A DNA stretch of 64,000 nt, taken from contig CAYJLK010000002.1 in assembly GCA_964371445.1 (NCBI GenBank), positions 43,718 to 107,717 on the forward strand, read 5' to 3'. This DNA is from an uncultured Candidatus Saccharibacteria bacterium. GTDB lineage: Bacteria > Patescibacteriota > Minisyncoccia > Phycocordibacterales > Phycocordibacteraceae. Under the pieces are notes generated by a model, which ran no database searches, was not told the DNA's origin, and saw only the letters and a program-made list of their open reading frames with translations. Shown piece by piece: positions 1 to 64,000 of the stretch; positions within the stretch are counted from its first letter, which is position 1; every line of letters starts with the position of its first letter. The position numbers were made by a program, and so were the translations under genes.

Positions 1-1011
1 GGCAACGCGGTGAGGCTCAAAGGTAACCGCGGTATAGAAATAGGTGAAGAGTACTACGAAGAAGAAGTAGACCGCGCCATACTGCCACGGATTGGAGAGG
101 AAGGCGGTATACCAAAGCGCCGCGCTTGCCGCAAATGAAATCTGGAATGCTCCAAGCGCTGAGAGCACCATCTGCGGCAAGAGCAGGAGCGAGAGCGCGA
201 AGATGATAGGGATCACGCCCGCCTGCAGGAGGCGGATCGGGAGATAGGTCGCTGCGCCTTGAGAAAGCGCCGCGCCGCGCACCGCACGCGCATAGGCGAT
301 CGGGATCGATCGCTCGGCATCGGAGACGACCACGACCGCATAGATCAGCGCGAGGGCGAGAAGCGTGAATGCGAGATATGCGGGGATATTTGCTGCGGTG
401 GATGCGAAAATCGTCTGTCCCACGCTTGCGGGCACGCTCGAGAGGATACCCGCGAGAATGATCAAGCTCACCCCGTTGCCGATGCCGAATTCGGTCACGA
501 GCTCGCCGAGCCACATAAGGAGCATGGAGCCCGCGGCGACAATCGCGATGTTCGCGATAAGCGCCACCGAGCTCAGATGCGAAATAACGCCCTGACCTTC
601 AAGCAGGAACAGGAATGCGACGCCCTGCAATATCGCGATGGGGATCGTGAAGAGGCGGCTCCAATTAATGAATTTCGCCCGACCGGCCTCCCCTTCCTCA
701 AAATAGGCCTGCTTCACCTGCGGAAAGATGACGGTGCCGAGTTGCATGATGATCGATGCGGTGATGTAGGGGCCGACGCCGAGCATCATGATCGAGAGAC
801 TGGAGAGTCCGCCGCCCGAAAAGATATTCAAAAGGCCGAAGAATTGATTATTTGCAAAAAAAGCGGCAAGCGCGGCGCGGTCAACACCCGGGATCGGGAT
901 TGACGCGAGAAGACGGAAGAGTACCAGCGCGCCGACGAGGAAGAGGATACGGAAACGTATTTCGGAATCGCCGAAGGCAAGCTTGAGTTTGTGAAAAAAA
1001 GAATTAATCAT
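1..1011 (-). CDS. secY: preprotein translocase SecY, N-terminal part; gene continues beyond window start
   Basis: Minus-strand frame from 1011 reads MINSFFHKLKLAFGDSEIRFRILFLVGALVLFRLLASIPIPGVD, a typical SecY N-terminus. The start overlaps the L15 stop, as usual for the spc operon. No in-window stop, so absent from the ORF track. Confidence 0.85.
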   Translation of the reverse strand, partial: MINSFFHKLKLAFGDSEIRFRILFLVGALVLFRLLASIPIPGVDRAALAAFFANNQFFGLLNIFSGGGLSSLSIMMLGVGPYITASIIMQLGTVIFPQVKQAYFEEGEAGRAKFINWSRLFTIPIAILQGVAFLFLLEGQGVISHLSSVALIANIAIVAAGSMLLMWLGELVTEFGIGNGVSLIILAGILSSVPASVGQTIFASTAANIPAYLAFTLLALALIYAVVVVSDAERSIPIAYARAVRGAALSQGAATYLPIRLLQAGVIPIIFALSLLLLPQMVLSALGAFQISFAASAALWYTAFLSNPWQYGAVYFFFVVLFTYFYTAVTFEPHRVA

Positions 1012-1456
1012 GGATAGTCCCGCCGGCCTTCGTGATTGCGGCGAGTGCCGGAGCAGAGAGCGTGCATCCTTTGACGACGAGCGCCTTGGTAATCTCTCCG
1101 GTTCCGAGGATCTTCACCACCGGCGCGCGACCCTTGGCGCGACGGACGAGTCCGCGTGCGAGAAGCGAGGCGGGAGACACGGTCTCACCGGCCTTGTAGT
1201 TCAGGTCGAGTGCGGAGAGGTTCACCGCGGAGAGCGCGATGCGATTCGTCCGGACGCTTCGCGCGCGGTTCTTGCCGTGGCCGCGGCGCTTTGGGAGCTT
1301 CTTGATAAGGTCGCGGACTTCCGGACGGATCTTGTGCCCGGCGCGGGCGGTCTGCCCCTTGCCGCCGCGCCCGGAAGTCTTGCCGCGTTTGCCGCCGCGC
1401 CCGACCGGCGGGTTTTTCTTATTCTTCGTTCGCGGAGAAAATGAGTGGAGTTGCAT
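1004..1456 (-). CDS. rplO: 50S ribosomal protein L15
   Basis: 150 aa with a Gly/Arg/Lys-rich N-term (GRGGKRGKTSGRGGKG) typical of L15. Position is between S5 and secY. Confidence 0.9.
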   Translation of the reverse strand: MQLHSFSPRTKNKKNPPVGRGGKRGKTSGRGGKGQTARAGHKIRPEVRDLIKKLPKRRGHGKNRARSVRTNRIALSAVNLSALDLNYKAGETVSPASLLARGLVRRAKGRAPVVKILGTGEITKALVVKGCTLSAPALAAITKAGGTIHD

Positions 1457-1466
1457 ACGGAAATGA

Positions 1467-2093
1467 TTACGCGGTGCGTAATTTCTTGAGGGCGGCGACC
1501 GTCGCGCGCGCCATCGTGAGTTTATTCTTGGAACGGCTATGGATCTTGGTCACCACATCGGTCACGCCCGCAAGATCGAGTACTGTGCGCACCGCCGAAC
1601 CGGCGACGAGACCGCGACCTTTTGAAGGGATGATTTCAACCGTAGATGAAGAGTACTTCATGGACACTTGGTGCGGAATAGAACCTGAAGCCGTGCGAGG
1701 TACGGTAAAGAGATGTTTCTTCGCATCGCGCGTCGCCTTATCAATCGCGAGCGCCGTATCGACACCTTTTCCAAGGCCGACACCGACGCGGCCCTTCTTG
1801 TCGCCAATGACGACAACGAGACTGAAGTTGAAGCGGCGACCGCCCGCCATAACGCGCGCCACGCGGCGGGCATCAATCGTGACTTGTTCGAACTCGCCGC
1901 GCTCGCGCGGCGGGCGACCGCCGCGGCCGCCAGCGCGCGGTGCGCGACCGCGCATCGTGCTGCGACCACCAGTGCGCGAAGCAACGGGAGTCGACACAAC
2001 CTCAGCAGGAGTCGTCTCCGCCACAGTCTCGACAACCGCCTCTGGTGCGGCTTCAACTTCCTGTATGATTTCTGGTTCCATCGGAGTTGTCAT
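1467..2093 (-). CDS. rpsE: 30S ribosomal protein S5
   Basis: 208 aa with S5 motifs (VVVIGDKKGRVGVGLGK, GSGIPHQV) and an acidic/Ala-rich N-terminal extension. Only 10 nt separate it from L15, leaving no room for L30. Confidence 0.9.
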   Translation of the reverse strand: MTTPMEPEIIQEVEAAPEAVVETVAETTPAEVVSTPVASRTGGRSTMRGRAPRAGGRGGRPPRERGEFEQVTIDARRVARVMAGGRRFNFSLVVVIGDKKGRVGVGLGKGVDTALAIDKATRDAKKHLFTVPRTASGSIPHQVSMKYSSSTVEIIPSKGRGLVAGSAVRTVLDLAGVTDVVTKIHSRSKNKLTMARATVAALKKLRTA

Positions 2094-2098
2094 AAGTA

Positions 2099-2449
2099 TT
2101 AAAAAGCGAGACCGCCCTCCCGTGCCGCGTCCGCAAGCACCTTGACTTGTCCGCCGTAACGAAAGCCTCCACGATCGAAGACAACCGTCGTGATGCCTGC
2201 GGCCACAGCCTTCTTCGCGATAGCAGAACCGACTGACGCCGCCTGCACCGACTGAGAGCCCTTAAATTCGCGGCCGTGCGATGCGACGAGTGTCTTCCCT
2301 ACCGTATCGTCGATAAGTTGTGCCGAGACGAACCGATTGCTTCGGTAGACGGCGAGTCGCGGCCGCGCCGCAGTACCCGAGATCGTCGCGCGCACGCGCG
2401 CATGGCGGCGCTTGCGGAGTTCACTCGTGCTGGTAGGTTTGTGGTTCAT
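2099..2449 (-). CDS. rplR: 50S ribosomal protein L18
   Basis: 116 aa with typical L18 sequence ([18 protein letters not shown]...[21 protein letters not shown]). Confidence 0.9.
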
Positions 2450-2455
2450 ATGAGA

Positions 2456-2986
2456 TTAGACGGCCTTCTTGCCCTGCTTACGGCGGATGACCTCGCCCTC
2501 GTAGCGAATACCCTTCCCGAGGTACGGCTCCGGCGGCTTCACGCGACGAATGTTCGCGGCGAACTGTCCGACTGATTCCTTATTGACGCTCTCGAGCTTC
2601 ATAGTGTTCTTCTCTGACGTCGCCGTGATATCTTCTGGTATCGAAAGCGGCACTGTGTGTGAAAAGCCGACCGTGAGAACGACCTCCTTTCCTTTTACCT
2701 CCATCTTGTAGCCGACGCCATCAAGAATAAGTTTCTTCATATACGGCGTCTCGACACCCTGAACCATATTCTTCACATGCGAGGCGAAGGTGCCGGTGAG
2801 CGCCTTTGCGAGACGTGAACGATCCTTGGGCGTGACCATCACGCCTTCCGGGCTGACGACGATCTCAACCGACGGATGCACGCGCTTCGTGAGCGTCCCT
2901 TTCGTCCCTTTCACCGTGAGCACGCCGCCCGACACGGAGACATCGGTCTTTCCTACTGAAATTGGCTTTTTTGCGAGGCGGGACAT
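2456..2986 (-). CDS. rplF: 50S ribosomal protein L6
   Basis: 176 aa starting MSRLAKKPISV...GKGIRYEGEVIRRKQGK; operon position. Confidence 0.9.
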   Translation of the reverse strand: MSRLAKKPISVGKTDVSVSGGVLTVKGTKGTLTKRVHPSVEIVVSPEGVMVTPKDRSRLAKALTGTFASHVKNMVQGVETPYMKKLILDGVGYKMEVKGKEVVLTVGFSHTVPLSIPEDITATSEKNTMKLESVNKESVGQFAANIRRVKPPEPYLGKGIRYEGEVIRRKQGKKAV

Positions 2987-3015
2987 ACGTGAATTATGTA
3001 GTGAGTGTCGTCGAG

Positions 3016-3420
3016 TTACCAGATTTCGAAAAGATTCTCGCCGCCGGTGCGATTCTTCCGCGCCTCGGTGTCTGAGATGACGCCGAGCGAAGAAGAGATG
3101 AGGCGCGCGCCCGTGCCTCCCTTTACCTTGTGCGCATCGGTGTGCGGCACATAGAGCCGGCGGCCCGGCTTGCTGATGCGCTTCACGCCGCGTAGTCGCG
3201 CGACGCCGCGTTCGTCGTAGGCAAGGCTGACCACGATTTCTTTTTTTACCTCGCTCTCTCCCTTCGCCTTCGCTTCAACCCGCGTTATGAAACCGAGATC
3301 CTTAAGCTTCTGCGCGATGGAGAGCAGGTGCTCCGAGTACGGTACCGATACCTCGGCCTTTTTGATGGCTGCGGCATTCTGCAGACGGATAATGAAATCG
3401 CCGACGCGGTCAGTTACCAT
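3016..3420 (-). CDS. rpsH: 30S ribosomal protein S8
   Basis: Trimmed to the internal Met ([17 protein letters not shown]...) at 3420, which overlaps the S14 stop by 7 nt. The ORF-track upstream extension would otherwise overlap S14. Confidence 0.85.
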
Positions 3421-3683
3421 GATGCTTTCTTTACGCCGGGGATCTTCCCCTCCCGCGCGAGCTCGCGGAACTGGATCCGAGAGAGACCGAAAACGCGCAT
3501 ATAGCCGCGAGAGCGGCCGGTAATCGCGCAACGGTTCTTGAGCCGGACCGGCGAGGAGTTCTTTGGGAGCTTCTGCAGGCCTTCAGAATCACCGGCCAAC
3601 TTCAAAGCAGCACGCTTGACCGCGTACTTCTTGACTAGTTTTACCTTTTTGGCATACCGCGCCAGTTGTGATTTCTTAGCCAT
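3414..3683 (-). CDS. rpsN: 30S ribosomal protein S14
   Basis: 89 aa, [20 protein letters not shown]...; operon position between L5 and S8. Confidence 0.85.
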
Positions 3684-3722
3684 GAGAAAAAATAAAGCTC
3701 CGAAGAGCGTATACGTACGATA

Positions 3723-4280
3723 TCACTTGGATACCTTAGAGTCAACGATGAGCGGGAAACCGAGGTGACGGAAGAAGGCCTCGGCCTCGGCCTTCGTTTT
3801 AGCGGTCGTGACGACGGTAATGGCGAGACCAAAGACGTCTTTGAGATCCTCATCGGAGGTTTCGGGGAATATCGTGTTTTCCTTGATGCCCACCGTCATA
3901 TTCCCCATATCGTCGATCGCCGTCGCCTTGAGTCCGCGGAAGTCGCGGGTGCGCGGGAGCGCGATATGGATAAGCTTGTCGAGAAAATCGTACATCCGCG
4001 TCCCCCTAAGGGTGACTTGGAGGCCGACCGTGTCGCCCTCGCGCACTTTAAAGGAGGCAATGGAGAGCTTCGCGGCGCGCGGAGCTGCCTTCTGCCCCGT
4101 GATCTTGGCGAGCCGATCGGAGATGAGCTCGATCTGCTTCTTGTCGCGCTTCTTCCCGACACCGGAGGAGACGATGACCTTCTCTACGCGCGGACCCTGC
4201 ATCGGGCTCGTGTAGCCGAAGAGTTCCGCGAGCGCGAGGTAGGCAGACTGTTGACGCTGTTTGGTAATAGACATATGCAA
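3723..4280 (-). CDS. rplE: 50S ribosomal protein L5
   Basis: 185 aa with L5 motifs (GVGKKRDKKQIELISDRLAKITGQKA, IALPRTRDFRG). Confidence 0.9.
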   Translation of the reverse strand: MHMSITKQRQQSAYLALAELFGYTSPMQGPRVEKVIVSSGVGKKRDKKQIELISDRLAKITGQKAAPRAAKLSIASFKVREGDTVGLQVTLRGTRMYDFLDKLIHIALPRTRDFRGLKATAIDDMGNMTVGIKENTIFPETSDEDLKDVFGLAITVVTTAKTKAEAEAFFRHLGFPLIVDSKVSK

Positions 4281-4547
4281 TTATTTACTCTTGCTCTTGA
4301 CCGGCGCATCGAGTGCGGACACAATCTTCCCCGACGACACGATCTGTACGTTCGATGCGTCGATCGCCCGCGGACGCTCGATGATACGACCGACCTTACC
4401 GGCACTACCTTTCATATGGCGCTTATAGAGTGCGACGCCTTCGACGACGACCGTATTCTCGCGCGGGAACGCGCGCACAACAACGCCGGACGTGCCTTTG
4501 TCCTTGCCGGCGATTACTTTGACCTTGTCTCCTTTTTTAACATGCAT
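4281..4547 (-). CDS. rplX: 50S ribosomal protein L24
   Basis: Trimmed to the internal Met MHVKKGDKVKVIAGKDKG... (KOW motif). The longer ORF-track start would overlap L14. Confidence 0.85.
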   Translation of the reverse strand: MHVKKGDKVKVIAGKDKGTSGVVVRAFPRENTVVVEGVALYKRHMKGSAGKVGRIIERPRAIDASNVQIVSSGKIVSALDAPVKSKSK

Positions 4548-4557
4548 AGATAATGTA

Positions 4558-4935
4558 TTACACGACTTCTGGCGCAAGCGACACGATATTGTGCCAGCCT
4601 CGCTCGGAGAGTTCGCGCGGCACCGGACCGAAGATGCGGTTCCCTTTCGGACCCATCTCCTTACCCTGCTTCTCGATGAGCACGACCGCATTCTCGTCAA
4701 AACGGATATACGAGCCGTCCTTGCGACCAAAGGGCTTCACTTGCCGCACAACGACCGCACGGAAGATGTCCTTCTTCTTCACGGCCTTTCTCGGCGCGGC
4801 GGTCTGGATGGACACGACGACCACGTCCCCGATGCCCGCATAACGGCGCTTGCTGCCGCCGAGCACTTTGAAGATTCTCGCGACTTGTCCGCCGGAGTTG
4901 TCCGCTACTGTAACGATGGATTGAGGTTGCAACAT
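4558..4935 (-). CDS. rplN: 50S ribosomal protein L14
   Basis: 125 aa, MLQPQSIVTVADNSGGQVARIFKVLGGSKRRYAGIGD... matches L14. Confidence 0.92.
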   Translation of the reverse strand: MLQPQSIVTVADNSGGQVARIFKVLGGSKRRYAGIGDVVVVSIQTAAPRKAVKKKDIFRAVVVRQVKPFGRKDGSYIRFDENAVVLIEKQGKEMGPKGNRIFGPVPRELSERGWHNIVSLAPEVV

Positions 4936-4936
4936 A

Positions 4937-5206
4937 TTAGTTTTTCTCCGCCGAGACGGTCTTCGTCGGATCGATAGCGAAACGCTTCAGTTTCGAGATC
5001 GGGCGGGTCGCGACGATCGTCACCGTGTCTCCCACCTGCACCGTATTCCCCGGATCGTGTGCGAGATACTTCTTCGAGCGCACAAAATACTTCTTGTACT
5101 TTGCGTTCTTCACATACCGATCGACCTTGACCGTGGCTGTGTCCTTCATTGCCGTCTTTACGACGACGCCGACGAATGATTGGGGACGAATGATTTTTGT
5201 TTCCAT
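4937..5206 (-). CDS. rpsQ: 30S ribosomal protein S17
   Basis: 89 aa with the typical S17 core (GVVVKTAMKDTATVKVDRYVKNAKYKKY). Confidence 0.9.
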   Translation of the reverse strand: METKIIRPQSFVGVVVKTAMKDTATVKVDRYVKNAKYKKYFVRSKKYLAHDPGNTVQVGDTVTIVATRPISKLKRFAIDPTKTVSAEKN

Positions 5207-5211
5207 ATGAT

Positions 5212-5418
5212 TTATGCGGTCGCGACCTTACGAGAGCGCGCGTGTTGTTCTGTGAGCACACGAGCGATGTTCTTGCGAAGTTTCCTCGGCGCATTCGACT
5301 CTTTCGCGCGCGCGCCAGCGGCCGAAAAGCGCTCCGTGCGAAGTTCAGCGCGCGTATCGGTCAGGATCTTCATAAGCTCCTGGTCAGTCTTGGTCGTCAT
5401 GTGTTCTTTTTTTGTCAT
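5212..5418 (-). CDS. rpmC: 50S ribosomal protein L29
   Basis: 68 aa, KTDQELMKILTDTRAELRTERFSAAGARAKESN; position between L16 and S17. Confidence 0.85.
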   Translation of the reverse strand: MTKKEHMTTKTDQELMKILTDTRAELRTERFSAAGARAKESNAPRKLRKNIARVLTEQHARSRKVATA

Positions 5419-5441
5419 ACAAGTAGGGGAAAAGCAATGAA

Positions 5442-5864
5442 TTAGTGGCGCGTGACAATCGTCGTCTTGACCGGCAATTTCATGCCCGCTTGCCGCATGT
5501 GTGCGCGCGCGACAGTTTCGGGAACGCCGTCCATCTCGAAAAGAATCCTTCCGGGGCGCACCTGAAAGACGTAGTGCTTCGGATCGCCCTTACCGCTGCC
5601 CATGCCCACTTCCGCAGGCTTCGCCGTCACCGGACGATCCGGGAAAATGCGGATCCAGAGCTTGCCGGTCTTCGCGGTGGCGCGCGTCAGCACCTTGCGT
5701 GCCGCCTCGATCTGATTGCTCGTGATGCGCGCAGGCGTGAGCGCCTTCAGCCCGAACGAGCCGAAGGCAATCGTGACCCCGCGCGTATCGGGACGATGCA
5801 GGTTCTTCTCGGAGAGACGTTGGGTCTGCCACTTGCGGTGTTTTACTTTTTTAGGAAACAACAT
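5442..5864 (-). CDS. rplP: 50S ribosomal protein L16
   Basis: 140 aa, [42 protein letters not shown]... Confidence 0.9.
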
Positions 5865-5873
5865 ACTGAAATA

Positions 5874-6602
5874 TTAGCCCTGCCTGCCGTCAGGGAGGCG
5901 CGGGGCGCTTTCCGGCATCGCTACCCTCGTCTTCTTATCCTGGTACACGTTGCCGCGATAGATCCAGACCTTGATGCCGATAACGCCGTACGGCAGATAC
6001 GCCTGCTCATGGGCGAAATCAATATCGGCACGGAATGTCTGAAGCGGAATGCGACCTTTCTTCAACTCCTCCTTGCGGCTCATCTCGGCGCCGCCAAGAC
6101 GACCCGACAGCGCGATGCGTACGCCTTCGACCTCGCGTACGGCGATGACCTTCTCGATCGTCTGCTTCAGCACGCGGCGAAACGGCATGCGCTTCTCCAG
6201 GCCCTCGGCAATCATGAAAGCGACAACTGCGGCATCCGTCTCCGGCTGGCGCACTTCGACAATGTCGAATTTCACCAGTTTACCGGCTGGGAGGGCGTGT
6301 CCAGAAGCCTTACGGACGACATCGGTCAGTTCGGTGCGCAGCTTGGTTGCATTCTCGCCGGAACGACCTATCACGAGACCCGGGCGGGCAGTCGAGAGGA
6401 TAACGCGCAGCTCGTTCGCCGAGCGCTCGATCTCGATGCCGCTCGTGTAGGTGCCGCGCAAACGCTTGCTGAGGAAGCGGCGAATCATCTCATCAACCTT
6501 GATGTTCTCGCGGTAGCTCTTCTTGTCGGTCGTGAACCAACGGCTCTTCCAATCTCGGATGATGCCGAGGCGATGAGCGTAAGGATGTACGGTGTGTGTC
6601 AT
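5874..6602 (-). CDS. rpsC: 30S ribosomal protein S3
   Basis: 242 aa with a KH domain (GIIRDWKSRWF) and a Pro-rich C-terminal tail. Confidence 0.9.
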   Translation of the reverse strand: MTHTVHPYAHRLGIIRDWKSRWFTTDKKSYRENIKVDEMIRRFLSKRLRGTYTSGIEIERSANELRVILSTARPGLVIGRSGENATKLRTELTDVVRKASGHALPAGKLVKFDIVEVRQPETDAAVVAFMIAEGLEKRMPFRRVLKQTIEKVIAVREVEGVRIALSGRLGGAEMSRKEELKKGRIPLQTFRADIDFAHEQAYLPYGVIGIKVWIYRGNVYQDKKTRVAMPESAPRLPDGRQG

Positions 6603-6608
6603 ATAAAT

Positions 6609-6929
6609 TTATGCGAGAGTCACCTTCACCCGACTCTTGCGCCGGCGGATGGCCGAAGCGCGACCGAATGCGCGCGGCATATACTTCTTCAGCATGCCGG
6701 CGCTCTCGACGATGATCGACTGCACCGTAAGCGTCTCGACATTCTGACCCTGACCTTCTGCATTTGCGGCAGCGCTCTTGATGAGTTTCGCGATAGGCTC
6801 TGCGGCGCGGCGCGGCAAAAACTCGAGCGCAGCGAGCGCATCCTTCACCTTCTTTCCTTTCATGAGGTCAGCCACAAGGCGGACCTTGCGGGGCGTCTGA
6901 TTATAGCTCTCGAGGATTGCGCGTGCCAT
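6609..6929 (-). CDS. rplV: 50S ribosomal protein L22
   Basis: 106 aa, MARAILESYNQTPRKVRLVADLMKGKKVKDALAALEF... Confidence 0.9.
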   Translation of the reverse strand: MARAILESYNQTPRKVRLVADLMKGKKVKDALAALEFLPRRAAEPIAKLIKSAAANAEGQGQNVETLTVQSIIVESAGMLKKYMPRAFGRASAIRRRKSRVKVTLA

Positions 6930-6932
6930 ATA

Positions 6933-7280
6933 TTATTTCTTAGCCGCCGGCGCCGGAGATTCCTTCGCCGATTTCGCAGAAGCAATTTCCGCCTGCTGCT
7001 TCTTCATCTCCATATCCTTCTGCATCTTGCCGCCGTGGCGGAGGAATTTCTTTGTCGGCGAGAACTCACCGAGGCGATGTCCTACCATTTCCTCGGAAAC
7101 GAGAACTTCGAGGTGGGACTTCCCGTTATGGACGCCCAGAGTAAAACCGATCATTTCCGGGCTTATCTGGCTCCGGCGCGCCCACGTGTTTATCACCCCG
7201 GCCGTTGCTGGTTTCTTATCGACGAGCTTCTTCAGGAGCTTTGCATCCACGAAGGGCCCTTTCTTAAGTGAGCGTGCCAT
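6933..7280 (-). CDS. rpsS: 30S ribosomal protein S19 with Lys/Ala-rich C-terminal extension
   Basis: 115 aa versus about 92 typical. S19 core ([29 protein letters not shown]) followed by a [23 protein letters not shown] tail. Confidence 0.9.
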
Positions 7281-7344
7281 AAGTAATTAAAAACCCGCGT
7301 GGCGGGATATCCCCAAGATACAGCAATTGTAGGTCATGGTCAAA

Positions 7345-8193
7345 TTAACCCTTACGCTTCTTGCCGACCTTGCGGCGGGAGACGATAAAGACGTTTGAGT
7401 ACTTCTTCGGCGTGCGGGTCTTCTGACCCTTGCCGGTGGGCTTGCCCCACTTGCTCTTCGCCCTGCGGAGCCCGCGCCCCTGCTTACCTTCGCCGCCGCC
7501 ATGCGGATGATCGACCGGATTCATCGCGGTGCCGCGCACCGTCGGGCGGATGCCCATCCAGCGCGAACGGCCGGCCTTTCCGATGACGACGAGATTGTAT
7601 TCTTCGTTGCCGACCGCGCCGATAGACGCCCACGAGAGGTCAGAGACCTTACGGATCTCGGTCGACGGGAGCTTTATCTGCGCATAGCCCGCATCGTGTG
7701 CGACCACCTCGGCATAGTTGCCGGCAGAGCGGACGAGGGAGGCACCCGAAAGCGGAGAAATCTCAATGTTGTAGACGAAGGTGCCGACGGGGATCTTGCC
7801 CAAGGGGAGACGATTGCCCGCGATGAGCGGCGCATTTTCGGAAACGACGAAGGCCGATCCGACTTTAACCTCCTTCGGGAGAATGACGTAGCGGCGCGCG
7901 CCATCGGCATAGAGCGCGAGCCCGATGAAGGCGCTGCGGAACGGGTCGTATTCGACCGTCTCGATTACCGCCGGAATATCCTTCTTATCGTACTTGAAAT
8001 CGACATCGCGGAACCGCTTCTTATGACCACCTCCCTGGTGGCGCGTCGTGATACGGCCGAATGCGTTCCTGCCGCCCTGACTTCCCTTCTTCTTCAGAAG
8101 GGGCTTGTGCGGCGCATGACCTGAAAGAAGCTCCTTGAACGGGAGGGTGGTCATGTGGCGGCGACTCTTGGATGTGGGCTTGTAGGTTTTCAT
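7345..8193 (-). CDS. rplB: 50S ribosomal protein L2
   Basis: 282 aa with L2 motifs (HPHGGGEGK, MNPVDHPHGGGEGK). Confidence 0.92.
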   Translation of the reverse strand: MKTYKPTSKSRRHMTTLPFKELLSGHAPHKPLLKKKGSQGGRNAFGRITTRHQGGGHKKRFRDVDFKYDKKDIPAVIETVEYDPFRSAFIGLALYADGARRYVILPKEVKVGSAFVVSENAPLIAGNRLPLGKIPVGTFVYNIEISPLSGASLVRSAGNYAEVVAHDAGYAQIKLPSTEIRKVSDLSWASIGAVGNEEYNLVVIGKAGRSRWMGIRPTVRGTAMNPVDHPHGGGEGKQGRGLRRAKSKWGKPTGKGQKTRTPKKYSNVFIVSRRKVGKKRKG

Positions 8194-8199
8194 AATAGT

Positions 8200-8571
8200 T
8201 TATGCGAACTGGATACTGTCCCCGGCATTCAGGTAGACATAGGCCTTCGAGCGCGCAGCGCGCGTGCCGGTACCGCGCTTGGTACGCATCATCTTTCGCT
8301 TCGCAGGGAGATGCACGATACGAATCTTGCGCGGGGCCACGTTGTAAATCTCCTTGATGGCGGATGCGATCGAGGCTTTCGTCGCGCGCGGAGTGATCTC
8401 AAAGGCATACACGCCCTTCTCGGTAGCGATGAGCGCCTTTTCAGAGAACCACGGTGCGCGAATAATCTCGTGGGCTACTCCGCTCTCTAGCTTCGCCGTG
8501 CGGGCGCGGCGCTTCACGACGACCTTTGCCTTCTTCTCTTTCTTAGTCTTGCTGGTGCCAAAAAGTGCCAT
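8200..8571 (-). CDS. rplW: 50S ribosomal protein L23 with Lys-rich N-terminal extension
   Basis: 123 aa. The N-term MALFGTSKTKKEKKAKVVVKRRARTAK precedes the L23 core (VIRAPWFSEKA...KIRIVHLPAKRK). Confidence 0.85.
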   Translation of the reverse strand: MALFGTSKTKKEKKAKVVVKRRARTAKLESGVAHEIIRAPWFSEKALIATEKGVYAFEITPRATKASIASAIKEIYNVAPRKIRIVHLPAKRKMMRTKRGTGTRAARSKAYVYLNAGDSIQFA

Positions 8572-8577
8572 GATAAT

Positions 8578-9285
8578 TTATTTAGCTTTCGCGCGGGCGA
8601 GAAGCGCCTTAAACGCCTCCTCCGGCTTCTCGATGATGAGATACTTGTGCGCCATTACATCGACCGGATTCAGGTTGCGCAACTCTTCGGTCATCATGTT
8701 GCCGAAGTTGCTGAAGCTCTTTATCACGTTCGCGTCATAGGCAGCCATCGCGAGAAGCGCAGCATTCTTCGACTTCGTCGCGAGCTTTTCCGCACCCGCG
8801 CCCTTCGCGAGACCGACAATTGCCGCCTTGGCTGCCCTGGTCTTCGGCGCTGAAAAAGCAAACGAGTCGACGAGGATAATCTCGCCGTCCTTGGCCTTCC
8901 GAGAAAGGACCGAGAGGAGCGCGCCGATGCGCATCTTGCGATTGATCTTCTCGCTGTAATTTCGCTCGCTGCGCGGACCAAACGTGATACCGCCGTGGCG
9001 CCAGATCGGCGAGCGGGTCGAGCTATGGCGCGCCTGGCCGGTGCCCTTTTGTTTCCACGGCTTCTTGCCGCCACCCGAGACTTCGGAGCGGTCCTTGGTA
9101 TGGGCACGATTCTGGCGCAGGTTCGCCTGCATCGCAGTCGTGACCTGGTGGACAAGATCGACACGCCACGGTTGGCCGAACAGGCTCTCGGGAAGCGCCA
9201 TGACACCGACTTTTTCGCCGGCCATAGAGAATATCGGTGCCTCAATCGGCACGTATTCTTTTTTCATTTTTTTAGTGACAGTCAT
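8578..9285 (-). CDS. rplD: 50S ribosomal protein L4
   Basis: Trimmed to the internal Met (MTVTKKMKKEYVPIEAPIFSMAGEKVGVMALPESLFG...) so that it does not overlap L3. L4 motifs present (GGGKKPWKQKGTGQARHSS). Confidence 0.85.
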   Translation of the reverse strand: MTVTKKMKKEYVPIEAPIFSMAGEKVGVMALPESLFGQPWRVDLVHQVTTAMQANLRQNRAHTKDRSEVSGGGKKPWKQKGTGQARHSSTRSPIWRHGGITFGPRSERNYSEKINRKMRIGALLSVLSRKAKDGEIILVDSFAFSAPKTRAAKAAIVGLAKGAGAEKLATKSKNAALLAMAAYDANVIKSFSNFGNMMTEELRNLNPVDVMAHKYLIIEKPEEAFKALLARAKAK

Positions 9286-9295
9286 GGTATTCAAA

Positions 9296-9910
9296 TTACG
9301 CAGAGACGACCTCGAGCAGGGTGCCGCGACGACCCGGTACGGCGCCGCTGACGATAATCTCGCCGGCCTTCGCGTCAACCGCGAGAACCTTGAGGTTCGT
9401 CACCGTCACGCGGTCGCTCCCCATGCGGCCAGCCATGCGGATGCCCTTGGCGACGCGACCGCCCGCGCGACCGCCGCTGCCTCCAATCGACCCCGGAGAG
9501 CGCTCGGTGTGCTTCTGCCCGTGAGAACGCGGACCGCCATGGAAGCCGTGGCGCTTCACGACACCGGCGAAGCCCTTGCCCTTCGTGAGACCAGAGACGC
9601 GCACGACATCGCCGACGGCGAAGATAGCGGCATCGATGATGGAACCGACTTCAGCCGATGTGTCTGCGCGGAATTCGCGAATTGCTTCGAAGCCCTTGCC
9701 CTTCGTGTGGCCCAAAACCGCCTTAGAGATATTCTTCGTGCGGCGTTCGCCCATGCCGACCTGAATAGCCGCGTAGGCATCCTTGCCCTCCTTCGTCTTG
9801 ACCTGCGTCACCGTGACCGGGTCGGTCAACAGAATAGTCCCCGCATAGGCGCGACCGTCCGTCCCGAAGATACGGGTCATTTTTTCTTTCTTGGCGAGGA
9901 TGAATTTCAT
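9296..9910 (-). CDS. rplC: 50S ribosomal protein L3
   Basis: 204 aa, MKFILAKKEKMTRIFGTDGRAYAGTILL..., GHTKGKGFEAI. Confidence 0.9.
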   Translation of the reverse strand: MKFILAKKEKMTRIFGTDGRAYAGTILLTDPVTVTQVKTKEGKDAYAAIQVGMGERRTKNISKAVLGHTKGKGFEAIREFRADTSAEVGSIIDAAIFAVGDVVRVSGLTKGKGFAGVVKRHGFHGGPRSHGQKHTERSPGSIGGSGGRAGGRVAKGIRMAGRMGSDRVTVTNLKVLAVDAKAGEIIVSGAVPGRRGTLLEVVSA

Positions 9911-10030
9911 TTTTTAAAGCAAAACGCGCGGATAGCAGACGCTCCGCGCGTTCTGCCATAGGTCCCTCGCACATTTCTCGGGACTTAGCGTTAGGGGCAC
10001 TCTACCCTACCGCTGCAAAAGATGCAAATC

Positions 10031-10546
10031 TTACTCCCTTCTGTCTCTTAGTTTGTTTCCCATATCTTTTCGAGCAATCTCAATCTGTTCTGGGGTGACG
10101 CGAAGCTCGCCCTTCACCTCTTCTGCTCCTGTCCTACGCATTTCTTCCTCAACGATACCTCGTGACTTCGTGTATGCTTCTTCACTCTGTTCCTTCTCCA
10201 TCTCTGCGCCCGAGGAGAAAAGCTTTGCCTCTTTCTTTAAAGCTTTTGCATTCAGAGCAGCACCCATTCCTGTGAAAATACCTCCAGCACCAGCTAAGGG
10301 GTTGCCGGTGAGGGTTGCCGCAACTCCAAGTGAAGTCGCGACGGCTGAAATTCCAAGTGAAGCCTTAGCCATGGTTCTCTTCTTTTTTGCGTCTATTTCC
10401 ATCTCCTTGCTATCTTCTGCACGCATGTCTCCAACATGAGCCGCCGTGACAAATTCTCTTCGCTTCTCTCTCGGAACGAATGGCTCGTCCTTTCTGTTTG
10501 GTATTTTTTCCATGCCCATGAGTATACCACCGGCAAAAACACACAA
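10031..10546 (-). CDS. hypothetical protein inserted between rpsJ and rplC
   Basis: 171 aa with a Gly/Ala-rich hydrophobic segment (ASLGISAVATSLGVAATLTGNPLAGAGGIFTGMGAAL) flanked by charged Lys/Glu-rich regions. No recognisable family. Local GC is visibly lower than the flanking ribosomal genes. Confidence 0.5.
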   Translation of the reverse strand: MCVFAGGILMGMEKIPNRKDEPFVPREKRREFVTAAHVGDMRAEDSKEMEIDAKKKRTMAKASLGISAVATSLGVAATLTGNPLAGAGGIFTGMGAALNAKALKKEAKLFSSGAEMEKEQSEEAYTKSRGIVEEEMRRTGAEEVKGELRVTPEQIEIARKDMGNKLRDRRE

Positions 10547-10641
10547 CCGCCCTTATGGGCGGTTGTGTTCCGCGGAGCCACGCCCGCTTATTGTTTAAGT
10601 TAGGACAGACTCGCAGCTTTTTGTGTTTTCTTGGTCGTCGC

Positions 10642-11058
10642 TTAAACCATTTTCACATCTATCGTGACGCCGCTTGGGAGATTGAGGTTCGTGAGGGCCT
10701 CGATTACCTTCGGGGAGGGGTTCATGATGTCGATGAGGCGCTTATGGACGCGCATCTCGAACTGCTCTCTCGCGTCCTTATGGACGAAGGTCGAGCGGTT
10801 GACTGTCCAACGCTTGATCTCGGTCGGAAGCGGCACAGGTCCGACGACCGTCGCGTCGAAACGCGCTGCGGTGTCCATAATCTGCTTTACCGAGAGATCG
10901 AGAATCTTGTGCTCATAGGCACGGACGCGGATGCGGAGCTTGTGCTCCACCGGGACCACTGCGGCTACCTTCTTCGCGGCGCGCTTGCCCTCCGTAGCTT
11001 TCGCGGAGGAGGACTTCGGAGCGGCCTTCGCTTTCGGTTTTGCTGTCGCTGTTGCCAT
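10642..11058 (-). CDS. rpsJ: 30S ribosomal protein S10 with Lys/Ala-rich N-terminal extension
   Basis: 138 aa versus about 102 typical. About 35 aa of KPKAKAAPKSSSAKATEGKRAAKK precede the S10 core (KLRIRVRAYEHKILDLSVKQIMD...). Confidence 0.9.
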   Translation of the reverse strand: MATATAKPKAKAAPKSSSAKATEGKRAAKKVAAVVPVEHKLRIRVRAYEHKILDLSVKQIMDTAARFDATVVGPVPLPTEIKRWTVNRSTFVHKDAREQFEMRVHKRLIDIMNPSPKVIEALTNLNLPSGVTIDVKMV

Positions 11059-11080
11059 ATGAGTAATAATCCAGCCTGGC

Positions 11081-12280
<1,200 letters not shown>

Positions 12281-12442
12281 ATCGGTTAATTTATTCTGTT
12301 AAATCACGAATAATTCCGACGTGAGTCGGAACAAACTCCTAAGCTTGCCGACTCACAAAAGCAGACAAGCCAAAGAGCGACGCCAAGATGCGTTACCTAT
12401 GAATGTACCCGAGCCCGCCTAAAAGTGCAAGAGTTTGGAAAA

Positions 12443-12470
12443 GAAAAAAGCGGAAGGGTTCCCTCCGCTT
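12443..12470 (-). terminator. rho-independent terminator for the minus-strand gene at 12495-12860
   Basis: Hairpin agcggaaggg-ttc-cctccgct preceded on the + strand by aaaaaa, which is the U-run on the minus strand. Confidence 0.5.
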
Positions 12471-12494
12471 TGTGGCGCCTCTGGCGCCGGTGCT

Positions 12495-12860
12495 TCATGC
12501 TTTTTTTGCCTCTTCCTTGGCTTTCGGCTTGACGGCTTCGGCCTTTGCCGGCTTCGCGTCGGCGGGCTTGGCGTCTTTTGCCTTCTTGACCTTCTTGGCC
12601 TTTTTCGCCTTCTTGTCTTTCTTGACTTCTTTCTTGTCGACCTTGGCGACCGCAGTCTTGGCGACGGCCTGGGACTTGTCGGCCTTGGCTGCAGCGAGCG
12701 TCGGCGCCGGCGTTGGCGGCTTGACGGTCACGGCCTTGACGGTGGCGGTCTGGGTCTTACCGTCCTGGGCGGCGGCGGCCGGCAGGGCGAGGGCGGAAGC
12801 TATGGCGATGGACGAAAGGAACAATAATGTGCGTTTCACTTGAACCTCCTTTGGGAACAC
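12495..12860 (-). CDS. small secreted Lys/Ala-rich low-complexity protein (histone H1-like tail composition)
   Basis: 121 aa. Signal peptide MFPKEVQVKRTLLFLSSIAIASALALPAAAAQ, then KKAKKAKKVKKAKDAKPADAKPAKAEAVKPKAKEEAKKA. Confidence 0.55.
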   Translation of the reverse strand: MFPKEVQVKRTLLFLSSIAIASALALPAAAAQDGKTQTATVKAVTVKPPTPAPTLAAAKADKSQAVAKTAVAKVDKKEVKKDKKAKKAKKVKKAKDAKPADAKPAKAEAVKPKAKEEAKKA

Positions 12861-12984
12861 CCAACAATTATGGGTACCCCGGATACTACACCTCTTTTGT
12901 TCCTTGTAAAGGACCCTTCGAACACAGCGGCCGCCCCCCCGGGCGGCCGCTGTGTGTGCATAAGGATATGCTAGTCTTTATGTT

Positions 12985-13167
12985 ATGGAGATATTGATTG
13001 GCTTGGTTCTGGCGATTTTAGGAATTCCGCTCTTAGTATTTGGGATTCTGATGTTTATTAAATCGGACGGTTGGCTCTTTTTCACTAAAGCACTATTAGT
13101 AATCCTCATTGGTCTCTTGTTATCCACGACATCCTTTGTATTTCTGAGCGACGGGTTTGGGTTTTGA
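12985..13167 (+). CDS. tiny two-TM membrane protein
   Basis: 60 aa, almost entirely hydrophobic (ILIGLVLAILGIPLLVFGILMF ... ALLVILIGLLLSTTSFVFL). Lies in an AT-rich patch. Confidence 0.4.
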   Translation: MEILIGLVLAILGIPLLVFGILMFIKSDGWLFFTKALLVILIGLLLSTTSFVFLSDGFGF

Positions 13168-13191
13168 TGGAATTTCTTACTTACTACTTAA

Positions 13192-13491
13192 ATGAATACT
13201 GAAATTCGTAATGCCATAATTAAGTTGTTCGACAAACATGCGAGTCGTTCTCAAGATTGGTTAGTGTCGGAGATTCGTGATTTGGGGTTAGTCGATACAG
13301 ATGGTAGAGAAGTTGTCCGAACAATAGGGTTGATGGAAGATGCGGGAGAATTGCAGAAATTAGATATAGGGGTTTATCGACTTACTCTCAAAGCGATAGA
13401 AGCAGAGGCTCCTTGGTTACAAAAATGCAAAAATTATATAATCAAGAATTGGCTCGCTTTAGTGGCACTGATTATCGCCCTATTTAAGTAA
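13192..13491 (+). CDS. hypothetical small protein with C-terminal TM anchor
   Basis: 99 aa ending NWLALVALIIALFK; AT-rich; no recognisable domain. Confidence 0.45.
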   Translation: MNTEIRNAIIKLFDKHASRSQDWLVSEIRDLGLVDTDGREVVRTIGLMEDAGELQKLDIGVYRLTLKAIEAEAPWLQKCKNYIIKNWLALVALIIALFK

Positions 13492-13509
13492 CGCGGTTTT
13501 TGAAGCCTT

Positions 13510-15657
13510 TTATTTGCGCGATGCGATGATGTCGTCCGCGACGTTCTTCGGGACCGTATCATAATGATCGAACTCCATCGTCATCGAGCCACGGCCTTCG
13601 GTCATCGAGCGAAGCGTGGTGGTGTAGCCGAACATTTCAGAAAGCGGGACCTTCGCGTGGACTACCTTGTTCATGCCGCGCTCTTCCATACCTTCTATCT
13701 GAGCGCGCTTGCCGGAGAGATTGCCGGTGATGTCGCCCATGAACTGATCCGGCACGATGACTTCGACGCGCATGATCGGTTCGAGGATGACCGGCTTCGC
13801 CTTCTGTGCCGCTTCCTTAAACGCCATCGAAGCCGCAATCTTGAAGGCGATTTCCGACGAGTCGACATCGTGGTAACTGCCGTCGTAGAGGTCGACTGAG
13901 ACGTCGACCATCGGGAAGCCGGCGAGGAAGCCGCGCGACATCGCTTCGCGGAGCCCCTTCTCCACTGGTGTGATGAACTCCTGAGGAATGACACCGCCCT
14001 TGATGTTGTTGATGAATTCGAAATGATCCTCGCGCATGACGTTCTTTGCAACCTTCTTCTCCGGATCCACCGGTTCCATCTTTTTCATGCGGATCTTCAC
14101 ATGACCATACTGGCCGCGGCCGCCGGTCTGCTTGATGTACTTCCCTTCCGCCTCCGAAGATCCGAGAATCGTCTCGCGATACGCCACTTGCGGCTTTCCT
14201 ACATCGGCAACAACGTTGAACTCGCGCTTCATACGGTCGACGAGAATTTCCAAATGCAGTTCGCCCATGCCTGAGATGATGGTCTCGTTCGTCTCTTCAT
14301 CAGTCTTGATGCGGAAGGTCGGGTCCTCATCCGAGAGCTTGCGTAGCGCAACACCCATCTTCTCCTGATCGGCCTTGGTCTTGGGCTCGATGCGAAGCGA
14401 TACCACCGGCTCGGGGAACTTGATCTCCTCGAGCATGATCGGATTCGCTTCATCGCAGAGCGTGTGCGACGTTTTCGTATCTTTGAGGCCGACGGCGGCG
14501 GCAATCTCGCCCGTGAACACCTGGGAGACTTCTTCGCGCTTATCGGCCTGGAGCCGGACGATGCGGCTAATGCGCTCTTTAGAGCCTGTCGTCGAGTTAT
14601 AGACGTACGAGCCGGCGGTGAGCGTGCCCGAATACACACGGAAGAAGGTCAGCGCGCCGACGAACGGGTCGGTCTGGAGCTTGAAGGCGAGCGCGCAGAA
14701 CGGCTCGTCGTCGTTTGCATGGCGTTCGATCGGCTCACCGGTCTTCGGGTTCGTGCCGGTGGCGGGCGGGAGGTCGAGCGGAGACGGGAGATAGTCGACG
14801 ACGGCGTCGAGCACGAGCTGGACGCCTTTGTTCTTAAGCGCCGAGCCCGTGTATACCGGGAAGACTTCGTTTGCGATGACCGCCTTGCGTAATATATTTT
14901 TCAATTCATCCACGCTCGGCTCTGTGCCCTCGAGGTACGCGCCCATCGCGGCATCATCGTTCTCGACGATGCGTTCGACGAGCTCGGCACGATACTTCTT
15001 CGCGTCTTCGAGAAGATTCGCCGGTATGTCCCCTTCGATGACATCCTCACCCATATTCCCCGAAAAGGTATATGCCTTCATCGTGAGCAGGTCGACGCAC
15101 CCTTCATGTGCGGACTCTTCGCCGATAGGGATCTGCATGCGAATAGCCTTCGGCGAGAGCCGATCGAGGATGCTCGCGTAGGAACGCTCGAAGGATGCTC
15201 CCGTGCGATCGAGCTTGTTGATGAAGCAGACACGCGGCACCTGAGCCTCGTCGGCATAACGCCAGTTGGTCTCGGACTGCGGCTCCACGCCCGCGACACC
15301 GTCGAAGACGACGATAGCACCGTCAAGCACGCGCATCGAGCGCTTCACTTCAGCAGTGAAATCGATATGTCCCGGCGTGTCGATAACATTGAAACGGAAT
15401 TTCTTCGCCGTATCCTTCTTGTCCTTCTCGCCCGTCTTCGTCCAGAAACAGGTGATAGCGGCGGCGGTGATGGTGATGCCGCGTTCGCGCTCCTGTTCCA
15501 TCCAGTCGGTGGTCGTCTCGCCCTCATGCACCTCGCCGATCTTGTGCTGAGAACCCGTATAGAAAAGGACGCGCTCGCTGGTGGTCGTCTTCCCCGCGTC
15601 AATGTGCGCGATGATGCCGAAATTGCGTACTTTCTCGAGCGGATAGTCTCTGTTCAT
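13510..15657 (-). CDS. fusA: elongation factor G
   Basis: Trimmed to [26 protein letters not shown] (ATG at 15657). Full EF-G domain set through the C-terminus. Confidence 0.93.
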
Positions 15658-15786
15658 AAAATGGGTAAAAAATAAAAGCGCCGTGGCGTTATTGCTAAGA
15701 CTACTACCAAACGAGCTGAGTGACAAATGCGTGTCTGCACATATTTGTCCGAAGCGAGTGCAGGGAGGAAGCTCGGCTCTGCGAGC

Positions 15787-16251
15787 TTACCAAGCGAAAT
15801 GGGCAAAGGCCTTGTTCGCGTCCGCCATGCGGTGCATCTCATCCTTCTTCTTGATCGCGTCGCCTTCGTTCTTGGCGGCGAGGAGAAGTTCGGCGGCGAG
15901 CTTCTCGGCCATCGGCTTCCCTTTCTTCGCGCGCGCAGCGCCGATGAGCCAGCGGAAGGAGAGCGCCAGGCGGCGGGACTGCGGGACTTCACGTGGCACC
16001 TGGTAGTTGGCGCCGCCGACGCGGCGGGAACGCACTTCCATAAGCGGCGAGACGTTGCGAAGCGCGGATTCAAACGTCTCAAGCGGGTTTGCACCGCCCT
16101 TCTCTATCTCAGCGAGAGCGCCATAGACAACAGCGCGTGCCGTATCCTTCTTCCCGCTCCACATAACGGCATTGATGAAACGAGTCAGCGTCTCAGAACC
16201 GTACTTGAGGTCCGGTCGCCAGGTGCGCTTTTTCTTTAACGGACGTCTCAT
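15787..16251 (-). CDS. rpsG: 30S ribosomal protein S7
   Basis: Trimmed to MRRPLKKKRTWRPDLKYGSETLTRFINAVMWSGKK.... The start overlaps the S12 stop. Confidence 0.9.
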   Translation of the reverse strand: MRRPLKKKRTWRPDLKYGSETLTRFINAVMWSGKKDTARAVVYGALAEIEKGGANPLETFESALRNVSPLMEVRSRRVGGANYQVPREVPQSRRLALSFRWLIGAARAKKGKPMAEKLAAELLLAAKNEGDAIKKKDEMHRMADANKAFAHFAW

Positions 16252-16252
16252 A

Positions 16253-16660
16253 TTACTTCGGGCGCTTCGCACCGTAACGCGAACGCGAACGACGGCGCTT
16301 CTCGATGCCGCTCGTGTCGAGCTTGCCGCGTATAATGGTGTACTGCACGCCGATATCCTTCACGCGGCCGCCGCGAAGCATCACCACCGAGTGTTCCTGG
16401 AGGTTGTGCCCTTCGCCGGGGATGTAGGCCGTAACTTCCATCCCGTTCGTGAGGCGGACACGGGCGATCTTGCGGATAGCGGAGTTCGGCTTTCTCGGGG
16501 TCTTCGTCGTCACCTTGGTGCAGACGCCGCGCTTGAAGGGAGAGGGATAGAACGTCGGACGATTCGAGAGTGCATTAAAACCGCGAGCAAGCGCCGGCTT
16601 GCTCGTCTTCGACGATTTCGACTTGCGGCCCTTCTTGGAGAGCTGATTGATGGTAGACAT
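16253..16660 (-). CDS. rpsL: 30S ribosomal protein S12
   Basis: Trimmed to [17 protein letters not shown]... (ATG at 16660). The ORF-track upstream extension is Arg/Pro-rich read-through. Confidence 0.9.
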
Positions 16661-16730
16661 GTATTTGAAAACCCGCGAACGCGGGATAGAGGCACTATAT
16701 ATAATAGTGCGACAGAACGCAACTCCGACG

Positions 16731-17525
16731 CTAGTGGTCAATAGGTTCGCGGTATGGATCAACGCTATAGGGTTTGGCCGGAGCGGGGGGCTCTGCGGGA
16801 GTCGAAGGGACGGTCTTCGGCGAAGCCGATGATTCGACTTTGGGAACGACCACGAAAGGGGCGCGGGCTCCGGCGGGGATAGGGCGCGGCTGAATCGGCG
16901 CGGCTTTCGGAATGTGAGGTTCGACCTTGGGTAATATGGGCGAAGGTCGAACCTCGGGGACCGCGACCGATGGCATCGCACCTGGAAGATTCGCCTGCGG
17001 CGCAGGAGGCATTGACGCCTGCTTAAACTCGATATGCGGCTCTTCATGGTCCTCGAGCATCCTGTTATTCGGCGTCATCGTGACGGCGGCCAGCACATCT
17101 CGCAGAGCGGGTCGTTTGCTCACTCCAGCGGGAATCTTATTTTCCAAATGAAAATGGCTCGGAGGCTGCACAGCCGGCTGAGGCGCATTCCCCATACCAT
17201 TCTTCCTCTCTTCTTCCTGCAGCGGAACAAAAATCTGACTATTCACGTCCCGCACGATACCGTTAATAACTTGTTGGCCGAGTTGAGCTTCATCGGTGAG
17301 CACTTTAATGAATTCGTCGGGGTTCTCGATGCCCATCAGGAGCAGCATAATCTCCCGCTCGAGCACTCCCGCCTGATCGATGCGGAGCGCGTACTTCGCC
17401 ATCAATCCCCGCGCGACCACCGTATACTTCCCTTGTACAAGGTACGCGCGTATCACCGGCGGCAAGGTCTGCATCACCTGCTTGATGCTTTCTTCGAGTG
17501 TCAGTTCCGATTGGTCTTGGTTCAT
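16731..17525 (-). CDS. hypothetical protein with a structured N-domain and Pro-rich C-terminal tail
   Basis: 264 aa. The C-term [46 protein letters not shown] is Pro-rich. Co-oriented with and 7 nt downstream of the 720-aa gene, 70 nt upstream of rpsL. Confidence 0.55.
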
Positions 17526-17532
17526 AGTTTAA

Positions 17533-19695
17533 TTAGTGCGCGCCTTCGGGCTTCGGCGGCTCCTCTTTCTTTTCCTCTACTGGTTTCTCGCTTCCAGATT
17601 TCTCTTCAACATCTTCCAGTTCTTTCGCCATTTTTTTCGCTGCATCGAGGAACTTATCTTTGGTCGGTTTTTCTTTCAAAGATTCCTTAATCTTCCGTGC
17701 CGCAGCTGAGCTATCGGGGCCGTAGGTGATAAAGGTCACCGGATTAAGCGGGATGCTAATACCCTCAGCATAGGCAGTCTTGCTCGCCTTTATTGCACCA
17801 CTCAACCTGTCTTTTGGAGCTTTTTCTGCCGCCTCGTTCGCCTTCTTTGCACTAGTTTCTGCGACTGCAGCAGCTTCGAGGTCTTTTGCGGCCGCACCAA
17901 GTTTCGAAGTCACTGTAGCAAAGTTCGTCTTAACCAATTCGAGATTCTGTTGTGCCGCCCGAAGAGCAGAACCGACACTCGAGGGTCGCCCAGCGGTTCT
18001 ATCGGCCTTGTCTATAGCTGAAAGTCGTGCAACTTCGGCTTCGTTCCGTCTCATCACCACCTCCGCAGCGTCATACTCTTGCCGCGTCTTATTCTTTAAT
18101 CCCTCGGCTGTTCCTTTCGCCCTTGTCGCATCTTCGAGCGTCTTTTTCGCTTGCGCAATGCTTGTCAACTCAGACGAAGTCTCTCGGTGAGCGTCTTTGT
18201 GGGCAGTTTCAATATACTTCGCTTCCTCTTCATGCGCCTTGATGTTCTTGTTGCGGGCTTCTACGAAACCTCCCTTCTGCGCCTCTCCAGCTTCAATGCC
18301 GCCGCCGGGGAACTTCTTCAGCGCACCCGACCCGCGTATATCAAAGCTCCCTGTTGCAACATGATCGAGAGTTCCTGTCATCACGCGGCCTGTGAGCGCG
18401 TTTACCTTGTTGAACGTCTTGCTCTGCCTCAATCCACGAGAAGCAAAATATGCGCCTCGTCCGAGAGTCCGGTTCACTCCCCACGCGGTGGCACCGAAGG
18501 TGAGCGCCCCGGCGCTCTTCGACGCCCAGCCGGCGCCGGCGGCAGAGAGCTTCTTCGAGAAGAGGACGACGGCGAGCAGGAGCCCCATCGCGACGAAGAA
18601 GGAGAGCATCATGCTCGCGAAGCCGGCGAAGTTCCCTGACACGTAACCAAGCCAATTCGAGGAACAGGAAGTGTTCGTGGAACCCGCAGACGGTTGACAG
18701 AGGCCGGTGAGAAAATTGACGTCCGTGATGACGGCGAGCGCGATATAGAGCGTGAGGAGCAGGACGGGCGCAGTGATGGTCTGCTCGGCGAGCTCGCTCC
18801 ACCACTTCTTCGCCTGAGCTTCGAGCTTGGGCACGGCGAGCCCCGCGAAGCCGACCGGCGAGAGAATGATGAGGAAGATGAGCACAACAAACCGCGCAAT
18901 AAGAATGAAGGCGAGCGAGAACATCACGAACGCGGTGATGATAAAGAGCAGGATGCCCATGAAGCCGATGATCCAGGAATTCCCGGCCTTGAATACCGAT
19001 GTGTTCGTCCTTACATCATAAAGAGTCTGGAGTCCGAGCTGACCCATGATCTTGTTGCTGATCCCCTCACTTGAGGGAGACATGCTGTTCATGTCTTGAG
19101 GGGTCGGTAGCTTGCCGCCGTTAATCTGCGTATAGAATTGTGTCGCGAAGAGGTTGCCAGTGTCGATAATTGCTTCAGATATAAAAAGGGAAAAATTGAG
19201 GAAGACTGCGGCGATGAGCATCATGGGGATCATCTTCTTCCCCCATCCGTAGAGGTCGTAATTGATGATTGTCGCGATGCCGGCGAAGAGGAAGCCGAAG
19301 ATGAGCATGATGTTCCCGATGTCGCGAAGGATGCGCCAGGTGACACCAATGGCGGAGAGGTTATTCACATAGTCCCCCATCGTGACGACGGTGTAGTAGA
19401 CCGCGTAGTTGAGGGTGACGGCCGCGACGCCGACGAGCCACGCGAAGAGGCTCATGATCCAGATCATCACCTGGCTGAACCCTTCGCTGTTGTCGGGGTT
19501 CTTCGGCAAGTCGGTTGCTGTCTTTGCGGCTTCTGCGAATCCGCTGACTGCGGCCTGATTAGCTTGTTGTTCAGTAAGGGGGCTGTCGACCAGGGCTTCG
19601 AACTGCGCATGCGCGGCGGGCGCTAATGCGCCCGCCGTCATGACGAGCGAGAGAGCGGCGAATGAAATAAGAAAGAAATGTCGCATATCAGCCAC
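17533..19695 (-). CDS. polytopic membrane protein, VirB6/TrbL-like architecture: signal peptide, about 6 TM helices, long coiled-coil C-terminal domain
   Basis: 720 aa. N-term signal MADMRHFFLISFAALSLVMTAGALAPAAHAQ, multiple hydrophobic helices over aa 70-420, then about 250 aa Lys/Glu/Ala-rich coiled coil (KNIKAHEEEAKYIETAHKDAHRE...). The family call rests on architecture only. Confidence 0.6.
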   Translation of the reverse strand: MADMRHFFLISFAALSLVMTAGALAPAAHAQFEALVDSPLTEQQANQAAVSGFAEAAKTATDLPKNPDNSEGFSQVMIWIMSLFAWLVGVAAVTLNYAVYYTVVTMGDYVNNLSAIGVTWRILRDIGNIMLIFGFLFAGIATIINYDLYGWGKKMIPMMLIAAVFLNFSLFISEAIIDTGNLFATQFYTQINGGKLPTPQDMNSMSPSSEGISNKIMGQLGLQTLYDVRTNTSVFKAGNSWIIGFMGILLFIITAFVMFSLAFILIARFVVLIFLIILSPVGFAGLAVPKLEAQAKKWWSELAEQTITAPVLLLTLYIALAVITDVNFLTGLCQPSAGSTNTSCSSNWLGYVSGNFAGFASMMLSFFVAMGLLLAVVLFSKKLSAAGAGWASKSAGALTFGATAWGVNRTLGRGAYFASRGLRQSKTFNKVNALTGRVMTGTLDHVATGSFDIRGSGALKKFPGGGIEAGEAQKGGFVEARNKNIKAHEEEAKYIETAHKDAHRETSSELTSIAQAKKTLEDATRAKGTAEGLKNKTRQEYDAAEVVMRRNEAEVARLSAIDKADRTAGRPSSVGSALRAAQQNLELVKTNFATVTSKLGAAAKDLEAAAVAETSAKKANEAAEKAPKDRLSGAIKASKTAYAEGISIPLNPVTFITYGPDSSAAARKIKESLKEKPTKDKFLDAAKKMAKELEDVEEKSGSEKPVEEKKEEPPKPEGAH

Positions 19696-21475
19696 CGGTA
19701 GCCTGAACTACATATAAGGATGAGTTTGGATTACAGACCGTCGTCTTGAGTGCCGCCGCATTCGTCGTGATGAGAATCATCCGATCAAGGATCGACCCTC
19801 CTGAGACAGTGAGGGAGCCCGCCGGAGCGGCATCGGCAATCCCAAACGCCTCCGCCTCTTGCTGAGCGTTCCCGACATCCGTCATAGTTGGCGCCATTGC
19901 CTGGAGCGCCTGCACATCGGCAATATATGCATCTCCCTTCGGATCGACACCCGAGTTCAATTCGGCTTGGACCTTCTGCACCGCCGCACGTGCAGCGGCG
20001 ATAATCACATCTGCTGCCGCCGCTTGTGAGAAGACCGAGGCGATCTCGCCCGTAGACGCGAGCGCCGCCTTCGCCGTCACCGCCTGCGCCCGCGCAGCAT
20101 CGATAAAGACGGTGTGGACGCTGTTCAAGTCTGTCCCCGACCAGAGTCGATTGCCGAATTCGTCAACCGCATTTAGCGCATCGCGTGCGGCAGTATCGGC
20201 GGCGGCAGTGCAGTAGTTCGCGAGAGAGACGACGCTCGTCGAAGCAGTCTCTGCCGATGTCTGTAACGAGTTCCACGCCGATTCATACTGCGTGATGCGG
20301 CTTGTCAGATCAGAACCGGATATCGGAGAACTTGCGGCGGTCTGATAAATAGAAGCGTTCGAGGCTCCGAGAGAACCCGACGCCCTCTCATATTCCATAA
20401 GCCGGGAGGTCGAGTTCGACCCGGCAGGTTGGTCGATGCCGAAGAGTCCTCCTGACTCCGAACCACCGAGAATCTCTACCGCGAAATTCACGGTCTTCAT
20501 GACCGTTGCGATATTTCCCAAGATGCTATTAATCTCGGGACCGACGTTGCCCATGCGCGTGATGATGTCCTGCTGGCCGCCGAGTATTTTATTAAGGGTT
20601 CCCACGATGACCGAACCAGGGGTCTTGATGGTGCCCTGCGTGCCGTCCTTGTTGGTGCAAGGGTCTCCGGGATTGACGCCCTCCATCGCCGTACCGTCAT
20701 TATCTTCGGTAGTGGTCTGGTCGCTGGCGCCGCACCATGAGGCGAAGCCCTGGCCCCAGCTCAATTCTGCGAGGCGCGCGCCGGTGGCGCCGCCGACGCC
20801 TGGTCCGACGAGATCCCCGAGCTTGCTCTGCGCGGCCGGATAGAGCGTATAGGGATTATTCTCCGTCCGCGTCGTGAGGGCGAACCATGCGGCTATGCCG
20901 CCTTGCGACCAATTCCCCGTGAGAAAACTCGGTCGGTACGAGGGCGTCGAGGCGGCGAGCGTATTCATATTTTCTGCCCAGAAGCCGGCGAGACTCGTCT
21001 TGGCGAGATAGTTGGTGCGGAGCGAAGAGGCAATCGAAGAGGCGAATGGCGAATTCGAATTCCGCCCGAATTGGTCGAAGAATCCGAGCGCCCGCGCATC
21101 TCCCACCGTCTGCAGAGACTTCTGCACATCCACTACAAATTGCGGAATGCCGGTGCCGTTTGCCTTGCCGATGACGAAATTTATAATGCCGGCAGTGAGC
21201 ATCTTCATCAGGTTCCCCGAGAGGACAAAGGCGAGCGGCTGGAGCACATAGGCATTGATCTGTTGGGCAGTCGTCGCCCACGCAGTGGTGGCAGTATTTA
21301 CCGAGGTGAGCGTGCTCTTAAGCGCGGTGATGGTACTCTGAAACAGATTCTTCCCGACCTCTACGACCGCGTACTGTGCATGCACTCTCTGCGGTAAAAC
21401 AAGAAATGCCGAAGGCGCGATGAGTGTGACCGTGAGGAGTATTGCGAGTGCAGAAGAGAAGAAGCGCGGCATCAT
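19688..21475 (-). CDS. secreted Ser/Thr/Ala-rich protein
   Basis: 595 aa with a signal peptide (MMPRFFSSALAILLTVTLIAPSAFLVLPQRVHAQ). No known domain. Overlaps neighbours by 8 and 4 nt, which points to an operon. Confidence 0.7.
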   Translation of the reverse strand: MMPRFFSSALAILLTVTLIAPSAFLVLPQRVHAQYAVVEVGKNLFQSTITALKSTLTSVNTATTAWATTAQQINAYVLQPLAFVLSGNLMKMLTAGIINFVIGKANGTGIPQFVVDVQKSLQTVGDARALGFFDQFGRNSNSPFASSIASSLRTNYLAKTSLAGFWAENMNTLAASTPSYRPSFLTGNWSQGGIAAWFALTTRTENNPYTLYPAAQSKLGDLVGPGVGGATGARLAELSWGQGFASWCGASDQTTTEDNDGTAMEGVNPGDPCTNKDGTQGTIKTPGSVIVGTLNKILGGQQDIITRMGNVGPEINSILGNIATVMKTVNFAVEILGGSESGGLFGIDQPAGSNSTSRLMEYERASGSLGASNASIYQTAASSPISGSDLTSRITQYESAWNSLQTSAETASTSVVSLANYCTAAADTAARDALNAVDEFGNRLWSGTDLNSVHTVFIDAARAQAVTAKAALASTGEIASVFSQAAAADVIIAAARAAVQKVQAELNSGVDPKGDAYIADVQALQAMAPTMTDVGNAQQEAEAFGIADAAPAGSLTVSGGSILDRMILITTNAAALKTTVCNPNSSLYVVQATGG

Positions 21476-22491
21476 GGTTTTGTGGGCGTGATGTCCGCGA
21501 TGAGGTTCACGAACGAGGCTCCCGGCGTCTTATCGGGGAGCGTGACGCCCGCCGCCGCATATATCCTACCGATATTCGTGAATGCCGTTCCGAGTGCGAT
21601 TACCGCCCTTGGATACTGATCGAGCGCGAGCATCGTCGCGAGCGGATCGGTATCGGCACGCGTGAAATCGGTCGCTATCTGGCTCATGCGCATGAGTGCA
21701 TTGACCAGCGTGAGCGCATCGGCGGCGAGCTCCTTGGGCACCGGCAACACGGCGAGACCGACCGCAGAATCCCGATACGCCTTCGCTATCGAAGCGATGT
21801 GCGGATATGCCGTAGTATCGCCGTTGAGGAGAGCACTCTTCAGATAATTAATCTCGCTCGTCGTCGCATTACTCGTATTCTTCAGGAGTACCGCTTCAGC
21901 GCTCACCGCAAATGTCTTGAGCGCATCGGCACCGAAGCCAGAAACCGCAAGGTCTTTTGCGGATCGGTAATCGGGGGCGATGGCGATGGTCGACTTGAGC
22001 GATTCGAGAGCCTGACCGGAGATGGCAACCATCTCGCTTTCAGACAGATTCGCCCCGCCCTTCGCTTCCTTCGCCGCCAGATAGATCGTGAAGAAATTTC
22101 TCGCGAAGGCGGCAGTCAAGGTCCCTTCTGCGGGCGGCGGCGGGAGCGAGCCGTCGAGGCTCATAGGAGAGGAGGAGGCCGTGACGGCAATATCGGCAAT
22201 CGCTTTCGGTACGATCAGACCCTTGGTGACAGCGGCGCCGTCGGTCATGCCGAGACGGAACGTATCGGTCATATGCGAATCGGTCCCGTAGAGCGCCTCT
22301 TCCCAATCAGGGAGACCGTCGCCGTCGGTATCTCGTGTCGCGATCGCTTGGAGAAGCTCTGTTTCAGTAGAAGCCTGAGCGGTCGAAGGAGACTCGACGC
22401 TCTTCGCGAGCATATAGGCGCCAATGACCAAAACCGCTGAGAAGAGCGATGCGGCTACGATTCGCCAATGTGGAAGCAGTCTTTCCCCCAT
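21472..22491 (-). CDS. N-terminally anchored extracytoplasmic protein with a DTDGDGLPDWEE Ca-binding-like motif
   Basis: 339 aa with one N-terminal TM (IVAASLFSAVLVIGAYML). Carries a thrombospondin-type-3 / DxDxDG-like motif. Confidence 0.7.
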   Translation of the reverse strand: MGERLLPHWRIVAASLFSAVLVIGAYMLAKSVESPSTAQASTETELLQAIATRDTDGDGLPDWEEALYGTDSHMTDTFRLGMTDGAAVTKGLIVPKAIADIAVTASSSPMSLDGSLPPPPAEGTLTAAFARNFFTIYLAAKEAKGGANLSESEMVAISGQALESLKSTIAIAPDYRSAKDLAVSGFGADALKTFAVSAEAVLLKNTSNATTSEINYLKSALLNGDTTAYPHIASIAKAYRDSAVGLAVLPVPKELAADALTLVNALMRMSQIATDFTRADTDPLATMLALDQYPRAVIALGTAFTNIGRIYAAAGVTLPDKTPGASFVNLIADITPTKP

Positions 22492-22575
22492 AGTATCGCT
22501 TTAAAGTATAGCAGTCGTGCCGGAGAGAGATAGTGTCTGTATAGGTATAAAGGTGCACTACGGCACCGGCGCATG

Positions 22576-23346
22576 TCAGACGTTCGCCAGAGTGAGCCAG
22601 TCGGAAAGGGAGAGGTCCTCGGCGCGCGCCTTTTCCGGGATATTCCCCTGCGACAGACCTGCTTCTGCAAGATTCTTCCGCACGAATTTCCGCTTGTGGG
22701 CGAACCCGGCGTGCAGAAGCACGAAAAATATCTCTTCTTGAGCCTTTGACGCGAAGCGCCGACGCGAGATACCGCGGATAGAAAGCACTGCCGAGTCTAC
22801 CTTCGGTGCGGGCAGAAATGCGCCGCGCTTGACCGTGAATTCGTATGTCGGTTCGCCATACGCCTTCACCGAGAGCGAGAGGATGCTTTCTTTCTTCGAA
22901 CGGGTGATACGCTCGGCGACTTCTTTCTGCACGAGGAGCGTCATTGCGCTCGGCTGGTTCGATGTCTCGAGGAACATGCGAAATATTTCTCCTGTCAGGT
23001 AGTACGGGATGTTCGCGACAAGCGCGTATCCTTTCGGGAGCGAAGAAATGTCGAACGTGCGGATGTCACCGTGCAGCAACTCTAATCTCCCCCTCGCGCG
23101 CTCATCTGCGAAGTCGCTCTCTAATGTTTCAAAAAGTCCCTGGTCTGCCTCAAGCGCGATCACCTTTCGCGATAGCTTCAAGAGCTCGCGCGTGAGCATC
23201 CCCGTTCCGGGCCCTATCTCGAACACAACTGCGTCCGGAGAGAGGCCCGCGACAAGCGCGATGCGCTCGGCAATGCGCGCATGCATCAGGAAATTTTGTC
23301 CGAGCGATTTTCTCGCCTTGAACGCCGTTGAAGGGTTAGCCCGCAT
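22576..23346 (-). CDS. rsmA: 16S rRNA (adenine1518/1519-N6)-dimethyltransferase
   Basis: 256 aa with an SAM-binding FEIGPGTGMLT motif and KsgA/Dim1 family sequence. Confidence 0.88.
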   Translation of the reverse strand: MRANPSTAFKARKSLGQNFLMHARIAERIALVAGLSPDAVVFEIGPGTGMLTRELLKLSRKVIALEADQGLFETLESDFADERARGRLELLHGDIRTFDISSLPKGYALVANIPYYLTGEIFRMFLETSNQPSAMTLLVQKEVAERITRSKKESILSLSVKAYGEPTYEFTVKRGAFLPAPKVDSAVLSIRGISRRRFASKAQEEIFFVLLHAGFAHKRKFVRKNLAEAGLSQGNIPEKARAEDLSLSDWLTLANV

Positions 23347-23365
23347 GAGTGTATACTTTCATTGT

Positions 23366-23689
23366 ATGGAAAAACATCATCTTACGCCAGACAACTTCGA
23401 CCGTGAAGGAGGAGTCCGCCACATCTTGCGTTACGAGCACAGTTTTGGGCATGATGATCTCGAGCGAGCAAAGGAGGTAGTGCTTAAAGGCATCGAACAC
23501 ATCGAGAACAAGACAAAAACAACTTCCGGTATGGGCGCTCACCATTTCGATATCGCAATGAAGTATTTCAAAGAGAACCCCGAAGGCAAAGTTGAGTGGA
23601 AGAAAATTCCGGAACACCAGCGCCCGCATGTTGAAGCGGCTCTCAAACGACACTTCGGCATTTCTGAACCGGAACAAGAGGCCGCCTAA
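23366..23689 (+). CDS. hypothetical small protein
   Basis: Trimmed to MEKHHLTPDNFDREGG... (107 aa). The upstream part of the ORF-track call is antisense to ksgA. Opposite strand to its neighbours. Confidence 0.4.
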   Translation: MEKHHLTPDNFDREGGVRHILRYEHSFGHDDLERAKEVVLKGIEHIENKTKTTSGMGAHHFDIAMKYFKENPEGKVEWKKIPEHQRPHVEAALKRHFGISEPEQEAA

Positions 23690-25644
23690 GCCTCGATGAT
23701 CTCCTCTCCGTTGGTCTCGTCATAGCACATCAGCGCCCCATCGATATCGGCAAGAAAGGATGACGGTTCTGCATACGTATCGCTCCCATAAATTTTACGA
23801 ATGCGCGCGAGCGTGAGAAAGAGACGATTCTGTGCGCGTGTCATCGCGACATAGAAGAGTCGCCGTTCCTCTTCTTCATCACGGTCATTCTCGCCGCCCA
23901 TACCTTGGTGCGGGAACAGACCTTCCTCCATGCCGCTCACGAAAACCGTATCGAATTCAAGACCTTTTGCCGCATGAACGGTCATGAGAGTGACACCCGT
24001 TTTCTCCCCCTGATCGAGCTCGTCCTGATCGCTCGCTAGGGCCGCTTCGGCCAGATATGCCGCGATACCCTCCTTCCCGGGGGTCATATCGTGCCGTGTC
24101 GCGACCGAGGCGAGCTCTTCGACGTTCTGGAATCGCTCGCGATCTTCTTCACTTCCCTCGTCGTAGAGTACGCGGCGCATGCCGCTCTTCTCCACGACGA
24201 GCTTCACAAATGCCGACGGTGCGAGTGCGGCGGCCGCGCGAGCGAGTTCGTCGATGACTCTTTCAAACGCTTCAACTTTCGCGAGTTCTCCGGCACGAAG
24301 AGCGGAACGCTGCCCTGCGGCGAGCTTCCCGAGCGTCACCTTGCCGATCCCGCGCGCCGGCGCGGCGGCCGCGCGCAATTTATCGACTTCGCGCGAAGGA
24401 TCTATCGCGAGCCGCATCCACGCGAGCGCATCTTTCACCTCCTTGCGCGCGAAGAATCGCGTACCCAAGAGCTTGTATGGTACGCCCGCATGCAGCAGAC
24501 CCTCCTCGAGCGCGCGCGATTGGAAATTCGTGCGGAAGAGTATCGCGATTGCTTCGGGCTTCACACCATCGTGCATCAGCTCGCGCACCTTGTGCGCGAT
24601 CCAACTCGCCTCATCCTCGGCGCTTCGCGCGATATGCACTGTTATCGGCTCGCCCTTCGCGCGCTCGGTCGTCGAATATTTCTCTTTGCGATTTTTATTC
24701 TTCTCGATCACTGCATTCGCCGCATCCACCAGATTTTTCGTCGAACGGTAATTGCGTTCGAGAATAATCGTCTGCGATTCCGGATATTCTTTATCGAACT
24801 CAAGCAGATTTTCTATCGTCGCGCCGCGCCAGGTGTAGATGGTCTGGTCGATATCGCCCACGACAAACAGATTCCGATGCTTCGCCGCGAGCATGTTCGC
24901 GAGCCGGCCTTGGAGCGCGTTCGTATCCTGATACTCATCGATATGGATATAGCGCCAGCGATCCTGTGCGAGCGCGCGGATGTCCGCATGTTCTTCGAGG
25001 AGCCGAACCGGAAGCGCGATAAGGTCGTCAAAGTCGAGCGCCTTTTCAGAGGCGAGCGCCTTCTCGTAGCGCAACCACGCTTCCGCGGTAATGCGCCCCC
25101 CGAAGCCGCCGCGTGCATACTTTTCATAGAACTCGCTCGCACGAAGCCCTTCGCTCTTCGCACGCGAGATCCGGCCCAAGATGGCGCGAGGCGAGAACTC
25201 CTTTGCGGTCACATCGAGCGCCTTGAGCGCCGCCGCTATCGCCTTTTCAGAATCGTCGCGGTCATACACGCTGAAGAAGCGCGGGACACCGATCGCTTTC
25301 CCGTAACTTTCCAAAAGCTCGCGTCCGAGGCCGTGGAAGGTCGCGACAAACGGGACGCCGGCGTCCGCACCGAGCATCGCCCGCACCCGTTCGCGCATCT
25401 CCCGGGCGGCCTTGTTGGTAAACGTAACGGCCAAAATCTCATTGGCGGGCACCCCCTCGCGGATAAGGTGGTAGATACGGGTGGTGAGCACACGCGTTTT
25501 CCCGCTCCCCGCACCGGCGAGGACCGACAGAGGGCCGTGGAGAGCGAGTACAGCTCGCCGTTGAGCCTCGTTTAAGCCTTCGAGATATTTCACTTTCCAA
25601 ATATACCCCAAAACCCGCTCTCCACAGGTATCCGGGGGCTTCAT
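23686..25644 (-). CDS. uvrD: ATP-dependent DNA helicase UvrD/PcrA family
   Basis: 652 aa with AGAGSGKT Walker A and TFHGLGRELL, typical superfamily-1 helicase. True start may be a few codons inside. Confidence 0.9.
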   Translation of the reverse strand: MKPPDTCGERVLGYIWKVKYLEGLNEAQRRAVLALHGPLSVLAGAGSGKTRVLTTRIYHLIREGVPANEILAVTFTNKAAREMRERVRAMLGADAGVPFVATFHGLGRELLESYGKAIGVPRFFSVYDRDDSEKAIAAALKALDVTAKEFSPRAILGRISRAKSEGLRASEFYEKYARGGFGGRITAEAWLRYEKALASEKALDFDDLIALPVRLLEEHADIRALAQDRWRYIHIDEYQDTNALQGRLANMLAAKHRNLFVVGDIDQTIYTWRGATIENLLEFDKEYPESQTIILERNYRSTKNLVDAANAVIEKNKNRKEKYSTTERAKGEPITVHIARSAEDEASWIAHKVRELMHDGVKPEAIAILFRTNFQSRALEEGLLHAGVPYKLLGTRFFARKEVKDALAWMRLAIDPSREVDKLRAAAAPARGIGKVTLGKLAAGQRSALRAGELAKVEAFERVIDELARAAAALAPSAFVKLVVEKSGMRRVLYDEGSEEDRERFQNVEELASVATRHDMTPGKEGIAAYLAEAALASDQDELDQGEKTGVTLMTVHAAKGLEFDTVFVSGMEEGLFPHQGMGGENDRDEEEERRLFYVAMTRAQNRLFLTLARIRKIYGSDTYAEPSSFLADIDGALMCYDETNGEEIIEA

Positions 25645-25819
25645 TGACTACCAGTCTCACTCGGCTATACTCCCTGTATCGCTGATATGGAAGTACGCAA
25701 GGAATGGCTTATGTAAGCCATTTTTGTATTAAAGACCGACCATCTGGACCCCCTGTTTCCCTATTACATTCAACTCTACATTCTTCATACTCGGACTCGC
25801 GGCCATTTTCTCTACCGCA

Positions 25820-26833
25820 GTGTTCCTGCCAGATCGCGTGAACGCCTTCTGGCCGTTTTCTACAAATGCGGATGCCGCCATCGGCACCTTCATGCCGGGA
25901 TCTTCGACGCCAGCGCTCCAAGCGTCCGTCAATATTGATCCGAATCCGAACAAAGGTCTCGGCGACAACATTCAGACAACCGGGGGTCGGGCGCTCCTCG
26001 CAAGCGCCGGTCCTTCCGGCACTATCGCGGACGTCGCGGGCGCAACGGCTCCCGACCACATTTCGGTATACGTCGTCCGTCGGGGCGACACGCTCTCCGA
26101 TATCGCAACCATGTTCGGGGTCTCGGTAAATACCATCATTTGGGCGAACAACCTCTCCGGCGTACGGGATGTCCATCCGGGCGACACTCTTATCATCCTG
26201 CCGATTTCCGGCGTCGAGCGCACCATCGTAAAGGGCGATACGCTCAAATCTATTGCGAAAAAGTACGGCGCCGATGCAAACGAAATAGCTCAGTACAACG
26301 GTCTTGATCCTGCAGAGCCGCTTGCTATCGGTTCAACGGTCATTATCCCCGGCGGCGAAGTCGCTCCGGCGGCTTCAGTCGCCCCCAAGGGCTCCGCTCC
26401 GCGCAAGATTAAGAGCGAACCGTACCTCGGCGGAAGCGGCTCCGCCCAACCCGGTTACTACACGAATCCCGTGCCGGGCAGCATCTTTACCCAGGGTATC
26501 CACGGATGGAACGGCATCGACTTCGGTGCGGCGCGCGGCACACCGATCCATGCCGCGGCGGCCGGTACGGTCATCATCGCGCGCAATAACGGCGGGTGGA
26601 ACGGCGCCTACGGGAACTATGTCGTTATCACGCACGATAACGGCACCCAGACGCTCTACTCACACATGCGGAGCGCCATCGTGTCTCCAGGACAGTTCGT
26701 CTCGTCGGGCCAGGTTATCGGCTATGTCGGATCAACCGGTCTCTCGACCGGTCCGCACCTCCACTTTGAAGTCCGCGGTGCCGCCAACCCTTTCCGTACG
26801 TGCTCAGTCGGTAGCGTCTGTGCTCCGCAATGA
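25820..26833 (+). CDS. LysM-domain M23 family metallopeptidase
   Basis: Two LysM repeats (GDTLSDIATMFGVSVNTIIWANNL, GDTLKSIAKKYGADANEIAQYNGL) plus an M23 core (HGWNGIDFGAARGTPIHAAAAGTV...GSTGLSTGPHLHFEVRG). GTG start; the in-frame upstream sequence encodes a hydrophobic segment. Confidence 0.85.
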   Translation: MFLPDRVNAFWPFSTNADAAIGTFMPGSSTPALQASVNIDPNPNKGLGDNIQTTGGRALLASAGPSGTIADVAGATAPDHISVYVVRRGDTLSDIATMFGVSVNTIIWANNLSGVRDVHPGDTLIILPISGVERTIVKGDTLKSIAKKYGADANEIAQYNGLDPAEPLAIGSTVIIPGGEVAPAASVAPKGSAPRKIKSEPYLGGSGSAQPGYYTNPVPGSIFTQGIHGWNGIDFGAARGTPIHAAAAGTVIIARNNGGWNGAYGNYVVITHDNGTQTLYSHMRSAIVSPGQFVSSGQVIGYVGSTGLSTGPHLHFEVRGAANPFRTCSVGSVCAPQ

Positions 26834-26890
26834 AATAGAGGAAGAAAATCCCGCGGCGCCAGAGGCGCCGCGGGTGTTTTAATTTTTCAA

Positions 26891-28471
26891 TCATTCGAAT
26901 CCAAAGAGGCCGCGGGGGCGATACTGCAAAGCTTCGTGTACAAAGGAGGGAGTCACGGTATCGGCGCCCGCAAGGTCGGCAATCGTGCGCGCCACCCGCA
27001 TCGTGCGGTGGTAGGAGCGCGGTGAGAGATGCAGGCGCGCGGCAGACTGAGTGAGCGTCTCTTTTGCGGCAGTGGTGAAGCCGCTCTTCTCATCGAGTTC
27101 GCGCCCGGTGAGAGCACCGTTCGTCGCTCCCCGCTTCCCGGTGCGGCGCTCGACGCGCGTGCGCGCCGCGACGACACGCTTGCGCACTTCTTCAGAAGGT
27201 TCGCCGTCTGAAAGTTTAGCGAGTGTGTCGTGCGGGACAAGCGGCACTTCAATCCAGAGATCCAAGCGGTCAACGATTGGCCGGCTGATGCGGCGCGCCT
27301 GTTTCGCCGCGGCGCGAAGCGCGACGCGAGAGTCGTCAGAGAGCGTATCCGCCGGATTCATCGCCGCGACAATCATGCAGTCAGCCGGGAACGTGACGGT
27401 CGCGCGAGCGCGCGAGACGGTCACGATGCGGTCTTCAAGCGGCTGGCGAAGCGCCTCAAGCGTCCGCGAGTCGAACTCCGGGAACTCGTCGAGAAAAAGA
27501 ACTCCCTTGTGCGCAAGCGTCACTTCACCCGCCTTCGGGAAGGCGCCGCCGCCCACGATGGCGACATGCGATATCGAGTGATGCGGCGCGCGAAAGGGCG
27601 GCCAATAGACCGCCTCGCTTTCGGTGAGGAGTCCGGCCGTCGAGTGTATCGCCGTCACTTCGAGCATATCGTCGTCAGTAAGTGGCGGGAGAATCCCCGA
27701 GAGAGCGCGGGCAAGCATCGTCTTGCCGGTGCCGGGCGGTCCATAGAAGACGATGTTGTGCCGGCCAGCGGCCGCGATCTCGAGCGCGCGCTTCGCGCTC
27801 TCCTGCCCTTTCACATCTGCGAGATCGAGCGCGGGCGGCGGCGGTGCGGTGCGGCGGTCGCGCACGAGCTTTGGCAAAGGCTTCACTCCTTTTAAATGTT
27901 CGATGAGTTCAGAGAGCGACTTCGGCGCATACACGGTCATACCCTCGGCAAGTAGCGCCTCGCGAGCATTCCCTGGTGGTACGAAAATGGTCTTTGTCCC
28001 ATGGCGCTTCGCGGCGAGCACCTGCGGGAGCACACCCTTCACCGCTCGAAGCGTGCCGTCGAGAGAGAGCTCGCCAATCAAGAGCATCTCGTCTTCAGGA
28101 GGGCGGAGGTCGCCCGCGGCGATGAGATAGGCGAGAGCGAGGGAAAGGTCGTAGTGCGAACCTTCTTTTTTCAGATCCGCCGGCGAGAGCGAGAGGATGA
28201 TGCGCTTATTCTGTTGCTTCGGAGACTTATAGCCCGAGTGGCGGATAGCGGCCGAGACGCGGTCGCGTGCCTCGTCGACCGCTTTATCAGCGAGACCGAC
28301 GACGGCGAAATTATGTAAGCCGCGCGTGAGGTCAGCCTCCACGCTCACGAGTTCAGCGCCAGAACCGACCGGCTGTGCGGCGAGCGTCTTGGCGTAACCG
28401 GCTTTCGGTAATGGAGCTTTCTTTGTCGAGCGAACCGTTGCAGGATCCGATCGAGCGACAGCCATGGGCAA
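26891..28471 (-). CDS. comM: Mg-chelatase-like AAA ATPase YifB/ComM
   Basis: 526 aa with Lon-like N-domain, AAA core ([14 protein letters not shown]) and C-terminal YifB region. Confidence 0.9.
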
Positions 28472-28819
28472 TTATAAATGCTTCACGCAGGTCGTCGCGG
28501 CGGCGTCGGCGCTGAGGCGCGCCTCTCCTATCTCCTCACCGCAGATTTCGCACTTCCCATACTCTTTCTTCTCGATTCTCGAAAGCGCTTCGAGGACCGT
28601 ATCGTATCGCGACTCGAGATCAGCGAGGATGGCGGTATTGCTTTCGCGGCTCATCACGACATCGGCTTGGTCGGCGAGGTCAGACTCGGTGCCCACCTCC
28701 GACGGGACGGCTTCCCAGTCCCCCGGGACGGTCGGATTCTTGCGGCCGACCGTTCCCATCTCCGACTCGAGTCGCGCCTTTTCTTCCTCGAGCTTCTTTC
28801 TAAATTGTTCGGTTTTCAT
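28472..28819 (-). CDS. DksA/TraR-family C4 zinc-finger protein
   Basis: Trimmed to MKTEQFRKKLEEEKARLESE... A coiled coil followed by CEICGEEIG...TTC. 115 aa. Confidence 0.7.
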   Translation of the reverse strand: MKTEQFRKKLEEEKARLESEMGTVGRKNPTVPGDWEAVPSEVGTESDLADQADVVMSRESNTAILADLESRYDTVLEALSRIEKKEYGKCEICGEEIGEARLSADAAATTCVKHL

Positions 28820-28836
28820 GCAGGGATAATAGCAGA

Positions 28837-29943
28837 TTATTGGGTGCGCGAGGTTGCAAGCCGTTTTAGTATCTCGACGAATGCGGCGGTGTCGCGAGCG
28901 ATGACAAGCGTCACCTGATTCCAATACCCATAGAGAAAGACGCTCCGGCCCGACTCGTCGTGATACACACGCACGTCATGATTGGCGATTGTCGTGTCGG
29001 AAAATCCTGCGACAGCCATCGCCTGCGGCACACTCGTCGAGGCGGTCGAACCGGATGCGACCGGATAGGGAGGGAACAGTCTGACGAGACTGCGCGGCAT
29101 TGTTTTTTCCCATGCGAGCATGCCTGAGAAGGTATTACTGTATGACGAAACGGAAAGTATGAAGAAGGGACTTTGACTGCCGCCCGCGTTCACGACCCCC
29201 GCCATACTGCCCTCCGTGTTCACGTTCCGAATCAAGACACTCGGTATCGACAGCGGAAGTGCAGTGAAGACACTTCCGGTCGTACTTGCGATATAGAGGA
29301 GCCGAACGTTGTTCGGAGTAAGGGAACGAGCGACCGACTTCTCGACCGCACTGAGGAGCGCGGAACCGGTGCCCGAGATCTGTTCGCGATCATCGACAAA
29401 GATCGGTGCCTGCACGCTCGGAGCCAACACAACGGGAGCGAGCGCCGTTTGGTACCGAGAATATGCGATGTACGCGCCGGCGGCGCCGGCGATGAGGAGG
29501 ATGCCGCCCGCAATAGAATAGAGCACGTTCGCCCGCGAAGGTCCCTGCGGCGCAGATGAGTGCACGAGCACGGGCGCCGAATCCTGTTCAGCAGCGAGCA
29601 CTGTTGCAGATGACGCATGTTGCTCCTTCATCCTGTCCGAAAAATCACTCGAATACGTCTTGATCGGAGCATTTGCCGGCGCGGGCGGTATGTAAGCCGG
29701 TGCGGCTTTAGGAACAATGGACGGATTCTGGATTGAAACAGGCACCGGTATCGGCGTCGCAGGAGCCGCCACTGGGCGCTCTTCTAGTGTCGGAGCAGTG
29801 AGCGGCACGAGGTCGGGCGCATTACCCTTTTTAAACGTCTCCATGTCGCCCGCGAAGGTGCGGATATATTTCTCCGGTTCCTGCGCACCGGCAGGCGGAG
29901 ATTCTTTGTCTGGCGGAACAGAAGGAGTGCCCTGAGTGTCCAT
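28837..29943 (-). CDS. hypothetical bitopic membrane protein with Pro-rich cytoplasmic N-region
   Basis: 368 aa with a single central TM (VLYSIAGGILLIAGAAGAYIAYS). No family. Confidence 0.6.
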   Translation of the reverse strand: MDTQGTPSVPPDKESPPAGAQEPEKYIRTFAGDMETFKKGNAPDLVPLTAPTLEERPVAAPATPIPVPVSIQNPSIVPKAAPAYIPPAPANAPIKTYSSDFSDRMKEQHASSATVLAAEQDSAPVLVHSSAPQGPSRANVLYSIAGGILLIAGAAGAYIAYSRYQTALAPVVLAPSVQAPIFVDDREQISGTGSALLSAVEKSVARSLTPNNVRLLYIASTTGSVFTALPLSIPSVLIRNVNTEGSMAGVVNAGGSQSPFFILSVSSYSNTFSGMLAWEKTMPRSLVRLFPPYPVASGSTASTSVPQAMAVAGFSDTTIANHDVRVYHDESGRSVFLYGYWNQVTLVIARDTAAFVEILKRLATSRTQ

Positions 29944-29984
29944 TACGCTCTATAATAGCGCATCGCGCACGATGTGTACCGCTG

Positions 29985-30500
29985 TTATGCGCGCGAGGTG
30001 ATGGTGTATTTGCGCGGATCGTCGCACAGATCGGTGAATGCATGCGCCGCTTCCTTCAGTTTGCCCGAAGAAGATTTGCCGAAGGAGATGACCTCTACCT
30101 GACACCCCTCGTTCATGTCCAAGTACTGGATGAGCGGGATGAAATCGCCGTCGCCGGTGACAAGCACGACGGTATCGAGCTTCGGAGCGAGCTTGACCGC
30201 GTCAATCGCGAGCCCGACGTCCCAATCGGCCTTCTTCGCACCATCGGCGAATATCTGAAGGTCTTTCACCTTCGTCTCGATACCCATCTTGGTGAGCGCT
30301 TCGAAGAAGTTTGACTCTTCGCCGCTCTCGGTCGAGATGACGTAGGCGATGGCGCGCACGAGGATGCGGCCGCCCACGGCCTCTTCGAGAACCTTTCCGA
30401 AGTTGACGCGCGCCTTATAGAGATGTTTCGCACTGTGATAGAGATTTTGTGTGTCTATGAATACGCCGACACGCTGAGCGGGATGTTTGATAACTGCCAT
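29985..30500 (-). CDS. NYN-domain (LabA-like, PIN-like) protein
   Basis: VGVFIDTQNLYHSAK ... VLVTGDGDFIPL, a NYN ribonuclease-like fold signature. Confidence 0.8.
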   Translation of the reverse strand: MAVIKHPAQRVGVFIDTQNLYHSAKHLYKARVNFGKVLEEAVGGRILVRAIAYVISTESGEESNFFEALTKMGIETKVKDLQIFADGAKKADWDVGLAIDAVKLAPKLDTVVLVTGDGDFIPLIQYLDMNEGCQVEVISFGKSSSGKLKEAAHAFTDLCDDPRKYTITSRA

Positions 30501-30640
30501 ATAAATTTTCTTATAAAAACAAAATAATAAAACGACTCACTCACCCCATACTACCACCAAACGAGCGAGTAAAAGGAAGATTCCGATATTTCTTTTACGA
30601 ACGAGCGCAGGTGGAAAGCTTTGCTTACCACCCAAAAAAG

Positions 30641-30907
30641 CTATTTCTTGAGACCCAACTTCTTTATCAAAGCGTTGTAACGGCGCTTGTCATTCGTCTC
30701 GAGATAGCGGAGATGCATGCGACGATCGGCAACCATCTGCAAGAGACCGCGACGAGAATGAAAATCCTTCGGGTTTTTCTTCAAATGTTTTGCGAGTTCG
30801 TCGATCTGACGCGAAAGGAGCGCGACCTGTACATCCGGAGAACCGGTGTCAGTGTCGTGCCGGGCGGTGCTTTTCATCACCGCCGCCTTTTTCTTCGTGG
30901 TAAGCAT
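30641..30907 (-). CDS. rpsO: 30S ribosomal protein S15
   Basis: 88 aa, KDFHSRRGLLQMVADRRMHLRYL. Confidence 0.9.
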   Translation of the reverse strand: MLTTKKKAAVMKSTARHDTDTGSPDVQVALLSRQIDELAKHLKKNPKDFHSRRGLLQMVADRRMHLRYLETNDKRRYNALIKKLGLKK

Positions 30908-31001
30908 GAGTAGAGATACCCTACCATATCTTGCCTATTTACGCAAGTGTTATGGAATGCAGCTATTAATATTGTGCGCACATTATTGGTATACTTTCTA
31001 T

Positions 31002-31922
31002 ATGCAAGCTGAGGTCGCCAAGCGCCAGTTTCTTGAATACATTGAGATTGAGCGCGGACGCGCGGTGAAGACTATCGAAAATTATGATAGATACCTCTCC
31101 CGCTACTTCGAGCAGATGCAGATAAAGAGTGTGAGCGACATCACCGAGCAGAATGTGCGCGACTTTCGCCTCTGGCTCAACCGGCAGAAAGGGACGAAGG
31201 CCGACTCGATGAAGCGCCGCACCCAGAACTACTACATGATCGCGCTCCGCGCCTTCCTCAAGTTCCTGCGGAAACGTGATATCGACGCTATTTCCCCGGA
31301 GAAGATAGAGCTCGCCAAGCTCCCCGAGCGCCAACTCGACCTCATCACCTCCGCTGAACTCGAACGACTCATGAAGGCGCCTGGCGAGGCATATGAAAAA
31401 GAGACTGATGAAGATAAGAAGGTCGCCTATCTGCGCGACGCCGCGATACTGGAGATGCTCTTCTCTACCGGTCTGCGCGTGTCTGAACTTTGCTCATTAA
31501 ACTCTGATATTGATCTCACGCGCGACGAGCTCTCGGTGCGCGGCAAGGGCGAGAAGGTGCGAGTCGTCTTCCTCTCCCCCACTGCGAAGGAAGCGGTGCG
31601 TGCGTACCTCAAAGCGCGCAAGGATATGGAGGAGGCGCTCTTCGTCGACGGCCGGCCGAATAAGCTCCACCGCATCATCCCGCGCGATATCCAGCGCCAC
31701 TTAAAGACCTACGTCGCGCGCGCCGGCATCACGAACGTCGTCACGCCCCACACCCTCCGCCACGTCTTCGCCACCGACCTCCTCTCAAATGGCGCCGACA
31801 TCCGCAGTGTCCAACAGCTCCTCGGCCACGCCTCTATCAACACGACCCAGATCTACACCCACATCACCGACTCGCACTTGCGCGAAATCCATAAAAAGTT
31901 CCACGGGAAGTCCCGAAGCTGA
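31002..31922 (+). CDS. xerD: tyrosine recombinase XerC/XerD
   Basis: Trimmed to MQAEVAKRQFLEYIEIERGRAVKTIENYDRYL... Catalytic RHR...Y present (HTLRHVFAT, LLGHASINTTQIYTH). An extended -10 TGgTATACT lies just upstream. Confidence 0.88.
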   Translation: MQAEVAKRQFLEYIEIERGRAVKTIENYDRYLSRYFEQMQIKSVSDITEQNVRDFRLWLNRQKGTKADSMKRRTQNYYMIALRAFLKFLRKRDIDAISPEKIELAKLPERQLDLITSAELERLMKAPGEAYEKETDEDKKVAYLRDAAILEMLFSTGLRVSELCSLNSDIDLTRDELSVRGKGEKVRVVFLSPTAKEAVRAYLKARKDMEEALFVDGRPNKLHRIIPRDIQRHLKTYVARAGITNVVTPHTLRHVFATDLLSNGADIRSVQQLLGHASINTTQIYTHITDSHLREIHKKFHGKSRS

Positions 31923-32065
31923 CGAAGCAGGGAGGCGTGCATGGTCGAGGACGTGTCGGAACGCGACGGCGTGAGACACAGCAAATTTTCAGCCAGAAAA
32001 TTATGCGTGTCCGAGAACAAGCATGCCTGCCGGCGGCGAAGCGACCAGTGGTATACAATACTCAA

Positions 32066-32833
32066 ATGAAACTCGTGTCGTGGAACGTAAACGGCTTGCG
32101 GTCGCTCGCCAAGGAGAGCTACTGGGAATCATTTCTCGCGGGCGTGAAGCCAGATATCTTCTGCCTCCAAGAGACCAAGGCGAATCCGGACCAGCTTTCT
32201 GAAGCGTTCCTCTCCCCTGCCGGGTATTCGGCATTCTTTTCTTCCTGTCAGATTAAGAAGGGCTATAGCGGTGTCGCTCTCTATTCTAAAGTTGAGCCGC
32301 TGAAAGTGATTTACGGCATGGGCATCCCGGAATTCGACCAGGAGGGGCGCCTCATCGGCGCAGAATATGAGGATTTCTGGCTTCTCAATGCTTATTTTCC
32401 CAACGGCGGACAAGGTCCCGAACGTCTAGACTACAAAATGCGCTTCTACGACGCCTTTCTAAAGTTCATCGAGAAACTGCGTAAGGAGAAGCCCGTCATT
32501 TTCTGCGGCGACGTGAACACCGCCCATGAAGAGATAGACTTGGCGAGACCAAAAGAAAATGAAGAGAACACCGGCTTTCTCCCCGAGGAGCGCGCCTGGA
32601 TAGACGAGGTGGTGGCTGCCGGCTACATGGACTCCTTCCGCCACTTCCACCCCAACACCAAGGAGGCGTACAGCTACTGGGATATGTTCACCCGCGCGCG
32701 CGACCGCAATGTCGGCTGGCGCATCGACTACTTCTTCGTCGCAAGCGAGTTTATGAAACACGTGAAGAAAGCCGAGATCCACCCCGACATCTTCGGCTCC
32801 GACCACTGCCCTGTTTCCATCACCATCTCATAA
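32066..32833 (+). CDS. xth: exodeoxyribonuclease III
   Basis: Trimmed to MKLVSWNVNGLRS...; ends SDHCPVSI; Xth/APE1 family. Confidence 0.9.
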   Translation: MKLVSWNVNGLRSLAKESYWESFLAGVKPDIFCLQETKANPDQLSEAFLSPAGYSAFFSSCQIKKGYSGVALYSKVEPLKVIYGMGIPEFDQEGRLIGAEYEDFWLLNAYFPNGGQGPERLDYKMRFYDAFLKFIEKLRKEKPVIFCGDVNTAHEEIDLARPKENEENTGFLPEERAWIDEVVAAGYMDSFRHFHPNTKEAYSYWDMFTRARDRNVGWRIDYFFVASEFMKHVKKAEIHPDIFGSDHCPVSITIS

Positions 32834-32866
32834 AAAACCCGCGAAGACGCGGGACCAGGTTTTTTG
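32833..32866. terminator. bidirectional rho-independent terminator
   Basis: aaaaa-cccgcg-aaga-cgcggg-accaggtttttt: a perfect 6-bp GC stem with an A-run on one side and a T-run on the other. Confidence 0.7.
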
Positions 32867-33353
32867 CTGGACAGGGATGCGGCCTCCGCCACACAATCTA
32901 TATCTCGTTCATTCGGCCCTCGCGGACTCGGGTCTCCTGAACGGCTCCAGTAAAGGACAGTTATCCACAGGGTGTCCTTTACAATGTCCTTTAGTGGACT
33001 AGTATCAACAAAGGAGAGGCGATTGTACATTCTCGTTCTTTCGTCGGCGCTCTGCCTTCCTTGCGAGGTGTCTGCCCACATTCAGGATGATTCCTGACAC
33101 AAGCCCTCCGGCATGATGTTCCTTGTTTTTAGGAAGTGCCAGTACGCAAATATCAGTTGAGATAAAAAGCTACCCACATCTCGATCGTAGGCACCATTTA
33201 ACGCCCCAAGCTCCTACCCCGCCAACGGTCACCAAACTGGGTGGCTTTTTTAATTCAACACTGTTCCACGTGTAACACCCAACCGCACACGCATCGCTTT
33301 TGAATGAAGTCAGACTTCATTCAAAGTGCTGTGGATAAGCAAGCATTTCATAC

Positions 33354-33384
33354 ATTATATATCAAATTGTTCCACGTGGAACAA
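33354..33384 (-). promoter_or_regulatory. promoter-like -35/-10 (minus strand) overlapped by a perfect 18-bp palindrome TTGTTCCACGTGGAACAA
   Basis: On the minus strand, TATAAT (+33354-33359) lies 17 nt from GTTCCA (+33377-33382). The palindrome covers the -35. A near copy GTTCCACGTGTAAC is at 33263-33276. Confidence 0.3.
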
Positions 33385-33399
33385 TACTGGCTGGAATAG

Positions 33400-34866
33400 C
33401 TAGCAGACGTGGTGCTTCGACATTATCTGGCGTACTTCCTCATCCTCTGCCTCTTCCCTCTTCTTTTTCCCTGATTCGCCAAGCTTTTTAAGCTCTTCGT
33501 CTGACAAAGCGAGCAGTTCACTAGTTCTTTTATCCAAATATTCCTCGGTATTCTTAGCAGAATCATCAAGTATTTCCTCAAGAAGTGCGTTTAGGGTCCA
33601 GCCGATACGAGGTCCCGGTTCCACATGAAACTTCTCCATTATGCGTTCTCCGCCGGTCTTCAGCATACCGACTGAGATAGGATCGCGGAGCGCCTGCTCA
33701 ACCATTGCCTTGTACTTACGGAAGCGGAAGGGCTGTTCCTTGGGTCTGCCGGTGCCGATACGGTCGCAGATACGGAGATTTAGAAGGTCCCAGATGTTCT
33801 CCTCGCCGACGTTCTTAATCATCCGACGCACGGCTGAGAGGGTAATCTGCTCGGGATCAGAAAAGAACATGTGCCACCTGACCAGTTTGACCACCTTGTC
33901 GATTGTCTCGCGAGGGAAGTGCAGGTCTTCGAGCGCCTTCTTTGTTACACGTGAACCAACGACCTCGTGGCCGTGGAAGGTCCATTCTCCTTTCTCGTTC
34001 TTTCGGCGAGTCTCCGGCTTAGACACGTCGTGGAAGAGGCCGGCGAGGCGGATATCAAAGTTCCAGTCTTTATCGGCCGCGTGCTGCATAGTGCGCATCA
34101 GGTGCTCAAAGACGTCATAGCTGTGCGCCTGGTTCTGCTCCACACCAATGCCGCGGACGAGATCCGCTGAGATATATTCGAGGATGCCAAGACGCTGTGC
34201 GAGTACGAGGGCGTTCATTGGCTGAGTCGAATTGAGTATTCTCACAAGTTCATCCTTCACTCTTTCACGTGAAACATGGCTTAAATGCTTGCTATTTTCG
34301 CTTATCGCCGCCGCAGTCGTCCCGTCGATGCCGAAATCGAGTTCTGCAACGAGACGTACGGCACGGAGCATACGGAGCGCGTCTTCATTGAGACGTTCCG
34401 ACGCGTTGCCGACGGCTCTAATGAGCTTGTCCTTTATGTCCTTTTGACCGTCGTACGGGTCAATCAAATGTCCTCGAGAGTCTTCAAGTGCGATAGCGTT
34501 GATGGTGAAGTCACGGCGCGCGAGGTCTTCAAGCAGGGAAGCACCGAACTCTACTTTATCTGGTCGGCGCTTATCAGAATATTCTGACTCGGTACGATAG
34601 GGGGTCACTTCGATGATCGCGAGACGAGGGTCCTCTGAATCAGTCTTCACGCCGACCGTTCCATAGTCATTTTCATAAAAAGAATCAGGGAATAGGCCCT
34701 GGATCTGCTCAGGGTGAGCATTTGTGGTGATGTCCCAATCCTTCGGTTCTCGGCCGATAATCAGGTCTCGGACGCAGCCACCGACGAGATACGACTCATA
34801 GCCGGCCTTTCGTAGGACGTCTTCAACTGTTGTAACTTCAGACGGAATACGATACTGCATTTCCAA
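33400..34866 (-). CDS. cca: CCA-adding tRNA nucleotidyltransferase with HD domain
   Basis: 488 aa with the Pol-beta head GGCVRDLIIGREPKDWDITT and a C-terminal HD region. Confidence 0.88.
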   Translation of the reverse strand: MEMQYRIPSEVTTVEDVLRKAGYESYLVGGCVRDLIIGREPKDWDITTNAHPEQIQGLFPDSFYENDYGTVGVKTDSEDPRLAIIEVTPYRTESEYSDKRRPDKVEFGASLLEDLARRDFTINAIALEDSRGHLIDPYDGQKDIKDKLIRAVGNASERLNEDALRMLRAVRLVAELDFGIDGTTAAAISENSKHLSHVSRERVKDELVRILNSTQPMNALVLAQRLGILEYISADLVRGIGVEQNQAHSYDVFEHLMRTMQHAADKDWNFDIRLAGLFHDVSKPETRRKNEKGEWTFHGHEVVGSRVTKKALEDLHFPRETIDKVVKLVRWHMFFSDPEQITLSAVRRMIKNVGEENIWDLLNLRICDRIGTGRPKEQPFRFRKYKAMVEQALRDPISVGMLKTGGERIMEKFHVEPGPRIGWTLNALLEEILDDSAKNTEEYLDKRTSELLALSDEELKKLGESGKKKREEAEDEEVRQIMSKHHVC

Positions 34867-34897
34867 ATCCTATCACAGTGCCGTACACTAAAGACAC

Positions 34898-34969
34898 GCC
34901 CCCGTGGTGAAATGGATATCACTGCTGACTTCGGATCAGCCGTTCCGGGTTCGAATCCTGGCGAGGGCA
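34898..34969 (+). tRNA. tRNA-Arg (anticodon TCG), CCA not encoded
   Basis: Cloverleaf: acceptor GCCCCCG/CGAGGGC (1 mismatch), anticodon loop CTTCGGA with G37, T-arm CCGGG-TTCGAAT-CCTGG. Followed by caagc. Confidence 0.75.
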
Positions 34970-35014
34970 CAAGCACTGGAAAAATAAACAGGTGACGTGT
35001 TATCATGTCGCCAG

Positions 35015-35085
35015 CGCGGGTATGGTTCAATGGTAGAACATCTGGTTGCCAATCAGATGATGGGAGTTCGATTCTCCCTACCCGC
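35015..35085 (+). tRNA. tRNA-Gly (anticodon GCC), CCA not encoded
   Basis: Acceptor GCGGGTA/TACCCGC perfect, anticodon loop TTGCCAA, T-arm GGGAG-TTCGATT-CTCCC. Confidence 0.8.
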
Positions 35086-35096
35086 ACTGAGTAAGG

Positions 35097-35137
35097 CAAA
35101 AAGAGAAAGACCGACATTGCGTCGGTCTTTCTCTTTT
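35097..35137. terminator. strong bidirectional terminator after the tRNA pair
   Basis: aaaaagagaaagaccgac-attg-cgtcggtctttctcttttt: a 15-bp stem flanked by A- and T-runs. Confidence 0.7.
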
Positions 35138-35307
35138 TCGCCGCGCGAAGTGCGGGTATGGGCATTTCCATACACGCACGACCAAAATCGTGATTTCGAA
35201 ACGACTTTGGAGTTGTGTACAAACCTGTGCACACTGGGGATAAAGGACAGCAGACTTTTTAACAAGTCCGTGAAATAGTAAGGAAATGAGCCGTATTTCT
35301 AAAAGCC

Positions 35308-35703
35308 GTGAACATAGCATCTCTCACCAGTAAACAGGTCGGTAACCTAGGAGAGAGCGTCGCTTGCGAGTATCTCAAGCGGCACGGATTCTCGATTGTC
35401 GACCGCAATATCGCGCGAAAAACGGGCGAGCTCGACATCATCGCAAAGAAAGAAAATACGCTCCATTTCGTCGAAGTGAAGACGGTCCTCGTGCACAGAT
35501 TCCCCGACGAAAACGACTCGCACGATGTGTACGATCCCTCGCTCAACTTGCACGAAGCGAAGGTGTACAAGGTCGCCCGCACGGGAGAGTGGTATGTCCT
35601 TGAGAAAGGCTGGGAAGGGGAGTGGCAGGTCGACGGAATCCTCGTGTGGCTCCGCCGCGCTGACGGCATGACCCGCGTCTCCTACCTGCCGCAAATCGTC
35701 TAA
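35308..35703 (+). CDS. YraN/UPF0102 family endonuclease-like protein
   Basis: GESVACEYLKRHGFSIVDRNIARKTGELDIIA is the YraN signature. 131 aa. Confidence 0.75.
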   Translation: MNIASLTSKQVGNLGESVACEYLKRHGFSIVDRNIARKTGELDIIAKKENTLHFVEVKTVLVHRFPDENDSHDVYDPSLNLHEAKVYKVARTGEWYVLEKGWEGEWQVDGILVWLRRADGMTRVSYLPQIV

Positions 35704-35706
35704 TCA

Positions 35707-35777
35707 TCGGGCCGCCGAGAATTGAACTCGGTCTGCCTGCTCCCAAAGCAGGTGTACTACCGGCATACTCCGGCCCG
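35707..35777 (-). tRNA. tRNA-Pro (anticodon TGG), CCA not encoded
   Basis: Minus-strand cloverleaf: acceptor CGGGCCG/CGGCCCG, anticodon stem-loop CCTGC-TTTGGGA-GCAGG with G37, T-arm CCGAG-TTCAATT-CTCGG. Confidence 0.75.
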
Positions 35778-35797
35778 TTGTCCTCATCGTATCAGCT

Positions 35798-36928
35798 TTA
35801 TGGTAAATTCGCAGTCACTATCGCCTCGAGCGTCGGTATTTGGGGCGCGAAGTCGGCGGCGGCCGTCGGAGGCGATTTCGCAAAGAGGAGATCGAGCGCC
35901 TGTCCGGTCACGCCCGCATACGTCGCGCGGATATAGGAGGCAGTGACCGCGTCGAGCGAGCGTGTCTCGGTCGCACCCTCGACAGTGCTCGTCGTGATGG
36001 TAGCGACAAGCATCTCGGATGCGTCGGCGACGCCGCCACCCGAAGATCCTTCCTGCGCCGCCGCCGAACCGCCGAGTGAGAGCACGTCGATCGTATTTGT
36101 CTTAAACGTGAAGACTCCCTTTACCGAACCGAAGACAATGATAGGGAAGAGAGCGGATTGTATTTGGCTCGACTCGAGAAATTGTGCACCGTAGGAGGCG
36201 ATGACCACCGGCGTGCCGGCGGAAGGCGGCGTCTGCGCGAGTGATATGAAAGGGAATTCTGCCGGAAGCGCATCTCTGGTCGCACTCTTCGTGACGGCAA
36301 GAATCGCGAAATCATATTCGCCGGTTCCCGTCGGCGCCGCGAGCGTGAGCACATTTGCATTTTCTGAGAGCCATGCGGAGGGGATGTAGGCCAGCGCCGC
36401 ATCATAGCGGTCGGCGGCCGGACTGCCGGCGCGGATGGTGCAGTCGGCGCCGCGGTCGGCGAGGAGGAAATACTGCGCGATATGCGCATTGGTGAGGATG
36501 AACCCTTTTGCGTCGACGATGACGCCGCTACCGGAGATCGAGTGTAGACCGCTCCCCGCGGGCATATAACAGATGATGTTCACGAGCGCAGCACGAAGCG
36601 TCGAGGCAGCGCGATCAAGCGCTCCAGCATCGGGGACCGGAGCCGAAACGATAACGGGAGTCGGAGCGGGAGTCGGGACTGGCATCGACGCCGCCGGCGA
36701 GACGGTCTTCTCTGGAACAGACGCCTTCTGTTCCGCCGGCGCTAGTTGCGGTAACGTTATATCCGGCAAGACGAGATCGGGCAAGACTAAGAGCGTCGAA
36801 GACGCGGCTTGCAGATTCGTCTCGGCGACACGCACGACGGTCACGCTCCCGGAGAAAGCGACGATGAAGATGCCCAGGATGAGGGCGACGACAATTCCGA
36901 GATAGGGCGCTAGGCGCGACATGTTCAA
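35798..36928 (-). CDS. membrane-anchored trypsin-like serine protease
   Basis: N-terminal TM, a His motif GFILTNAHIA and a Ser motif GSSGGGV. No PDZ domain. Confidence 0.75.
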   Translation of the reverse strand: MNMSRLAPYLGIVVALILGIFIVAFSGSVTVVRVAETNLQAASSTLLVLPDLVLPDITLPQLAPAEQKASVPEKTVSPAASMPVPTPAPTPVIVSAPVPDAGALDRAASTLRAALVNIICYMPAGSGLHSISGSGVIVDAKGFILTNAHIAQYFLLADRGADCTIRAGSPAADRYDAALAYIPSAWLSENANVLTLAAPTGTGEYDFAILAVTKSATRDALPAEFPFISLAQTPPSAGTPVVIASYGAQFLESSQIQSALFPIIVFGSVKGVFTFKTNTIDVLSLGGSAAAQEGSSGGGVADASEMLVATITTSTVEGATETRSLDAVTASYIRATYAGVTGQALDLLFAKSPPTAAADFAPQIPTLEAIVTANLP

Positions 36929-36960
36929 AGGCTAACCCAAAAATGGTATTCTCACCACAC

Positions 36961-37034
36961 GCGGGATTAGTTTAATGGTAGAACATCAGTTTTCCAAACT
37001 GATAGCACCGGTCCGATTCCGGTATCCCGCACCA
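36961..37034 (+). tRNA. tRNA-Gly (anticodon TCC), CCA encoded
   Basis: Acceptor GCGGGAT/ATCCCGC perfect, anticodon loop TTTCCAA, ends ...GCACCA. Confidence 0.8.
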
Positions 37035-37059
37035 ACACAAAGAGGAGTACCATAGAGAG

Positions 37060-38196
37060 ATGGAACCGCTCGCCGCGAGGATACGGCCGACAACACTCGA
37101 CGAGGTGGTGGGGCAGGAGCACCTGGTCGGAGCAGGGAAGCCGCTTCGGGTTGCGGTCGAGAAGCGGCACAAGTTTTCGTTTATCCTCTGGGGTCCGCCC
37201 GGCACGGGGAAGACGACCATCGCACGCATCTATGCGCGCGCCCTTGATGCTGAGCTCTTCGAGCTCTCCGCCGTCTCCGCCGGTAAAGAGGACATTCGCA
37301 AGATAGTTAGCGGTACGCAGGAACAGGGAGCAGAGAAGCCGAAGGTCTTATTTTTAGACGAAATTCATCGGTTCAATAAAGCCCAACAAGATTTTCTTTT
37401 GCCCTATGTGGAGAGCGGCGAGCTCACCCTTATCGGTGCGACAACCGAGAACCCATCGTTCGAGGTTATCGCGCCGCTTCTCTCACGCTGTCGCGTCTTC
37501 GTCTTGGAGCCTCTCTCTGAAGAGGCTCTACGATCAATCGTGAAGCGCACCAAGTTGAAGGTGAAGAAAGACGCGTTTGACTGGCTCTTAGGATACGCAA
37601 ACGGCGATGCGCGCAGAGCGCTCGGGATGCTCGAGGGCGCACAAAGTCTGTATGGAGACATAACTGCCGAGACACTCAACAAAGCGCTCGAGTCGCCGCA
37701 TCTGCGCTACGACAAGAAGGGAGAAGAGCACTACGACACCATCAGTGCGTTTATAAAAAGTATGCGCGCCTCGCAGGCGGACGCGGCGCTCTATTATCTC
37801 GCGCGCATGGTCGAGGCGGGGGAGGACCCGCTCTTTATAGCTCGAAGGATGGTCATATTCGCGAGCGAAGACATCGGGCTCGCTCAGCCGACCGCGCTCG
37901 TGGTCGCCAATGCCGTCTTCCGTGCGTGCGAGACCATCGGCTACCCGGAGTGCGCCATCAACCTCGCCCACGGCGTCGCGTATCTTGCGCAAGCGAAGAA
38001 GAACCGCTCGGCATATGATGCGCTTCGCGCCGCGCAGGCAGACGTGCACGAGCACGGCAACCTCCCGGTGCCCAAGAAGATACGCAATCCCGTGACCAAG
38101 CTGATGAAAGAACTCGACTACGGGAAAGAGTATGAGAAATATGACAATGAGTCGTATCTCCCCGATAAAATAAAGAAAAAGAGATATTTGAAATGA
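37060..38196 (+). CDS. rarA: replication-associated recombination protein A (AAA ATPase)
   Basis: [39 protein letters not shown]; MgsA/RarA family. Confidence 0.9.
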   Translation: MEPLAARIRPTTLDEVVGQEHLVGAGKPLRVAVEKRHKFSFILWGPPGTGKTTIARIYARALDAELFELSAVSAGKEDIRKIVSGTQEQGAEKPKVLFLDEIHRFNKAQQDFLLPYVESGELTLIGATTENPSFEVIAPLLSRCRVFVLEPLSEEALRSIVKRTKLKVKKDAFDWLLGYANGDARRALGMLEGAQSLYGDITAETLNKALESPHLRYDKKGEEHYDTISAFIKSMRASQADAALYYLARMVEAGEDPLFIARRMVIFASEDIGLAQPTALVVANAVFRACETIGYPECAINLAHGVAYLAQAKKNRSAYDALRAAQADVHEHGNLPVPKKIRNPVTKLMKELDYGKEYEKYDNESYLPDKIKKKRYLK

Positions 38197-38235
38197 AAAC
38201 AAACGCGGCGCCTTCCGGCGCCGCGTTTGTTTTCT
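38197..38235. terminator. bidirectional terminator between rarA and hup
   Basis: aaaacaaacgcggcgcc-ttcc-ggcgccgcgtttgtttt, a perfect palindrome. Confidence 0.7.
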
Positions 38236-38246
38236 GCACAAAAACC

Positions 38247-38519
38247 TTATTTCACTGCGTCCTTCAGTGCCTTTGCGGCGCGGAACTTCGCGGTGCGGCT
38301 TGCGGCGATATGAATCGTCTCACCGGTTCGAGGATTCCTACCCTGGCGCGCAGGACGTGCCTTCGTCGCGAAGATACCGAGGCCGGCGATCGATACTTCG
38401 TCGCCTGACTTGAGGCTCTTAACGATAGAATCGATGACGGTCTCGACAGCGCGTTCGGCATCAGCCTTCGTCGAACCGAGAACGCCATGTACCTTGTCGA
38501 CAATGTCTGCTTTGTTCAT
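38247..38519 (-). CDS. hup: DNA-binding protein HU
   Basis: 90 aa, MNKADIVDKV...GFGKF-like arm RNPRTGETIHIAASRTAKF. Confidence 0.9.
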   Translation of the reverse strand: MNKADIVDKVHGVLGSTKADAERAVETVIDSIVKSLKSGDEVSIAGLGIFATKARPARQGRNPRTGETIHIAASRTAKFRAAKALKDAVK

Positions 38520-38643
38520 GAATATCTGCTAGCTGCTAATCCCGCGGCCGAGAGGGGCGGGCATGAGAGAAAGTATAGGAAATGCGCCACATTGCGCAAT
38601 AGGGCTTGACCACCCAGCGTGGATAATGTGAAATCAAGAAAAA

Positions 38644-40173
38644 TCAACGAGCGAACTCAACGACGCGGTTCTCGCGGATGATATTGATCTTGATTTCGCC
38701 CGGATATTTGAGTTCGTCCTGGACGCGCTTCGCAATATCGCGCGCCAGCGTGTGCATCGCTATATCCGAGACCTTGCCCGGGTTCACGAAGACGCGGATC
38801 TCGCGTCCGGCCGCAATCGCATAGACCTTTTCGACACCGGGAAAGGTGGCAGCGAGGCGCTCGAGGTCGCCGAGGCGCTCGAGATAACGATCCACCGTGT
38901 CGCGGCGCGCGCCCGGGCGACCGCCCGAGATGGCGTCGGCTACTTGGACGATGACTGCCTCCGGCGTCTCATACGGATATTCCTCATGGTGCGATTGCAT
39001 CGCGAGAATGATGCGCTTGTCGACGCCAAACTTCTCGAGGATGCGCCGACCTATCTCGACGTGCGTCCCCTGTACCTCATGGTCCACCGCCTTGCCGATA
39101 TCGTGCAGGAGGGCAGCGGTGCGCGCGATAGAGGCGTCGGCGCCAAGCTCAGTTGCGAGCATGCCGGCGATATGCGCCATCTCGATCGAGTGCTGAAGCA
39201 CATTCTGGCCGAAACTGGTGCGGTAGTGGAGGCGACCAAGGAGCGCAGTGAGCTTCGGATCGAGCCCGATAACGCCGGCTTCATATGCAGCGGCTTCGCC
39301 CTTCTGCTTCACAATCTCAGCCACCTCGGCGCGCGTCTTCTCTACGGTTTCTTCAATCTTTGCCGGCTGGATGCGTCCGTCCTGAATAAGCTTCTCGAGC
39401 GCGATCTTCGCAATCGCGCGGCGAAGCGGGTCGAATGAAGAGAGTGTGATGCGATCCGGCGCGTCATCGATGAGCACATCGACGCCGGTCGCGCGTTCAA
39501 ATGCTTTGATATTGCGGCCTTCTTTGCCGATAATTTTTCCCTTCATGTCCTCCGAGGGGAGGGCGACCGAGAGTGACATCACTTCGGCGTTCACGGCGTT
39601 CCCGAGACGGTGAATCGTCGTCGTGAGGATATCGCGCGCCTTGTCTTCGAGGCGTTCTCGCCCATGCGCGGCGAGTTTCTGTAATCGTAAAAGGATCGCC
39701 TCTTCATGAGCGCGCTCTATTTCTGAAAAAAGCTCTTCGCGCGCCGCTGATTCGGAGAGGTGCGCGACCTTGGCGAGCTCCTTCGAACGTTCGAGAGTCA
39801 ATTTCTCCGCCTCGCTCCGCGCGCGAAGCGCCTCAACTTCGCGCTCCCGCACCTCATCTTCTTTTCCATCGAGATCGCGCTGGCGCGAATCGAGGAATTC
39901 CTCACGCGCCGCGATGCGTTCCTCCCTCGCCGAGAGTTTCTCTTCGCGCTCCTCGATCGGCGCGAGGCGTTCGGTCTCGATGACTTCGCCGCGGAACTCC
40001 GCATCGGCGATAATCTTTGCCGCCTGCTCCTTCGCCTGGAGCAGTTTTCGCTTTGTATCGAGCTCGACCGAACCGCGCTGAGCGAGACCGATAAGGACGC
40101 GCAACACGTAGCCGAGCGCGACGCCGCCCACGCCCGAGAGCGCGAGAAGTACCAATATAATGTTGAGTGACAT
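38644..40173 (-). CDS. rny: ribonuclease Y
   Basis: N-terminal TM, coiled coil, KH domain (GKIIGKEGRNIKAFE) and HD domain (LLHDIGKAVDHE). Confidence 0.9.
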   Translation of the reverse strand: MSLNIILVLLALSGVGGVALGYVLRVLIGLAQRGSVELDTKRKLLQAKEQAAKIIADAEFRGEVIETERLAPIEEREEKLSAREERIAAREEFLDSRQRDLDGKEDEVREREVEALRARSEAEKLTLERSKELAKVAHLSESAAREELFSEIERAHEEAILLRLQKLAAHGRERLEDKARDILTTTIHRLGNAVNAEVMSLSVALPSEDMKGKIIGKEGRNIKAFERATGVDVLIDDAPDRITLSSFDPLRRAIAKIALEKLIQDGRIQPAKIEETVEKTRAEVAEIVKQKGEAAAYEAGVIGLDPKLTALLGRLHYRTSFGQNVLQHSIEMAHIAGMLATELGADASIARTAALLHDIGKAVDHEVQGTHVEIGRRILEKFGVDKRIILAMQSHHEEYPYETPEAVIVQVADAISGGRPGARRDTVDRYLERLGDLERLAATFPGVEKVYAIAAGREIRVFVNPGKVSDIAMHTLARDIAKRVQDELKYPGEIKINIIRENRVVEFAR

Positions 40174-40481
40174 ACGCCCGTTTTGTTACGTTTCGCGCCT
40201 GCGCGCGAAGCGGATAAAGTCTAGAAAGGGGAGGGGCGGTGGAGCGGTCAGTAGCAGCCAGTCAGCGGGGCGGTATGCCCGGACACCACTTTTGGCATTA
40301 TTGTGTTCGTGCCAACCGATGCTTTCGTCCTGCGATATCGCCTTTGTTTTCGCGATTCCACGGAACTGCTCTCGGCACAATAACCAAGGCACGATGCCAA
40401 ATGTGGTGTACGGGTATGAGGGGACTCTACCATAAACAAAACGCGCCGACCAAGTCGGCGCGTTTTGTCTCTCTGTGCTCG

Positions 40482-41084
40482 TTAATTAAACACTTTGTCG
40501 ACGAGACCGTACTTCTTGGCTTCGTCAGCAGTCATGAAGAAGTCGCGCTCCACGTCCTTCTCAATCTTCTCCAGTTTCTGCCCGGTGTTCTTGGCGAGTA
40601 TCTTGTTGAGGACCGCGCGGAGCTTCAGTATCTGCTTCGCCGTAATCTCGATATCAGTCGCCTGACCTTCGGCGCCGCCATGCGGCTGATGAATCATCAC
40701 CTCGGCATTCGGGAGGGCGTAGCGCTTGCCTTTCTGGCCCGCCGAGAGGAGGATCGCCGCGCCCGAGGCCGCCATGCCGACGCACACGGTCGAGACATTC
40801 GGCTTCACGTGATTCATCGTGTCTACCATCGCCAAGGTCGCCGTCACCGAGCCGCCCGGCGAGTTGATGTAGAGGGAAATGTCTTTCTTCGGGTCCTCCG
40901 CCTCCAAAAAGAGGAGTTGGGCGATGACGAGATTCGCTACGTCGTCGTCGATCGGTCCGCCGAGAAAGACGATACGCTCCTTGAGGAGTCGCGAGTAGAT
41001 GTCGTAGGCGCGTTCGCCGAACTGGCTCTTCTCGATGACCATCGGGACGAGCATCGAAGCGCGCGGTTGTGTGTATGTGTTCAT
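40482..41084 (-). CDS. clpP: ATP-dependent Clp protease proteolytic subunit
   Basis: Trimmed to [18 protein letters not shown].... Catalytic Ser context [10 protein letters not shown]. Confidence 0.9.
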
Positions 41085-41101
41085 AGTAAAATAATTAGAC
41101 G

Positions 41102-41356
41102 TTACTCCGCGGTTGCTGACTCGGTAAATATTTGATTCTGCGCGATTCGTTCGCCCCATGCGTAGAAGGCGCCGATGATGATCATAAGCACGATGATGAC
41201 AATCGAGATGACTGCCCCCCAGGACTGTGCGGCGGGAGAGGGGACGCCAAGCGGCACTCCCTGGTGCGCCGCAGGCGTTACCGGCACGCCGACCTGCGGA
41301 GTGTTCTCACCGGACGGAAGAAGTTTTTCGGGTTCCATATTATTTTGAGTCGTCAT
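41102..41356 (-). CDS. small C-terminally anchored membrane protein, hypothetical
   Basis: About 84 aa from [11 protein letters not shown] with a C-terminal TM ([23 protein letters not shown]). Confidence 0.4.
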
Positions 41357-41864
41357 ACATCTTCCGCGCTCGTTCAAAGGCTTCCATCGCCTTTGCGGCG
41401 CCCTCGTATCCGTCGATCTTCACTTCGACCGGTTTCCCTTTGAGACTCTTGTACGTCTCGAAGAAATGCACGAACTCCTTGAGCTGATGCTGATTGACGT
41501 CCTGCAGATCCTGTACATCATCCCAACGCCTATCCTCGACCGGCACGGCAATAATCTTCTCATCGGCGTCGCCGCCGTCGATCATATGAAGAATCCCCAC
41601 CGGCCGCGCGACGACGAGGACGCCGACGTCGAGCGGGTAGGTCGTGAGCACGATCACATCAAGCGCGTCGCCGTCGTCCCAGAGGGTCTGCGGCACGAAG
41701 CCGTAATCGAAGGGATAGGCCGCCGCCGAGTAATTGGCGCGGTCGAGCTTGATGAGACCGGTCTTCTTATCGATCTCATACTTGTTATGCGAGTCCTTGG
41801 GGATTTCAATGATGACGTTCATCGCCTCCTTCGTCCCCGGCTCAATGTCGTGCAGTAGGTTCAT
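41340..41864 (-). CDS. ppa: inorganic pyrophosphatase (family I)
   Basis: From Met15 of the ORF (MNLLHDIEPGTKEAMNVIIEIPKDSHNKYEID...) a canonical PPase. 14 in-frame upstream codons (MRAFASFINIISNG) with a GGGAGG SD lie inside the inverted-repeat element. Confidence 0.88.
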   Translation of the reverse strand: MNLLHDIEPGTKEAMNVIIEIPKDSHNKYEIDKKTGLIKLDRANYSAAAYPFDYGFVPQTLWDDGDALDVIVLTTYPLDVGVLVVARPVGILHMIDGGDADEKIIAVPVEDRRWDDVQDLQDVNQHQLKEFVHFFETYKSLKGKPVEVKIDGYEGAAKAMEAFERARKMYDDSK

Positions 41865-41943
41865 CCCGTTAGAAATTATGTTAATAAACGACGCAAACGC
41901 TCGCATACTTCCTCCCGCTCATTTCGGCATTTCTAACGGGATT
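41864..41943. repeat. inverted-repeat element ATCCCGTTAGAAAT-N52-ATTTCTAACGGGAT at the ppa start
   Basis: Seen directly. Arms at 41864-41877 and 41930-41943 (+/-1). On the ppa sense strand the order is TATAAT-8nt-ATGAATCCCGTTAGAAAT-22nt-ATG(M1)...ATTTCTAACGGG-ATG(M15). Confidence 0.6.
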
Positions 41944-41998
41944 CATATTCGTGGATTATAGCGCAGCGCCGACTTTTTCAAAGTCGGCGTTCGGTTTC

Positions 41999-43414
41999 CT
42001 ATTCGTCTTTCGCTTTGTCGCGATCTTCTCCAGCGTCAGCGACGGTCTCGTCGCTTGCAGGGAGCTGGGTCAGTTCCTCTTCAGCCGGGAGCTCGGTCGC
42101 CTGCGGCGCCTCGTCCGTAACAAGCTCCATGCTCTCGGTCGGCATGAGACCGACCGCAATGGCCGGATCCTCTTCAGGCGTGACGGCGACTGTCTCGCCG
42201 TCTGACTCCGCAACTTCGGCGCCGCCGGTTGAAACGATATCGATGTTCCAGCCGGTAAGCTTCGCCGCGAGGCGGACGTTCTGACCGCCCCTACCGATGG
42301 CGAGCGACTGTTCGTCTTCGGCGACCGTCACCGTCGCGCGGTGATCAGCCTCGTCGAGCACGACGTCAAGCGGGGTCGCGGGGGAGAGCGCCTCTTTTAT
42401 GAATGCTGCCGCATCATCATTCCACTCGATGATGTCGATGCGTTCGCCGCCGAGCTCGCTCATGACGGTCGAGACGCGCACACCGCGCTGACCGACGAGA
42501 GAACCGACCGGATCGACGTGCGGATCCTTCGAGGCGAGCGCGATCTTGGTGCGGCTCCCCGGCTCGCGCGCAAGCGCCTTCACTTCTATCGCGCCCGATG
42601 CGAGTTCCGGCGCTTCCATCTCAAACAGCTTCACCACGAACTTCGGATGCGCGCGGGAGAGGCGCAGATATACGCCGCGGAATCCCTCATCAACCGCATA
42701 GAGATAGGCGCGGATGCGCTCGCCCATACGGTACCGCTCGCCCGGAATCTGTTCCTCGTAGGGGATGATGCCGGTGGTGCGGCCGAGGTCGACAAAGATC
42801 GCCCCGCGCTCCATGCGCTGGACGATGCCGCCCACGATCTCGCCCTTTTTCTCGCCGAATTCCTCCATCATGGAGAGTTTTTCGGCCTCGCGCACCTTTT
42901 GGATGACCACCTGCTTGGCGGTCTGCGCCGCGATGCGGCCGAAGTCGTCCTGCGGCTCGAGCGGGAAGATAATTTCTTCATTCACGCTCACCCCGCGCTT
43001 CATCAGCTTCGCGTCGGCGAGCAGAATGTGCTTCTCGGGGTCAAAGCGCGGCAGCTCGCCTTCGGCGAGATGCTCATCGCCCTCATGAAATCCGTGCCCG
43101 TGCTGGTGCTCCTCGGGAATCTCTTCGCCCTCCTCGGGGAAACGCACCGTCGTGTCGTCCACGACGGTCTTTACCTGTTCAAAGGCAATCGTGCCCGTAT
43201 TGAGGTCGAGTTTTGCATGAACGACCTGTCCGCGCTTGCCGTATTCGCGCTTATACGCAGTCGCCATCGCGCTCTCAATCGCCTCGATCATGGTCGCGCG
43301 GCTGATGCCCCGATCTTCGAACTCTCCGAGCACTGCGTTGATGGTCTTTAGGTCAATCATGGTATGGGTTGTGTATGTTGCACTTTTTAAAAAGAAAGCC
43401 CGCAAAGCGGACAT
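41999..43414 (-). CDS. nusA: transcription termination/antitermination factor NusA with acidic C-terminal extension
   Basis: S1 plus two KH domains (GSRTKIALASKDPHVDPVGSLVGQRGVRV). Long Glu/Asp-rich C-term. True start probably MIDLKTINAV at about 43360. Confidence 0.88.
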   Translation of the reverse strand: MSALRAFFLKSATYTTHTMIDLKTINAVLGEFEDRGISRATMIEAIESAMATAYKREYGKRGQVVHAKLDLNTGTIAFEQVKTVVDDTTVRFPEEGEEIPEEHQHGHGFHEGDEHLAEGELPRFDPEKHILLADAKLMKRGVSVNEEIIFPLEPQDDFGRIAAQTAKQVVIQKVREAEKLSMMEEFGEKKGEIVGGIVQRMERGAIFVDLGRTTGIIPYEEQIPGERYRMGERIRAYLYAVDEGFRGVYLRLSRAHPKFVVKLFEMEAPELASGAIEVKALAREPGSRTKIALASKDPHVDPVGSLVGQRGVRVSTVMSELGGERIDIIEWNDDAAAFIKEALSPATPLDVVLDEADHRATVTVAEDEQSLAIGRGGQNVRLAAKLTGWNIDIVSTGGAEVAESDGETVAVTPEEDPAIAVGLMPTESMELVTDEAPQATELPAEEELTQLPASDETVADAGEDRDKAKDE

Positions 43415-43511
43415 TCAGATAGTTGCAAGTATACCAGATACGCTTCGCACGTCAATAATGTGTGCAATGAGCGTTTTGCCCATAGCAGAGCGCGCTATAC
43501 TTATCCGTAAT

Positions 43512-45260
43512 ATGCACGTTTCGGAAGGCGAACTGAAAGAATTCATCACTGATTCTGGCCTTGTCGCCAAGAAAGAGATCGATGCCGCCGACAAAGAAGC
43601 AAAAGCGCGCGGACAATCGCTCGGTGCGGTCCTCGTCTCGCGCGGTTCTCTGACCGAAGACGCGCTCCGGCGCATCCAGGCATACGTGCTCGGCATTCCG
43701 TTCGTCAATCTTAAGGAACATCGCGTTCCCGTCGACGTGCTCGCGCTCATCCCAGAACCGATTGCGCGCACGCACAACATCATCGCGTTTAAGAAGGACG
43801 GCGACTCCCTTGAAGTGGCGATGCTCGACGTCGAAGACCTCGCATCGATCGACTCGGTGCGGAAGAAGACGGGGCTCAAGATCCTTTCGCGGCTGACCGA
43901 CACGGAGAGCATCAAGTATACGCTTCTGCAATACCAGAAGTCGCTGAAGGACGAGTTCGGCGATATCATCTCGACCGAAGCGGGGAAGATCCGCGTCGTA
44001 ACGGAGGGCGGGAAGGAGCTCTCGGGCGACGAACTGAAAAAGATGGCCGAGGATCTGCCGATCGTGCGCATCGTCGACACCCTGCTCCGCCACGCGATCG
44101 TCCAGGGCGCCTCCGACATCCATATCGAACCGATGGAGAGCGAAGTGCTCGTCCGCTATCGCATCGACGGCATTCTCCACGATGCGATGACACTCCCGCG
44201 GCCTGCGGCCGCGGGCATCGTCGCACGCATCAAGGTCTTGTCCAACTTAAAGCTCGATGAGAAGCGCCTCCCCCAGGACGGCCGGTTCAAGATGGAGACT
44301 GAAGCCGATCGAGTATCCTTCCGCGTCTCGATACTCCCGACCTTCTTCGGCGAAAAGACCGTTATGCGCCTTCTGCGCGAGACCGGAGAAGGCTTCACGC
44401 TTGATGTGCTCGGGCTCCACGGCGAGAATATGGAGCGCATCCACCACGCGCTCACGCAAACGACCGGTATCATCCTTGTCTCGGGGCCGACCGGAAGCGG
44501 AAAGACGACGACGCTCTATACGATGCTCGACATTTTGAATCAGCCGGACGTCAATATCTCCACTGTCGAGGATCCAATCGAATACCAGATGAAGCGCGTG
44601 AACCAGACGCAGGTGAATCCGCAGATAGGATTTACCTTCGCGAGCGGACTCCGGTCCCTCGTGCGCCAGGACCCGGACATCATCATGGTCGGCGAGATCC
44701 GCGACAGCGAGACGGCGTCGCTCGCAATCAATGCCGCACTGACCGGTCACCTGGTCCTCTCGACCATCCACACCAACAGCGCCGCGGGCGCCATTCCGCG
44801 GCTTATCGATATGGGCGTCGAACCGTTTCTGTTGGTCTCTACGCTCCGCGTCATCATCGGTCAGCGCCTCGTGCGCAAGCTCTGCGAGGGCAAGGAGCAA
44901 TACTCAATGGACAAGGCGACACGCGGGAAGATCGCGAGCGAAGAAGAGTTCAATGTTGCATTCAAAACGCTTAAGGACGAGAAGCTGGTGAAAGAAGGTT
45001 CCACGCTCGACGACATCGCGTTCTATCGGCCGAAGGAGTCCGCCGAATGCGCCGACGGATACAAGAGCCGCATCGGCATTCATGAAGTGCTCTCAGTCTC
45101 GCCGACCATCCGCGAGATTATGCTGCACTCGAGCACGAGCGGCGCTATCGAGGAGCAGGCGAAGAAAGAAGGCATGCTCACGATGTTTGAAGATGGACTC
45201 TACAAGGCCGCGCGCGGCGTTACCTCAGTCGAAGAAGTGCTCCGCGCCATCACCGAATAA
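43512..45260 (+). CDS. pilB: type IV pilus assembly ATPase PilB/GspE family
   Basis: Trimmed to MHVSEGELKEF.... GspE N-domain, Walker A VSGPTGSGKTTTLYT, and a tetracysteine-like region. Confidence 0.88.
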   Translation: MHVSEGELKEFITDSGLVAKKEIDAADKEAKARGQSLGAVLVSRGSLTEDALRRIQAYVLGIPFVNLKEHRVPVDVLALIPEPIARTHNIIAFKKDGDSLEVAMLDVEDLASIDSVRKKTGLKILSRLTDTESIKYTLLQYQKSLKDEFGDIISTEAGKIRVVTEGGKELSGDELKKMAEDLPIVRIVDTLLRHAIVQGASDIHIEPMESEVLVRYRIDGILHDAMTLPRPAAAGIVARIKVLSNLKLDEKRLPQDGRFKMETEADRVSFRVSILPTFFGEKTVMRLLRETGEGFTLDVLGLHGENMERIHHALTQTTGIILVSGPTGSGKTTTLYTMLDILNQPDVNISTVEDPIEYQMKRVNQTQVNPQIGFTFASGLRSLVRQDPDIIMVGEIRDSETASLAINAALTGHLVLSTIHTNSAAGAIPRLIDMGVEPFLLVSTLRVIIGQRLVRKLCEGKEQYSMDKATRGKIASEEEFNVAFKTLKDEKLVKEGSTLDDIAFYRPKESAECADGYKSRIGIHEVLSVSPTIREIMLHSSTSGAIEEQAKKEGMLTMFEDGLYKAARGVTSVEEVLRAITE

Positions 45261-45336
45261 CTATGCCCCGTATGACAACCTCAATCTTCAAGCGTTTTTC
45301 TAAAGAGGCAACTTATGTAAAGTTGTCATACGGGGT

Positions 45337-46551
45337 ATGAAATTTCGCGTCACTATACGCAAAGAGGGAGTGCCGGATGTCGAGAGCCTCATCGAGGCGC
45401 CGTCACGCTTCGCAGTATACGAACAAGTGCAGAATGATGGCGGGTTCGTCGTCAAACTTTCCGAAGTGGGCCGGGCATCCGCCCTATCAAAGTGGCTTTC
45501 CTACAGCATCGGCACCGGCATAAAGCGCTCCGAGATTATCCGCATGGTGCGGAACCTTTCCGCGATGCTCACCGCCGGGCTCTCGCTGTCGCGCGCGCTC
45601 TCGGTCATCGAACGGCAATCGGGCAACGCGCACCTGAAGGCGATCATCATCGAGCTCTCCGATTCGATAAAGAAAGGATCCTCATTCCATGAGGGATTGA
45701 GCGCTCATCCGAACGTGTTCCCTAAGATACTCGTCGCGATGGTGCGCGCCGGTGAAGAGTCGGGCTCTCTGTCCGATGCGCTTCTCATCGTCGGACTGCA
45801 GATGGAGCGTTCTGAAGAGCTCATACGCAAGATTAAGGGCGCGATGATCTATCCCTCGATTGTTATTTCGACGGTCATTATCGTCGGCATCCTGATGCTC
45901 ATCTATGTTGTCCCGACGCTCACCCACACCTTTAATCAGCTCGGCGTTGAAGTGCCGCTCGCAACCCGCATCATCGTCGGCCTTTCGAACTTCATGGTGG
46001 CTCATATCATCCTTGTCCTCGCGCTACTTATCGCAGGCGTCGTCGGCGGCATCGCCGCGGCGCGTTCGAGGTGGGGGAGCAATCTCATCCTTGCCGGAGC
46101 GCTGTATCTGCCGGTCATCGGGGAGCTCGTGCGAGAAACATACACCGCACGCGCGGCGCGGACGCTTTCGTCGCTCCTCTCTTCGGGCGTACCGGTCCTC
46201 GACGCCCTTTCTATTACGAAGGAGGTTGTGCGCGCAGATGCATTCGCGAACGTGGTTGGAGAAGCGGAAGAGCACGTGAAGAAAGGGGAGCTTCTCTCCG
46301 CGTCATTCGCCGAACACACGCGGCTCTATCCGATCCTGATGAGCGACATGCTCGCCGTCGGAGAAGAGACGGGCAAGGTCGCCGAGATGCTGAAACAGAT
46401 TGCAGAATTTTATGAAGCAGATGTCGCCGCGCAGACGAAGGACCTCTCGACCATCATCGAGCCGGTGCTCATGCTCGTCATCGGCGCCTTCGTCGGCATC
46501 TTCGCCGTCTCAATCATCGCGCCGATCTACTCGCTCTCCTCAGCGTTTTAA
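45337..46551 (+). CDS. pilC: type IV pilus inner-membrane platform protein PilC/GspF family
   Basis: 404 aa with two T2SSF repeats and 3 TM. Confidence 0.88.
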   Translation: MKFRVTIRKEGVPDVESLIEAPSRFAVYEQVQNDGGFVVKLSEVGRASALSKWLSYSIGTGIKRSEIIRMVRNLSAMLTAGLSLSRALSVIERQSGNAHLKAIIIELSDSIKKGSSFHEGLSAHPNVFPKILVAMVRAGEESGSLSDALLIVGLQMERSEELIRKIKGAMIYPSIVISTVIIVGILMLIYVVPTLTHTFNQLGVEVPLATRIIVGLSNFMVAHIILVLALLIAGVVGGIAAARSRWGSNLILAGALYLPVIGELVRETYTARAARTLSSLLSSGVPVLDALSITKEVVRADAFANVVGEAEEHVKKGELLSASFAEHTRLYPILMSDMLAVGEETGKVAEMLKQIAEFYEADVAAQTKDLSTIIEPVLMLVIGAFVGIFAVSIIAPIYSLSSAF

Positions 46552-48318
46552 CTAGCGCGTAATCGCGTAGGTGCCGGGAACCACTGCCCACGAACCGCCC
46601 GGTCCGTTGGAGAAGCTGGCGTTCTGCAATCCGTTCAGGTAATAAATGCTTGCATTATTTTCCAGTTTTAGGAATTTCGCGGTTATTTGGCTTGCCCGGG
46701 CGCCATTATTGACGTCTACCGTGCCGTACGGCGCATACAAAATGACGCCGGCCGCATTATTTGAAAGTTCGATGGCGTTCGGTCCGGTATTCGTACTGAT
46801 GATCATCGGGAAACTATTTGTGCTCCCGTTTCCGTTGATGATGACATTGTTTGAGAGGTCCACAATTCCTCTTGTTGCTGTATCGCCCGTCGCATCCGCA
46901 ATGATAATCGCCCCGGAGCTGCCAGTGCTCGGCGAAACGCCGAGCGTCATATTGTTTGAGAACAGGACGTTCCCGTTCACCCAGACCGGTCCGGAGAGCG
47001 TGAGCGCCGCGCCGTTCGTGACCGTCAGGTTACCGTCAATTTTCTTCGGGCCGAGCGTCACGGCACCCGCCAGCTGATAGGGACCGGCTATCGTGCCTCC
47101 CGCGGCGGCGATCTCTTCCCACTGTGCGATCTGCGCATCGCTGATAGGGAGCGGTACCGGCGCCGCGGGAAGTACGCCGGCGTGGCTTGTCCCCGCGACA
47201 CTACAGCTCGACGTCGTCTGGTAGGACGCATCGCCGCCGATTGTACAGCCTACAAGCGAGGTGGCCCACGCGCTCCCCTCGACCGTTACTCCGGAGATCG
47301 AAGTGGCCAAGCCAGTGACATACACCCTGAAGTTCAGATCGCCGGTAATGCCGCTCCACGTCGGATTCTGCGCATTCCAGTTACTGCTGTGTTTCGCGGA
47401 GCCTCTTGCGTAGCCGCTGCCGCTGTCCAATCCCCAGGTGACGTAGTTGCTCGCGCTGACCGGCACAATCGCGATAATCCAATACGTCTCTTCTGCGGTA
47501 AGAAACGGCGTGTCCTCGAGCGTGACGTCGACAAATCCGTATGTGGTTGTGACGAGCGACGAGGGGATTGTGCCGCTCGCGAGCACCGTCGTCGACGGCT
47601 TTCCGTTGTCGTCGGCAACGACCTTTATGGTGATATCGCCTGGATTTCCCGTCTTTTTCATATGCAGTGTCATTCTCGCGAGAGAAGCACTGACCGACGG
47701 CTTCATTGATTGCGAGACCGCCGCGTGCGCGGAGATATCTCCCACCGAAAAGCCACTGTCCCGCACGATCCACTCCTGATCGGCGACCGCATCGACACCC
47801 ACCGCAACGGTCGCATCGCCGGTAATCGTGCCGCTCCCTGAGATATCGCCGTTCGCGAACACATTTCCTTCAATGCGCGACCCGTTATCCATCGAAACTC
47901 CACCGATGCCGAGTTGCACCCCGTAGCGGAACGACACGAACGATGAATTTATGCTGACCATCGTCTGAATGACTTTTGTCGCGGTCGGATTCGCGCTGTT
48001 CGGCACCGTGCCGGTAACCGTGAGGCGCTTGGTGTTGCCGTCGATGCTTGAGACCGATACGCTGACCGTCCCGTTGCCGAGCGCCGTGTCGCTCTCTCCA
48101 GAATAATTTCCGTTTTGATTCAATTCGTAGACCGCCTTGTCGACCCCCGCTTCTGCGAGCGCGAGCGCTTGTGCGGATGCGAGCGCAAAACGTTCCGCAT
48201 GCACTGCGCTTCCGAAATAGCCGAAGAAACTGGTCATGACACTCATGACGATGGCGCTCGCAACGAGAGCGAGCAGGAGGATGGAACCGCGATTGTGGTG
48301 AAGGAAGCGCGTGGTCAT
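46552..48318 (-). CDS. large PilX-like minor pilin / pilus-associated protein
   Basis: 588 aa. N-terminal hydrophobic segment plus ALALAEAGVDKAVYEL, the PilX_N AEAG motif. The rest is beta-rich and Ser/Thr/Gly/Asn-rich. Confidence 0.65.
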   Translation of the reverse strand: MTTRFLHHNRGSILLLALVASAIVMSVMTSFFGYFGSAVHAERFALASAQALALAEAGVDKAVYELNQNGNYSGESDTALGNGTVSVSVSSIDGNTKRLTVTGTVPNSANPTATKVIQTMVSINSSFVSFRYGVQLGIGGVSMDNGSRIEGNVFANGDISGSGTITGDATVAVGVDAVADQEWIVRDSGFSVGDISAHAAVSQSMKPSVSASLARMTLHMKKTGNPGDITIKVVADDNGKPSTTVLASGTIPSSLVTTTYGFVDVTLEDTPFLTAEETYWIIAIVPVSASNYVTWGLDSGSGYARGSAKHSSNWNAQNPTWSGITGDLNFRVYVTGLATSISGVTVEGSAWATSLVGCTIGGDASYQTTSSCSVAGTSHAGVLPAAPVPLPISDAQIAQWEEIAAAGGTIAGPYQLAGAVTLGPKKIDGNLTVTNGAALTLSGPVWVNGNVLFSNNMTLGVSPSTGSSGAIIIADATGDTATRGIVDLSNNVIINGNGSTNSFPMIISTNTGPNAIELSNNAAGVILYAPYGTVDVNNGARASQITAKFLKLENNASIYYLNGLQNASFSNGPGGSWAVVPGTYAITR

Positions 48319-48863
48319 AGGTTTCGCAGATACAGATGCTCGCGGAGATGCGTCTGCACCGTATCTCCACGAATCAAAGCACTCGTGGTGGCATCGACGG
48401 TGACGCTCGCGACTGCAGGGAAGCTCGCACTATCGTAGGTGAAGCTGAGCGCATCGAGCGCGGATGTCAGCTGTTTCTCCCCCGAGACGCGCGCACTGCC
48501 GGCCGCCGCGTCAGTGAGCCGATAGGCATTCGTACCCGACGCAAAGATACCGATATAGTCATAGGTGTTCGCGATAGTGGCGCCCGATGCATCGATGGCG
48601 GGGAGCTCGAAGACTGCGGTCGTCGTCCCCGACGTATACGCAACGCCGGAAAAGACGTGCGACGCGACGACGTGGTCCGCCTGCAACCCCGCAGTGCGCA
48701 CCGCATCCATAATACTGCTCCCACCGAGCGTGATGCCAATCGATGATTTCTGCAATGAAATAAAATGCCCGTACACGACGGAGAGCTGTGTCACCGCCAG
48801 TATGAGAACGACGAAGAGTGCGACGGTGATGAGTGTCTCGATGAGGGTAAAGCCGCGAGTCAT
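48315..48863 (-). CDS. type IV pilin-like protein (prepilin signal)
   Basis: MTRGFTLIETLITVALFVVLILAV is a class III signal peptide with G-FTLIE. 182 aa. Confidence 0.75.
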   Translation of the reverse strand: MTRGFTLIETLITVALFVVLILAVTQLSVVYGHFISLQKSSIGITLGGSSIMDAVRTAGLQADHVVASHVFSGVAYTSGTTTAVFELPAIDASGATIANTYDYIGIFASGTNAYRLTDAAAGSARVSGEKQLTSALDALSFTYDSASFPAVASVTVDATTSALIRGDTVQTHLREHLYLRNL

Positions 48864-48866
48864 AGA

Positions 48867-49250
48867 TTAGAGGCCTCCCGACTGGGTGAGGAGTGTGGTG
48901 AACGAAACGGCGCGTGTCGACCCGTTCACGCCCTGCCACGAGACGCCGGTCATTACCTGTTTTGTCTTCGTATTCCAGACGGTGACGCTGGTGCTTGCCT
49001 GCCCCTGCGGCAGGGAAGCAAGCCCAGGGTCGAAGAACGGACCGTCTGCGGGAAGGGCGTCGTATCCTCCGGCGCGGAGCTCGTCGAGCTTGCTGTCCGC
49101 TATGCGGAACGCGATATTTTCATACGCGGCGTCGCGCACGCCGCCGACCGCGCCGACGACAAACATCGTAAAAGCGACGGTGAGGCTCATGATAAAGAGT
49201 GCGACGAGCATCTCGATCAGGGTGAATCCTGTTTTTTTGCGTACAGCCAC
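48867..49250 (-). CDS. type IV pilin (candidate major pilin), GTG start
   Basis: Within the longer ORF-track call. (V/M)AVRKKTGFTLIEMLVALFIMSLTVAFTMFVV is a textbook prepilin N-terminus. The start was trimmed to the GTG at 49250 so the gene no longer runs antisense across the tpiA promoter and start. 127 aa. Confidence 0.65.
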   Translation of the reverse strand: MAVRKKTGFTLIEMLVALFIMSLTVAFTMFVVGAVGGVRDAAYENIAFRIADSKLDELRAGGYDALPADGPFFDPGLASLPQGQASTSVTVWNTKTKQVMTGVSWQGVNGSTRAVSFTTLLTQSGGL

Positions 49251-49301
49251 TACAAAAGTATAGCAAGCTCGTCGACAAGTGAATTTGTTATACTTCCTCG
49301 T

Positions 49302-50045
49302 ATGCTTATCGTTGCAAACTGGAAAGCGTATGTCGAAGACGTTAAAAAAGCGAAGAAGCTCTTTTCGACGAGCAAGAGGCTCGCGCGCGTGACCGGCGCT
49401 ACTATCGTGCTCGCACCTCCCGCACCCTTGCTCGGCGCTCTTGCCGTCAACAATAAATCGGCGGTCGCCTTTTCCGCACAAGACATTTCTGCCACTACCG
49501 GAGGCGCCCTGACCGGAGAAGCGACCGCGGGAGCCTACGCCGCGGCAGGCGCGACCTATGTAATCGTCGGGCATTCCGAGCGCCGCGCGATGGGCGATAC
49601 CGACAGCGTCATCGTCGAGAAGCTCGCGCGCACCTTCGCGAACGGGCTTCGACCTATCCTCTGCATCGGCGAGCGCGAACGCGACAGCGAAGGCCGCTAC
49701 CTCTCCTTTCTCCGCGAAGAACTGACCGTCGCGCTTCGAGCGCTCACGCCCAAAGAGCGCGCACAAACCATCATTGCCTACGAGCCTCTGTGGGCTATAG
49801 GCAAAACGGCGGCATTCGCCATCCCGCCAAACGATCTAGCTGAAATGGTGCTCTATATCCGCAAAGTGCTTGCGGAATTCCTTCCGGGAAGAGGTTCTGC
49901 CGGTATTCCCATACTCTACGGAGGCTCAGTCGAGCCGGAGAATATCCGTGCACTTGCAGCCCTCTCGAGCGTCGATGGCTTCCTCGTCGGACATGCCTCG
50001 GTCGATCCCGCGCTCTTCGCGGCGCTCGTCCAACAGCTCGCGTAA
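49302..50045 (+). CDS. tpiA: triosephosphate isomerase
   Basis: Trimmed to MLIVANWKAYVED.... Motifs IVGHSERR and AYEPLWAIGTG-like (AYEPLWAIGKT). Confidence 0.88.
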   Translation: MLIVANWKAYVEDVKKAKKLFSTSKRLARVTGATIVLAPPAPLLGALAVNNKSAVAFSAQDISATTGGALTGEATAGAYAAAGATYVIVGHSERRAMGDTDSVIVEKLARTFANGLRPILCIGERERDSEGRYLSFLREELTVALRALTPKERAQTIIAYEPLWAIGKTAAFAIPPNDLAEMVLYIRKVLAEFLPGRGSAGIPILYGGSVEPENIRALAALSSVDGFLVGHASVDPALFAALVQQLA

Positions 50046-50047
50046 CA

Positions 50048-51223
50048 ATGCGCACCGTCCGCGACATACCGTTTCTCGAAAACATCCCCGTGCTGGTACG
50101 CGCCGCGCTGAACGTCCCCATTGAAAACGGGAAGGTCGCGAATGACTATCGCCTGCGCCGCGCAGTGCCGACGATCCAGTACCTGCGCGAGCGCGGTGCA
50201 AAAGTCGTGCTCATAAGCCACATTGAAGGAGTCGGGCTGCCTACCGGCAGATCGGGGACGGAGACGCTCCGACCGGTCGCGCACGCCCTCGACACACTGC
50301 TCCCGGGCGTCTCATTCTTCGACGAGACGATCGGAGCACCTGCGCGGCAGGCGGTGCGCGAGCTTGCGGCAGGGAAGATACTGGTGCTCGAAAATCTGCG
50401 GCGGCACAAAGGGGAGCGGATGAACGACCGCGCGTTTGCACAGGAGCTCGCGGCGCTTGCCGACGTCTTCGTCGAAGACTCGTTCGACACCTGCCACCGC
50501 GCACACGCCTCGATTGTCGGCGTCCCCGAACTCCTGCCGAGCTATGCCGGACTCCTTCTCGAAGAGGAGGTCCGCGAGCTTTCAAAAGCGCTCGCGCCCG
50601 CACACCCGTCGCTCGCAGTTATCGGCGGAATGAAATTTAATACCAAGGAAGAAGTGCTCGCGACACTTCTTGCAAAATACGACCGCGTCTTCGTCGGTGG
50701 TGCATTAGCGAGCGATTTCCTCCGAGCCTCCGGGCGGGAAGTGGGGAAGTCCTTTGTCTCGAGCGCACACACAGAATCCCTCAAAGGCCTCCTCGCCCAT
50801 CCGAAACTCGTATTGCCCATTGATTCCCTCGTCATACCGGCGAGCGCGGTCGGTACGAAAGACGCGCGAGCGAAGGCGCGCATCGCGCCTCTCGGGGACG
50901 TGCATCCCGACGAGATCATCCTCGACCACGGTCCGCGCACATCCGCCCTTCTCGCCGCTCTCGCGGAGAAAGCAGAGACCGTTCTCTGGAACGGTCCTTT
51001 GGGGAGATATGAGGACGGCTTTAGCGATGCTACTGACGACTTTGCACGCGCCGTCGCGGGCTCAGGCGCGCGCTCAGTCATCGGCGGCGGCGACACCGTT
51101 GCCGCGATAGAGGGTCTCGGTCTCCTCTCACGCTTCTCGTTCGTCTCCACCGGCGGCGGCGCGATGCTCGCCTTCCTCGCACGAGGCACCCTCCCCGGCA
51201 TCGATGCGCTCAAGGCTCACTGA
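50048..51223 (+). CDS. pgk: phosphoglycerate kinase
   Basis: 391 aa, VRAALNVP...KVVLISHIEG..., C-terminal GGGDT and STGGGAMLAFL. Confidence 0.92.
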   Translation: MRTVRDIPFLENIPVLVRAALNVPIENGKVANDYRLRRAVPTIQYLRERGAKVVLISHIEGVGLPTGRSGTETLRPVAHALDTLLPGVSFFDETIGAPARQAVRELAAGKILVLENLRRHKGERMNDRAFAQELAALADVFVEDSFDTCHRAHASIVGVPELLPSYAGLLLEEEVRELSKALAPAHPSLAVIGGMKFNTKEEVLATLLAKYDRVFVGGALASDFLRASGREVGKSFVSSAHTESLKGLLAHPKLVLPIDSLVIPASAVGTKDARAKARIAPLGDVHPDEIILDHGPRTSALLAALAEKAETVLWNGPLGRYEDGFSDATDDFARAVAGSGARSVIGGGDTVAAIEGLGLLSRFSFVSTGGGAMLAFLARGTLPGIDALKAH

Positions 51224-51579
51224 AGCGCCTGACGAATCTTCGCGGCGTTCGTTTCAAAATCGTTCTTATCGCCCTTCGCTCCATCCTCGGGGTAGACCCA
51301 GATGTGCGCGTGAGGCACCTCGTCGCCGATTATTTTTGAAAGTATCCACTCGGTGCCGAATGCTTTCTGTTGCGCCCGCGCAACTTTTCGTACCACTTCA
51401 AAATATTCGCCCACATTCGGCACGTCCCAGACCCAGCGATAGTGCGTCTTGGGAATGACTTGTGCGTGTCCCGGAGATTGCGGGTGAATATCCAGAAACG
51501 CGAGAAAAGCATCGTCTTCATAGACCGTATGCGCCGGTATCTCGCCGCTGACAATTTTGCAAAAAATACAGTTTTCCAT
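51217..51579 (-). CDS. HIT-family (histidine triad) hydrolase
   Basis: Trimmed to MENCIFCKIVSGEIP...; HAHIWV triad. Confidence 0.8.
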   Translation of the reverse strand: MENCIFCKIVSGEIPAHTVYEDDAFLAFLDIHPQSPGHAQVIPKTHYRWVWDVPNVGEYFEVVRKVARAQQKAFGTEWILSKIIGDEVPHAHIWVYPEDGAKGDKNDFETNAAKIRQALQ

Positions 51580-51598
51580 CGCTTGAGTATACAATAGT

Positions 51599-53332
51599 GT
51601 GCACATGTTCCCGCTCCACGACTCGCTTGACGACACCCTGCGCGAAGAACTCGCGCTGCACGACGACTTGACCGCTGCCTTGCTCTCGCGCCGCGGCGTG
51701 ACGACGAAAGAAGGCGCGGAACGATTTTTGAATCCGTCATACGACCTACACGTGCACGATCCGTTCCTGATGACGGATATGCAAAAAGCGGCGGAGCGAT
51801 TTGCACGCGCGATTATTTCGGGAGAAAAAATCGCGGTGTGGAGCGACTACGATTGCGACGGCATCCCGGGCGCAGTGCTCCTGCATGATTTCTTGAAAAA
51901 AGCCGGCGCGAATTTTGAGAATTACATACCTCATAGACACAACGAGGGGTACGGAATGAATATCTCTGGTATCGAAAAATTATCAAAGAGCGGTGTGCAG
52001 CTAATCGTCACGGTTGACTCCGGCATCACCGACACTGAACCGGTCGCGCGCGCGCGGGAGCTCGGCATAGAAGTCATCGTCACCGACCATCACCTTCCGG
52101 GTGAAAAATTGCCCGACGCATTCGCCATTCTGAATCCGAATGCGCGCGCCGACGAAACGTATCCGTATAAAAGTCTCTGTGGCTCCGGTGTCGCGTGGAA
52201 GCTCGTCTGTGCAACACTCGCCGTCGCCCCCAAGCTTCGCGCGAACGTGCCGGAGGGCTGGGAGAAGTGGCTCCTTGATATGGTCGGGCTCGCGACCATC
52301 GCCGACATGGTCCCGCTTACGGGTGAGAACCGCGTGCTCGCCACCTACGGCCTCCGCGTGCTCCGCAAATCGCCGCGTACTGGTTTGCAGAAAATGCTCC
52401 GCGGGATGCGCGTCGAACAACGCGCCGTTACCGAAGACGATGTCGGATTTATGATTGCACCGCGGGTCAACGCGGCGAGCCGCCTCGGCGAAGCACGCGA
52501 CGCATTCCAGCTCTTCACGACAACCGACGAGAGCGAAGCGGACCTGCTCGCGAAGAAACTCGAGAAGTTGAATCGGGAGCGCAAGGCACAGGCGGGCGCC
52601 ATCACGCGCGCGGTGCACACGCGGCTGAAAGAGCGCGGTGAGCCTCGAACCATCATCGCACTCGGCGATCCCGAGTGGCGTCCCGCACTTCTCGGACTCG
52701 TCGCGAATACCATTGCCGACGAATATGAACGGCCGGTATTCCTCTGGGGACGCGAGGGGAACATGAGTCTGAAGGGCTCATTTCGAAGCGGCGGCGGGGC
52801 CAGAATGATGGAGCTCCTAAACGCGACCGAGAACACCTTTGCACAATTCGGCGGACATGCGGCCGCAGGAGGTTTCACTCTCATCGATACGGAAGTGTTT
52901 TTCTTGGAAGATCGACTCGTCGAAGCGTATGCGCGCCTCACCGCCGACGCCGAACAGATTGATCCGCTCGTCGCTCGCGCTGACGCAGTGATCACTCCAG
53001 AAGAAGCGACGCACTCCTTCTTGCAGAAGATTGAACGCCTCGCTCCCTTCGGACAGGGTAACCAAAAACCGGTGTTCTTATTGCGCGATGTGTCTCTGCG
53101 AGAGATTTCACGCTTCGGAAAAGCAGAGGAACACCTCAAATTAAAAATCGCCGTCGATGAGAGTGACAGCAGTATCGACGCAGTCACATTCTTCGTCAAA
53201 GGTGCCATCGCGCGCACGGCGGAGAGACTGTTGCACGATAGCCGCGTGAATCTCCTCGCACACCTCGAGCGCGACACCTTCAGCCGCGGCACTCCCGTCC
53301 GCCTGCGACTTTTAGATATCAGAGTTGTATAG
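51599..53332 (+). CDS. recJ: single-stranded-DNA-specific exonuclease RecJ
   Basis: DHH (SDYDCDGI, VDSGITD, TDHH) and DHHA1 domains. Confidence 0.88.
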   Translation: MHMFPLHDSLDDTLREELALHDDLTAALLSRRGVTTKEGAERFLNPSYDLHVHDPFLMTDMQKAAERFARAIISGEKIAVWSDYDCDGIPGAVLLHDFLKKAGANFENYIPHRHNEGYGMNISGIEKLSKSGVQLIVTVDSGITDTEPVARARELGIEVIVTDHHLPGEKLPDAFAILNPNARADETYPYKSLCGSGVAWKLVCATLAVAPKLRANVPEGWEKWLLDMVGLATIADMVPLTGENRVLATYGLRVLRKSPRTGLQKMLRGMRVEQRAVTEDDVGFMIAPRVNAASRLGEARDAFQLFTTTDESEADLLAKKLEKLNRERKAQAGAITRAVHTRLKERGEPRTIIALGDPEWRPALLGLVANTIADEYERPVFLWGREGNMSLKGSFRSGGGARMMELLNATENTFAQFGGHAAAGGFTLIDTEVFFLEDRLVEAYARLTADAEQIDPLVARADAVITPEEATHSFLQKIERLAPFGQGNQKPVFLLRDVSLREISRFGKAEEHLKLKIAVDESDSSIDAVTFFVKGAIARTAERLLHDSRVNLLAHLERDTFSRGTPVRLRLLDIRVV

Positions 53333-53339
53333 TACCCAC

Positions 53340-53759
53340 ATGAAATTCACCATCCATGCCGACGGGGGAGCACGGGGGAACCCGGGACCAAGCGGTGCAG
53401 GCGCGGTCGTGCGCGACGAGTTCGGCAGTATCGTCGCGAGCGTTTCAAAATTTCTCGGTCACCGCACAAATAATTTCGCCGAGTACGAGGCGGTCATCCT
53501 CGCCTTTGAGGAACTCCTGAAGCTCGTGCCGAGCGCCGAGCGCGAGCTCACCGATGTGACGGTAAAAATGGACAGCGAGCTGGTAGTGAAGCAGATGAAA
53601 AAAGAATACAAAGTGCGGCATCCGGTCCTCAAAGAACAGCAGGCGCGCCTCGCGCAGGTCGCCGGCGCCTTCGGCACGGTGACCTTCATGCACGTCTTCC
53701 GCGAAGAAAATTCCGACGCCGACGCCCTCGCCAACGAAGCGATGGACCGTGGTGCATAA
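53340..53759 (+). CDS. rnhA: ribonuclease HI
   Basis: MKFTIHADGGARGNPGPSGAG...NNFAEYEA...; ATG at 53340 just after the recJ stop. Confidence 0.85.
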   Translation: MKFTIHADGGARGNPGPSGAGAVVRDEFGSIVASVSKFLGHRTNNFAEYEAVILAFEELLKLVPSAERELTDVTVKMDSELVVKQMKKEYKVRHPVLKEQQARLAQVAGAFGTVTFMHVFREENSDADALANEAMDRGA

Positions 53760-54231
53760 TCTTAAGAACATGATTTCTACTTCAACAATGCAAGTTTTGG
53801 TTCCATCACTTTCAGCTCTTGTTGGGGCAGTAATAGGTGCGACTGCGGCTCTTGCGGGTGTACGTTGGCAAATTATTGCCGATCATAAACAAAAACGAGA
53901 TGAACAAATTTTTAACGCTCGTCGTGATGTTTATGCAGAAATAATGAGCATTCTGAATTATTCATTTTTAAAAGGGAAAGATTTAAATGCTGCACTTTCG
54001 GATCCGCATTTTAAAACGCAGGTGTCGATACATATGGGGGACTGTTTCAGCCGGGCGAGACCAATTGCAGGTTTAAGGCTCAGTGAAAAACTCCGTGAAC
54101 TTTATGGGGCGGAGATGCTTTTGTGGAAGCCTGAAAATACCGGTGAAAACACCGAGTTGGATAAAAAACGTGCTGCGCTGGCGAACGAAGTTGAGATCCT
54201 TATTCGTGAAGACCTTGGTATAACGGATTAA
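53749..54231 (+). CDS. hypothetical N-terminally anchored protein in an AT-rich segment
   Basis: 160 aa with a TM (VLVPSLSALVGAVIGATAALAGV). No family. Local GC is markedly lower than the genome. Confidence 0.5.
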   Translation: MVHNLKNMISTSTMQVLVPSLSALVGAVIGATAALAGVRWQIIADHKQKRDEQIFNARRDVYAEIMSILNYSFLKGKDLNAALSDPHFKTQVSIHMGDCFSRARPIAGLRLSEKLRELYGAEMLLWKPENTGENTELDKKRAALANEVEILIREDLGITD

Positions 54232-54256
54232 AATCGTATAGATATTTTCTGCCACG

Positions 54257-55777
54257 ATGAGTGTCTTGATTTCAGTCACTGGAGGGTTTGTGAGCGGGGT
54301 AGGACTCCGCTCGCTTTTTTATTTCGGGTGGGAGCCGGCGGCGTTTGTGATGATACTCGCGGCACTTCTTGGTGCCGCGGCATTTTATAAGCCGCGAGTC
54401 GTGTACACGATGGGTACAGTGTTTTGTTTATTCGTCGCGTTCGGGATGGTGCGCTCAACAGTCGCCGATACGCCGCCGCCCGAGGCGTTTGTGCGCGACC
54501 TGAAGCATCGCGTGTCGTATGAAGCAGTGGTGGTGGGGGACCCGGATGTGCGCGAGAAGAATCAAAGGATTGCGATTCAAGTGGGGGATGTGGGCATGCT
54601 TGCCGTGATGCCGCTCTCGGCTCGCGTAGCGGTCGGCGACCGCGTGCGCGTCTATGGCACGCTTTCCTTGCCGCAAGCGTTTGAGACCGAAAATGGTCGG
54701 ACATTTCGTTATGACAAATATCTCGAGGCGCGCGGTATCCGCTTTCTTATCCAATACGGGACGATATATACACAGGAGCCAGCACTGTGGTATTCGGTTC
54801 CGGCCGCCTTAGCACGCATCAAGCACTCATTTCTCGACGGGCTCAACCGCGCATTGCCGACACCGGACAGCGCGCTCGCGGGCGGCATCGTGATAGGAGG
54901 GAAGCAGGGGCTCGGCACCGAACTCCAAGAGGCATTCACGCGCTCGGGGCTCGTCCAGATCATCGTGCTCTCGGGCTACAACGTGATGATAGTCGCCGAA
55001 TGGGTGATGGCATTCTTCGCGCTCCTTGCGCTCCCGCGCCGTCTCCAATTCTTTGCTGGCGGGGCGGCACTCCTCCTCTTTGTTGGCATCGCCGGCATCT
55101 CCGCCACGGCGGTGCGTGCCGCCATCATGGCGGTCATCGCGCTCTACGCGCGAGCGACCGGGCGCTCCTATGCCGCGAGCCGTGCGCTCCTATTCGCCGT
55201 CCTCCTCATGCTCATATGGAATCCGCTCTATCTCGTCTTTGACCCCGGCTTCGGTCTCTCGGTCGCCGCGACCGCAGGCATCATCTGGCTCGCCCCGATT
55301 ATTGAACGCATGATGGACTTCGTAGGTCCATCATCAGATGAGGGACCTACGAAGTCCCGACATGGGTTCTGGACAAACACAATTGCGACCACGCTCGCCG
55401 CGCAAATCTCGGTACTTCCATTATTGCTCTACAACATCGGACTCTTCTCGCTCGTCGCACTGCCGGCGAATATCCTGGTGAACCCGCTCGTGCCGCTCGC
55501 GATGGCTCTCGCCGCTATTGCGGGAGTCGTCGGCATGACTATCGGACCTTTCATTCCATTTATCACCGCCGTCATCGGCGCCCCCGCCCACCTCCTCATG
55601 CGCTACTTCATCTTTATCGCAGAAAAAAGTTCCGCACTGCCGTATGCGGCATTCAATCTGCCCCTCTTCTCATTTTGGCTCGTCCTCGCCGCGTATGCGG
55701 CGCTCATTTATATAGTCGCGTCGAAGCGCTTCTCGACGACCGACCAGTTCACATTCGCGAAAAAGGCGTCGACATAA
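54257..55777 (+). CDS. comEC: DNA internalisation competence protein ComEC/Rec2 (no C-terminal metallo-beta-lactamase domain)
   Basis: DUF4131-like N-region plus a polytopic competence domain (QIIVLSGYNVMIVAEWV). 506 aa; ends after the TM bundle. Confidence 0.8.
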   Translation: MSVLISVTGGFVSGVGLRSLFYFGWEPAAFVMILAALLGAAAFYKPRVVYTMGTVFCLFVAFGMVRSTVADTPPPEAFVRDLKHRVSYEAVVVGDPDVREKNQRIAIQVGDVGMLAVMPLSARVAVGDRVRVYGTLSLPQAFETENGRTFRYDKYLEARGIRFLIQYGTIYTQEPALWYSVPAALARIKHSFLDGLNRALPTPDSALAGGIVIGGKQGLGTELQEAFTRSGLVQIIVLSGYNVMIVAEWVMAFFALLALPRRLQFFAGGAALLLFVGIAGISATAVRAAIMAVIALYARATGRSYAASRALLFAVLLMLIWNPLYLVFDPGFGLSVAATAGIIWLAPIIERMMDFVGPSSDEGPTKSRHGFWTNTIATTLAAQISVLPLLLYNIGLFSLVALPANILVNPLVPLAMALAAIAGVVGMTIGPFIPFITAVIGAPAHLLMRYFIFIAEKSSALPYAAFNLPLFSFWLVLAAYAALIYIVASKRFSTTDQFTFAKKAST

Positions 55778-56298
55778 TTCTTCTTCTCTGCCGGCACATA
55801 GTCCACCATATACGCGTGCTCCCAGAGGTCGAGCGCGAGCAGGATAGGGAGGCCGGCGAGTGATCCGAGTTCATGGTCGTTCACAAAGACCGTGTGTAAT
55901 GTCTTCCCGATAGGGTCGGCATAGACGACGACCCAGCCGATGCCGCGGCTCTGTGCGACTTCTCGCATGTGCGCCTCGAGTGTTTTCTCTCCGTACTTCT
56001 CGGTTATTGCCTTCGCGAGCGCCCCATCGCCCGTGAGGGAAGTCTGACTTCCTTCAAACTGTTCAAAGTAATATTCGTGGAGGCGCATCCCGTTGAATTC
56101 AAAGGCGAGCCGTCTACGCATCTCGGCTATCGCATATTTCCCACCCTCATCTTCTGTCTGTCCATACGCGGCGATGGTCGCCATGATGAGATTCACATGC
56201 TTCACGTACCCCTCATAGAGGGCGAGGTGCACTTTCACCTGCTTTTCTGAAATCCCCGAGAGAATAGGGAGGTCGAACTGTTTTGCGGTGTAGGTCAT
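55708..56298 (-). CDS. sodA: Fe/Mn superoxide dismutase
   Basis: Trimmed to MTYTAKQFDLP.... Motifs HLALYEGYV, FNGMRLHEYYF, DLWEHAY. Confidence 0.88.
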   Translation of the reverse strand: MTYTAKQFDLPILSGISEKQVKVHLALYEGYVKHVNLIMATIAAYGQTEDEGGKYAIAEMRRRLAFEFNGMRLHEYYFEQFEGSQTSLTGDGALAKAITEKYGEKTLEAHMREVAQSRGIGWVVVYADPIGKTLHTVFVNDHELGSLAGLPILLALDLWEHAYMVDYVPAEKKNYVDAFFANVNWSVVEKRFDATI

Positions 56299-56419
56299 AG
56301 ACCTAAAATGTACCATTCATTTACAAGAACTCCATGTAGACAGCGGATAGAAACTCGTGAAGTCTTTGAACACAAAGACGGGCCCTTCATGAGGGGTCCG
56401 TCTTCAGGAGCGCGCCGTT

Positions 56420-56683
56420 TCATTCCGCTACACTCCCAATTTCCGGGAAAGTGCCGGTAAGGAAGGCGGGGGTGCCGACCATTTCTGCTCTGATGAAAAG
56501 TACCAGGCCGTTTTCTTCATGCCTGCTCACGCCGCCAGCTTTGACGAGTTGTTCGGCGGCCTCCTCAATTTCCGCTTCCGATACCCCTTGGAGATACGTC
56601 TGGAGATCGCGCGGCCGTACGCCTTTCCCGATAGGAAGACACAACCGAACTTTTGCCTGCAGTTCCATTGAGCTTATGTTCAT
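56420..56683 (-). CDS. hypothetical small protein
   Basis: 87 aa; no recognisable family. Confidence 0.45.
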   Translation of the reverse strand: MNISSMELQAKVRLCLPIGKGVRPRDLQTYLQGVSEAEIEEAAEQLVKAGGVSRHEENGLVLFIRAEMVGTPAFLTGTFPEIGSVAE

Positions 56684-56763
56684 GACAGCTCCTTTGTCCG
56701 TGGGAACATTCCCATATATAAAATACCTCGGTACCGGGATGAGTCCACCGCCCGAGGTGGATA

Positions 56764-57006
56764 TTAAATCGCTTTTGCCTTCTTGAGGGCGGCGAAGGCG
56801 CCGTTCTTCTTGATGGTCTTAAGGCCTTTCATGGAGACGTCCACAATAATAGTCTTATTCAGCTCCGCCACATAGATGCGGCGCTTCTGGAGGTTCGCCT
56901 TGCGACGGACCTTGCCGGTCGGATTAAATTGCGTCGCACGGGTACGGTTCGAGTACCGCCCGCCGATCTGGGTGGTCTTGCCGGTGATGTCACATTTTCT
57001 TGCCAT
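56764..57006 (-). CDS. rpmB: 50S ribosomal protein L28
   Basis: MARKCDITGKTTQIGGRYSNRTRATQFNP... Confidence 0.88.
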   Translation of the reverse strand: MARKCDITGKTTQIGGRYSNRTRATQFNPTGKVRRKANLQKRRIYVAELNKTIIVDVSMKGLKTIKKNGAFAALKKAKAI

Positions 57007-57118
57007 AAAATATATTTAGTAGATACCTTGCCATAGGAGGCCTGCCCCGTAGCCAGCCGAGCGAAGCGAGGCTGTGGTACTGGGGCGCATGGTAGCATAG
57101 GTTCGTAAACGAGCAAAC

Positions 57119-57751
57119 ATGGTCACCCTCCTCACGTTCACTATCCTTATCCTTTCCATCATCGTCCACGAGGTGGCGCACGGCTACGCCGCCAACTCGC
57201 TCGGCGATCCGACCGCCCGCCTCGCCGGCCGTCTCACCCTGAATCCCATCCCGCACATCGACCTCATGGGCTCGATCGTCCTCCCCGCCCTGCTGGTCTT
57301 CACAGGGTCCCCGATCATGTTCGGATGGGCGAAGCCGGTACCCTATAATCCTTACAATCTAAAGAATCAGCGCTGGGGCGAATCGCTCGTCGCGGTCGCC
57401 GGAAGCGCGACGAATATCCTCCTTGCGATTATCTTCGGCCTCATCGTGCGATTCGGCGGCTCGCTCGGATTTGATGCGACGGCGCTTTCTCTGGCGGCGA
57501 CTATCGCCTTCATCAACCTCTTCCTCGGCCTCTTCAATCTCATCCCGTTCCCCCCGCTCGACGGCTTTACCGTACTTCGTTCGGTGCTCCCGTGGCACCT
57601 CTCCTCCGGCTTCGCCCGCCTCGAACAGCACGTCCGCGCCGCGGGAGTCATTTCGCTCCTACTCTTCCTCTTCATCTTCTCCTACCTGCTCGCGACTCCT
57701 TTTTTCAACCTCGTCCTCTGGCTTTTCGGGCTCCTCGCGGGGAAAGGGTAG
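57119..57751 (+). CDS. site-2 protease family (M50-like) membrane metalloprotease
   Basis: HEVAHGYAANSLGDPTARLAGRLTLNPIPHIDLMGSIVLP, the COG1994 signature. 210 aa, polytopic. Confidence 0.75.
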   Translation: MVTLLTFTILILSIIVHEVAHGYAANSLGDPTARLAGRLTLNPIPHIDLMGSIVLPALLVFTGSPIMFGWAKPVPYNPYNLKNQRWGESLVAVAGSATNILLAIIFGLIVRFGGSLGFDATALSLAATIAFINLFLGLFNLIPFPPLDGFTVLRSVLPWHLSSGFARLEQHVRAAGVISLLLFLFIFSYLLATPFFNLVLWLFGLLAGKG

Positions 57752-58089
57752 AAGTCTCTGGTACTCAAAAGGGAAGAGGCGACGAATCGCCTCTTGGCTC
57801 AGAGAACGTTTGCCCAACGGGGGCCGTATACGCAAGGAAACAAATGCTCGTACTGTGAGTCACTGATCCGGTGGTTGTTCTCGGAGAAAATAATCGGACA
57901 GAGGCAAATGTGACACGTTTGTTGCTGCCTTTCTTCTTCTTTGTGCGCTTGTGCAATAAGTGCAAGGGTAAAGCCGGCTGACATGTCCATACGCCCTCCT
58001 TTCCGATCTAAAGAGCAGATCGCACACTATAAGCATATACCCACTTCTGACGCGCAACTCCGTTATGCACTACTGCTATACTACGGGGA

Positions 58090-58524
58090 ATGGAATACCA
58101 GGTGCCGCAGTTCATTGAAGTCGAGGACAAGATCATCGGTCCTTTGACCTTGAAACAATTCATCTATATCGCCGGAGCAAGCGGACTCTGCATCGTTTTC
58201 TTCGTCTATTTACCCATCATCGTCGCCCTCCTCCTCGCGGCGCCGGTGGCAGGGCTCGCAGCGGCACTCTCGTTTTATAAGATGAACGGGAAACCGTTCA
58301 TCGAGGTGCTCGAGGCCGGATTCAGTTATTACACGCGGGGGAAACTCTTCCTCTGGAAACATCAGGACCAAAAGGTCCAGGAAGAGAGCGTCGCGGATAC
58401 GGCCGCCGCGGAGATTCCGTCGCCGCGCGCCACGCCGAAGCTCACGCGCGGGAAGCTCTCGGAGCTTGCGTGGTCGCTCGACGTACAGAAGGCGGGCGGC
58501 AATGCCGAGAACAAGAATCCCTGA
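58090..58524 (+). CDS. PrgI-family / VirB3-like small membrane protein of monoderm-type T4SS
   Basis: MEYQVPQFIEVEDKIIGPLTLKQFIYIAG followed by two TM helices. Immediately upstream of the VirB4 N-domain ORF. Confidence 0.6.
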   Translation: MEYQVPQFIEVEDKIIGPLTLKQFIYIAGASGLCIVFFVYLPIIVALLLAAPVAGLAAALSFYKMNGKPFIEVLEAGFSYYTRGKLFLWKHQDQKVQEESVADTAAAEIPSPRATPKLTRGKLSELAWSLDVQKAGGNAENKNP

Positions 58525-58525
58525 T

Positions 58526-59161
58526 ATGGCGGTACCCTCAGCAAGCGCAACCCAGCAGTTCGTTCCGGTGAAGGAGATCCGGAACGGCATCATTATCCTC
58601 AAAGACGGCGGCTACCGCGGCGTGCTTATCTGTTCCTCGATCAACTTCGGACTCAAGTCGGCCGATGAACAGCACGCGATCACGCTCGGCTTCCAGAATT
58701 TCCTCAATACGCTCGACTTCTCGATACAGATTGTTATCAATTCGCGCCGGATGGACCTGCGTCCCTACCTCGCGCTCCTGGGAGAAAAGTCCGCCGAACA
58801 AAAGACAGAGTTGATGCGGATCCAACTTCGCGAGTATATCGAATTCGTCCGCTCCTTCACCGACCAGGCGAATATCATGACGAAATCTTTTTACGTCGTC
58901 GTCTCATACACGCCGCATGTCAGCGCCGCGAGCGCGACCAGCTTCCTGCGGCGCGAGAATGCCGCGGTGAAGAGCGCCGCTGCCGAGACTTCTTTCGAAG
59001 AAGATCGGGCTCAGCTCGAACAAAGGCTCACACTCGTCGCCGCCGGTCTTGCAGGCACCGGCGTTCGCGCGGTCCCGCTCGGTACTGAAGAGGTCATCGA
59101 ACTGTTGTATCGTTCATTTAATCCGGGCGAACTTGAGAACCCTATCAGGCTCGATAATTAA
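58526..59161 (+). CDS. VirB4/TraE-family N-terminal domain as a separate ORF
   Basis: QQFVPVKEIRNGIIILKDGGYRGVLICSSINFGLKSADEQHAITLGFQNFLNTLDFSIQIVINSRR matches the N-terminus of Gram-positive-type VirB4. Ends 4 nt before the ATPase ORF, in a different frame. Confidence 0.7.
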   Translation: MAVPSASATQQFVPVKEIRNGIIILKDGGYRGVLICSSINFGLKSADEQHAITLGFQNFLNTLDFSIQIVINSRRMDLRPYLALLGEKSAEQKTELMRIQLREYIEFVRSFTDQANIMTKSFYVVVSYTPHVSAASATSFLRRENAAVKSAAAETSFEEDRAQLEQRLTLVAAGLAGTGVRAVPLGTEEVIELLYRSFNPGELENPIRLDN

Positions 59162-59165
59162 ACGT

Positions 59166-60992
59166 ATGGCACTCCTCGACTTTCTCAATCGTAAAAAAGA
59201 AGAAGAAGAAGAAGCGCCGGCGGTCATGCCGGTCTTGCCGAGAGACATCTACCGGCAGGGAGCGCTGAGCCTCGTTGACACTATCGCTCCGACGGCGCTG
59301 AAGATCAGCTCGCGCGAGCTCGAACTCGGAGAAAAATTCGTCCGCGCTTTTTACACTATCTCGTATCCTCGTTTCCTCTCCGACAGCTGGTTCTCGCCCA
59401 TCATCAATCTCGACAAAGTGCTTGATGTCTCTCTCTTCATCCACCCGGTAGAGACCGAACAGGCCCTGCGCGGCTTCCAGAAGAAGGTTGCCGAGGTCCA
59501 GAGCCAGATTAACGAGCGCGAAGCGAAGGGATTGGTGCGCGATCCGCTGCTTGATACGGCGTACCAAGATCTCGAGAGCCTGCGCGATAGCCTCCAGCAG
59601 GCGCAGGAAAAGCTCTTCGATGTCGGCCTCTACCTCGCGCTCTACGGCGACACGAAGGAGGAGATCGACCGGACCGAAGGCGATATCCGCGGTATCCTCG
59701 ACGCAAAGCTCGTCTATACGAAGCCGGCGTTGTTCCAACAGGAGCAGGGGTTCCGCTCATGCCTGCCCTTGGGTAGCGACGAGCTCCTCGTCAATTCGAA
59801 GTTGAATTCATCGCCGCTTTCTTCGATATTCCCGTTCGTTTCTTTCGACCTGACGAGCGACCGCGGCATCCTCTACGGCATCAACCGACACAATTCTTCG
59901 CTTATTCTCTTCGACCGCTTCTCGCTCGAGAACTACAATTCCGTCGTGTTTGCAAAGTCCGGTTCCGGCAAAAGCTACGCGACGAAGCTCGAGATCCTGC
60001 GCTCCCTGATGTTCGGCACCGACGTCATCGTCATCGATCCCGAACGCGAATACGAACAGCTCGCCGAAGCGACGGGCGGACGCTCATTCCACATCTCGCT
60101 CTCTTCCGAGCATCATATCAATCCGTTCGATCTCCCGCCGGTCAAGGAAGACGAGGATCCGAAGGATGTCCTGCGCTCCAACATCATCGCGCTTGTCGGA
60201 CTCTTCCGCATCATGCTCTCGGGACTCTCTCCCGAAGAAGACGCGATCATCGACCGCGCCATAAGTGAAACGTACGCGCTCAAAGACATCACCGGCGATT
60301 CCGACTTTACCGGCGCCGAACCGCCGCTGCTCTCCGATTTCGAACAGGTGCTCTCCGGCATGGAGGGAAGCGAATCGCTGGTCGAGCGCCTCTCGAAATA
60401 TACTCGCGGGTCGTGGTCGGGATTCCTTAATCAGCCAACCAACATCGACCTGAAACAGCAGTTCGCCGTCTTCTCGGTGCGCGATATGGAGGACGAGCTG
60501 AAACCAGTCGCGATGTATATCGTCACGCACTACATCTGGAATGCGGTACGGCACGAGATGAAGAAGCGGCTCCTTATCATCGACGAGGCGTGGTGGATGA
60601 TGAAGAGCGACGACACCGCCTCCTTCCTCTACTCGCTTGCGAAGCGCGGAAGAAAATATTATCTGGGCGTCTGTACCATCACGCAGGATGTCGAGGACTT
60701 CTTGAAGAGCCCGTACGGTCGGCCGATCCTTACCAACTCCTCTATCCAGTTATTGTTGAAACAGTCGCCGACGACCATCGACGTGCTCCAACAGACCTTC
60801 AATCTTACCGATGAGGAAAAATATCTTCTGCTCGAGGCTGGCGTCGGGGAAGGGCTCTTCTTTGCAGGATTGAAGCATGTCGCCATCAAGGTCGTCGCGA
60901 GCTATACCGAGGACCAGATTATTACCTCTGATCCTTCCCAGCTGATCGCCATTAAGCAAGAGAAGGATCGGTATGCCGCAGAAAAGAAATAG
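59166..60992 (+). CDS. VirB4/TraE-family conjugative ATPase (central and C-terminal domains)
   Basis: Walker A FAKSGSGKSY, Walker B LLIIDEAWWMM, FYTISYPRFLSDSWFSPIINL region. 609 aa. Confidence 0.85.
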   Translation: MALLDFLNRKKEEEEEAPAVMPVLPRDIYRQGALSLVDTIAPTALKISSRELELGEKFVRAFYTISYPRFLSDSWFSPIINLDKVLDVSLFIHPVETEQALRGFQKKVAEVQSQINEREAKGLVRDPLLDTAYQDLESLRDSLQQAQEKLFDVGLYLALYGDTKEEIDRTEGDIRGILDAKLVYTKPALFQQEQGFRSCLPLGSDELLVNSKLNSSPLSSIFPFVSFDLTSDRGILYGINRHNSSLILFDRFSLENYNSVVFAKSGSGKSYATKLEILRSLMFGTDVIVIDPEREYEQLAEATGGRSFHISLSSEHHINPFDLPPVKEDEDPKDVLRSNIIALVGLFRIMLSGLSPEEDAIIDRAISETYALKDITGDSDFTGAEPPLLSDFEQVLSGMEGSESLVERLSKYTRGSWSGFLNQPTNIDLKQQFAVFSVRDMEDELKPVAMYIVTHYIWNAVRHEMKKRLLIIDEAWWMMKSDDTASFLYSLAKRGRKYYLGVCTITQDVEDFLKSPYGRPILTNSSIQLLLKQSPTTIDVLQQTFNLTDEEKYLLLEAGVGEGLFFAGLKHVAIKVVASYTEDQIITSDPSQLIAIKQEKDRYAAEKK

Positions 60993-61635
60993 CGCCGAGC
61001 CACCGAAGGTGATGACCTGGGGAAAGGCAGCACCGATTCTTGCTGTGTGTGTCATCTTCGACGCGCTGCGCCTCATGTTCGAAATGTTCTGGTTCTTCGG
61101 ACCGGCGATGGCCGCCCTCTACTGCACCGTTAAGGTGAGCGGGGTGGTCGGAACGACCTTGGGAGGATTTGCCTGCGGTGTCGGCGCTACGGTGGCGGGA
61201 ACCCTCGGAGCTCCCGCCATAGAGGTTTTCGGCGTCGTGATGGCGATAGCTGTCGGACTCTTCGGATGGCTCGTCATCGGACTCTGGCTCATGGTAACGA
61301 ACGCGCGCATTTTCAAAGAGAATGCCGCCTGGTTTGCCGGTAGTCTCCTCATAAGCGAGATACCTATTGTCGGTTCGATACCCGCACTTACCATCATCGT
61401 CTGGAAAATGTACCGCACGCAAATCACGCTAGAAAAAGCCGAGATGCAGCGCTATGAACAGGAGCGAGCCGCTGCCGAACGGCAGGAGCGCGAACAACGA
61501 ATCGCCCTCGTACTCCACAACCAATCACTGCAACAAGCGCAGATCGAGCAGGAAGAGGCGGCGGACGATGCGCTCTCTGCCGAAGCCGCAAATGATGATG
61601 AATATATCCCCCAAAAGATGAGAGAGGCGGCGTGA
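60973..61635 (+). CDS. polytopic membrane protein with coiled-coil C-terminal tail (VirB6-like candidate)
   Basis: 4-5 TM helices then QRYEQERAAAERQEREQRIALVLHNQSLQQAQIEQEE. A GAGAAGGA SD precedes the ATG at 60973. Overlaps the VirB4 end. Confidence 0.55.
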   Translation: MPQKRNSAEPPKVMTWGKAAPILAVCVIFDALRLMFEMFWFFGPAMAALYCTVKVSGVVGTTLGGFACGVGATVAGTLGAPAIEVFGVVMAIAVGLFGWLVIGLWLMVTNARIFKENAAWFAGSLLISEIPIVGSIPALTIIVWKMYRTQITLEKAEMQRYEQERAAAERQEREQRIALVLHNQSLQQAQIEQEEAADDALSAEAANDDEYIPQKMREAA

Positions 61636-62663
61636 CCTCTTGCAAGAGGCGCTATACTAGACGCATGCGTTCTGGTCTCCTCACCATTCTCACTGCCGCC
61701 CTCATGCTCCCCGGTATAGCTGCCGCCCAGGTGTTTGCCGACCTGGGAATAAGCGACACCGCGTCCTTCAATCTCTCCGCCATTCCTCAGTACCCGGTGC
61801 CCTACGGCAAGGTGTCCCTCTCCTTCCTTTCAGGTTCTATCGAGCTAACGAGCGCGACCTTGACCGTTTCCGCAAACGGAAAAGACATATACCGAGGCTC
61901 GGTACAGCCGGTCTCTGTCACGCTCGGAAAGGCGGGGAGCGTAACAAATGTGACGGCGATTATATCTGCCGGCGGCGAGAAATACACTCAGACACTCCGC
62001 ATCCAACCCCAAGACGTCGCGCTCATCGCCGAACCGATCTCCTTCGCGCCCCCGCTCTATCCCGGGAAACCGCTCGTACCACTCGACGGGACTGTGCGCG
62101 TCGTCGCTATGGCGAATCTGAAAAATGTCAGCGGAAAGTCGCTCGACCCCGCGACACTCTCCTACGCATGGGTCGTCGACAACATGCAGATCGCAAACTC
62201 CTCGGGCATCGGCAAGACGGCAATCATGGTCGCCTCGCCGCTTCAGTACCGCAGTCGCGATGTTGCGGTCTCGGTCATGAGCGCCGACGGGAGCCACGTC
62301 GGGGGCGCATCGCTCTCGCTCTCGTCCCTCGAGCCTTCGATACGCCTCTATGAAAATGACCCCTTGCTCGGCATTCGTTTCAACCGCGCCCTTTCGGGCG
62401 CATACTCCATCATGAACGCCGAGTCTTCGCTCTATGCCGCTCCATTTTCGCTCCCGACCCAGCGTGGAGCGCCGCTTATCCAGTGGTTCTTAAACGGAGA
62501 ACCAGCACAGACTGGCGGCTCCATAACCCTGCGACCGACGGGAAGCGGGCAGGGGAGCGCCTCGCTCTCGCTCACTGCCTCCTCAGGGGAGTATGCAAAG
62601 GCGACTGCGAACCTCTCCCTCAAGTTCGGTGAAAAACCCGAATTTAATTTCTTCGGATTATGA
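61632..62663 (+). CDS. secreted protein, hypothetical (T4SS-cluster associated)
   Basis: Signal peptide MRSGLLTILTAALMLPGIAAAQ from Met12 (61665), then a Ser/Thr/Ala-rich beta-type domain. The stop TGA overlaps the next ATG (ATGA). Confidence 0.6.
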   Translation: MTSCKRRYTRRMRSGLLTILTAALMLPGIAAAQVFADLGISDTASFNLSAIPQYPVPYGKVSLSFLSGSIELTSATLTVSANGKDIYRGSVQPVSVTLGKAGSVTNVTAIISAGGEKYTQTLRIQPQDVALIAEPISFAPPLYPGKPLVPLDGTVRVVAMANLKNVSGKSLDPATLSYAWVVDNMQIANSSGIGKTAIMVASPLQYRSRDVAVSVMSADGSHVGGASLSLSSLEPSIRLYENDPLLGIRFNRALSGAYSIMNAESSLYAAPFSLPTQRGAPLIQWFLNGEPAQTGGSITLRPTGSGQGSASLSLTASSGEYAKATANLSLKFGEKPEFNFFGL

Positions 62664-62741
62664 ACCCCGTTAGAAATCACGAACAAAATATGAAAGATAA
62701 AAATGTGGCAGGAAGTCGCATGGGTTCTATTTCTAACGGGG
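62660..62741. repeat. second copy of the inverted-repeat element ATGAACCCCGTTAGAAAT-N51-ATTTCTAACGGG-GTG
   Basis: Arms at 62665-62677 and 62729-62740. Same arm sequence, spacing and flanking ATGAA / RTG as the ppa copy. Spacer sequences are unrelated. Confidence 0.6.
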
Positions 62742-63544
62742 TGAAGAAAACGACGCTCATTCTCTCTGTTCTCTCATTTTTCGCGCTCGCCTCGACCGCC
62801 TTTGCACAAGGATTCGTCCCGCTCGCACCGATACCCGGTCTCACCGAGGGCGCGACAGCAGACACGGCTGGTCTCGCGAACTTCTTCAACAACCTCTACA
62901 AATATCTCATCGGTCTCGCTGCTGCGCTCGCTGTCATTGAAATCATCTGGGGCGGACTTGAAATATCGACACAGGATTCGGTGAGCAAGAATAAAGACGG
63001 GAAGGATCGTATCTATCAGGCGATCTTCGGCCTTGTCCTCGTCCTCTCGCCAGTGCTTGTCTTCTCCATCATCAATCCGAGTATTCTGAATCTCTCATTG
63101 AATCTCCAGAAGCTGGATACAGCATCCACAGCACCAAGTCCAGTACCAAGTGGAACGGGAACAGGGGACACAACCACAGCGACTGCAGCTGGATGCTCTG
63201 TGTCACTTAATCAAGGCGTTGTTGGTTGCCCGACTCAAGCAGCAGCTGATGCCTGGGTTAGTTCATGTTCGAACGGCACTGGGCGCGTGTATCTATCAAA
63301 TGAAGCTTCGTTACCTTATGCGGCAACCTGTAACGTCTTGCAACCATTTCGGGGAAACCAAAATTATACTGACAAGACAACGATCCCAGCAGGGCTGTGG
63401 TGTTTCAAGACCGAAGATGCCAACAAGCCCAACACTATTGTTTACACCTGCGGTGCAAGTAAAGACGCCTGCGACACCCTCGCTATGCGTCCTCCTCTAG
63501 GAGGACGTGTCTTCGCCGATTGTGCAAGCCCTCCTCCTAATTAA
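62660..63544 (+). CDS. pilin-like (VirB2/TrbC-like architecture) secreted protein with Cys-rich C-terminal domain
   Basis: Signal peptide, two hydrophobic helices (LANFFNNLYKYLIGLAAALAVIEIIWGG; IFGLVLVLSPVLVFSII), Thr-rich linker, 8 Cys in the last about 110 aa. Start ambiguous among ATG 62660 (coupled), ATG 62720 (AGGAAG SD) and GTG 62741. Confidence 0.55.
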   Translation: MNPVRNHEQNMKDKNVAGSRMGSISNGVKKTTLILSVLSFFALASTAFAQGFVPLAPIPGLTEGATADTAGLANFFNNLYKYLIGLAAALAVIEIIWGGLEISTQDSVSKNKDGKDRIYQAIFGLVLVLSPVLVFSIINPSILNLSLNLQKLDTASTAPSPVPSGTGTGDTTTATAAGCSVSLNQGVVGCPTQAAADAWVSSCSNGTGRVYLSNEASLPYAATCNVLQPFRGNQNYTDKTTIPAGLWCFKTEDANKPNTIVYTCGASKDACDTLAMRPPLGGRVFADCASPPPN

Positions 63545-63546
63545 AT

Positions 63547-64000
63547 ATGCGCCGCTTACTTATCATTGCCGCAGTCGCGATACTCCTCCTCGGGCTTGGA
63601 ATTATCGCGTACTTCTATTTCTTCGCGGGCGGCTCGGCGGGCGTTGAGGTGACTGTGCCGAGTTCAAATGTCAGCCTTCCCTCGGCAGAGCAGGGGACAG
63701 CGCCCGCTACCGGCACAACTGCCGGCGGCGGCGGTACTCAAAACGAACCCACAAATGCGCCGGTAGCAGTCTCCGCGCGGCTGGTGAAGATAAGCGCCGG
63801 ACCGGTCGTGCCGGGAGCAGCCGTGGTAAGCAAGACAAGAAATGCCAGCTCCACGCCCTCCTCGACGTCGCCCGGGACGAGCGACACGACCGTCACCTAC
63901 ATCGAGCGGACAAGCGGTAATGTATTCTCCTATTCCACGAACACAAAAACGTCTACGCGCACCAGCAATAAAACAATTCCGGGCATTCAATCCGCCGCAT
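63547..64000 (+). CDS. N-terminally anchored Ser/Thr/Gly-rich protein, partial (runs off window end)
   Basis: MRRLLIIAAVAILLLGLGIIAYFYFFAGG... with no stop before 64000. Not in the ORF track because it is open-ended. Confidence 0.5.
   Translation, partial: MRRLLIIAAVAILLLGLGIIAYFYFFAGGSAGVEVTVPSSNVSLPSAEQGTAPATGTTAGGGGTQNEPTNAPVAVSARLVKISAGPVVPGAAVVSKTRNASSTPSSTSPGTSDTTVTYIERTSGNVFSYSTNTKTSTRTSNKTIPGIQSAA

Follow-up and report, generated by a model that had tools for sequence, protein, structure and literature searches.

What occupies the gap between the convergent genes xth and cca? In the 64-kb stretch of DNA analysed here (the window), which belongs to an uncultured member of the Kaiserbacteria (CPR), this gap has a GC content of 0.43-0.51, against 0.54-0.60 in the flanking DNA, a drop already remarked on in a preliminary description of the locus, which proposed a regulated small RNA or a protein-binding region. 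Both halves of that proposal hold, assigned to other parts of the gap than those originally named: our comparison with 80 loci of relatives, which were all collected through cca and whose counts apply to this synteny within Kaiserbacteria, showed that the gap consists of two unrelated conserved units, a structured RNA gene and a set of predicted parS sites (Table 1). As far as the DNA alone can tell, a stand-alone structured RNA gene of about 240 nt together with an independent cluster of parS (ParB-loading) sites is the probable explanation of the locus as a whole. The left end of the gap is bounded, as had been claimed, by a G+C-rich hairpin (32838-32853) with A and T runs on either side, which has the form of a canonical terminator on the minus strand; on the plus strand, that of xth, stem and T-run are separated by 6 nt. 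Neither this element (32832-32865) nor the spacer that follows it (32866-32945) is conserved, and the xth stop codon of the relatives usually abuts TAAAGGACA.

Table 1. Coordinates of the features of the xth-cca gap and of cca, given as positions in the 64-kb window; "both" stands for features that have no strand assigned.
Feature	Position	Strand	Remarks
Terminator-like hairpin CCCGCG-AAGA-CGCGGG	32838-32853, within 32832-32865	both	A-run before, T-run after
Inverted TGTCCTTTA copy	32951-32959	-	reads TAAAGGACA on +; left arm of inverted repeat upstream of promoter
DnaA-box consensus TTATCCACA	32961-32969	+	8 nt upstream of -35 hexamer
Two direct TGTCCTTTA repeats	32973-32993 (32973-32981, 32985-32993)	+	period 12; overlie -35 and spacer
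Predicted sigma-70-type promoter	32978-33005	+	-35 TTTACA 32978-32983, 16-nt spacer, -10 TAGTAT 33000-33005; from scan
Structured non-coding RNA gene	33006-33251	+	covariance model, covariation, conserved predicted promoter, terminator by scan
RNA 5' purine tract AAAGGAGAGG	33010-33019	+
RNA pyrimidine repeats GUACAUUC and GUUCUUUC	33024-33031 and 33035-33042	+
RNA helix P2	33054-33060 with 33132-33139	+
RNA helix P3	33071-33076 with 33110-33116	+
RNA hairpin P3a	33083-33087 with 33092-33096	+
Terminator-like stem and U-run	33161-33193	-	complement of A-rich linker and helix C; scan site 33193->33171, tail GCTTTTTATC
RNA long-range 12-bp helix C	33165-33176 with 33238-33249	+	followed by U6, 33246-33251
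RNA hairpin B	33183-33192 with 33221-33230	+
Loop of hairpin B	33193-33220	+	ACCAUUUAACGCCCCAAGCUCCUACCCC; conserved, 28 nt, C-rich
Predicted parS site TGTTCCACGTGTAACA	33262-33277	both	15/16 to TGTTNCACGTGAAACA
Perfect hairpin/palindrome, 13-bp arms, TTTGAATGAAGTC-A-GACTTCATTCAAA	33299-33325	both
Second perfect DnaA box	33330-33338	-	TGTGGATAA on +
Predicted parS site TGTTCCACGTGGAACA	33368-33383	both	perfect palindrome; 15/16 to TGTTNCACGTGAAACA; 16 nt from cca stop codon
parS-like site inside cca	33617-33632	both	3 mismatches (13/16)
parS-like site inside cca	33943-33958	both	1 mismatch (15/16)
parS-like site inside cca	34261-34276	both	1 mismatch (15/16)

The RNA gene is the sole match in the window of our covariance model R1, with 133.6 bits (E 1e-36), and the model finds exactly one copy per locus in 77 of the 80 relatives' loci (78 of 81 with the window included), always in the xth-cca interval; locus L080 carries a divergent copy, seen by eye. 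No relative with sufficient flanking sequence lacked the gene. The core of the RNA is conserved across Kaiserbacteria. Its start is predicted at about 33010-33013, and its length among the relatives, trimmed by the terminator pattern, varies between 215 and 330 nt; the indels do not keep to multiples of three, and variable, UUCG-capped hairpin insertions occur near the 5' end. The -35 hexamer TTTACA is present in 54 of 64 relatives and a -10 of the form TAnnnT stands at a fixed spacing in 63 of the 64, a pattern of conservation typical of a -10 element, while a scan found a terminator (stem and U-tract) at the 3' end. The TAAAGGACA at 32951-32959 with TGTCCTTTA at 32973-32981 and 32985-32993, and the plus-strand stem and T-run (33227-33252), had all been pointed out in the preliminary description; they are present as claimed, and fit the small-RNA half of its proposal as the promoter-upstream elements and the terminator of one plus-strand RNA gene.

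The architecture of the RNA comprises helix P2, a three-way central domain (P3, P3a and the P4 arm) and a 3' domain with hairpin B. A comparison with relatives had been suggested as a source of covariation, and it revealed strong conservation with compensatory changes: the five helices P2, P3, P3a, B and C covary. Changes on both sides are seen in 39 of the 40 modelled base pairs, and 89.1% of cells are paired, compared to 37-48% in slid controls and with none of 500 shuffles as high; the alignment used for counting pairs was fitted to the model, so that these counts lean towards the structure, an explanation against which the slid and shuffled controls argue. Doubly changed cells number 454 versus 123 in shuffles, the covariation score is 0.447 versus 0.07-0.13 when slid, and the fold of the RNA has a z-score of -2.9. 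The model was seeded with averaged pair probabilities and manually defined helices; RNAalifold on a plain MAFFT alignment, in which variable regions are misaligned, returned three helices only, and a blind search for further covarying column pairs was too noisy to use. An optional helix extension, P1b, also covaries (GCAU/AUGC, GCGU/ACGC, GUGU/ACAC). The P4 arm is weakly supported, pairing in 57% of cells, and in many relatives looks kept as a parS-like DNA motif rather than as an RNA helix. An alternative hairpin inside P3, GCC-NNNN-GGC, was discarded because covariation is seen for P3 but not for this pairing.

The second unit accounts for the most conspicuous palindromes of the gap. The one described earlier as 18 bp long (33367-33384) is in fact a perfect palindrome of 20 bp (33366-33385), and its near copy is present at 33262-33277. 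The consensus of parS is TGTTNCACGTGAAACA, a 16-bp palindrome (tGTTNCACGTGAAACa), as quoted in PMC7022226. The 16-mer TGTTCCACGTGGAACA is a documented parS of Pseudomonas. The sites at this locus match the consensus, are clustered and conserved, and show synonymous-site selection inside cca. Five distinct sites lie in 33262-34276 and none elsewhere in the 64 kb, a number reached in 0 of 100 shuffles; in 853 kb of relatives, 244 of 246 parS-like sites are inside cca or at most 400 nt downstream of it. The same cca codon positions hold parS-like sites in 77 of 80 relatives, where synonymous-codon conservation rises to 0.82-0.87 from 0.58 gene-wide, and in 63 of 76 relatives the 450 nt that follow cca contain a parS-like site, for the most part among the first 100 nt. 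The consensus match, the cca-linked cluster and the peaks of synonymous conservation identify the palindrome as a putative ParB centromere site: it and its near copy are predicted parS sites of a ParABS segregation system, not the operator of a minus-strand promoter. With the three sites in cca, those at 33262 and 33368 would form the ParB-loading centromere cluster of the chromosome, ParB binding being expected here from the ParABS literature. It is common for parS copies to lie inside coding genes, and the cluster shares with the Spo0J sites of Bacillus subtilis and the parS of Pseudomonas the 16-bp palindrome, the 15/16 match to TGTTNCACGTGAAACA and the presence of several copies within 1 kb, some of them in a coding gene. 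It differs from known parS by occupying cca and the DNA behind it, not the neighbourhood of parAB or oriC genes, and by the extra parS-like copy that many relatives have as the P4 arm of the RNA gene. Genes for ParB, ParA and DnaA are absent from the window and from the relatives' loci, and six-frame translations of the window and the 80 loci contained no ParB box-II motif.

Upstream of the RNA promoter, two further kinds of sequence are conserved. The predicted DnaA box at 32961-32969 keeps its position, with at most one mismatch to TTATCCACA: of 63 relatives, 42 have it perfect and 20 with a single mismatch, and TGTCC invariably follows at a distance of 3-5 nt. Of 63 perfect DnaA boxes in 814 kb of loci, 46 stand at the promoter position, where chance would give 6 over the whole 814 kb. 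The window has two perfect DnaA boxes, both in the gap; the second (33330-33338) is not conserved, a box between the RNA terminator and cca being found in 1 of 74 relatives. The 9-mer TGTCCTTTA occurs 346 times in 853 kb of relatives versus 6.5 expected, which makes it about 50-fold over-represented, at a few recurrent locations, and all five of its perfect copies in the window fall within 32951-35249; 59 of 64 relatives possess the inverted copy TAAAGGACA (at most one mismatch), whose distance to the right arm varies (12-56 nt). These repeats are a candidate site for a DNA-binding protein. DnaA-box clusters are known from datA and from B. subtilis, and promoters regulated by DnaA are known as well. 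In common with such promoters and clusters, the locus has the consensus TTATCCACA fixed just upstream of the -35 and, at a distance of 2.2 kb (35213-35249), another element in which three box-like 9-mers stand in tandem; it differs in having few predicted boxes, coupled to the unrelated 9-mer TGTCCTTTA. Promoters of the Pho-box type carry direct repeats for a response regulator that overlap the -35. Here too, two direct repeats beginning with TGTC lie over the -35 and the spacer, a resemblance that serves as a lead only, since these repeats have a period of 12, not 11, and another sequence, and a third, inverted copy stands at a variable distance.

Could the region instead be conserved as DNA, as all or part of a replication origin or as a DnaA-titrating cluster of boxes? 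Among the alternatives this one fares best, and we still think it unlikely. Besides its two perfect DnaA boxes, the segment 32951-33350 has more boxes than any other 400 bp of the 64 kb, the relatives share box 1, the element with the tandem 9-mers, located beyond tRNA-Gly, is conserved too, and parS clusters are usually origin-proximal (PMC7022226). Judged from greedy ORF calls set against a few recognisable products, the real genes lie on the minus strand up to about 31 kb and, from about 45 kb onwards, mostly on the plus strand. This origin-like divergence (near 31-37 kb) and the DnaA boxes would be compatible with an origin-proximal place for the parS cluster. The conserved 240 nt, however, show compensatory changes of the RNA type and not conserved boxes, the boxes amount to two perfect and a few weak ones, of which box 2 is not conserved, and no conserved AT-rich unwinding element was seen, the AT-rich stretch 33340-33367 being missing from the relatives' sequences. 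GC skew runs through the window without a switch, and the 64 kb include neither dnaA nor dnaN; the combination by which oriC was sought in the window (a DnaA-box cluster, an AT-rich unwinding element and a GC-skew switch) was not found there. A broader variant would make the 2.3-kb segment 32951-35249, in which the DnaA box and TGTCCTTTA copies, the RNA gene, the parS sites in and behind cca, two tRNA genes and the second DnaA-box/TGTCCTTTA element follow one another, the replication-origin and centromere module of Kaiserbacteria chromosomes. We hold this to be improbable; if it were true, the RNA with its DnaA-box promoter would take part in, or report on, initiation or segregation, and the protein recognising TGTCCTTTA would be a further origin or centromere factor specific to CPR.

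A stand-alone RNA would also be superfluous if the conserved structure were a cis-acting 3' module of the two convergent genes, that is, a bidirectional terminator or an antisense control of the 3' end of cca. The RNA always lies directly downstream of cca, and the A-run and U-run that flank helix C give a stem with a U-tract on both strands. Relatives, too, conserve an A-rich run in front of helix C, and because it precedes the helix, helix C could terminate the cca transcript, which makes the minus-strand structure at 33161-33193 a possible, predicted terminator of that transcript. The preference of the wobble pairs for the plus strand is also moderate when all 40 pairs are taken (89.0% pair on the plus strand versus 87.1% on the opposite one). 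Termination, however, does not call for 150 nt of additional covarying helices (P2, P3 and P3a) upstream, or for a -35/-10 pair that 63 of 64 relatives share. The plus strand is favoured because G.U outnumbers A.C there, by 165 to 49 or about 3:1, in the four helices P2, P3, B and C, and the capped insertions read UUCG on that strand only. The cis-acting reading is therefore distinctly unlikely. At the 3' end of the RNA, a short terminator hairpin beside the U-run (CCACC/GGGUGG) was considered and discarded, as it is impossible in several relatives and the long-range helix is always possible.

If the RNA gene stands on its own, does it belong to a known family? A scan of the window with Rfam 15 at gathering thresholds returned four tRNAs only, and a permissive scan of 32700-33550 gave four matches with E-values of 1.8-8.6, well under gathering scores, two of them in cca, two on the xth terminator and none within the RNA gene; the best-scoring relative (L034) had no match in a permissive scan with E up to 10. 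ARAGORN found no tRNA or tmRNA in the RNA gene, and signature sequences of RNase P, SRP and tmRNA were not seen by eye. Among the outcomes that the preliminary description had named as speaking against its proposal, a null result with Rfam and Infernal was thus obtained, but lack of conservation and of partner sites was not, as conservation of the region is strong and accompanied by covariation, and partners of the palindrome do exist. A highly divergent housekeeping RNA such as 6S RNA, missed by Rfam in CPR, would likewise be single-copy, universal in the clade, a few hundred nt long and under a strongly conserved promoter, and the literature that we searched describes no such RNAs in Kaiserbacteria. 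We nevertheless find it very unlikely, since no family appeared at E up to 10 with permissive filters in two representatives and since the supported helices form a three-way junction and a separate 3' hairpin domain, unlike the 6S architecture of a closing stem and a long irregular rod with a large central bubble. The RNA is a new family, with no described counterpart found, and clade-wide in the Kaiserbacteria sampled; the literature on non-coding RNAs or parS in CPR, Parcubacteria and Kaiserbacteria yielded nothing relevant and no description of such an RNA.

The preliminary description had seen in the palindromes an operator overlapping a minus-strand promoter, and the seed of a dispersed regulon. 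Two palindromes spaced by about 100 bp, together with the minus-strand sequence GTTCCA-17-TATAAT, are indeed there, so that transcription-factor operators of the form GTTCCACGTGGAAC could be imagined; as a promoter, however, the pair of hexamers lacks support, the first matching TTGACA at 3 of 6 positions, the promoter scan calling nothing and TATAAT being absent from the relatives' sequences inspected. The palindromes have the sequence of the parS consensus, and the search for further copies that had been advised did find them, not at promoters and not as a dispersed regulon, but grouped within the neighbouring cca, at codon positions that are conserved and synonymously constrained. The operator reading is largely refuted, and we regard what is left of it as most improbable. 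That the region codes for a small protein is barely credible, whether one takes a 24-aa ORF from TTG 33023, which has the Shine-Dalgarno-like AAAGGAGAGG (AAAGGAG) 3 nt upstream and was rejected because neither its start codon nor its reading frame is conserved (the relatives' ORFs have 4-67 aa or are absent, with frame-breaking indels), or a 117-aa minus-strand ORF (32728-33081), which on a mechanical count defeats the claim of a gap free of ORFs of 60 aa or more and is very probably spurious because it is antisense to xth and crosses a spacer absent in the relatives; no ORF had a significant Pfam match.

One element stays without explanation by the RNA gene or by parS. The strong hairpin reported earlier between the RNA and cca is present, with 13-nt arms (33299-33311 and 33313-33325) and a 1-nt loop, and several relatives have, by eye, a hairpin at the same place with another stem and a similar centre, GGTC-N-GACC or GGT-NNN-ACC. 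It was rejected as a canonical intrinsic terminator, given its A/U-rich stem, with U before and A after it on both strands, and the silence of the terminator scan.

Returning to the stand-alone RNA and the parS cluster, we propose that the RNA would be transcribed from the conserved sigma-70-type promoter (-35 at 32978, -10 at 33000), that the DnaA box and the three TGTCCTTTA repeats over and before the -35 would control its synthesis, and that it would end at the long-range 12-bp helix (33165-33176/33238-33249) followed by the U-tract, a helix that may also serve the opposite strand as terminator of the convergent cca transcript. What the RNA does can be suggested only tentatively: of the roles conceivable, action in trans as a regulatory or RNP RNA, with the conserved loop as its interaction surface, seems to us the best guess. 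The loop, ...ACGCCCC-N-GCUCCUUUU, is anti-Shine-Dalgarno-like; its pairing partners might be purine-rich ribosome-binding sites or the AAAGGAG tract at the 5' end of the RNA itself. For a pseudoknot between the 5' AAAGGA-GGG tract and the loop, neither duplex energies nor covariation gave support (-8.7 kcal/mol with the own partner versus -8.3 with non-own and -7.8 with shuffled ones), and the same was true of a local 5' hairpin with the UCUUUC repeat. RsaE and RoxS of Firmicutes are stand-alone structured sRNAs with C-rich, anti-Shine-Dalgarno-like loops. The likeness to them is one of mechanism and not of membership, and consists in an own promoter and intrinsic terminator and in a conserved unpaired C-rich/CUCCUUU-like loop with putative pairing to ribosome-binding sites; there is no relation in sequence or in Rfam, and the RNA described here is far larger (about 240 nt) and has a three-way-junction domain.

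The CPR/Patescibacteria make up a large and almost wholly uncultured share of bacterial diversity, and to our knowledge very little is known about their non-coding RNAs and chromosome biology. Genes for sRNAs and parS sites are well known as kinds, and neither is surprising in kind. An RNA found once per sampled Kaiserbacteria locus, under a promoter more conserved than the spacing of the neighbouring genes, probably has a core function, and it offers a concrete target for metatranscriptomics and a new family for Rfam. The enrichment of TGTCCTTTA points to a sequence-specific DNA-binding protein. The predicted parS cluster, with its synonymous constraint in cca, would mark the region of ParB loading and may thereby anchor the origin-proximal domain in fragmentary MAGs.

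Our analysis showed that the intergenic region 32867-33400, between the convergent xth and cca genes, is a real feature made up of two adjacent units: a structured RNA gene and a predicted centromere cluster of parS, the ParB-loading site of the ParABS chromosome segregation system. The preliminary description had proposed it as an ORF-free candidate ncRNA or regulatory hub. Every motif it listed was found where it had been placed, the drop in GC is present, and domain matches bear out the naming of the flanking genes; a tyrosine recombinase gene lies upstream of xth. At the left boundary, a terminator/promoter scan confirmed a hairpin that resembles a terminator and is flanked by runs of A and T. 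The supposed lack of any ORF of at least 60 aa does not hold, since a 117-aa minus-strand ORF (32728-33081) overlaps the region; this ORF has no significant Pfam match and spans sequence absent from the relatives. The minus-strand promoter proposed over the palindrome is weak as well: 3 of the 6 bases of its GTTCCA agree with TTGACA, the scan is silent there, and the TATAAT was not seen in the relatives' sequences. The neighbourhood's lowest GC (0.385-0.395) occurs at 30400-30700, between an NYN-domain gene and rpsO.

Features of the xth-cca segment and their window coordinates
Feature	Position	Strand	Description
xth	ORF 31937-32833	+	Exo_endo_phos (exonuclease III-type) protein
5' purine tract	33010-33019	+	AAAGGAGAGG
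Two pyrimidine repeats	33024-33042	+	
Helix P2	33054-33060 with 33132-33139	+	closes the central domain
Helix P3	33071-33076 with 33110-33116	+	inside the central domain
Hairpin P3a	33083-33096	+	inside the central domain
A-rich linker		+	between central and 3' domains
Helix C	33165-33176 with 33238-33249	+	12 bp, long-range, encloses hairpin B; then U6
Hairpin B	33183-33192 with 33221-33230	+	28-nt loop
parS	33262-33277		TGTTCCACGTGTAACA; 15/16 to consensus TGTTNCACGTGAAACA
parS	33368-33383		TGTTCCACGTGGAACA; 15/16 to consensus TGTTNCACGTGAAACA
cca	ORF 33400-34866	-	CCA-adding enzyme: PolyA_pol head, HD, tRNA_NucTran2_2 domains
Tandem inside cca	34428-34445	+ (antisense to cca)	TGTCCTTTA-TGTCCTTTT; codons 140-146, GQKDIKDK
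~37-nt element	35249->35213	-	TGTCCTTTATCCCCA-GTGTGCACA-GG-TTTATCCAC; three tandem DnaA-box-like 9-mers

To assess conservation, the intergenic region was reverse-complemented and compared by BLASTN with 80 loci gathered by a cca protein search (73-92% identity). Nearly all of these loci are labelled Candidatus Kaiserbacteria, Paceibacterota or Parcubacteria, and the window is therefore assigned to a Kaiserbacteria-like CPR bacterium. The closest relative, L001 (92% cca identity), is locally rearranged: the RNA promoter and a 28-nt match to the xth 3' end are about 2.5 kb apart rather than abutting, and in comparison with the other scanned loci tRNA-Arg and tRNA-Gly(GCC) are inverted. Among the 80 loci, 32834-32950 shows no conservation, 32951-33015 forms a sharply conserved core, and in closer relatives conservation extends to about 33280. 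The core reads TAAAGGACA, a variable spacer, TTATCCACAG-NNN-TGTCCTTTACA-N-TGTCCTTTA-N6-TAnnnT. Its hexamer TTTACA is retained in 54 of 64 relatives, and TAnnnT occurs at a fixed spacing in 63 of 64 while its inner positions vary freely, a pattern that is the signature of a predicted plus-strand sigma-70 -35/-10 pair; the promoter scan calls the same pair in the window (TTTACA-16-TAGTAT). Upstream, TTATCCACA (32961-32969) corresponds to the DnaA-box consensus. Of 63 relatives, 42 have a perfect box and 20 a box with one mismatch, in every case 3-5 nt before TGTCC. The 814 kb of loci contain 63 perfect boxes, about 6 being expected in all, and 46 of them stand at this position. The 9-mer TGTCCTTTA is present three times at the promoter, as two direct copies overlying the -35 and the spacer and one inverted copy at a variable distance (12-56 nt). 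These elements suggest that transcription of the RNA may be regulated by DnaA and a putative 9-mer-binding protein.

About 230 nt downstream of the promoter, the scan finds a plus-strand stem followed by T6 (33227-33252). The relatives' downstream sequences have in common the blocks GUUCUUUC..GAUCUUUC, CCUGCC.ACG, CGCGG-CGAU-CCGCG, ACAAGCC, ACGCCCCUGCUCCUUUU and GGGYGGCUUUU, between which the segments vary in a compensatory fashion; about one third carry a variable hairpin, often UUCG-capped, inserted near the RNA 5' end, and trimming at the terminator pattern gives RNA lengths of 215-330 nt. RNAalifold on a MAFFT alignment (n=33) gave three helices with compensatory changes, to which P2, P3 and P4 were added from averaged pair probabilities and inspection. 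The resulting covariance model of 40 pairs, R1, has a single match in the window (33006-33251, plus strand, 133.6 bits) and one match in each of 77 of the 80 loci, in every case on the strand opposite to cca and a short way downstream of it. Two of the three negative loci end too near cca, and the third, L080, has a divergent but recognisable copy. In the 78-sequence alignment, 89.1% of cells hold standard pairs, a share that drops to 37-48% if the 3' partners are slid along by 1-3 columns; both-sided changes occur in 39 of the 40 pairs, and the covariation score is 0.447 as opposed to 0.07-0.13 when slid. None of 500 shuffles matched any observed covariation measure. P2 has an optional outer extension, which covaries in the sequences that carry it (GCAU/AUGC, GCGU/ACGC, GUGU/ACAC). 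P3 itself covaries, whereas a GCC-N4-GGC hairpin that competes with it does not and was rejected. The window sequence folds better than its shuffles (z = -2.9), and no conserved ORF was found in the RNA gene among relatives. Helices P2, P3, B and C contain 165 wobble pairs against 49 A.C, and the plus strand is also backed by the orientation of the promoter, by the U-tract and by the UUCG loops; over all 40 pairs the preference for this strand is only moderate (89.0% vs 87.1% paired). Judged from these comparisons, the predicted transcribed interval is a structured RNA gene found clade-wide.

Few stretches of the RNA are as highly conserved as the 28-nt loop of hairpin B. Pairing in P4 is poor (57%); most relatives have the parS-like GUUCCACGUGAAAG as their P4, where the window carries GUUCCUUGUUUUUAGGAAG, an unrelated hairpin-capable sequence. 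In L008, L009, L010 and L047, for example, a P4 arm inside the RNA gene is the parS-like GTTCCACGTGAAAG (2 mismatches); altogether the 80 loci have about 22 parS-like sites at 100-400 nt downstream of cca, and the RNA gene falls within that range. A test of pairing of the 5' tract with the B loop (a pseudoknot) against pairing with the second pyrimidine repeat favoured neither. The RNA is treated as a new family because an Rfam 15 scan of the window gave no family at threshold in the RNA gene, ARAGORN found four tRNAs and nothing else in the window, full-text literature searches turned up no account of such an RNA from CPR bacteria, and the supported fold is not 6S-like. A permissive Rfam scan of 32700-33550 gave four hits (E 1.8-8.6), none within the RNA gene, and that of the best-scoring relative gave none. 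The B loop resembles an anti-Shine-Dalgarno tract in being conserved, probably unpaired and C-rich and in ending in GCUCCUUUU. The RNA would most likely act by base pairing through this loop, its partner being either a purine-rich ribosome-binding site or the 5' end of the RNA itself; a role in protein binding or as an RNP has about the same plausibility. The 3' domain may also serve as a terminator for the convergent cca transcript, since an A-run precedes helix C and gives the complementary strand a stem plus U-run too (33193->33171 in the scan).

Both palindromes match the chromosomal parS consensus (PMC7022226), and the sequence TGTTCCACGTGGAACA is documented as a parS of Pseudomonas. When up to 3 mismatches are allowed, five distinct sites fit the pattern, all in 33262-34276, and none lies in the remaining 63 kb of the window (0.78 matches expected; a count as high was reached in 0 of 100 shuffles). 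Of 246 parS-like sites (up to 2 mismatches) in the 80 relatives, 244 lie inside cca or at most 400 nt downstream; the internal ones have fixed places, -876, -555, -516 and -229 nt from the end of the gene. In a codon alignment of 70 cca genes, the most frequent synonymous codon has a share of 0.58 gene-wide but of 0.82-0.87 over the three parS sites inside the gene, which argues that these sites are kept by selection on DNA and not on protein. No ParB was found in the window or the relatives' loci. By sequence and distribution, the palindromes are predicted parS sites, and the cluster behaves as expected of a ParB-loading centromere cluster. A further synonymous-conservation peak (0.81-0.86) occurs at the cca 3' end (33421-33450, codons 473-482, EDEEVRQIMS); overlapping it, the 17 nt at 33430-33446 have 76% same-strand complementarity to 33131-33147 in the RNA gene. 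Between the palindromes lies the 13-bp-arm hairpin at 33299-33325; by eye, several relatives have a hairpin in the corresponding position whose stem differs but whose centre (GGTC-N-GACC) is similar. On both strands a U-rich side precedes an A-rich one, so the hairpin is not a canonical terminator. Conservation in relatives does not extend to the second perfect DnaA box (33330-33338).

All five perfect TGTCCTTTA copies of the 64-kb window fall in 32951-35249. In the relatives the 9-mer occurs 346 times (6.5 expected), concentrated at the RNA promoter, inside cca and in a conserved element of about 37 nt. The tandem inside cca is the gene's most synonymously constrained spot (0.94 vs 0.58 gene-wide), which suggests a DNA-level site for a putative protein, its motif being common to the ncRNA promoter; most relatives have an additional copy 41 nt away. 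The ~37-nt element, in which the three DnaA-box-like 9-mers stand behind a TGTCCTTTA copy and the last reads TT(T/G)ATCCAC across sequences, is present in 45 sequences, window included (e.g. L006, ~5627-5665), just beyond tRNA-Gly(GCC) and 300-2500 nt upstream of cca in the loci with tRNAs mapped. It raises the question of a possible DnaA-box cluster or part of an origin. Directly after tRNA-Gly(GCC) comes a long hairpin, perfectly paired and accompanied by runs of A and T, with the sequence AAAAAGAGAAAGACCGAC-ATTGC-GTCGGTCTTTCTCTTTTT (35092-35135); it is probably a bidirectional terminator. In greedy ORF calls, the minus strand carries the real genes of 2400-30900 (ribosomal proteins, EF-Tu, EF-G, rpsO) and the plus strand most of those of 45000-64000, so that gene strands diverge in an origin-like manner near 31-37 kb. 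This divergence, the parS sites, the ~37-nt element and the clustering of TGTCCTTTA would all be compatible with an origin-proximal segment or even the origin itself. We nevertheless consider the origin reading improbable, as GC skew shows no switch to match the divergence, DnaA boxes are few, no conserved unwinding element was seen and dnaA is absent from the window. The RNA gene, whose conserved promoter is unusually elaborate, and the parS centromere cluster, which is ordinary, are new members, but of kinds already known.

Follow-up and report, generated by a model that had tools for sequence, protein, structure and literature searches.

A probable MITE-like element at the start codon of ppa and its family at gene starts in many bacterial phyla

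Background

Bacterial MITEs, for example Correia/NEMIS of Neisseria, ERIC, RUP and Nezha, are shorter than 100 bp, have terminal inverted repeats (TIRs) and a target-site duplication, carry no transposase gene and are dispersed in copies for which relatives show empty sites, while their hairpins are co-transcribed with neighbour genes. In these points they are like the element presented here, which occurs at ppa and at a T4SS pilin gene of one window (the whole stretch of 64,000 nucleotides that was analysed). In contrast to known MITEs, about 41% of the copies of the present family lie exactly on start codons, always in the sense orientation, and their ends regenerate the start. Known MITE families are also restricted to a genus or a species, whereas in the present one identical 13-bp ends are found in more than ten phyla, the ends only are conserved and no parent IS was found in the loci searched. 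Insertion at start codons is absent from a 2024 review of prokaryotic MITEs, and a literature search by arm sequence and keywords gave no description of the element. Apparently it represents an undescribed, large family which sits at start codons and leaves the interrupted gene still translatable.

Rickettsia palindromic elements (RPEs) are mobile palindromes which enter protein-coding genes but do not destroy them and are translated as in-frame peptide insertions (PMC10969869). The pilin copy resembles them in that the frame runs open through it, as it does in its orthologues, whereas the ppa copy is out of frame (82 nt) and has an internal or regenerated start. RPEs are set apart by their description as elements of about 100-150 bp, inside ORFs and in Rickettsia only; unlike them, the present family is found at the first codon and in many phyla, is often out of frame and then depends on a regenerated start, and has a clear TIR and a duplication of 4 bp which fits YNNR.

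In the IS1380/piggyBac group the ends begin with CC(C) and the duplication comprises 4-5 bp; for piggyBac it is TTAA, and the TIR begins with CCCTAGAAAG. The present ends, (y)CCCGTTAGAAAT, and the 4-bp YNNR duplication are similar to this description, and the group is a possible source of the transposase. It differs from the present case, where no transposase of any family was found beside or between such ends in the loci searched.

Translational coupling and termination-reinitiation at ATGA or TAAnnnnATG junctions offer a further likeness, with a stop in or beside the 3' arm 0-4 nt from the restored start and, at the pilin copy, an upstream gene whose TGA overlaps the ATG. The hairpin-bridged ribosome-binding sites of phage T4 genes 25 and 38 can be listed among related systems. 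The difference is that the arrangement described here would have been brought by a mobile element, not evolved in place. Integron attC sites are imperfect palindromes of 57-141 bp with GTTRRRY-like cores, and the present arms contain GTTAGAA and TTCTAAC. Assignment to attC was rejected because the order is reversed (GTTAG...CTAAC versus RYYYAAC...GTTRRRY), the last core base does not fit, and attC sites lie at the 3' ends of cassettes, the element at gene 5' ends and with a duplication.

The element at ppa

The inverted repeat before ppa is probably a mobile, MITE-like DNA element inserted at the start codon of the gene, as its sequence and the empty sites of relatives indicate. This copy 1 (Table 1) is composed of the 5' TIR TCCCGTTAGAAAT, a 52-nt interior and the 3' TIR ATTTCTAACGGGA. 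The inverted-repeat search returned a perfect repeat of 14 nt (41863-41876 / 41929-41942, 100% complementary, spacing 52 nt), and the 13-mer of the 5' TIR also bounds 123 copies in other genomes. The window contains four exact copies of the 12-mer CCCGTTAGAAAT, arranged in two inverted pairs (41865/41929 and 62666/62729); less exact matches did not exceed chance level and no additional degenerate copy was found with up to five mismatches allowed.

Table 1. Positions of the element copies and of the neighbouring features in the window
Feature	Positions	Strand	Basis
ppa ORF as taken by gene callers, from Met1, 188 aa	41340-41906	minus	translation
Mini-ORF of 21 codons, MNPVRNAEMSGRKYASVCVVY then stop, from original ppa start into copy 1	41881-41946	minus	translation
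Element copy 1, 78 bp, T..A type	41864-41941	minus	arms and in-silico excision
5' TIR of copy 1, TCCCGTTAGAAAT (ppa sense)	41929-41941	minus	inverted-repeat search
3' TIR of copy 1, ATTTCTAACGGGA	41864-41876	minus	inverted-repeat search
Upstream target-site duplication TGAA, copy 1	41942-41945	minus	single ATGAA at empty site
Downstream target-site duplication TGAA, copy 1	41860-41863	minus	comparison with empty site
TATAAT -10 box of ppa	41955-41960	minus	conserved in L125
Third arm, GAGCGGGA	41913-41920	minus	overlaps SD GGGAGG (41911-41916)
Element copy 2, 77 bp, C..G type	62665-62741	plus	arms; empty sites in L131 and L132
Upstream TGAA duplication, copy 2	62661-62664	plus	
Downstream TGAA duplication, copy 2	62742-62745	plus	
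T4SS pilin gene (PF18895)	62660-63544	plus	open and in frame from coupled ATG through copy 2

On the ppa sense (minus) strand the TATAAT box is followed by the 8-nt spacer CCACGAAT, without an SD, and by ATGAATCCCGTTAGAAAT (41946-41929), which begins with the original ATG. Then come 22 nt with GGGAGG (41916-41911), the Met1 ATG (41906-41904), 13 codons of which the final four are ATT TCT AAC GGG, and the Met15 ATG (41864-41862). This order had been given correctly in the preliminary description, with coordinates at most one base off (TATAAT is at 41960-41955), and the SD-led, in-frame extension of 14 codons bracketed by the arms, also proposed there, is borne out by the sequence. The upstream TGAA together with A41946 forms the original ppa ATG. 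A41864, the final base of the 3' TIR, is the A of the regenerated start codon, and with the downstream TGAA it gives ATG-AA(C), the canonical start at Met15.

The 188-aa product comprises the 14-aa element-encoded extension MRAFASFINIISNG and the 174-aa canonical PPase from 41864. Met15 is regarded as the canonical start, with which the translations concur: MNLLHDI stands at or near the N-terminus in 17/17 close orthologues examined. The upstream ATG at 41946 is out of frame with ppa (82 nt apart) and opens its own 21-codon ORF. The 188-aa product is recorded on at least 23 contigs, and the element-bearing allele, with an identical element on at least 23 contigs, is fixed in this population.

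The decisive comparison comes from the sister genome L125, in which the same promoter is followed directly by ATGAACCTACTG, that is, by the window minus 82 bp. Its site reads GCCGACTTTGAAAAAGTCGGCGCTGCGCTATAATCCACGGAT joined to ATGAACCTACTG, with a single ATGAA, and in-silico excision of 41860-41941 (82 bp) makes the window colinear with it. Around the site 58/59 nt are identical, and the CDS identity is 82%; the terminator hairpin, the TATAAT box and the spacer are retained and both arms are absent. The ppa loci of L121, L123 and L126 also have no arms, so the element is missing at four orthologous ppa loci; when metagenomes were scanned for the empty ppa site in its exact form, there were 0 matches. 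In L121, L123 and L126 a -10-like hexamer precedes the ATG by 6-9 nt, and an SD is lacking. A consensus promoter scan did not call a full sigma-70 -35/-10 promoter at ppa, and the ppa mRNA was probably leaderless originally, as the TATAAT box 8 nt before an ATG without SD suggests.

The copy at the pilin gene

The same element had been noticed earlier at both ppa and the T4SS pilin gene, and this stands: the second copy (62665-62741) has the same layout, CCCCGTTAGAAAT, a 51-nt interior and ATTTCTAACGGGG, and in both window copies the arms are perfect over 13-14 nt. The terminal G of the second copy supplies the first base of the GTG that starts the signal peptide MKKTTLILSV. The ATG at 62660 shares bases with the TGA that closes the ORF upstream (61632-62663), which gives an ATGA coupling junction, and copy 2 adds to the pilin a 27-aa extension, MNPVRNHEQNMKDKNVAGSRMGSISNG, which is also found in the orthologues P0135, P0205, P0214 and L090. 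Pilin orthologues without the element begin with MKK..., and the empty sites of L131 and L132 read TTCGGCCT followed directly by ATGAAAAAG, with the ATGA overlap. In the old insertion of L090 the arms are still perfect, with flanks 68% and interior about 61% identical, a comparison biased by the retrieval of L090 through its exact arms; in P0220, P0207 and P0145 the arms are decayed. Only in the pilin lineage is the element kept at an orthologous position. The ppa and pilin copies are, as read from their sites, two independent insertions, and what the two genes share is transposition and not a regulon, because there are empty sites, TGAA duplications and unrelated downstream genes.

The family in other phyla

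A scan for exact arms yielded more than 120 loci, and the statistics refer to 123 copies of 61-91 bp from Patescibacteria, Planctomycetota, Omnitrophota, Desulfobacterota, Elusimicrobia and other phyla. The preliminary description had supposed a small genome-wide family of starts; a family at gene starts it is, but a large one which spans many phyla. The 13-bp TIRs read yCCCGTTAGAAAT ... ATTTCTAACGGGr and are 35-65 nt apart in copies elsewhere, compared with 51-52 nt in the window. Pair 12 is C..G in 119/123 copies and pair 13 is complementary in 115/123, while conservation is restricted to the ends and the interiors differ between copies. An exact 4-nt flanking repeat accompanies 74/123 copies, against 9.4 expected by chance (shuffle maximum 16), and 19 more have one with a single mismatch. 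All 74 exact duplications fit YNNR, TGAA being the commonest and TTAA included. A 5- or 6-bp duplication comprising the y and r bases was considered and is contradicted by 14 ATGAAC...GTGAAn copies; y and r belong to the element, since in these copies the y/r pair is complementary and the direct repeat fails. L048 and L109, from one MAG, have identical interiors at different flanks, which indicates recent transposition.

In 51 of the 123 copies an ORF 60 codons long or longer begins at the junction rTG, with the canonical N-termini of unrelated proteins. The genes which follow are functionally unrelated and include dnaA, aminoacyl-tRNA synthetases, ribosomal proteins L3 and L24, pyk, gmk, hisA, sulfatases, pilins and others. 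An A or a G as the last base of the element regenerates ATG or GTG, respectively. Read in one frame, the 3' arm gives ISNG; in the second it presents TAA 4 nt ahead of the restored start, and in the third, with the TGAA duplication, an rTGA stop/start overlap. The internal motif CGGGr is present in 24/51 sense-oriented copies and its reverse in 0/51. An in-frame open ATG is found in 18/22 copies of the GTG type versus 2/29 of the ATG type (Fisher p = 4e-8), the latter being mostly without SD or in-frame ATG. A TATAAT-like box (at least 5/6 matches) lies 6-9 nt upstream in 11/35 targets, without SD. The frames are distributed as 22:20:9, which is not taken as evidence because p = 0.056 is only marginal.

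Mobility and proposed expression of ppa

The element is probably a non-autonomous DNA transposon of MITE-like kind, its mobility being deduced from duplications and empty sites. It shares with MITEs the terminal inverted repeats, flanking duplication, empty orthologous sites, length of 61-91 bp, lack of a transposase ORF and dispersed copies, two of them in 64 kb. That more than ten phyla share identical 13-bp ends is not usual among MITEs and counts against this assignment. Neither in about 1 Mb of loci nor in the window was an autonomous element or a transposase with these ends detected. Unpaired arms, considered as ends of a parent, proved to be degenerate or mini copies, and long-range TIR pairs with matching duplications were merely neighbouring start-codon copies. 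All-against-all ORF clustering of 120 loci gave no recurrent transposase-like family, and no transposase is located near either window copy. A link with phages is not indicated, as viral contigs gave only 3 matches. Pfam and NCBIfam searches of the element-encoded peptides returned nothing except a downstream Tat signal.

The element would have landed in the A-TGAA-C of the ppa start, leaving upstream the original ATG, the TATAAT box 8 nt before it and the nusA terminator, and its terminal purine with the duplicated TG would have formed a new ATG directly before the intact PPase ORF. Transcription would begin at the old, probably leaderless, +1, and ribosomes on the 21-codon mini-ORF would melt the hairpin. 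PPase could then be made from the element-borne SD GGGAGG and Met1, which adds 14 aa, or ribosomes could re-initiate 16 nt past the mini-ORF stop, at Met15; we infer this choice among Met1, Met15 or re-initiation from the arrangement of the signals. In this scheme a dedicated regulator is not required. The predicted fold of the copy 1 RNA has -29.6 kcal/mol (z = -3.05 to -3.25); the SD lies free in its loop, and of the Met15 AUG the A and U form pairs at the base of the stem. An alternative predicted helix between the 5' arm and the third arm (7 bp, -8.4 kcal/mol) overlaps the SD. No Rfam family overlaps the element (copy 1 at E <=10, the window at gathering score, and 15 other loci).

Alternative explanations

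It had been suggested that one regulatory input, or a protein recognising TTAGAAAT half-sites, is common to ppa and the pilin gene. The same arms of 12-14 nt at two gene starts in one window agree with half-sites of such a DNA- or RNA-binding regulator, which is nevertheless very improbable: L125 keeps the promoter with both arms absent, the very observation named beforehand as contrary to the suggestion, and the copies are flanked by target-site duplications. The spacing of the half-sites also varies as given above, and the 51 downstream genes are functionally unrelated and come from many phyla. Compared with an operator pair, the motif is neither retained with the promoter nor common to functionally linked genes. 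Perfect inverted repeats which enclose a segment with SD and start codon could also be seen as an invertible promoter switch, in which a recombinase flips the segment and sets ppa on or off. This can hardly be believed, as the interior polarity is sense in all scorable copies (24 vs 0), and L128-L130, three independent assemblies of the population, are identical to the window in the same orientation. The 4-bp duplications and empty sites indicate insertion instead, no recombinase gene lies nearby, and an interior of 52 bp is very short for recombinase synapsis.

Other explanations act at the RNA level. The mRNA might behave as if the site were empty, either through a hairpin excised or cleaved at its base, which would restore the leaderless AUG, or through ribosomes hopping from the upstream AUG-AAy to the downstream rUG-AAn. 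The (A)UGAA direct repeats flanking a stable predicted hairpin, the leaderless-looking targets (the 11/35 with a TATAAT-like box and no SD) and the lack of SD or in-frame ATG in most ATG-type copies would suit such silencing. Known ribosome hops, e.g. that of T4 gene 60, have matched take-off and landing codons, whereas here the two starts are often followed by different codons (AAC vs AAG at copy 2), a mismatch for which the hop was rejected. There is no match to a ribozyme or known RNA family, and the pilin copies stay open and in frame across lineages, which argues for their translation and against their removal; silencing of this kind has very little probability. A cis-regulatory role acquired by the stem, whatever its origin, is compatible with a mobile origin and must be weighed more seriously, though it is unlikely. 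The 14-bp stem would sequester the Met15 AUG, the 5' arm would alternatively pair with the SD-overlapping third arm, and the choice of Met1, Met15 or an off state would be set by ribosomes translating the mini-ORF, by temperature or by a binding factor. The strong predicted hairpin (z = -3.05 to -5.21), the predicted helix of -8.4 kcal/mol which overlaps the SD, a third arm co-varying with arm type at fixed polarity (24 vs 0), the fixation on at least 23 contigs and the perfect arms of the old pilin insertion despite 32% flank divergence speak for it; the last could reflect a host-level constraint on the hairpin. Against it, sister genomes use the same ppa promoter without the element, the interior is unconserved between copies, Rfam gave no match for copy 1 or 15 other loci, the arms are decayed in three pilin orthologues and the comparison of arm conservation carries the bias of L090. 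In contrast to a curated cis-regulatory RNA, the element is absent at four orthologous ppa loci and its downstream genes are unrelated.

Significance

With insertion of a mobile element as the preferred reading, it can be proposed, tentatively and with rather more doubt than for mobility itself, that a previously undescribed, cross-phylum family homes to start codons and has a built-in design for translation restart. Its location may come from targeting of positions +1 to +5 in leaderless genes, and not from mere survivorship. If the proposal is true, the restart design admits the element into essential genes of streamlined genomes (dnaA, tRNA synthetases, ribosomal proteins, ppa), and the element can donate N-termini such as signal-peptide extensions and a prepilin leader. 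A transposon which regenerates a split start codon would represent a novel strategy for avoiding harm to gene-dense genomes and would also be a natural portable cassette for translation initiation. The sharing of identical 13-bp ends by more than ten phyla points to a transposase of very broad host range or an unknown mobilising activity, which would operate among groundwater and sediment bacteria. The element also provides a handle on how leaderless genes of Patescibacteria tolerate an added 5' hairpin. For annotation it matters that gene callers start ppa at the Met1 which the element encodes and the pilin gene at an internal ATG, so that dozens of housekeeping genes in uncultivated phyla have spurious or real "MNPVRN...ISNG" N-termini.

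Anatomy of the two copies

The element at the start of ppa (copy 1) is an insertion, to judge from the repeats that flank it and from the empty sites, i.e. orthologous loci without the element, at ppa as well as at the T4SS pilin gene that carries copy 2. The ppa layout of the preliminary description, which ran from the TATAAT box through the two arms (the terminal inverted repeats) and GGGAGG to Met1 and Met15, holds on sequence reading and in a repeat search, where the arms of copy 1 measured 14 nt each, with 100% complementarity and a spacing of 52 nt. There are four exact occurrences of the arm's 12-mer in 64 kb, forming two inverted pairs, and looser matches to it in the 64-kb window are at chance level. 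Met15 is regarded as the canonical start because all close PPase orthologues have the N-terminus MNLLHDI; the product from Met1 is MRAFASFINIISNG-MNLL..., and an upstream ATG (41946), which lies 82 nt away from Met15 in a different frame, opens an ORF translated as MNPVRNAEMSGRKYASVCVVY and a stop. The RNA of copy 1 has a predicted fold of -29.6 kcal/mol (z about -3). The element-bearing allele is fixed in this population, with the element identical in at least 23 contigs.

Features of copy 1 at ppa
Feature	Position	Strand	Basis or remark
TATAAT	41960-41955	- (ppa sense)	sequence reading
CCACGAAT	between TATAAT and ATGAATCCCGTTAGAAAT	-	sequence reading
ATGAATCCCGTTAGAAAT	41946-41929	-	sequence reading
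22 nt with GGGAGG	between ATGAATCCCGTTAGAAAT and Met1	-	sequence reading
Met1 ATG	41906	-	followed by 13 codons, the last four ATT TCT AAC GGG
Met15 ATG	41864	-	directly after the 13 codons

Copy 2 (62665-62741, +) is laid out as copy 1, with ATGAA-CCCCGTTAGAAAT, a 51-nt interior and ATTTCTAACGGGG-TGAAGAAA. Its 3' arm ends on the GTG of the signal peptide MKKTTLILSV of the T4SS pilin (PF18895), and the ATG on its 5' side overlaps the TGA of the preceding ORF. The interiors of the two copies are not alignable, and the outermost arm pair shows a compensated change, T..A in copy 1 and C..G in copy 2.

Empty sites and orthologues

In L125, a locus of another genome (GCA_028687085.1) with a 91% identical PPase, the empty ppa site reads ...GCCGACTTTGAAAAAGTCGGCGCTGCGCTATAATCCACGGAT / ATGAACCTACTGCACGA. 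The window without 41860-41941 (82 bp, made up of the 78-bp element and a single TGAA) is colinear with it; 58 of 59 nt are identical around the site, in the nusA-ppa spacer, and the ppa CDS is 82% identical. The ppa loci L121, L123 and L126 are likewise empty. At the pilin gene the empty site, ...TTCGGCCT / ATGAAAAAG, was found in L131 and L132, with the ATGA overlap with the upstream gene kept.

A homologous extension, MNPVRNYKRDMKIKSKMLISNGVKK, is carried by the pilin orthologue of L090, from other Patescibacteria; similar MNPVRN...ISNG extensions occur in the orthologues P0135, P0205 and P0214 and decayed forms in P0145, P0207 and P0220, and P0122-P0134 have none. Length changes notwithstanding, none of these extensions loses the frame or acquires a stop after the ATG that is coupled to the preceding gene, and copy 2 is, as far as sequence can tell, older and translated. 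Compared with L090, the window shows about 68% identity in the flanks of copy 2 and about 61% in its interior, with arms and duplications identical; this hints at constraint, L090 itself having been found through its exact arms.

A dispersed family

A scan with exact arms and one genome per species returned at least 120 loci; all family counts refer to copies whose arms match exactly over 11 nt and whose interiors measure 35-65 nt. The hosts among the matches listed comprise many Patescibacteria classes, Pirellulales, Phycisphaerae, Sedimentisphaerales, Omnitrophota, delta-proteobacterial and Thermodesulfobacteriota MAGs, Elusimicrobia, Nitrospiraceae, WOR-3, KSB1 and others. Conservation is limited to the ends, the interiors being of 35-65 nt under the search pattern.

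Among the matches listed an exact 4-nt repeat stands beside the terminal y and r bases in 74 of 123 copies (9.4 expected from shuffled pairing, maximum 16) and a repeat with one mismatch in a further 19. All 74 exact repeats listed fit YNNR (TGAA/TTCA 30, TAAA/TTTA 15, TGGA 6, TTGA 4, TGAG 4, and others). One Elusimicrobia MAG holds two copies (L048, L109) with identical 67-nt cores and different flanks, evidently a recent transposition.

Mini versions with 5-23 nt between the arms and a longer version of about 100 nt with compensated arm changes (AGAAGT / GCTTCT) were also seen (L082 4745, L114 5445, L037 4522 and 7078, L054 7930, L034 5805), hence the size range of the family is wider than the 35-65 nt searched. 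A sub-family with a conserved extra 5' extension, ACyTGTCCCGTTAGAAAT (L012 688, L013 23, L015 3398, L022 2510, L065 1985), often has TATAAT 6 nt upstream, is without a matching target-site duplication and precedes unrelated genes (Mur ligase, ThrRS, SMC, exonuclease, XRE regulator); it may begin at a transcription start site. Another has a GC-rich, strongly self-complementary interior, e.g. AGCCCGCCC...GGGCGCGC...GCGCGGGCG, conserved across different Patescibacteria and other MAGs (L010, L018, L021, L043, L048, L050, L109); L048 and L109, which occupy different sites, have an identical GC-rich core of their own.

Residence at start codons

With gene starts taken from ORFs and not from gene calls, 51 of the 123 copies listed have an ORF of 60 codons or more that begins at the junction triplet (the last base of the element and the TG of the duplication). 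The products, with canonical N-termini, include GalU, DnaA, SMC, Gmk, CorA, RarA, ProRS, LeuRS, ThrRS, HisA, CysE, RsmE, HPF, pyruvate kinase, L3, L24, MurJ, pilins and a Tat-signal sulfatase. Many remaining copies listed have, in a crude analysis, a long open frame starting within tens of nt. The 41% of listed copies at start codons is by our own estimate far above the neutral expectation (about one start-codon site per gene vs tens of intergenic YNNR sites), and reflects either target preference or strong survivorship.

The last base of the element is a purine (among the matches listed G in 76, A in 39), so that the start codon is rebuilt as GTG or ATG. Read directly, the 3' arm is open in frame 0 (ATT TCT AAC GGG rTG), has TAA 4 nt before the start in frame +2, and gives rTGA in frame +1 if the duplication is TGAA. 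The polarity of the interior relative to the gene is fixed: the internal CGGGr (the third arm, complementary to the 5' arm) was noticed in 24 of 51 sense-oriented copies listed and the reverse motif in 0 of 51. Among listed copies of the GTG type, 18 of 22 either contain an ATG 8-11 codons upstream that is in frame and open or have an open frame running from the original ATG, vs 2 of 29 of the ATG type (Fisher p = 4e-8).

The upstream start codon is kept in 35 listed copies; as 11 of these 35 have at least a 5/6 match to the TATAAT box 6-9 nt upstream without an SD, and only 5 of the 35 an SD-like motif, many target genes look leaderless.

The 5' end of a type IV prepilin gene contains a family member in L041 (1255-1390). 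Translated in frame, the 3' arm of this copy with one extra G gives M-I-T-K-I-S-K-R-G / FTLIELLVV, so that start codon, leader peptide and conserved Gly all come from the element. A Phycisphaerae MAG (L071, 3455 and 7822) has a pair of paralogous Tat-signal sulfatase genes, each with an in-frame element before MNRRDFLK, with near-identical interiors and upstream flanks, therefore the gene was duplicated after insertion.

Proposed expression of ppa

The ppa mRNA of this lineage looks leaderless, because all four empty loci (L121, L123, L125, L126) have a -10-like hexamer 6-9 nt before the ATG without an SD. A full -35/-10 site at ppa was not called by a simple promoter scan. After insertion an unchanged +1 would give a transcript beginning 5'-AUGAAUCCCGUUAGAAAU..., whose 5'-terminal AUG would start a 21-codon mini-ORF, and translation of the latter would unwind the 5' arm. 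According to the predicted fold the SD GGAGG lies unpaired in the loop, and the pairs at the foot of the stem include A and U of the Met15 AUG. PPase would therefore most likely start at Met1, gaining 14 aa at its N-terminus, or come from ribosomes that re-initiate at Met15, 16 nt past the mini-ORF stop. An alternative, weaker helix (-8.4 kcal/mol) is predicted between the 5' arm and the third arm, which overlaps the SD, so regulation would be possible.

The nusA-ppa spacer (41944-41999, -) is conserved with L125 above the level of the ppa CDS. Just past the nusA stop a perfect 10-bp hairpin (41967-41989; CGCCGACTTT / AAAGTCGGCG, 3-nt loop) without U-tract has TTGAAA in its loop and 3' side, which could be a -35 for the TATAAT. 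In L128 and L129 the hairpin sequence differs and the TATAAT box and element are identical. The gene 5' of ppa is called in L128 (458-1879) as a 473-aa product without Pfam match and in L130 (547-1908) as a 453-aa NusA; in these assemblies of one population the sequence just 5' of the TATAAT box differs too. Strain variation may explain this, or a mis-assembly at the 3' end of nusA.

Alternative explanations and classification

The preliminary description had taken the shared element to imply a common regulatory input or a small genome-wide family of regulated starts, and had named orthologous ppa genes with the same promoter but without both arms as evidence to the contrary. L125 is such a locus, L121, L123 and L126 lack the arms too, and a shared operator is thereby contradicted. 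The genes opened at the junctions encode unrelated proteins, hence no regulon is formed. A regulatory hairpin exapted from the element would be compatible with a mobile origin and is considered rather improbable. A ribosomal hop or RNA excision at the element is unlikely, since its two flanking codons are not the same and the reading frame is preserved in the pilin copies. Of other element types, an inverton is contradicted by the single orientation and attC is excluded by the reversed core order.

The mobile origin thus preferred is matched by the anatomy of the family, which is that of a MITE in every defining feature that sequence allows to be tested. Its CCC-starting ends and 4-bp YNNR duplication presumably recall the IS1380 family and piggyBac. 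No cognate autonomous IS with these ends was found in about 1 Mb of loci and the window, and no Rfam family covered any copy tested (window, copy 1, 15 other loci). The Rickettsia palindromic elements, with their in-frame insertion into ORFs (PMC10969869), are the nearest functional analogue. Neither the element sequence nor the start-codon phenomenon was found described in the literature searched; start-codon residence in sense orientation, ends regenerating the start codon and cross-phylum spread with identical ends appear to be new.

Other genes in the window

Type IV pilus genes, pilB-like (T2SSE) and pilC-like (T2SSF), adjoin nusA at 43236-46551, and 54257-63544 holds comEC (Competence, DUF4131), a TraG/VirB4-like ATPase and the T4SS pilin operon with copy 2. 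Four tRNA genes (Rfam; three on +, one on -) lie within 2 kb at 34898-37031. Directly before pgk, the triosephosphate isomerase ORF (48765-50045) matches Pfam at residues 180-424, and the approximately 180 residues before the domain either result from an ORF called too long or form a true N-terminal extension.

Follow-up and report, generated by a model that had tools for sequence, protein, structure and literature searches.

A probable resident, non-conjugative type IV secretion system beside dnaA in Paceibacteria, with a single pilin bearing a variable cysteine-rich domain

The 3' end of the analysed stretch of DNA (64,000 nucleotides, hereafter the window) is occupied by seven co-oriented genes of the + strand, g1 to g7, the first of which starts at 58090, as an earlier sequence-only reading of this DNA had stated. 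Genes g1 (58090..58524, 144 aa), g2 (58526..59161, 211 aa) and g3 (59166..60992, 608 aa) code for a PrgI/VirB3-like small membrane protein, a stand-alone VirB4 N-terminal domain of the TrsD/TraD-like type and a VirB4 ATPase devoid of this N-domain, respectively. They are followed by g4 (60973..61635), coding for a membrane protein of 220 aa with four long helices and a charged cytoplasmic helix of ~80 residues, by g5 (61665..62663), coding for a secreted protein of 332 aa, and by g6 (62720..63544), coding for a VirB2-type T4SS pilin of 274 aa that includes a Cys-rich C-terminal domain. The last gene, g7 (63547..64000), codes for an N-terminally membrane-anchored extracytoplasmic protein and was already seen to run off the window; its full sequence, taken from an identical contig (L002), comprises 413 aa and ends at about window-equivalent position 64788.

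Three gene overlaps had been proposed, only one of which was retained. The 20-nt overlap between g3 and g4 (60973) was confirmed, a conserved GGAGAAGG-type site being found 5' of the g4 start. Both 4-nt overlaps (at 61632 and 62660) are probably artefacts of choosing the most upstream start codon. Since g5 homologues are 329-332 aa long and GTG 61632 is separated from ATG 61665 by a conserved TATACT box, the start of g5 was placed at this ATG. Likewise, ATG 62720 was favoured as the start of g6 over ATG 62660 (which would give 294 aa), since many homologues start near residue 29 of the longer form and the 274-aa form was picked by gene callers in most near-identical assemblies.

Comparative inspection of related loci revealed two boxes resembling a -10 element, TATACT, at 58077..58082 (+ strand, 7 nt 5' of the g1 ATG) and at 61653..61658 (+ strand, 6 nt 5' of the g5 ATG). 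The motif CTATACTA occurred twice in the window for 0.22 occurrences expected. A TATACT-type box was present at the g1 position in 75 of 76 related loci and at the g5 position in 37 of 39, and none was observed before g2, g3, g4 or g7 in the related loci compared. These boxes are putative promoters, conserved and of the leaderless type, which would define two apparent transcription units (g1-g4 and g5-g7). A scan for consensus sigma-70 promoters and terminators gave no informative result.

A match to a PrgI/VirB3 profile, on which the PrgI-like reading of g1 hinged, was obtained above the Pfam threshold (PF12666, 37.5 bits for a cut-off of 27). The protein displays a hydrophobic hairpin at about residues 21-65 in its hydropathy profile, and its median identity between species is 66.7%. 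Gene g2 matched positions 1-166 of the VirB4 model NF045971 and aligned over its full length with residues 26-205 of the 797-aa VirB4 of plasmid pCDC3875 (BLASTP, E 3e-8); PF26593 (TraC-like) is precomputed on proteins identical to it, and its median identity between species reaches 82.9%. With the TrsD/TraD model NF041427 it scored 17.9 bits, below the family threshold (cut-off 200). Judged from these alignments, g2 would work like TrsD, i.e. as a separate VirB4 N-domain, yet it stands outside this family at NCBIfam stringency. A PHROG match of g2 to a terminase large subunit (E 5e-7) was judged a remote similarity without functional bearing.

Gene g3 matched positions 184-733 of the same NF045971 model, which represents the CD1110 family (382.6 bits, cut-off 325), as well as PF19044. 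Its Walker A (AKSGSGKS) and Walker B (LLIIDE) motifs were located at residues 263 and 469, respectively, and its best solved structure was the VirB4 C-domain 4AG5 (E 7e-44, residues 233-588). Other models gave 186.6 bits (TraC-F), 125 bits (VirB4_CagE), 33.6 bits (DUF87/HerA) and 32.5 bits (CedB); the ATPase therefore scores as VirB4, as had been proposed, and not as HerA-like. Its closest plasmid VirB4s belong to the CD1110 family of Firmicutes and Actinobacteria, with 29-35% identity (35.5% at most), and proteins that are identical to it or 88.7-94.7% identical occurred only in MAGs of Paceibacterota/Kaiserbacteria.

The split of VirB4 between g2 and g3, which lie in different frames with a stop between them, had also been recognised correctly. 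Gaps of 1 nt and 4 nt separate g1 from g2 and g2 from g3, so that the PrgI and TrsD-like genes lie directly 5' of virB4. Two ORFs in different frames, together with the descent of every recognisable part from conjugation genes, could suggest a decaying or integrated conjugative element (an ICE or plasmid remnant) in which the split is a frameshift or a pseudogene. Yet, among the 6404 relatives of g2 in the database, the best 120 were all ~211 aa long and stand-alone, and the split was kept in related loci (80 with a TrsD match, 79 with a VirB4 match); in five species the halves are even separated by 0.55-0.9 kb that holds other genes. Functional pGO1-type systems carry the same split, as TrsD + TrsE (PMC12102498). 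Conservation in thousands of proteins and the tolerance of inserted genes rule out a frameshift or pseudogene; the split is real and ancient.

The genomic position of the cluster argued in the same direction. On an identical contig of 103 kb, it is followed by yidC, rnpA, dnaA and dnaN, with dnaA 2.1 kb beyond g7. The synteny check that had been suggested was carried out, and the order comEC-sod-L28-M50-[cluster]-yidC-rnpA-dnaA-dnaN was found in ~80 GTDB species of Kaiserbacteria/Paceibacterota; the constancy of these flanking housekeeping genes indicates a fixed chromosomal system and not a mobile element. Median identity of VirB4 was 91.6% across 71 species (range 88.7-94.7%), which makes it more conserved than DnaA (88.7%), the corresponding values being 82.0% for DnaN and 77.7% for YidC. 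Strain-level SNPs were mostly synonymous, and the cluster is under strong purifying selection. GC content was uniform along the window, whose positions 1-10 kb correspond to a ribosomal-protein operon. Neither relaxase nor coupling protein had been noticed in the window, and none was found there or in the 7 kb downstream; precomputed Pfam annotations, which covered the window from ~9.7 kb onwards and a further 7 kb beyond its end, contained no relaxase or T4CP, VirD4 homologues being reported in the literature elsewhere in many Patescibacteria genomes. Neither an integrase nor flanking repeats were found near the cluster, and no compositional shift appeared along the window. The conjugative-remnant explanation is thereby effectively refuted.

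Genes g4, g5 and g7 were more difficult to relate to established families. A VirB6-like nature had been claimed for g4 and was abandoned, neither sequence nor fold lending it support: no profile match to VirB6, TrbL, PrgH or CD1112 and no set of at least five TM helices was found. A g4 identical to the present one is located on a contig of 723 kb. More generally, sequence comparison recognised no homologue of VirB6, VirB8 or VirB1 in the cluster. The presence of secreted proteins was borne out by the signal peptide of g5. This protein gave nothing significant in sequence searches (Pfam, NCBIfam, PHROGs, profile against PDB), and it was structure alone that revealed three tandem domains, predicted to be Ig-like beta-sandwiches; its C-terminal motif F..FGL is invariant. 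Sequence searches with g7 were likewise without significant result (no match to Pfam, NCBIfam or PDB profiles). It is syntenic in 55 loci with a median identity of 62.2%, and inspection of its sequence by eye suggested to us a repeat pattern that may be beta-propeller-like. As far as these searches extend, g4, g5 and g7 are accessory genes specific to this lineage.

A separate module at 16.7-22.5 kb, which the sequence-only reading (giving 17.5-22.5 kb) had suggested as a partner of the cluster, gave no family matches (Pfam, NCBIfam), and the suggested partnership found no support. Besides a protein of 595 aa, its 17.5-21.5 kb part codes for one of 720 aa. The protein of 720 aa (17533-19695) displays ~7-8 hydrophobic segments and a charged tail of 320 aa, which resembles the 'extended VirB6' architecture; comparison with the CD1112 VirB6 by hhalign was not significant (E 0.037, probability 1.4%, 87 columns). 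The module was never encountered within 10 kb of the cluster among 80 species, and its three relatives from a metagenome scan adjoined the rpsL-rpsG-fusA operon, not T4SS genes.

The Cys-rich pilin-like protein announced by the sequence-only reading is g6, which scored 34.4 bits with T4SS_pilin (PF18895, cut-off 26.6) and 25.9 bits with TrbC, and which is located 1.7 kb 3' of virB4. No paralogue was detected in the window by hmmsearch. According to hydropathy, its N-terminal part consists of a signal peptide and two hydrophobic helices with a charged loop; a linker rich in Thr, Pro and Ser then leads to a C-terminal domain with eight cysteines. This C-terminal extension measures ~110 aa (38-324 aa in orthologues), to be compared with a size criterion of ~100 aa for mature VirB2/TrbC pilins. 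The N-part aligned in 1540 of 1540 species pairs and the C-part in 129 of them only, the latter falling into at least 18 unrelated groups among species. The number of cysteines was even in all 56 proteins (56/56).

These properties led us to a tentative proposal, which we hold to be possible and no better than that, namely that Kaiserbacteria-like Paceibacteria possess, as their single VirB2-type pilin, a modular 'pilin-adhesin'. A conserved pilus-forming N-part would carry, through the linker, an exchangeable disulfide-bonded domain along the T4SS pilus or at its end, setting which host cell is engaged; in this view, the products of g4, g5 and g7 would be structural parts peculiar to the lineage, standing in for the VirB6, VirB8 and VirB1 functions that were not recognised. 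If so, one variable pilin would play the role held in Saccharibacteria by arrays of divergent pilin genes, and, should the C-domain of g6 be a determinant of host recognition, it would offer a sequence handle for host-range prediction in uncultured lineages.

The same variable, disulfide-rich surface domain would also suit an organelle devoted to adhesion only, in which the VirB4 motor builds a pilus tethering the cell to its host without any traffic through a channel. None of the channel and substrate-recruitment parts (VirB6, VirB8, T4CP) is recognisable in the cluster, and the predicted folds of g5 are Ig-like, i.e. of an adhesin type. Yet, such parts may be too diverged for recognition, Patescibacteria already possess type IV pili for adhesion (PilB/PilC in the window; PMC12206443), and conservation of VirB4 on a par with core replication proteins suggests more than attachment. 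A role restricted to adhesion is consequently regarded as improbable.

Another function to be considered is DNA uptake, as in Helicobacter ComB or archaeal Ced, where the T4SS and its pilus would deliver DNA from the environment or the host to the membrane for import by the nearby ComEC. The comEC gene (54257-55777) indeed lies 2.3 kb 5' of the cluster and is syntenic in 60 of 80 loci; relaxase and T4CP are absent as in ComB, and T4SS loci of class ABY1 co-localise with comF, recG and radA (PMC12102498). The weak matches to CedB/CedD can be added, and correspond to the distant kinship expected among these ATPases. However, sod, rpmB and an M50 peptidase gene, all three unrelated and not all on one strand, lie between comEC and the cluster, and the type IV pilus genes PilB/PilC found elsewhere in the window represent the usual DNA-uptake apparatus of monoderms. 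Moreover, deletion of comEC in Southlakia abolished competence and left viability intact, whereas T4SS genes were essential (PMC10633639; PMC12857230), which means that the essential role is not exerted through ComEC. An uptake machine therefore appears unlikely.

Taken together, the cluster is probably a resident, non-conjugative T4SS of Patescibacteria, derived from the monoderm MPF-FATA conjugation machinery minus its DNA-processing parts and serving the epibiotic lifestyle. The Gram-positive-style T4SS, resident and probably not conjugative, that had been perceived earlier is in this respect supported by both our tests and the literature. In the order of assembly that we infer, PrgI/VirB3 would anchor the two-piece VirB4 motor (TrsD-like N-domain and ATPase) at the membrane, and this motor, with the g4 membrane protein, would power the construction of a pilus or conduit of the VirB2 type from g6. 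The C-domain of g6, rich in disulfides and variable between species, would be displayed outside the cell and contact the host cell, with the Ig-domain protein g5 and the membrane-anchored g7 as possible extracytoplasmic accessory parts. Such a machine may serve attachment to, and exchange of macromolecules with, the host cell and not plasmid transfer. Arguments against this reading are the lack of any recognised VirB6, VirB8 or VirB1 homologue in the cluster and the size of the pilin C-domain, since a globular domain of 110-300 aa carried by each subunit might impede the formation of a classical pilus.

Systems of this kind are already known and were described in 2023-2025 (Wang 2023; Quinonero-Coronel 2025). 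They are carried by nearly all ultra-small Patescibacteria (CPR), near the replication origin, and Quinonero-Coronel 2025 (Microb Genom) reported TrsD, PrgI, VirB4 and VirB2-like pilins near dnaA without relaxase (PMC12102498). Epibiotic growth of Southlakia required PrgI, the TrsD-like gene, VirB4 and the pilins but not comEC (Wang 2023, Cell, PMC10633639; review PMC12857230); these essentiality data come from Saccharimonadia, a class other than Paceibacteria. A 2026 preprint described tubular structures at the parasite-host interface, which may be T4SS pili. Patescibacteria are ubiquitous and mostly uncultured, and their T4SS is one of a small number of machines that have proved indispensable to their epibiotic life. 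The window does not bring a new type of system; what it provides is a clean and compact example from the largest class, Paceibacteria, with seven genes next to oriC, a VirB4 above DnaA in conservation and one pilin, the outer domain of which is exchanged from species to species. The hypervariable, even-Cys pilin C-domain, the two putative leaderless-type promoters and the three accessory genes conserved across species were not found in Wang 2023 or Quinonero-Coronel 2025.

Comparison with known systems places the cluster as follows. Like ComB of Helicobacter pylori, it is a chromosomal T4SS without relaxase or coupling protein; ComB, which works with ComEC, is a diderm VirB2-4/6-10 system of the MPF-T type devoted to DNA import. 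No sign of DNA import was obtained for the present cluster, and the comEC genetics published for Saccharibacteria speak against an essential link. The CD1110/CTn2 family of Clostridia and Bacilli (C. botulinum pCDC3875) is the best-scoring VirB4 family and likewise displays a PrgI gene directly 5' of virB4. Its VirB4 is, however, a single protein of 797 aa, encoded on a mobilizable element that has a relaxase of the MOBP type, and its loci carry VirD4 (CD1115), VirB6 (CD1112) and an SLT transglycosylase, all three missing here. Systems of the pGO1/pSK41/pIP501 type (MPF-FATA, TrsD + TrsE) share the separate small VirB4 N-domain protein 5' of the ATPase, the VirB3-like small membrane protein upstream and a monoderm organisation without outer-membrane core. 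They differ in that they reside on plasmids and are conjugative; they possess a relaxase, a T4CP, a VirB1 hydrolase and VirB8-like proteins, and lack a VirB2 pilin. The T4SSs of the Patescibacteria clade resemble the cluster in organisation, since they also include a PF18895 pilin and have no relaxase or T4CP nearby; for those of Paceibacteria, a location beside dnaA, dnaN and rnpA has likewise been reported (PMC12102498). Locus SEML1_0006-0019 of Southlakia epibionticum displays the same core order of PrgI/VirB3, TrsD-like protein and N-truncated VirB4 of ~610 aa (SEML1_0010, 0009 and 0008, respectively; PMC10633639). Unlike Southlakia, the cluster described here is devoid of a large extended VirB6-like protein, an NTF2/VirB8-like protein and a hydrolase, and, in place of an array of six pilins, it possesses a single one with a hypervariable Cys-rich C-terminal domain.

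The seven co-oriented plus-strand genes that begin at 58090 and continue to the end of the window (g1 to g7), first recognised by reading the sequence, were recovered in the ORF listing. Gene g1 (58090-58524, +, 144 aa) encodes the small upstream protein, whose proposed membership of the PrgI family was confirmed (Pfam PF12666, 37.5 bits against a threshold of 27). The two following genes, g2 (58526-59161, +, 211 aa) and g3 (59166-60992, +, 608 aa), matched complementary, non-overlapping regions of the NCBIfam CD1110-family VirB4 model (positions 1-166 and 184-733, respectively); they lie in different frames, with a stop codon between them. Both aligned with the same 797-aa full-length plasmid VirB4, g2 end to end with residues 26-205 (E 3e-8) and g3 with approximately residues 209-757. 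Protein g3 displayed both Walker motifs (A, AKSGSGKS at residue 263; B, LLIIDE at residue 469), exceeded the VirB4 model cut-off (382.6 bits against 325) and had the VirB4 ATPase domain 4AG5 as best solved relative (E 7e-44). Since it reached only 33.6 bits with HerA/DUF87 and 32.5 bits with CedB, the FtsK/HerA-like alternative raised in the sequence-only reading was not borne out.

The VirB4 split proposed there was a conserved feature. Scanning one genome per GTDB species with the g2 alignment provided 80 loci, of which all had a TrsD match and 79 a VirB4 match; likewise, the best 120 of 6404 g2 relatives in the database were without exception stand-alone proteins some 211 aa long. Taxon-specific titles of these loci were mainly Kaiserbacteria, Paceibacterota, Parcubacteria and Minisyncoccia, together with an 'uncultured Candidatus Saccharibacteria' MAG set and small numbers of Nomurabacteria and Adlerbacteria, the others being titled just 'bacterium' or 'Patescibacteria group'. 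Five species displayed an insert of 0.55-0.9 kb between the TrsD-like gene and virB4 (L029, 3478-4362; L035, 9653-10371; L059, 613-1164; L062, 10637-11441; L082, 10628-11506). These inserts encode a four-helix-bundle gene of the 23S-rRNA-IVS type (PF05635, E 4e-36), joined in L029 and L082 by a DUF5680 gene (PF18931), and their GC content was lower (0.41-0.50).

Comparison by tblastn, using every protein of the cluster and its flanks, revealed a constant order wherever contigs were long enough, i.e. comEC-sod-L28-M50-[PrgI-TrsD-VirB4-g4-g5-pilin-g7]-yidC-rnpA-dnaA-dnaN, and per-gene locus counts dropped solely with distance from the anchor. Median identities to the window proteins were 91.6% for VirB4 (range 88.7-94.7), 88.7% for DnaA, 87.5% for L28, 82.9% for the TrsD-like protein, 82.0% for DnaN, 77.7% for YidC, 66.7% for PrgI, 62.2% for g7, 60.4% for g5 and 45.6% for the membrane protein g4. 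VirB4 was thus more conserved across species (L010-L089) than DnaA, L28, DnaN and YidC, and SNPs between near-identical assemblies were mostly synonymous. The cluster is a resident core system, vertically inherited under strong purifying selection, and an integrated element was rejected.

Twenty-two public contigs encode an identical g3, and one of them, a 103-kb ENA contig, spans the whole window. On that contig, g7, which had been seen to run past the window end, amounts to 413 aa in full and is followed by yidC and rnpA (opposite strand), then dnaA, dnaN and a class A PBP. Upstream neighbours were also housekeeping genes (comEC, 54257-55777; sod; rpmB; an M50 peptidase), and window GC was flat (0.55-0.60). 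Precomputed Pfam annotation covered window positions from about 9.7 kb onwards and a further 7 kb beyond the window end; the first 10 kb, scanned directly, contained a ribosomal-protein operon. Over this combined range, neither a relaxase nor a VirD4-type coupling protein was detected, in agreement with the absence noted earlier, nor was a VirB1-type hydrolase adjoining the cluster or an integrase in its vicinity. The window also harboured type IV pilus genes (43236-46551; PilB-like T2SSE and PilC-like T2SSF), and comEC was syntenic with the cluster in 60 of the 80 related loci. One MAG, JBAZXD01 (isolate SO_2017_GW1_48), displayed the cluster region twice (L010 and L037), with 100% identity to the window g2 on a 3-kb contig and 89% on a 387-kb contig; this bin is probably a mix of two related strains.

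Among the three gene overlaps reported previously, the 20-nt one between g3 and g4 at 60973 is real, a GGAG-type site upstream of the g4 start being kept in relatives. The other two, of 4 nt each (61632 and 62660), probably arose from assigning g5 and g6 their most upstream possible starts. Translation of g5, which encodes a secreted Ig-domain protein, probably begins at ATG 61665: a conserved TATACT box lies between this codon and the alternative GTG 61632, and almost all of 120 homologues measured 329-332 aa. For g6, ATG 62720 is favoured, since many distant homologues start around residue 29 of the 294-aa reading and gene callers gave 274 aa in most near-identical assemblies.

A TATACT box ended 6-7 nt 5' of the g1 ATG in 75 of 76 loci and at the same distance from the g5 ATG in 37 of 39 (58077-58082 and 61653-61658 in the window), and the octamer CTATACTA occurred in the window just at these two sites against 0.22 expected. 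As such boxes were essentially absent 5' of g2, g3, g4 and g7 in related loci, this pattern suggests two putative leaderless transcription units, g1-g4 and g5-g7.

The Cys-rich, pilin-like nature ascribed to g6 (62720-63544) was upheld by its T4SS_pilin score (PF18895, 34.4 bits against 26.6) and its layout of signal peptide, two hydrophobic helices, charged loop, Thr/Pro/Ser-rich linker and 8-Cys domain. Among 56 syntenic orthologues (1540 pairs, L013-L089), the N-terminal part was alignable in every pair (median identity 64%). The C-terminal part, beyond the conserved IINPSILNLS motif, ranged from 38 to 324 aa, was alignable in just 129 pairs and formed at least 18 unrelated groups; its cysteines numbered 0-24, always an even count (56/56), and three species were essentially devoid of the Cys domain (0-1 cysteines). 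An exhaustive search recorded 10,644 related cluster representatives, the best 150 of which measured 146-512 aa, with the shared region confined in nearly all of them to about residues 29-200. No second pilin gene was found within the window. In VirB2/TraA pilus structures, termini point outward and the loop between the helices lies on the lumen side, so the g6 extension should be surface-exposed. In one near-identical assembly (L006), a nonsense change (C244*, equivalent to 63451) shortens the Cys-rich domain by its final 31 residues, reflecting either strain variation or an error of assembly.

The g5 C-terminus (62600-62663) displayed invariant F321 and F330-G331-L332 over 113 homologues, a possible signal for sorting, anchoring or strand insertion. 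Protein g7 has an N-terminal membrane anchor by hydropathy; family and profile searches detected no family, and its repeat pattern may be read as beta-propeller-like.

The VirB6 label of g4 was not supported. The sequence-only reading had also applied it to a module at 17.5-22.5 kb. This conserved set of four minus-strand genes (16731-22491; 339, 595, 720 and 264 aa) is flanked by ksgA and the rpsL-rpsG-fusA operon. The polytopic 720-aa protein combines a signal peptide with some 7-8 hydrophobic segments and a charged, coiled-coil-like tail of 320 aa, a layout resembling that of large 'extended VirB6' proteins in Southlakia; its hhalign comparison with VirB6 was non-significant (E 0.037, probability 1.4%). 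The 595-aa and 339-aa proteins bear N-terminal signal or anchor sequences, and family searches matched none of the module proteins. In relatives, the module never occurred within 10 kb of the cluster, with which a partnership is possible. Apart from the VirB6 label of g4 and the two short overlaps, the initial interpretation is supported and its observations are confirmed.

The cluster matches the already described 'Patescibacteria clade' T4SS, whose VirB4 is nested in MPF-FATA (Quinonero-Coronel et al. 2025, PMC12102498). In that clade, TrsD is the commonest associated component, PrgI/VirB3 is present together with VirB2-like pilins, which are unusual for monoderm systems, relaxases are almost absent and T4CPs are seldom nearby; Paceibacteria systems lie close to dnaA, dnaN and rnpA. 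A TrsD/TrsE split is known from pGO1-type plasmids (PMC12102498). We found no discussion in this survey of a pilin with conserved N-terminal and exchangeable C-terminal parts (PMC12102498), and this putative modular pilin-adhesin architecture, seen in the largest Patescibacteria class along with an apparent compact two-operon layout, is the most useful addition here. Among conjugative systems, those of the CD1110 family (e.g. C. botulinum pCDC3875) are the nearest relatives; in contrast to the window, they display an unsplit VirB4 and further possess VirD4, VirB6, an SLT hydrolase and a relaxase. Southlakia epibionticum carries homologues in the same order (PrgI SEML1_0010, SEML1_0009, VirB4 SEML1_0008); these genes and a pilin array are essential for its epibiotic growth, whereas it stays viable without comEC (Wang et al. 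2023, PMC10633639; review PMC12857230). Finally, a 2026 preprint described tubular structures at the parasite-host interface that may be T4SS pili.
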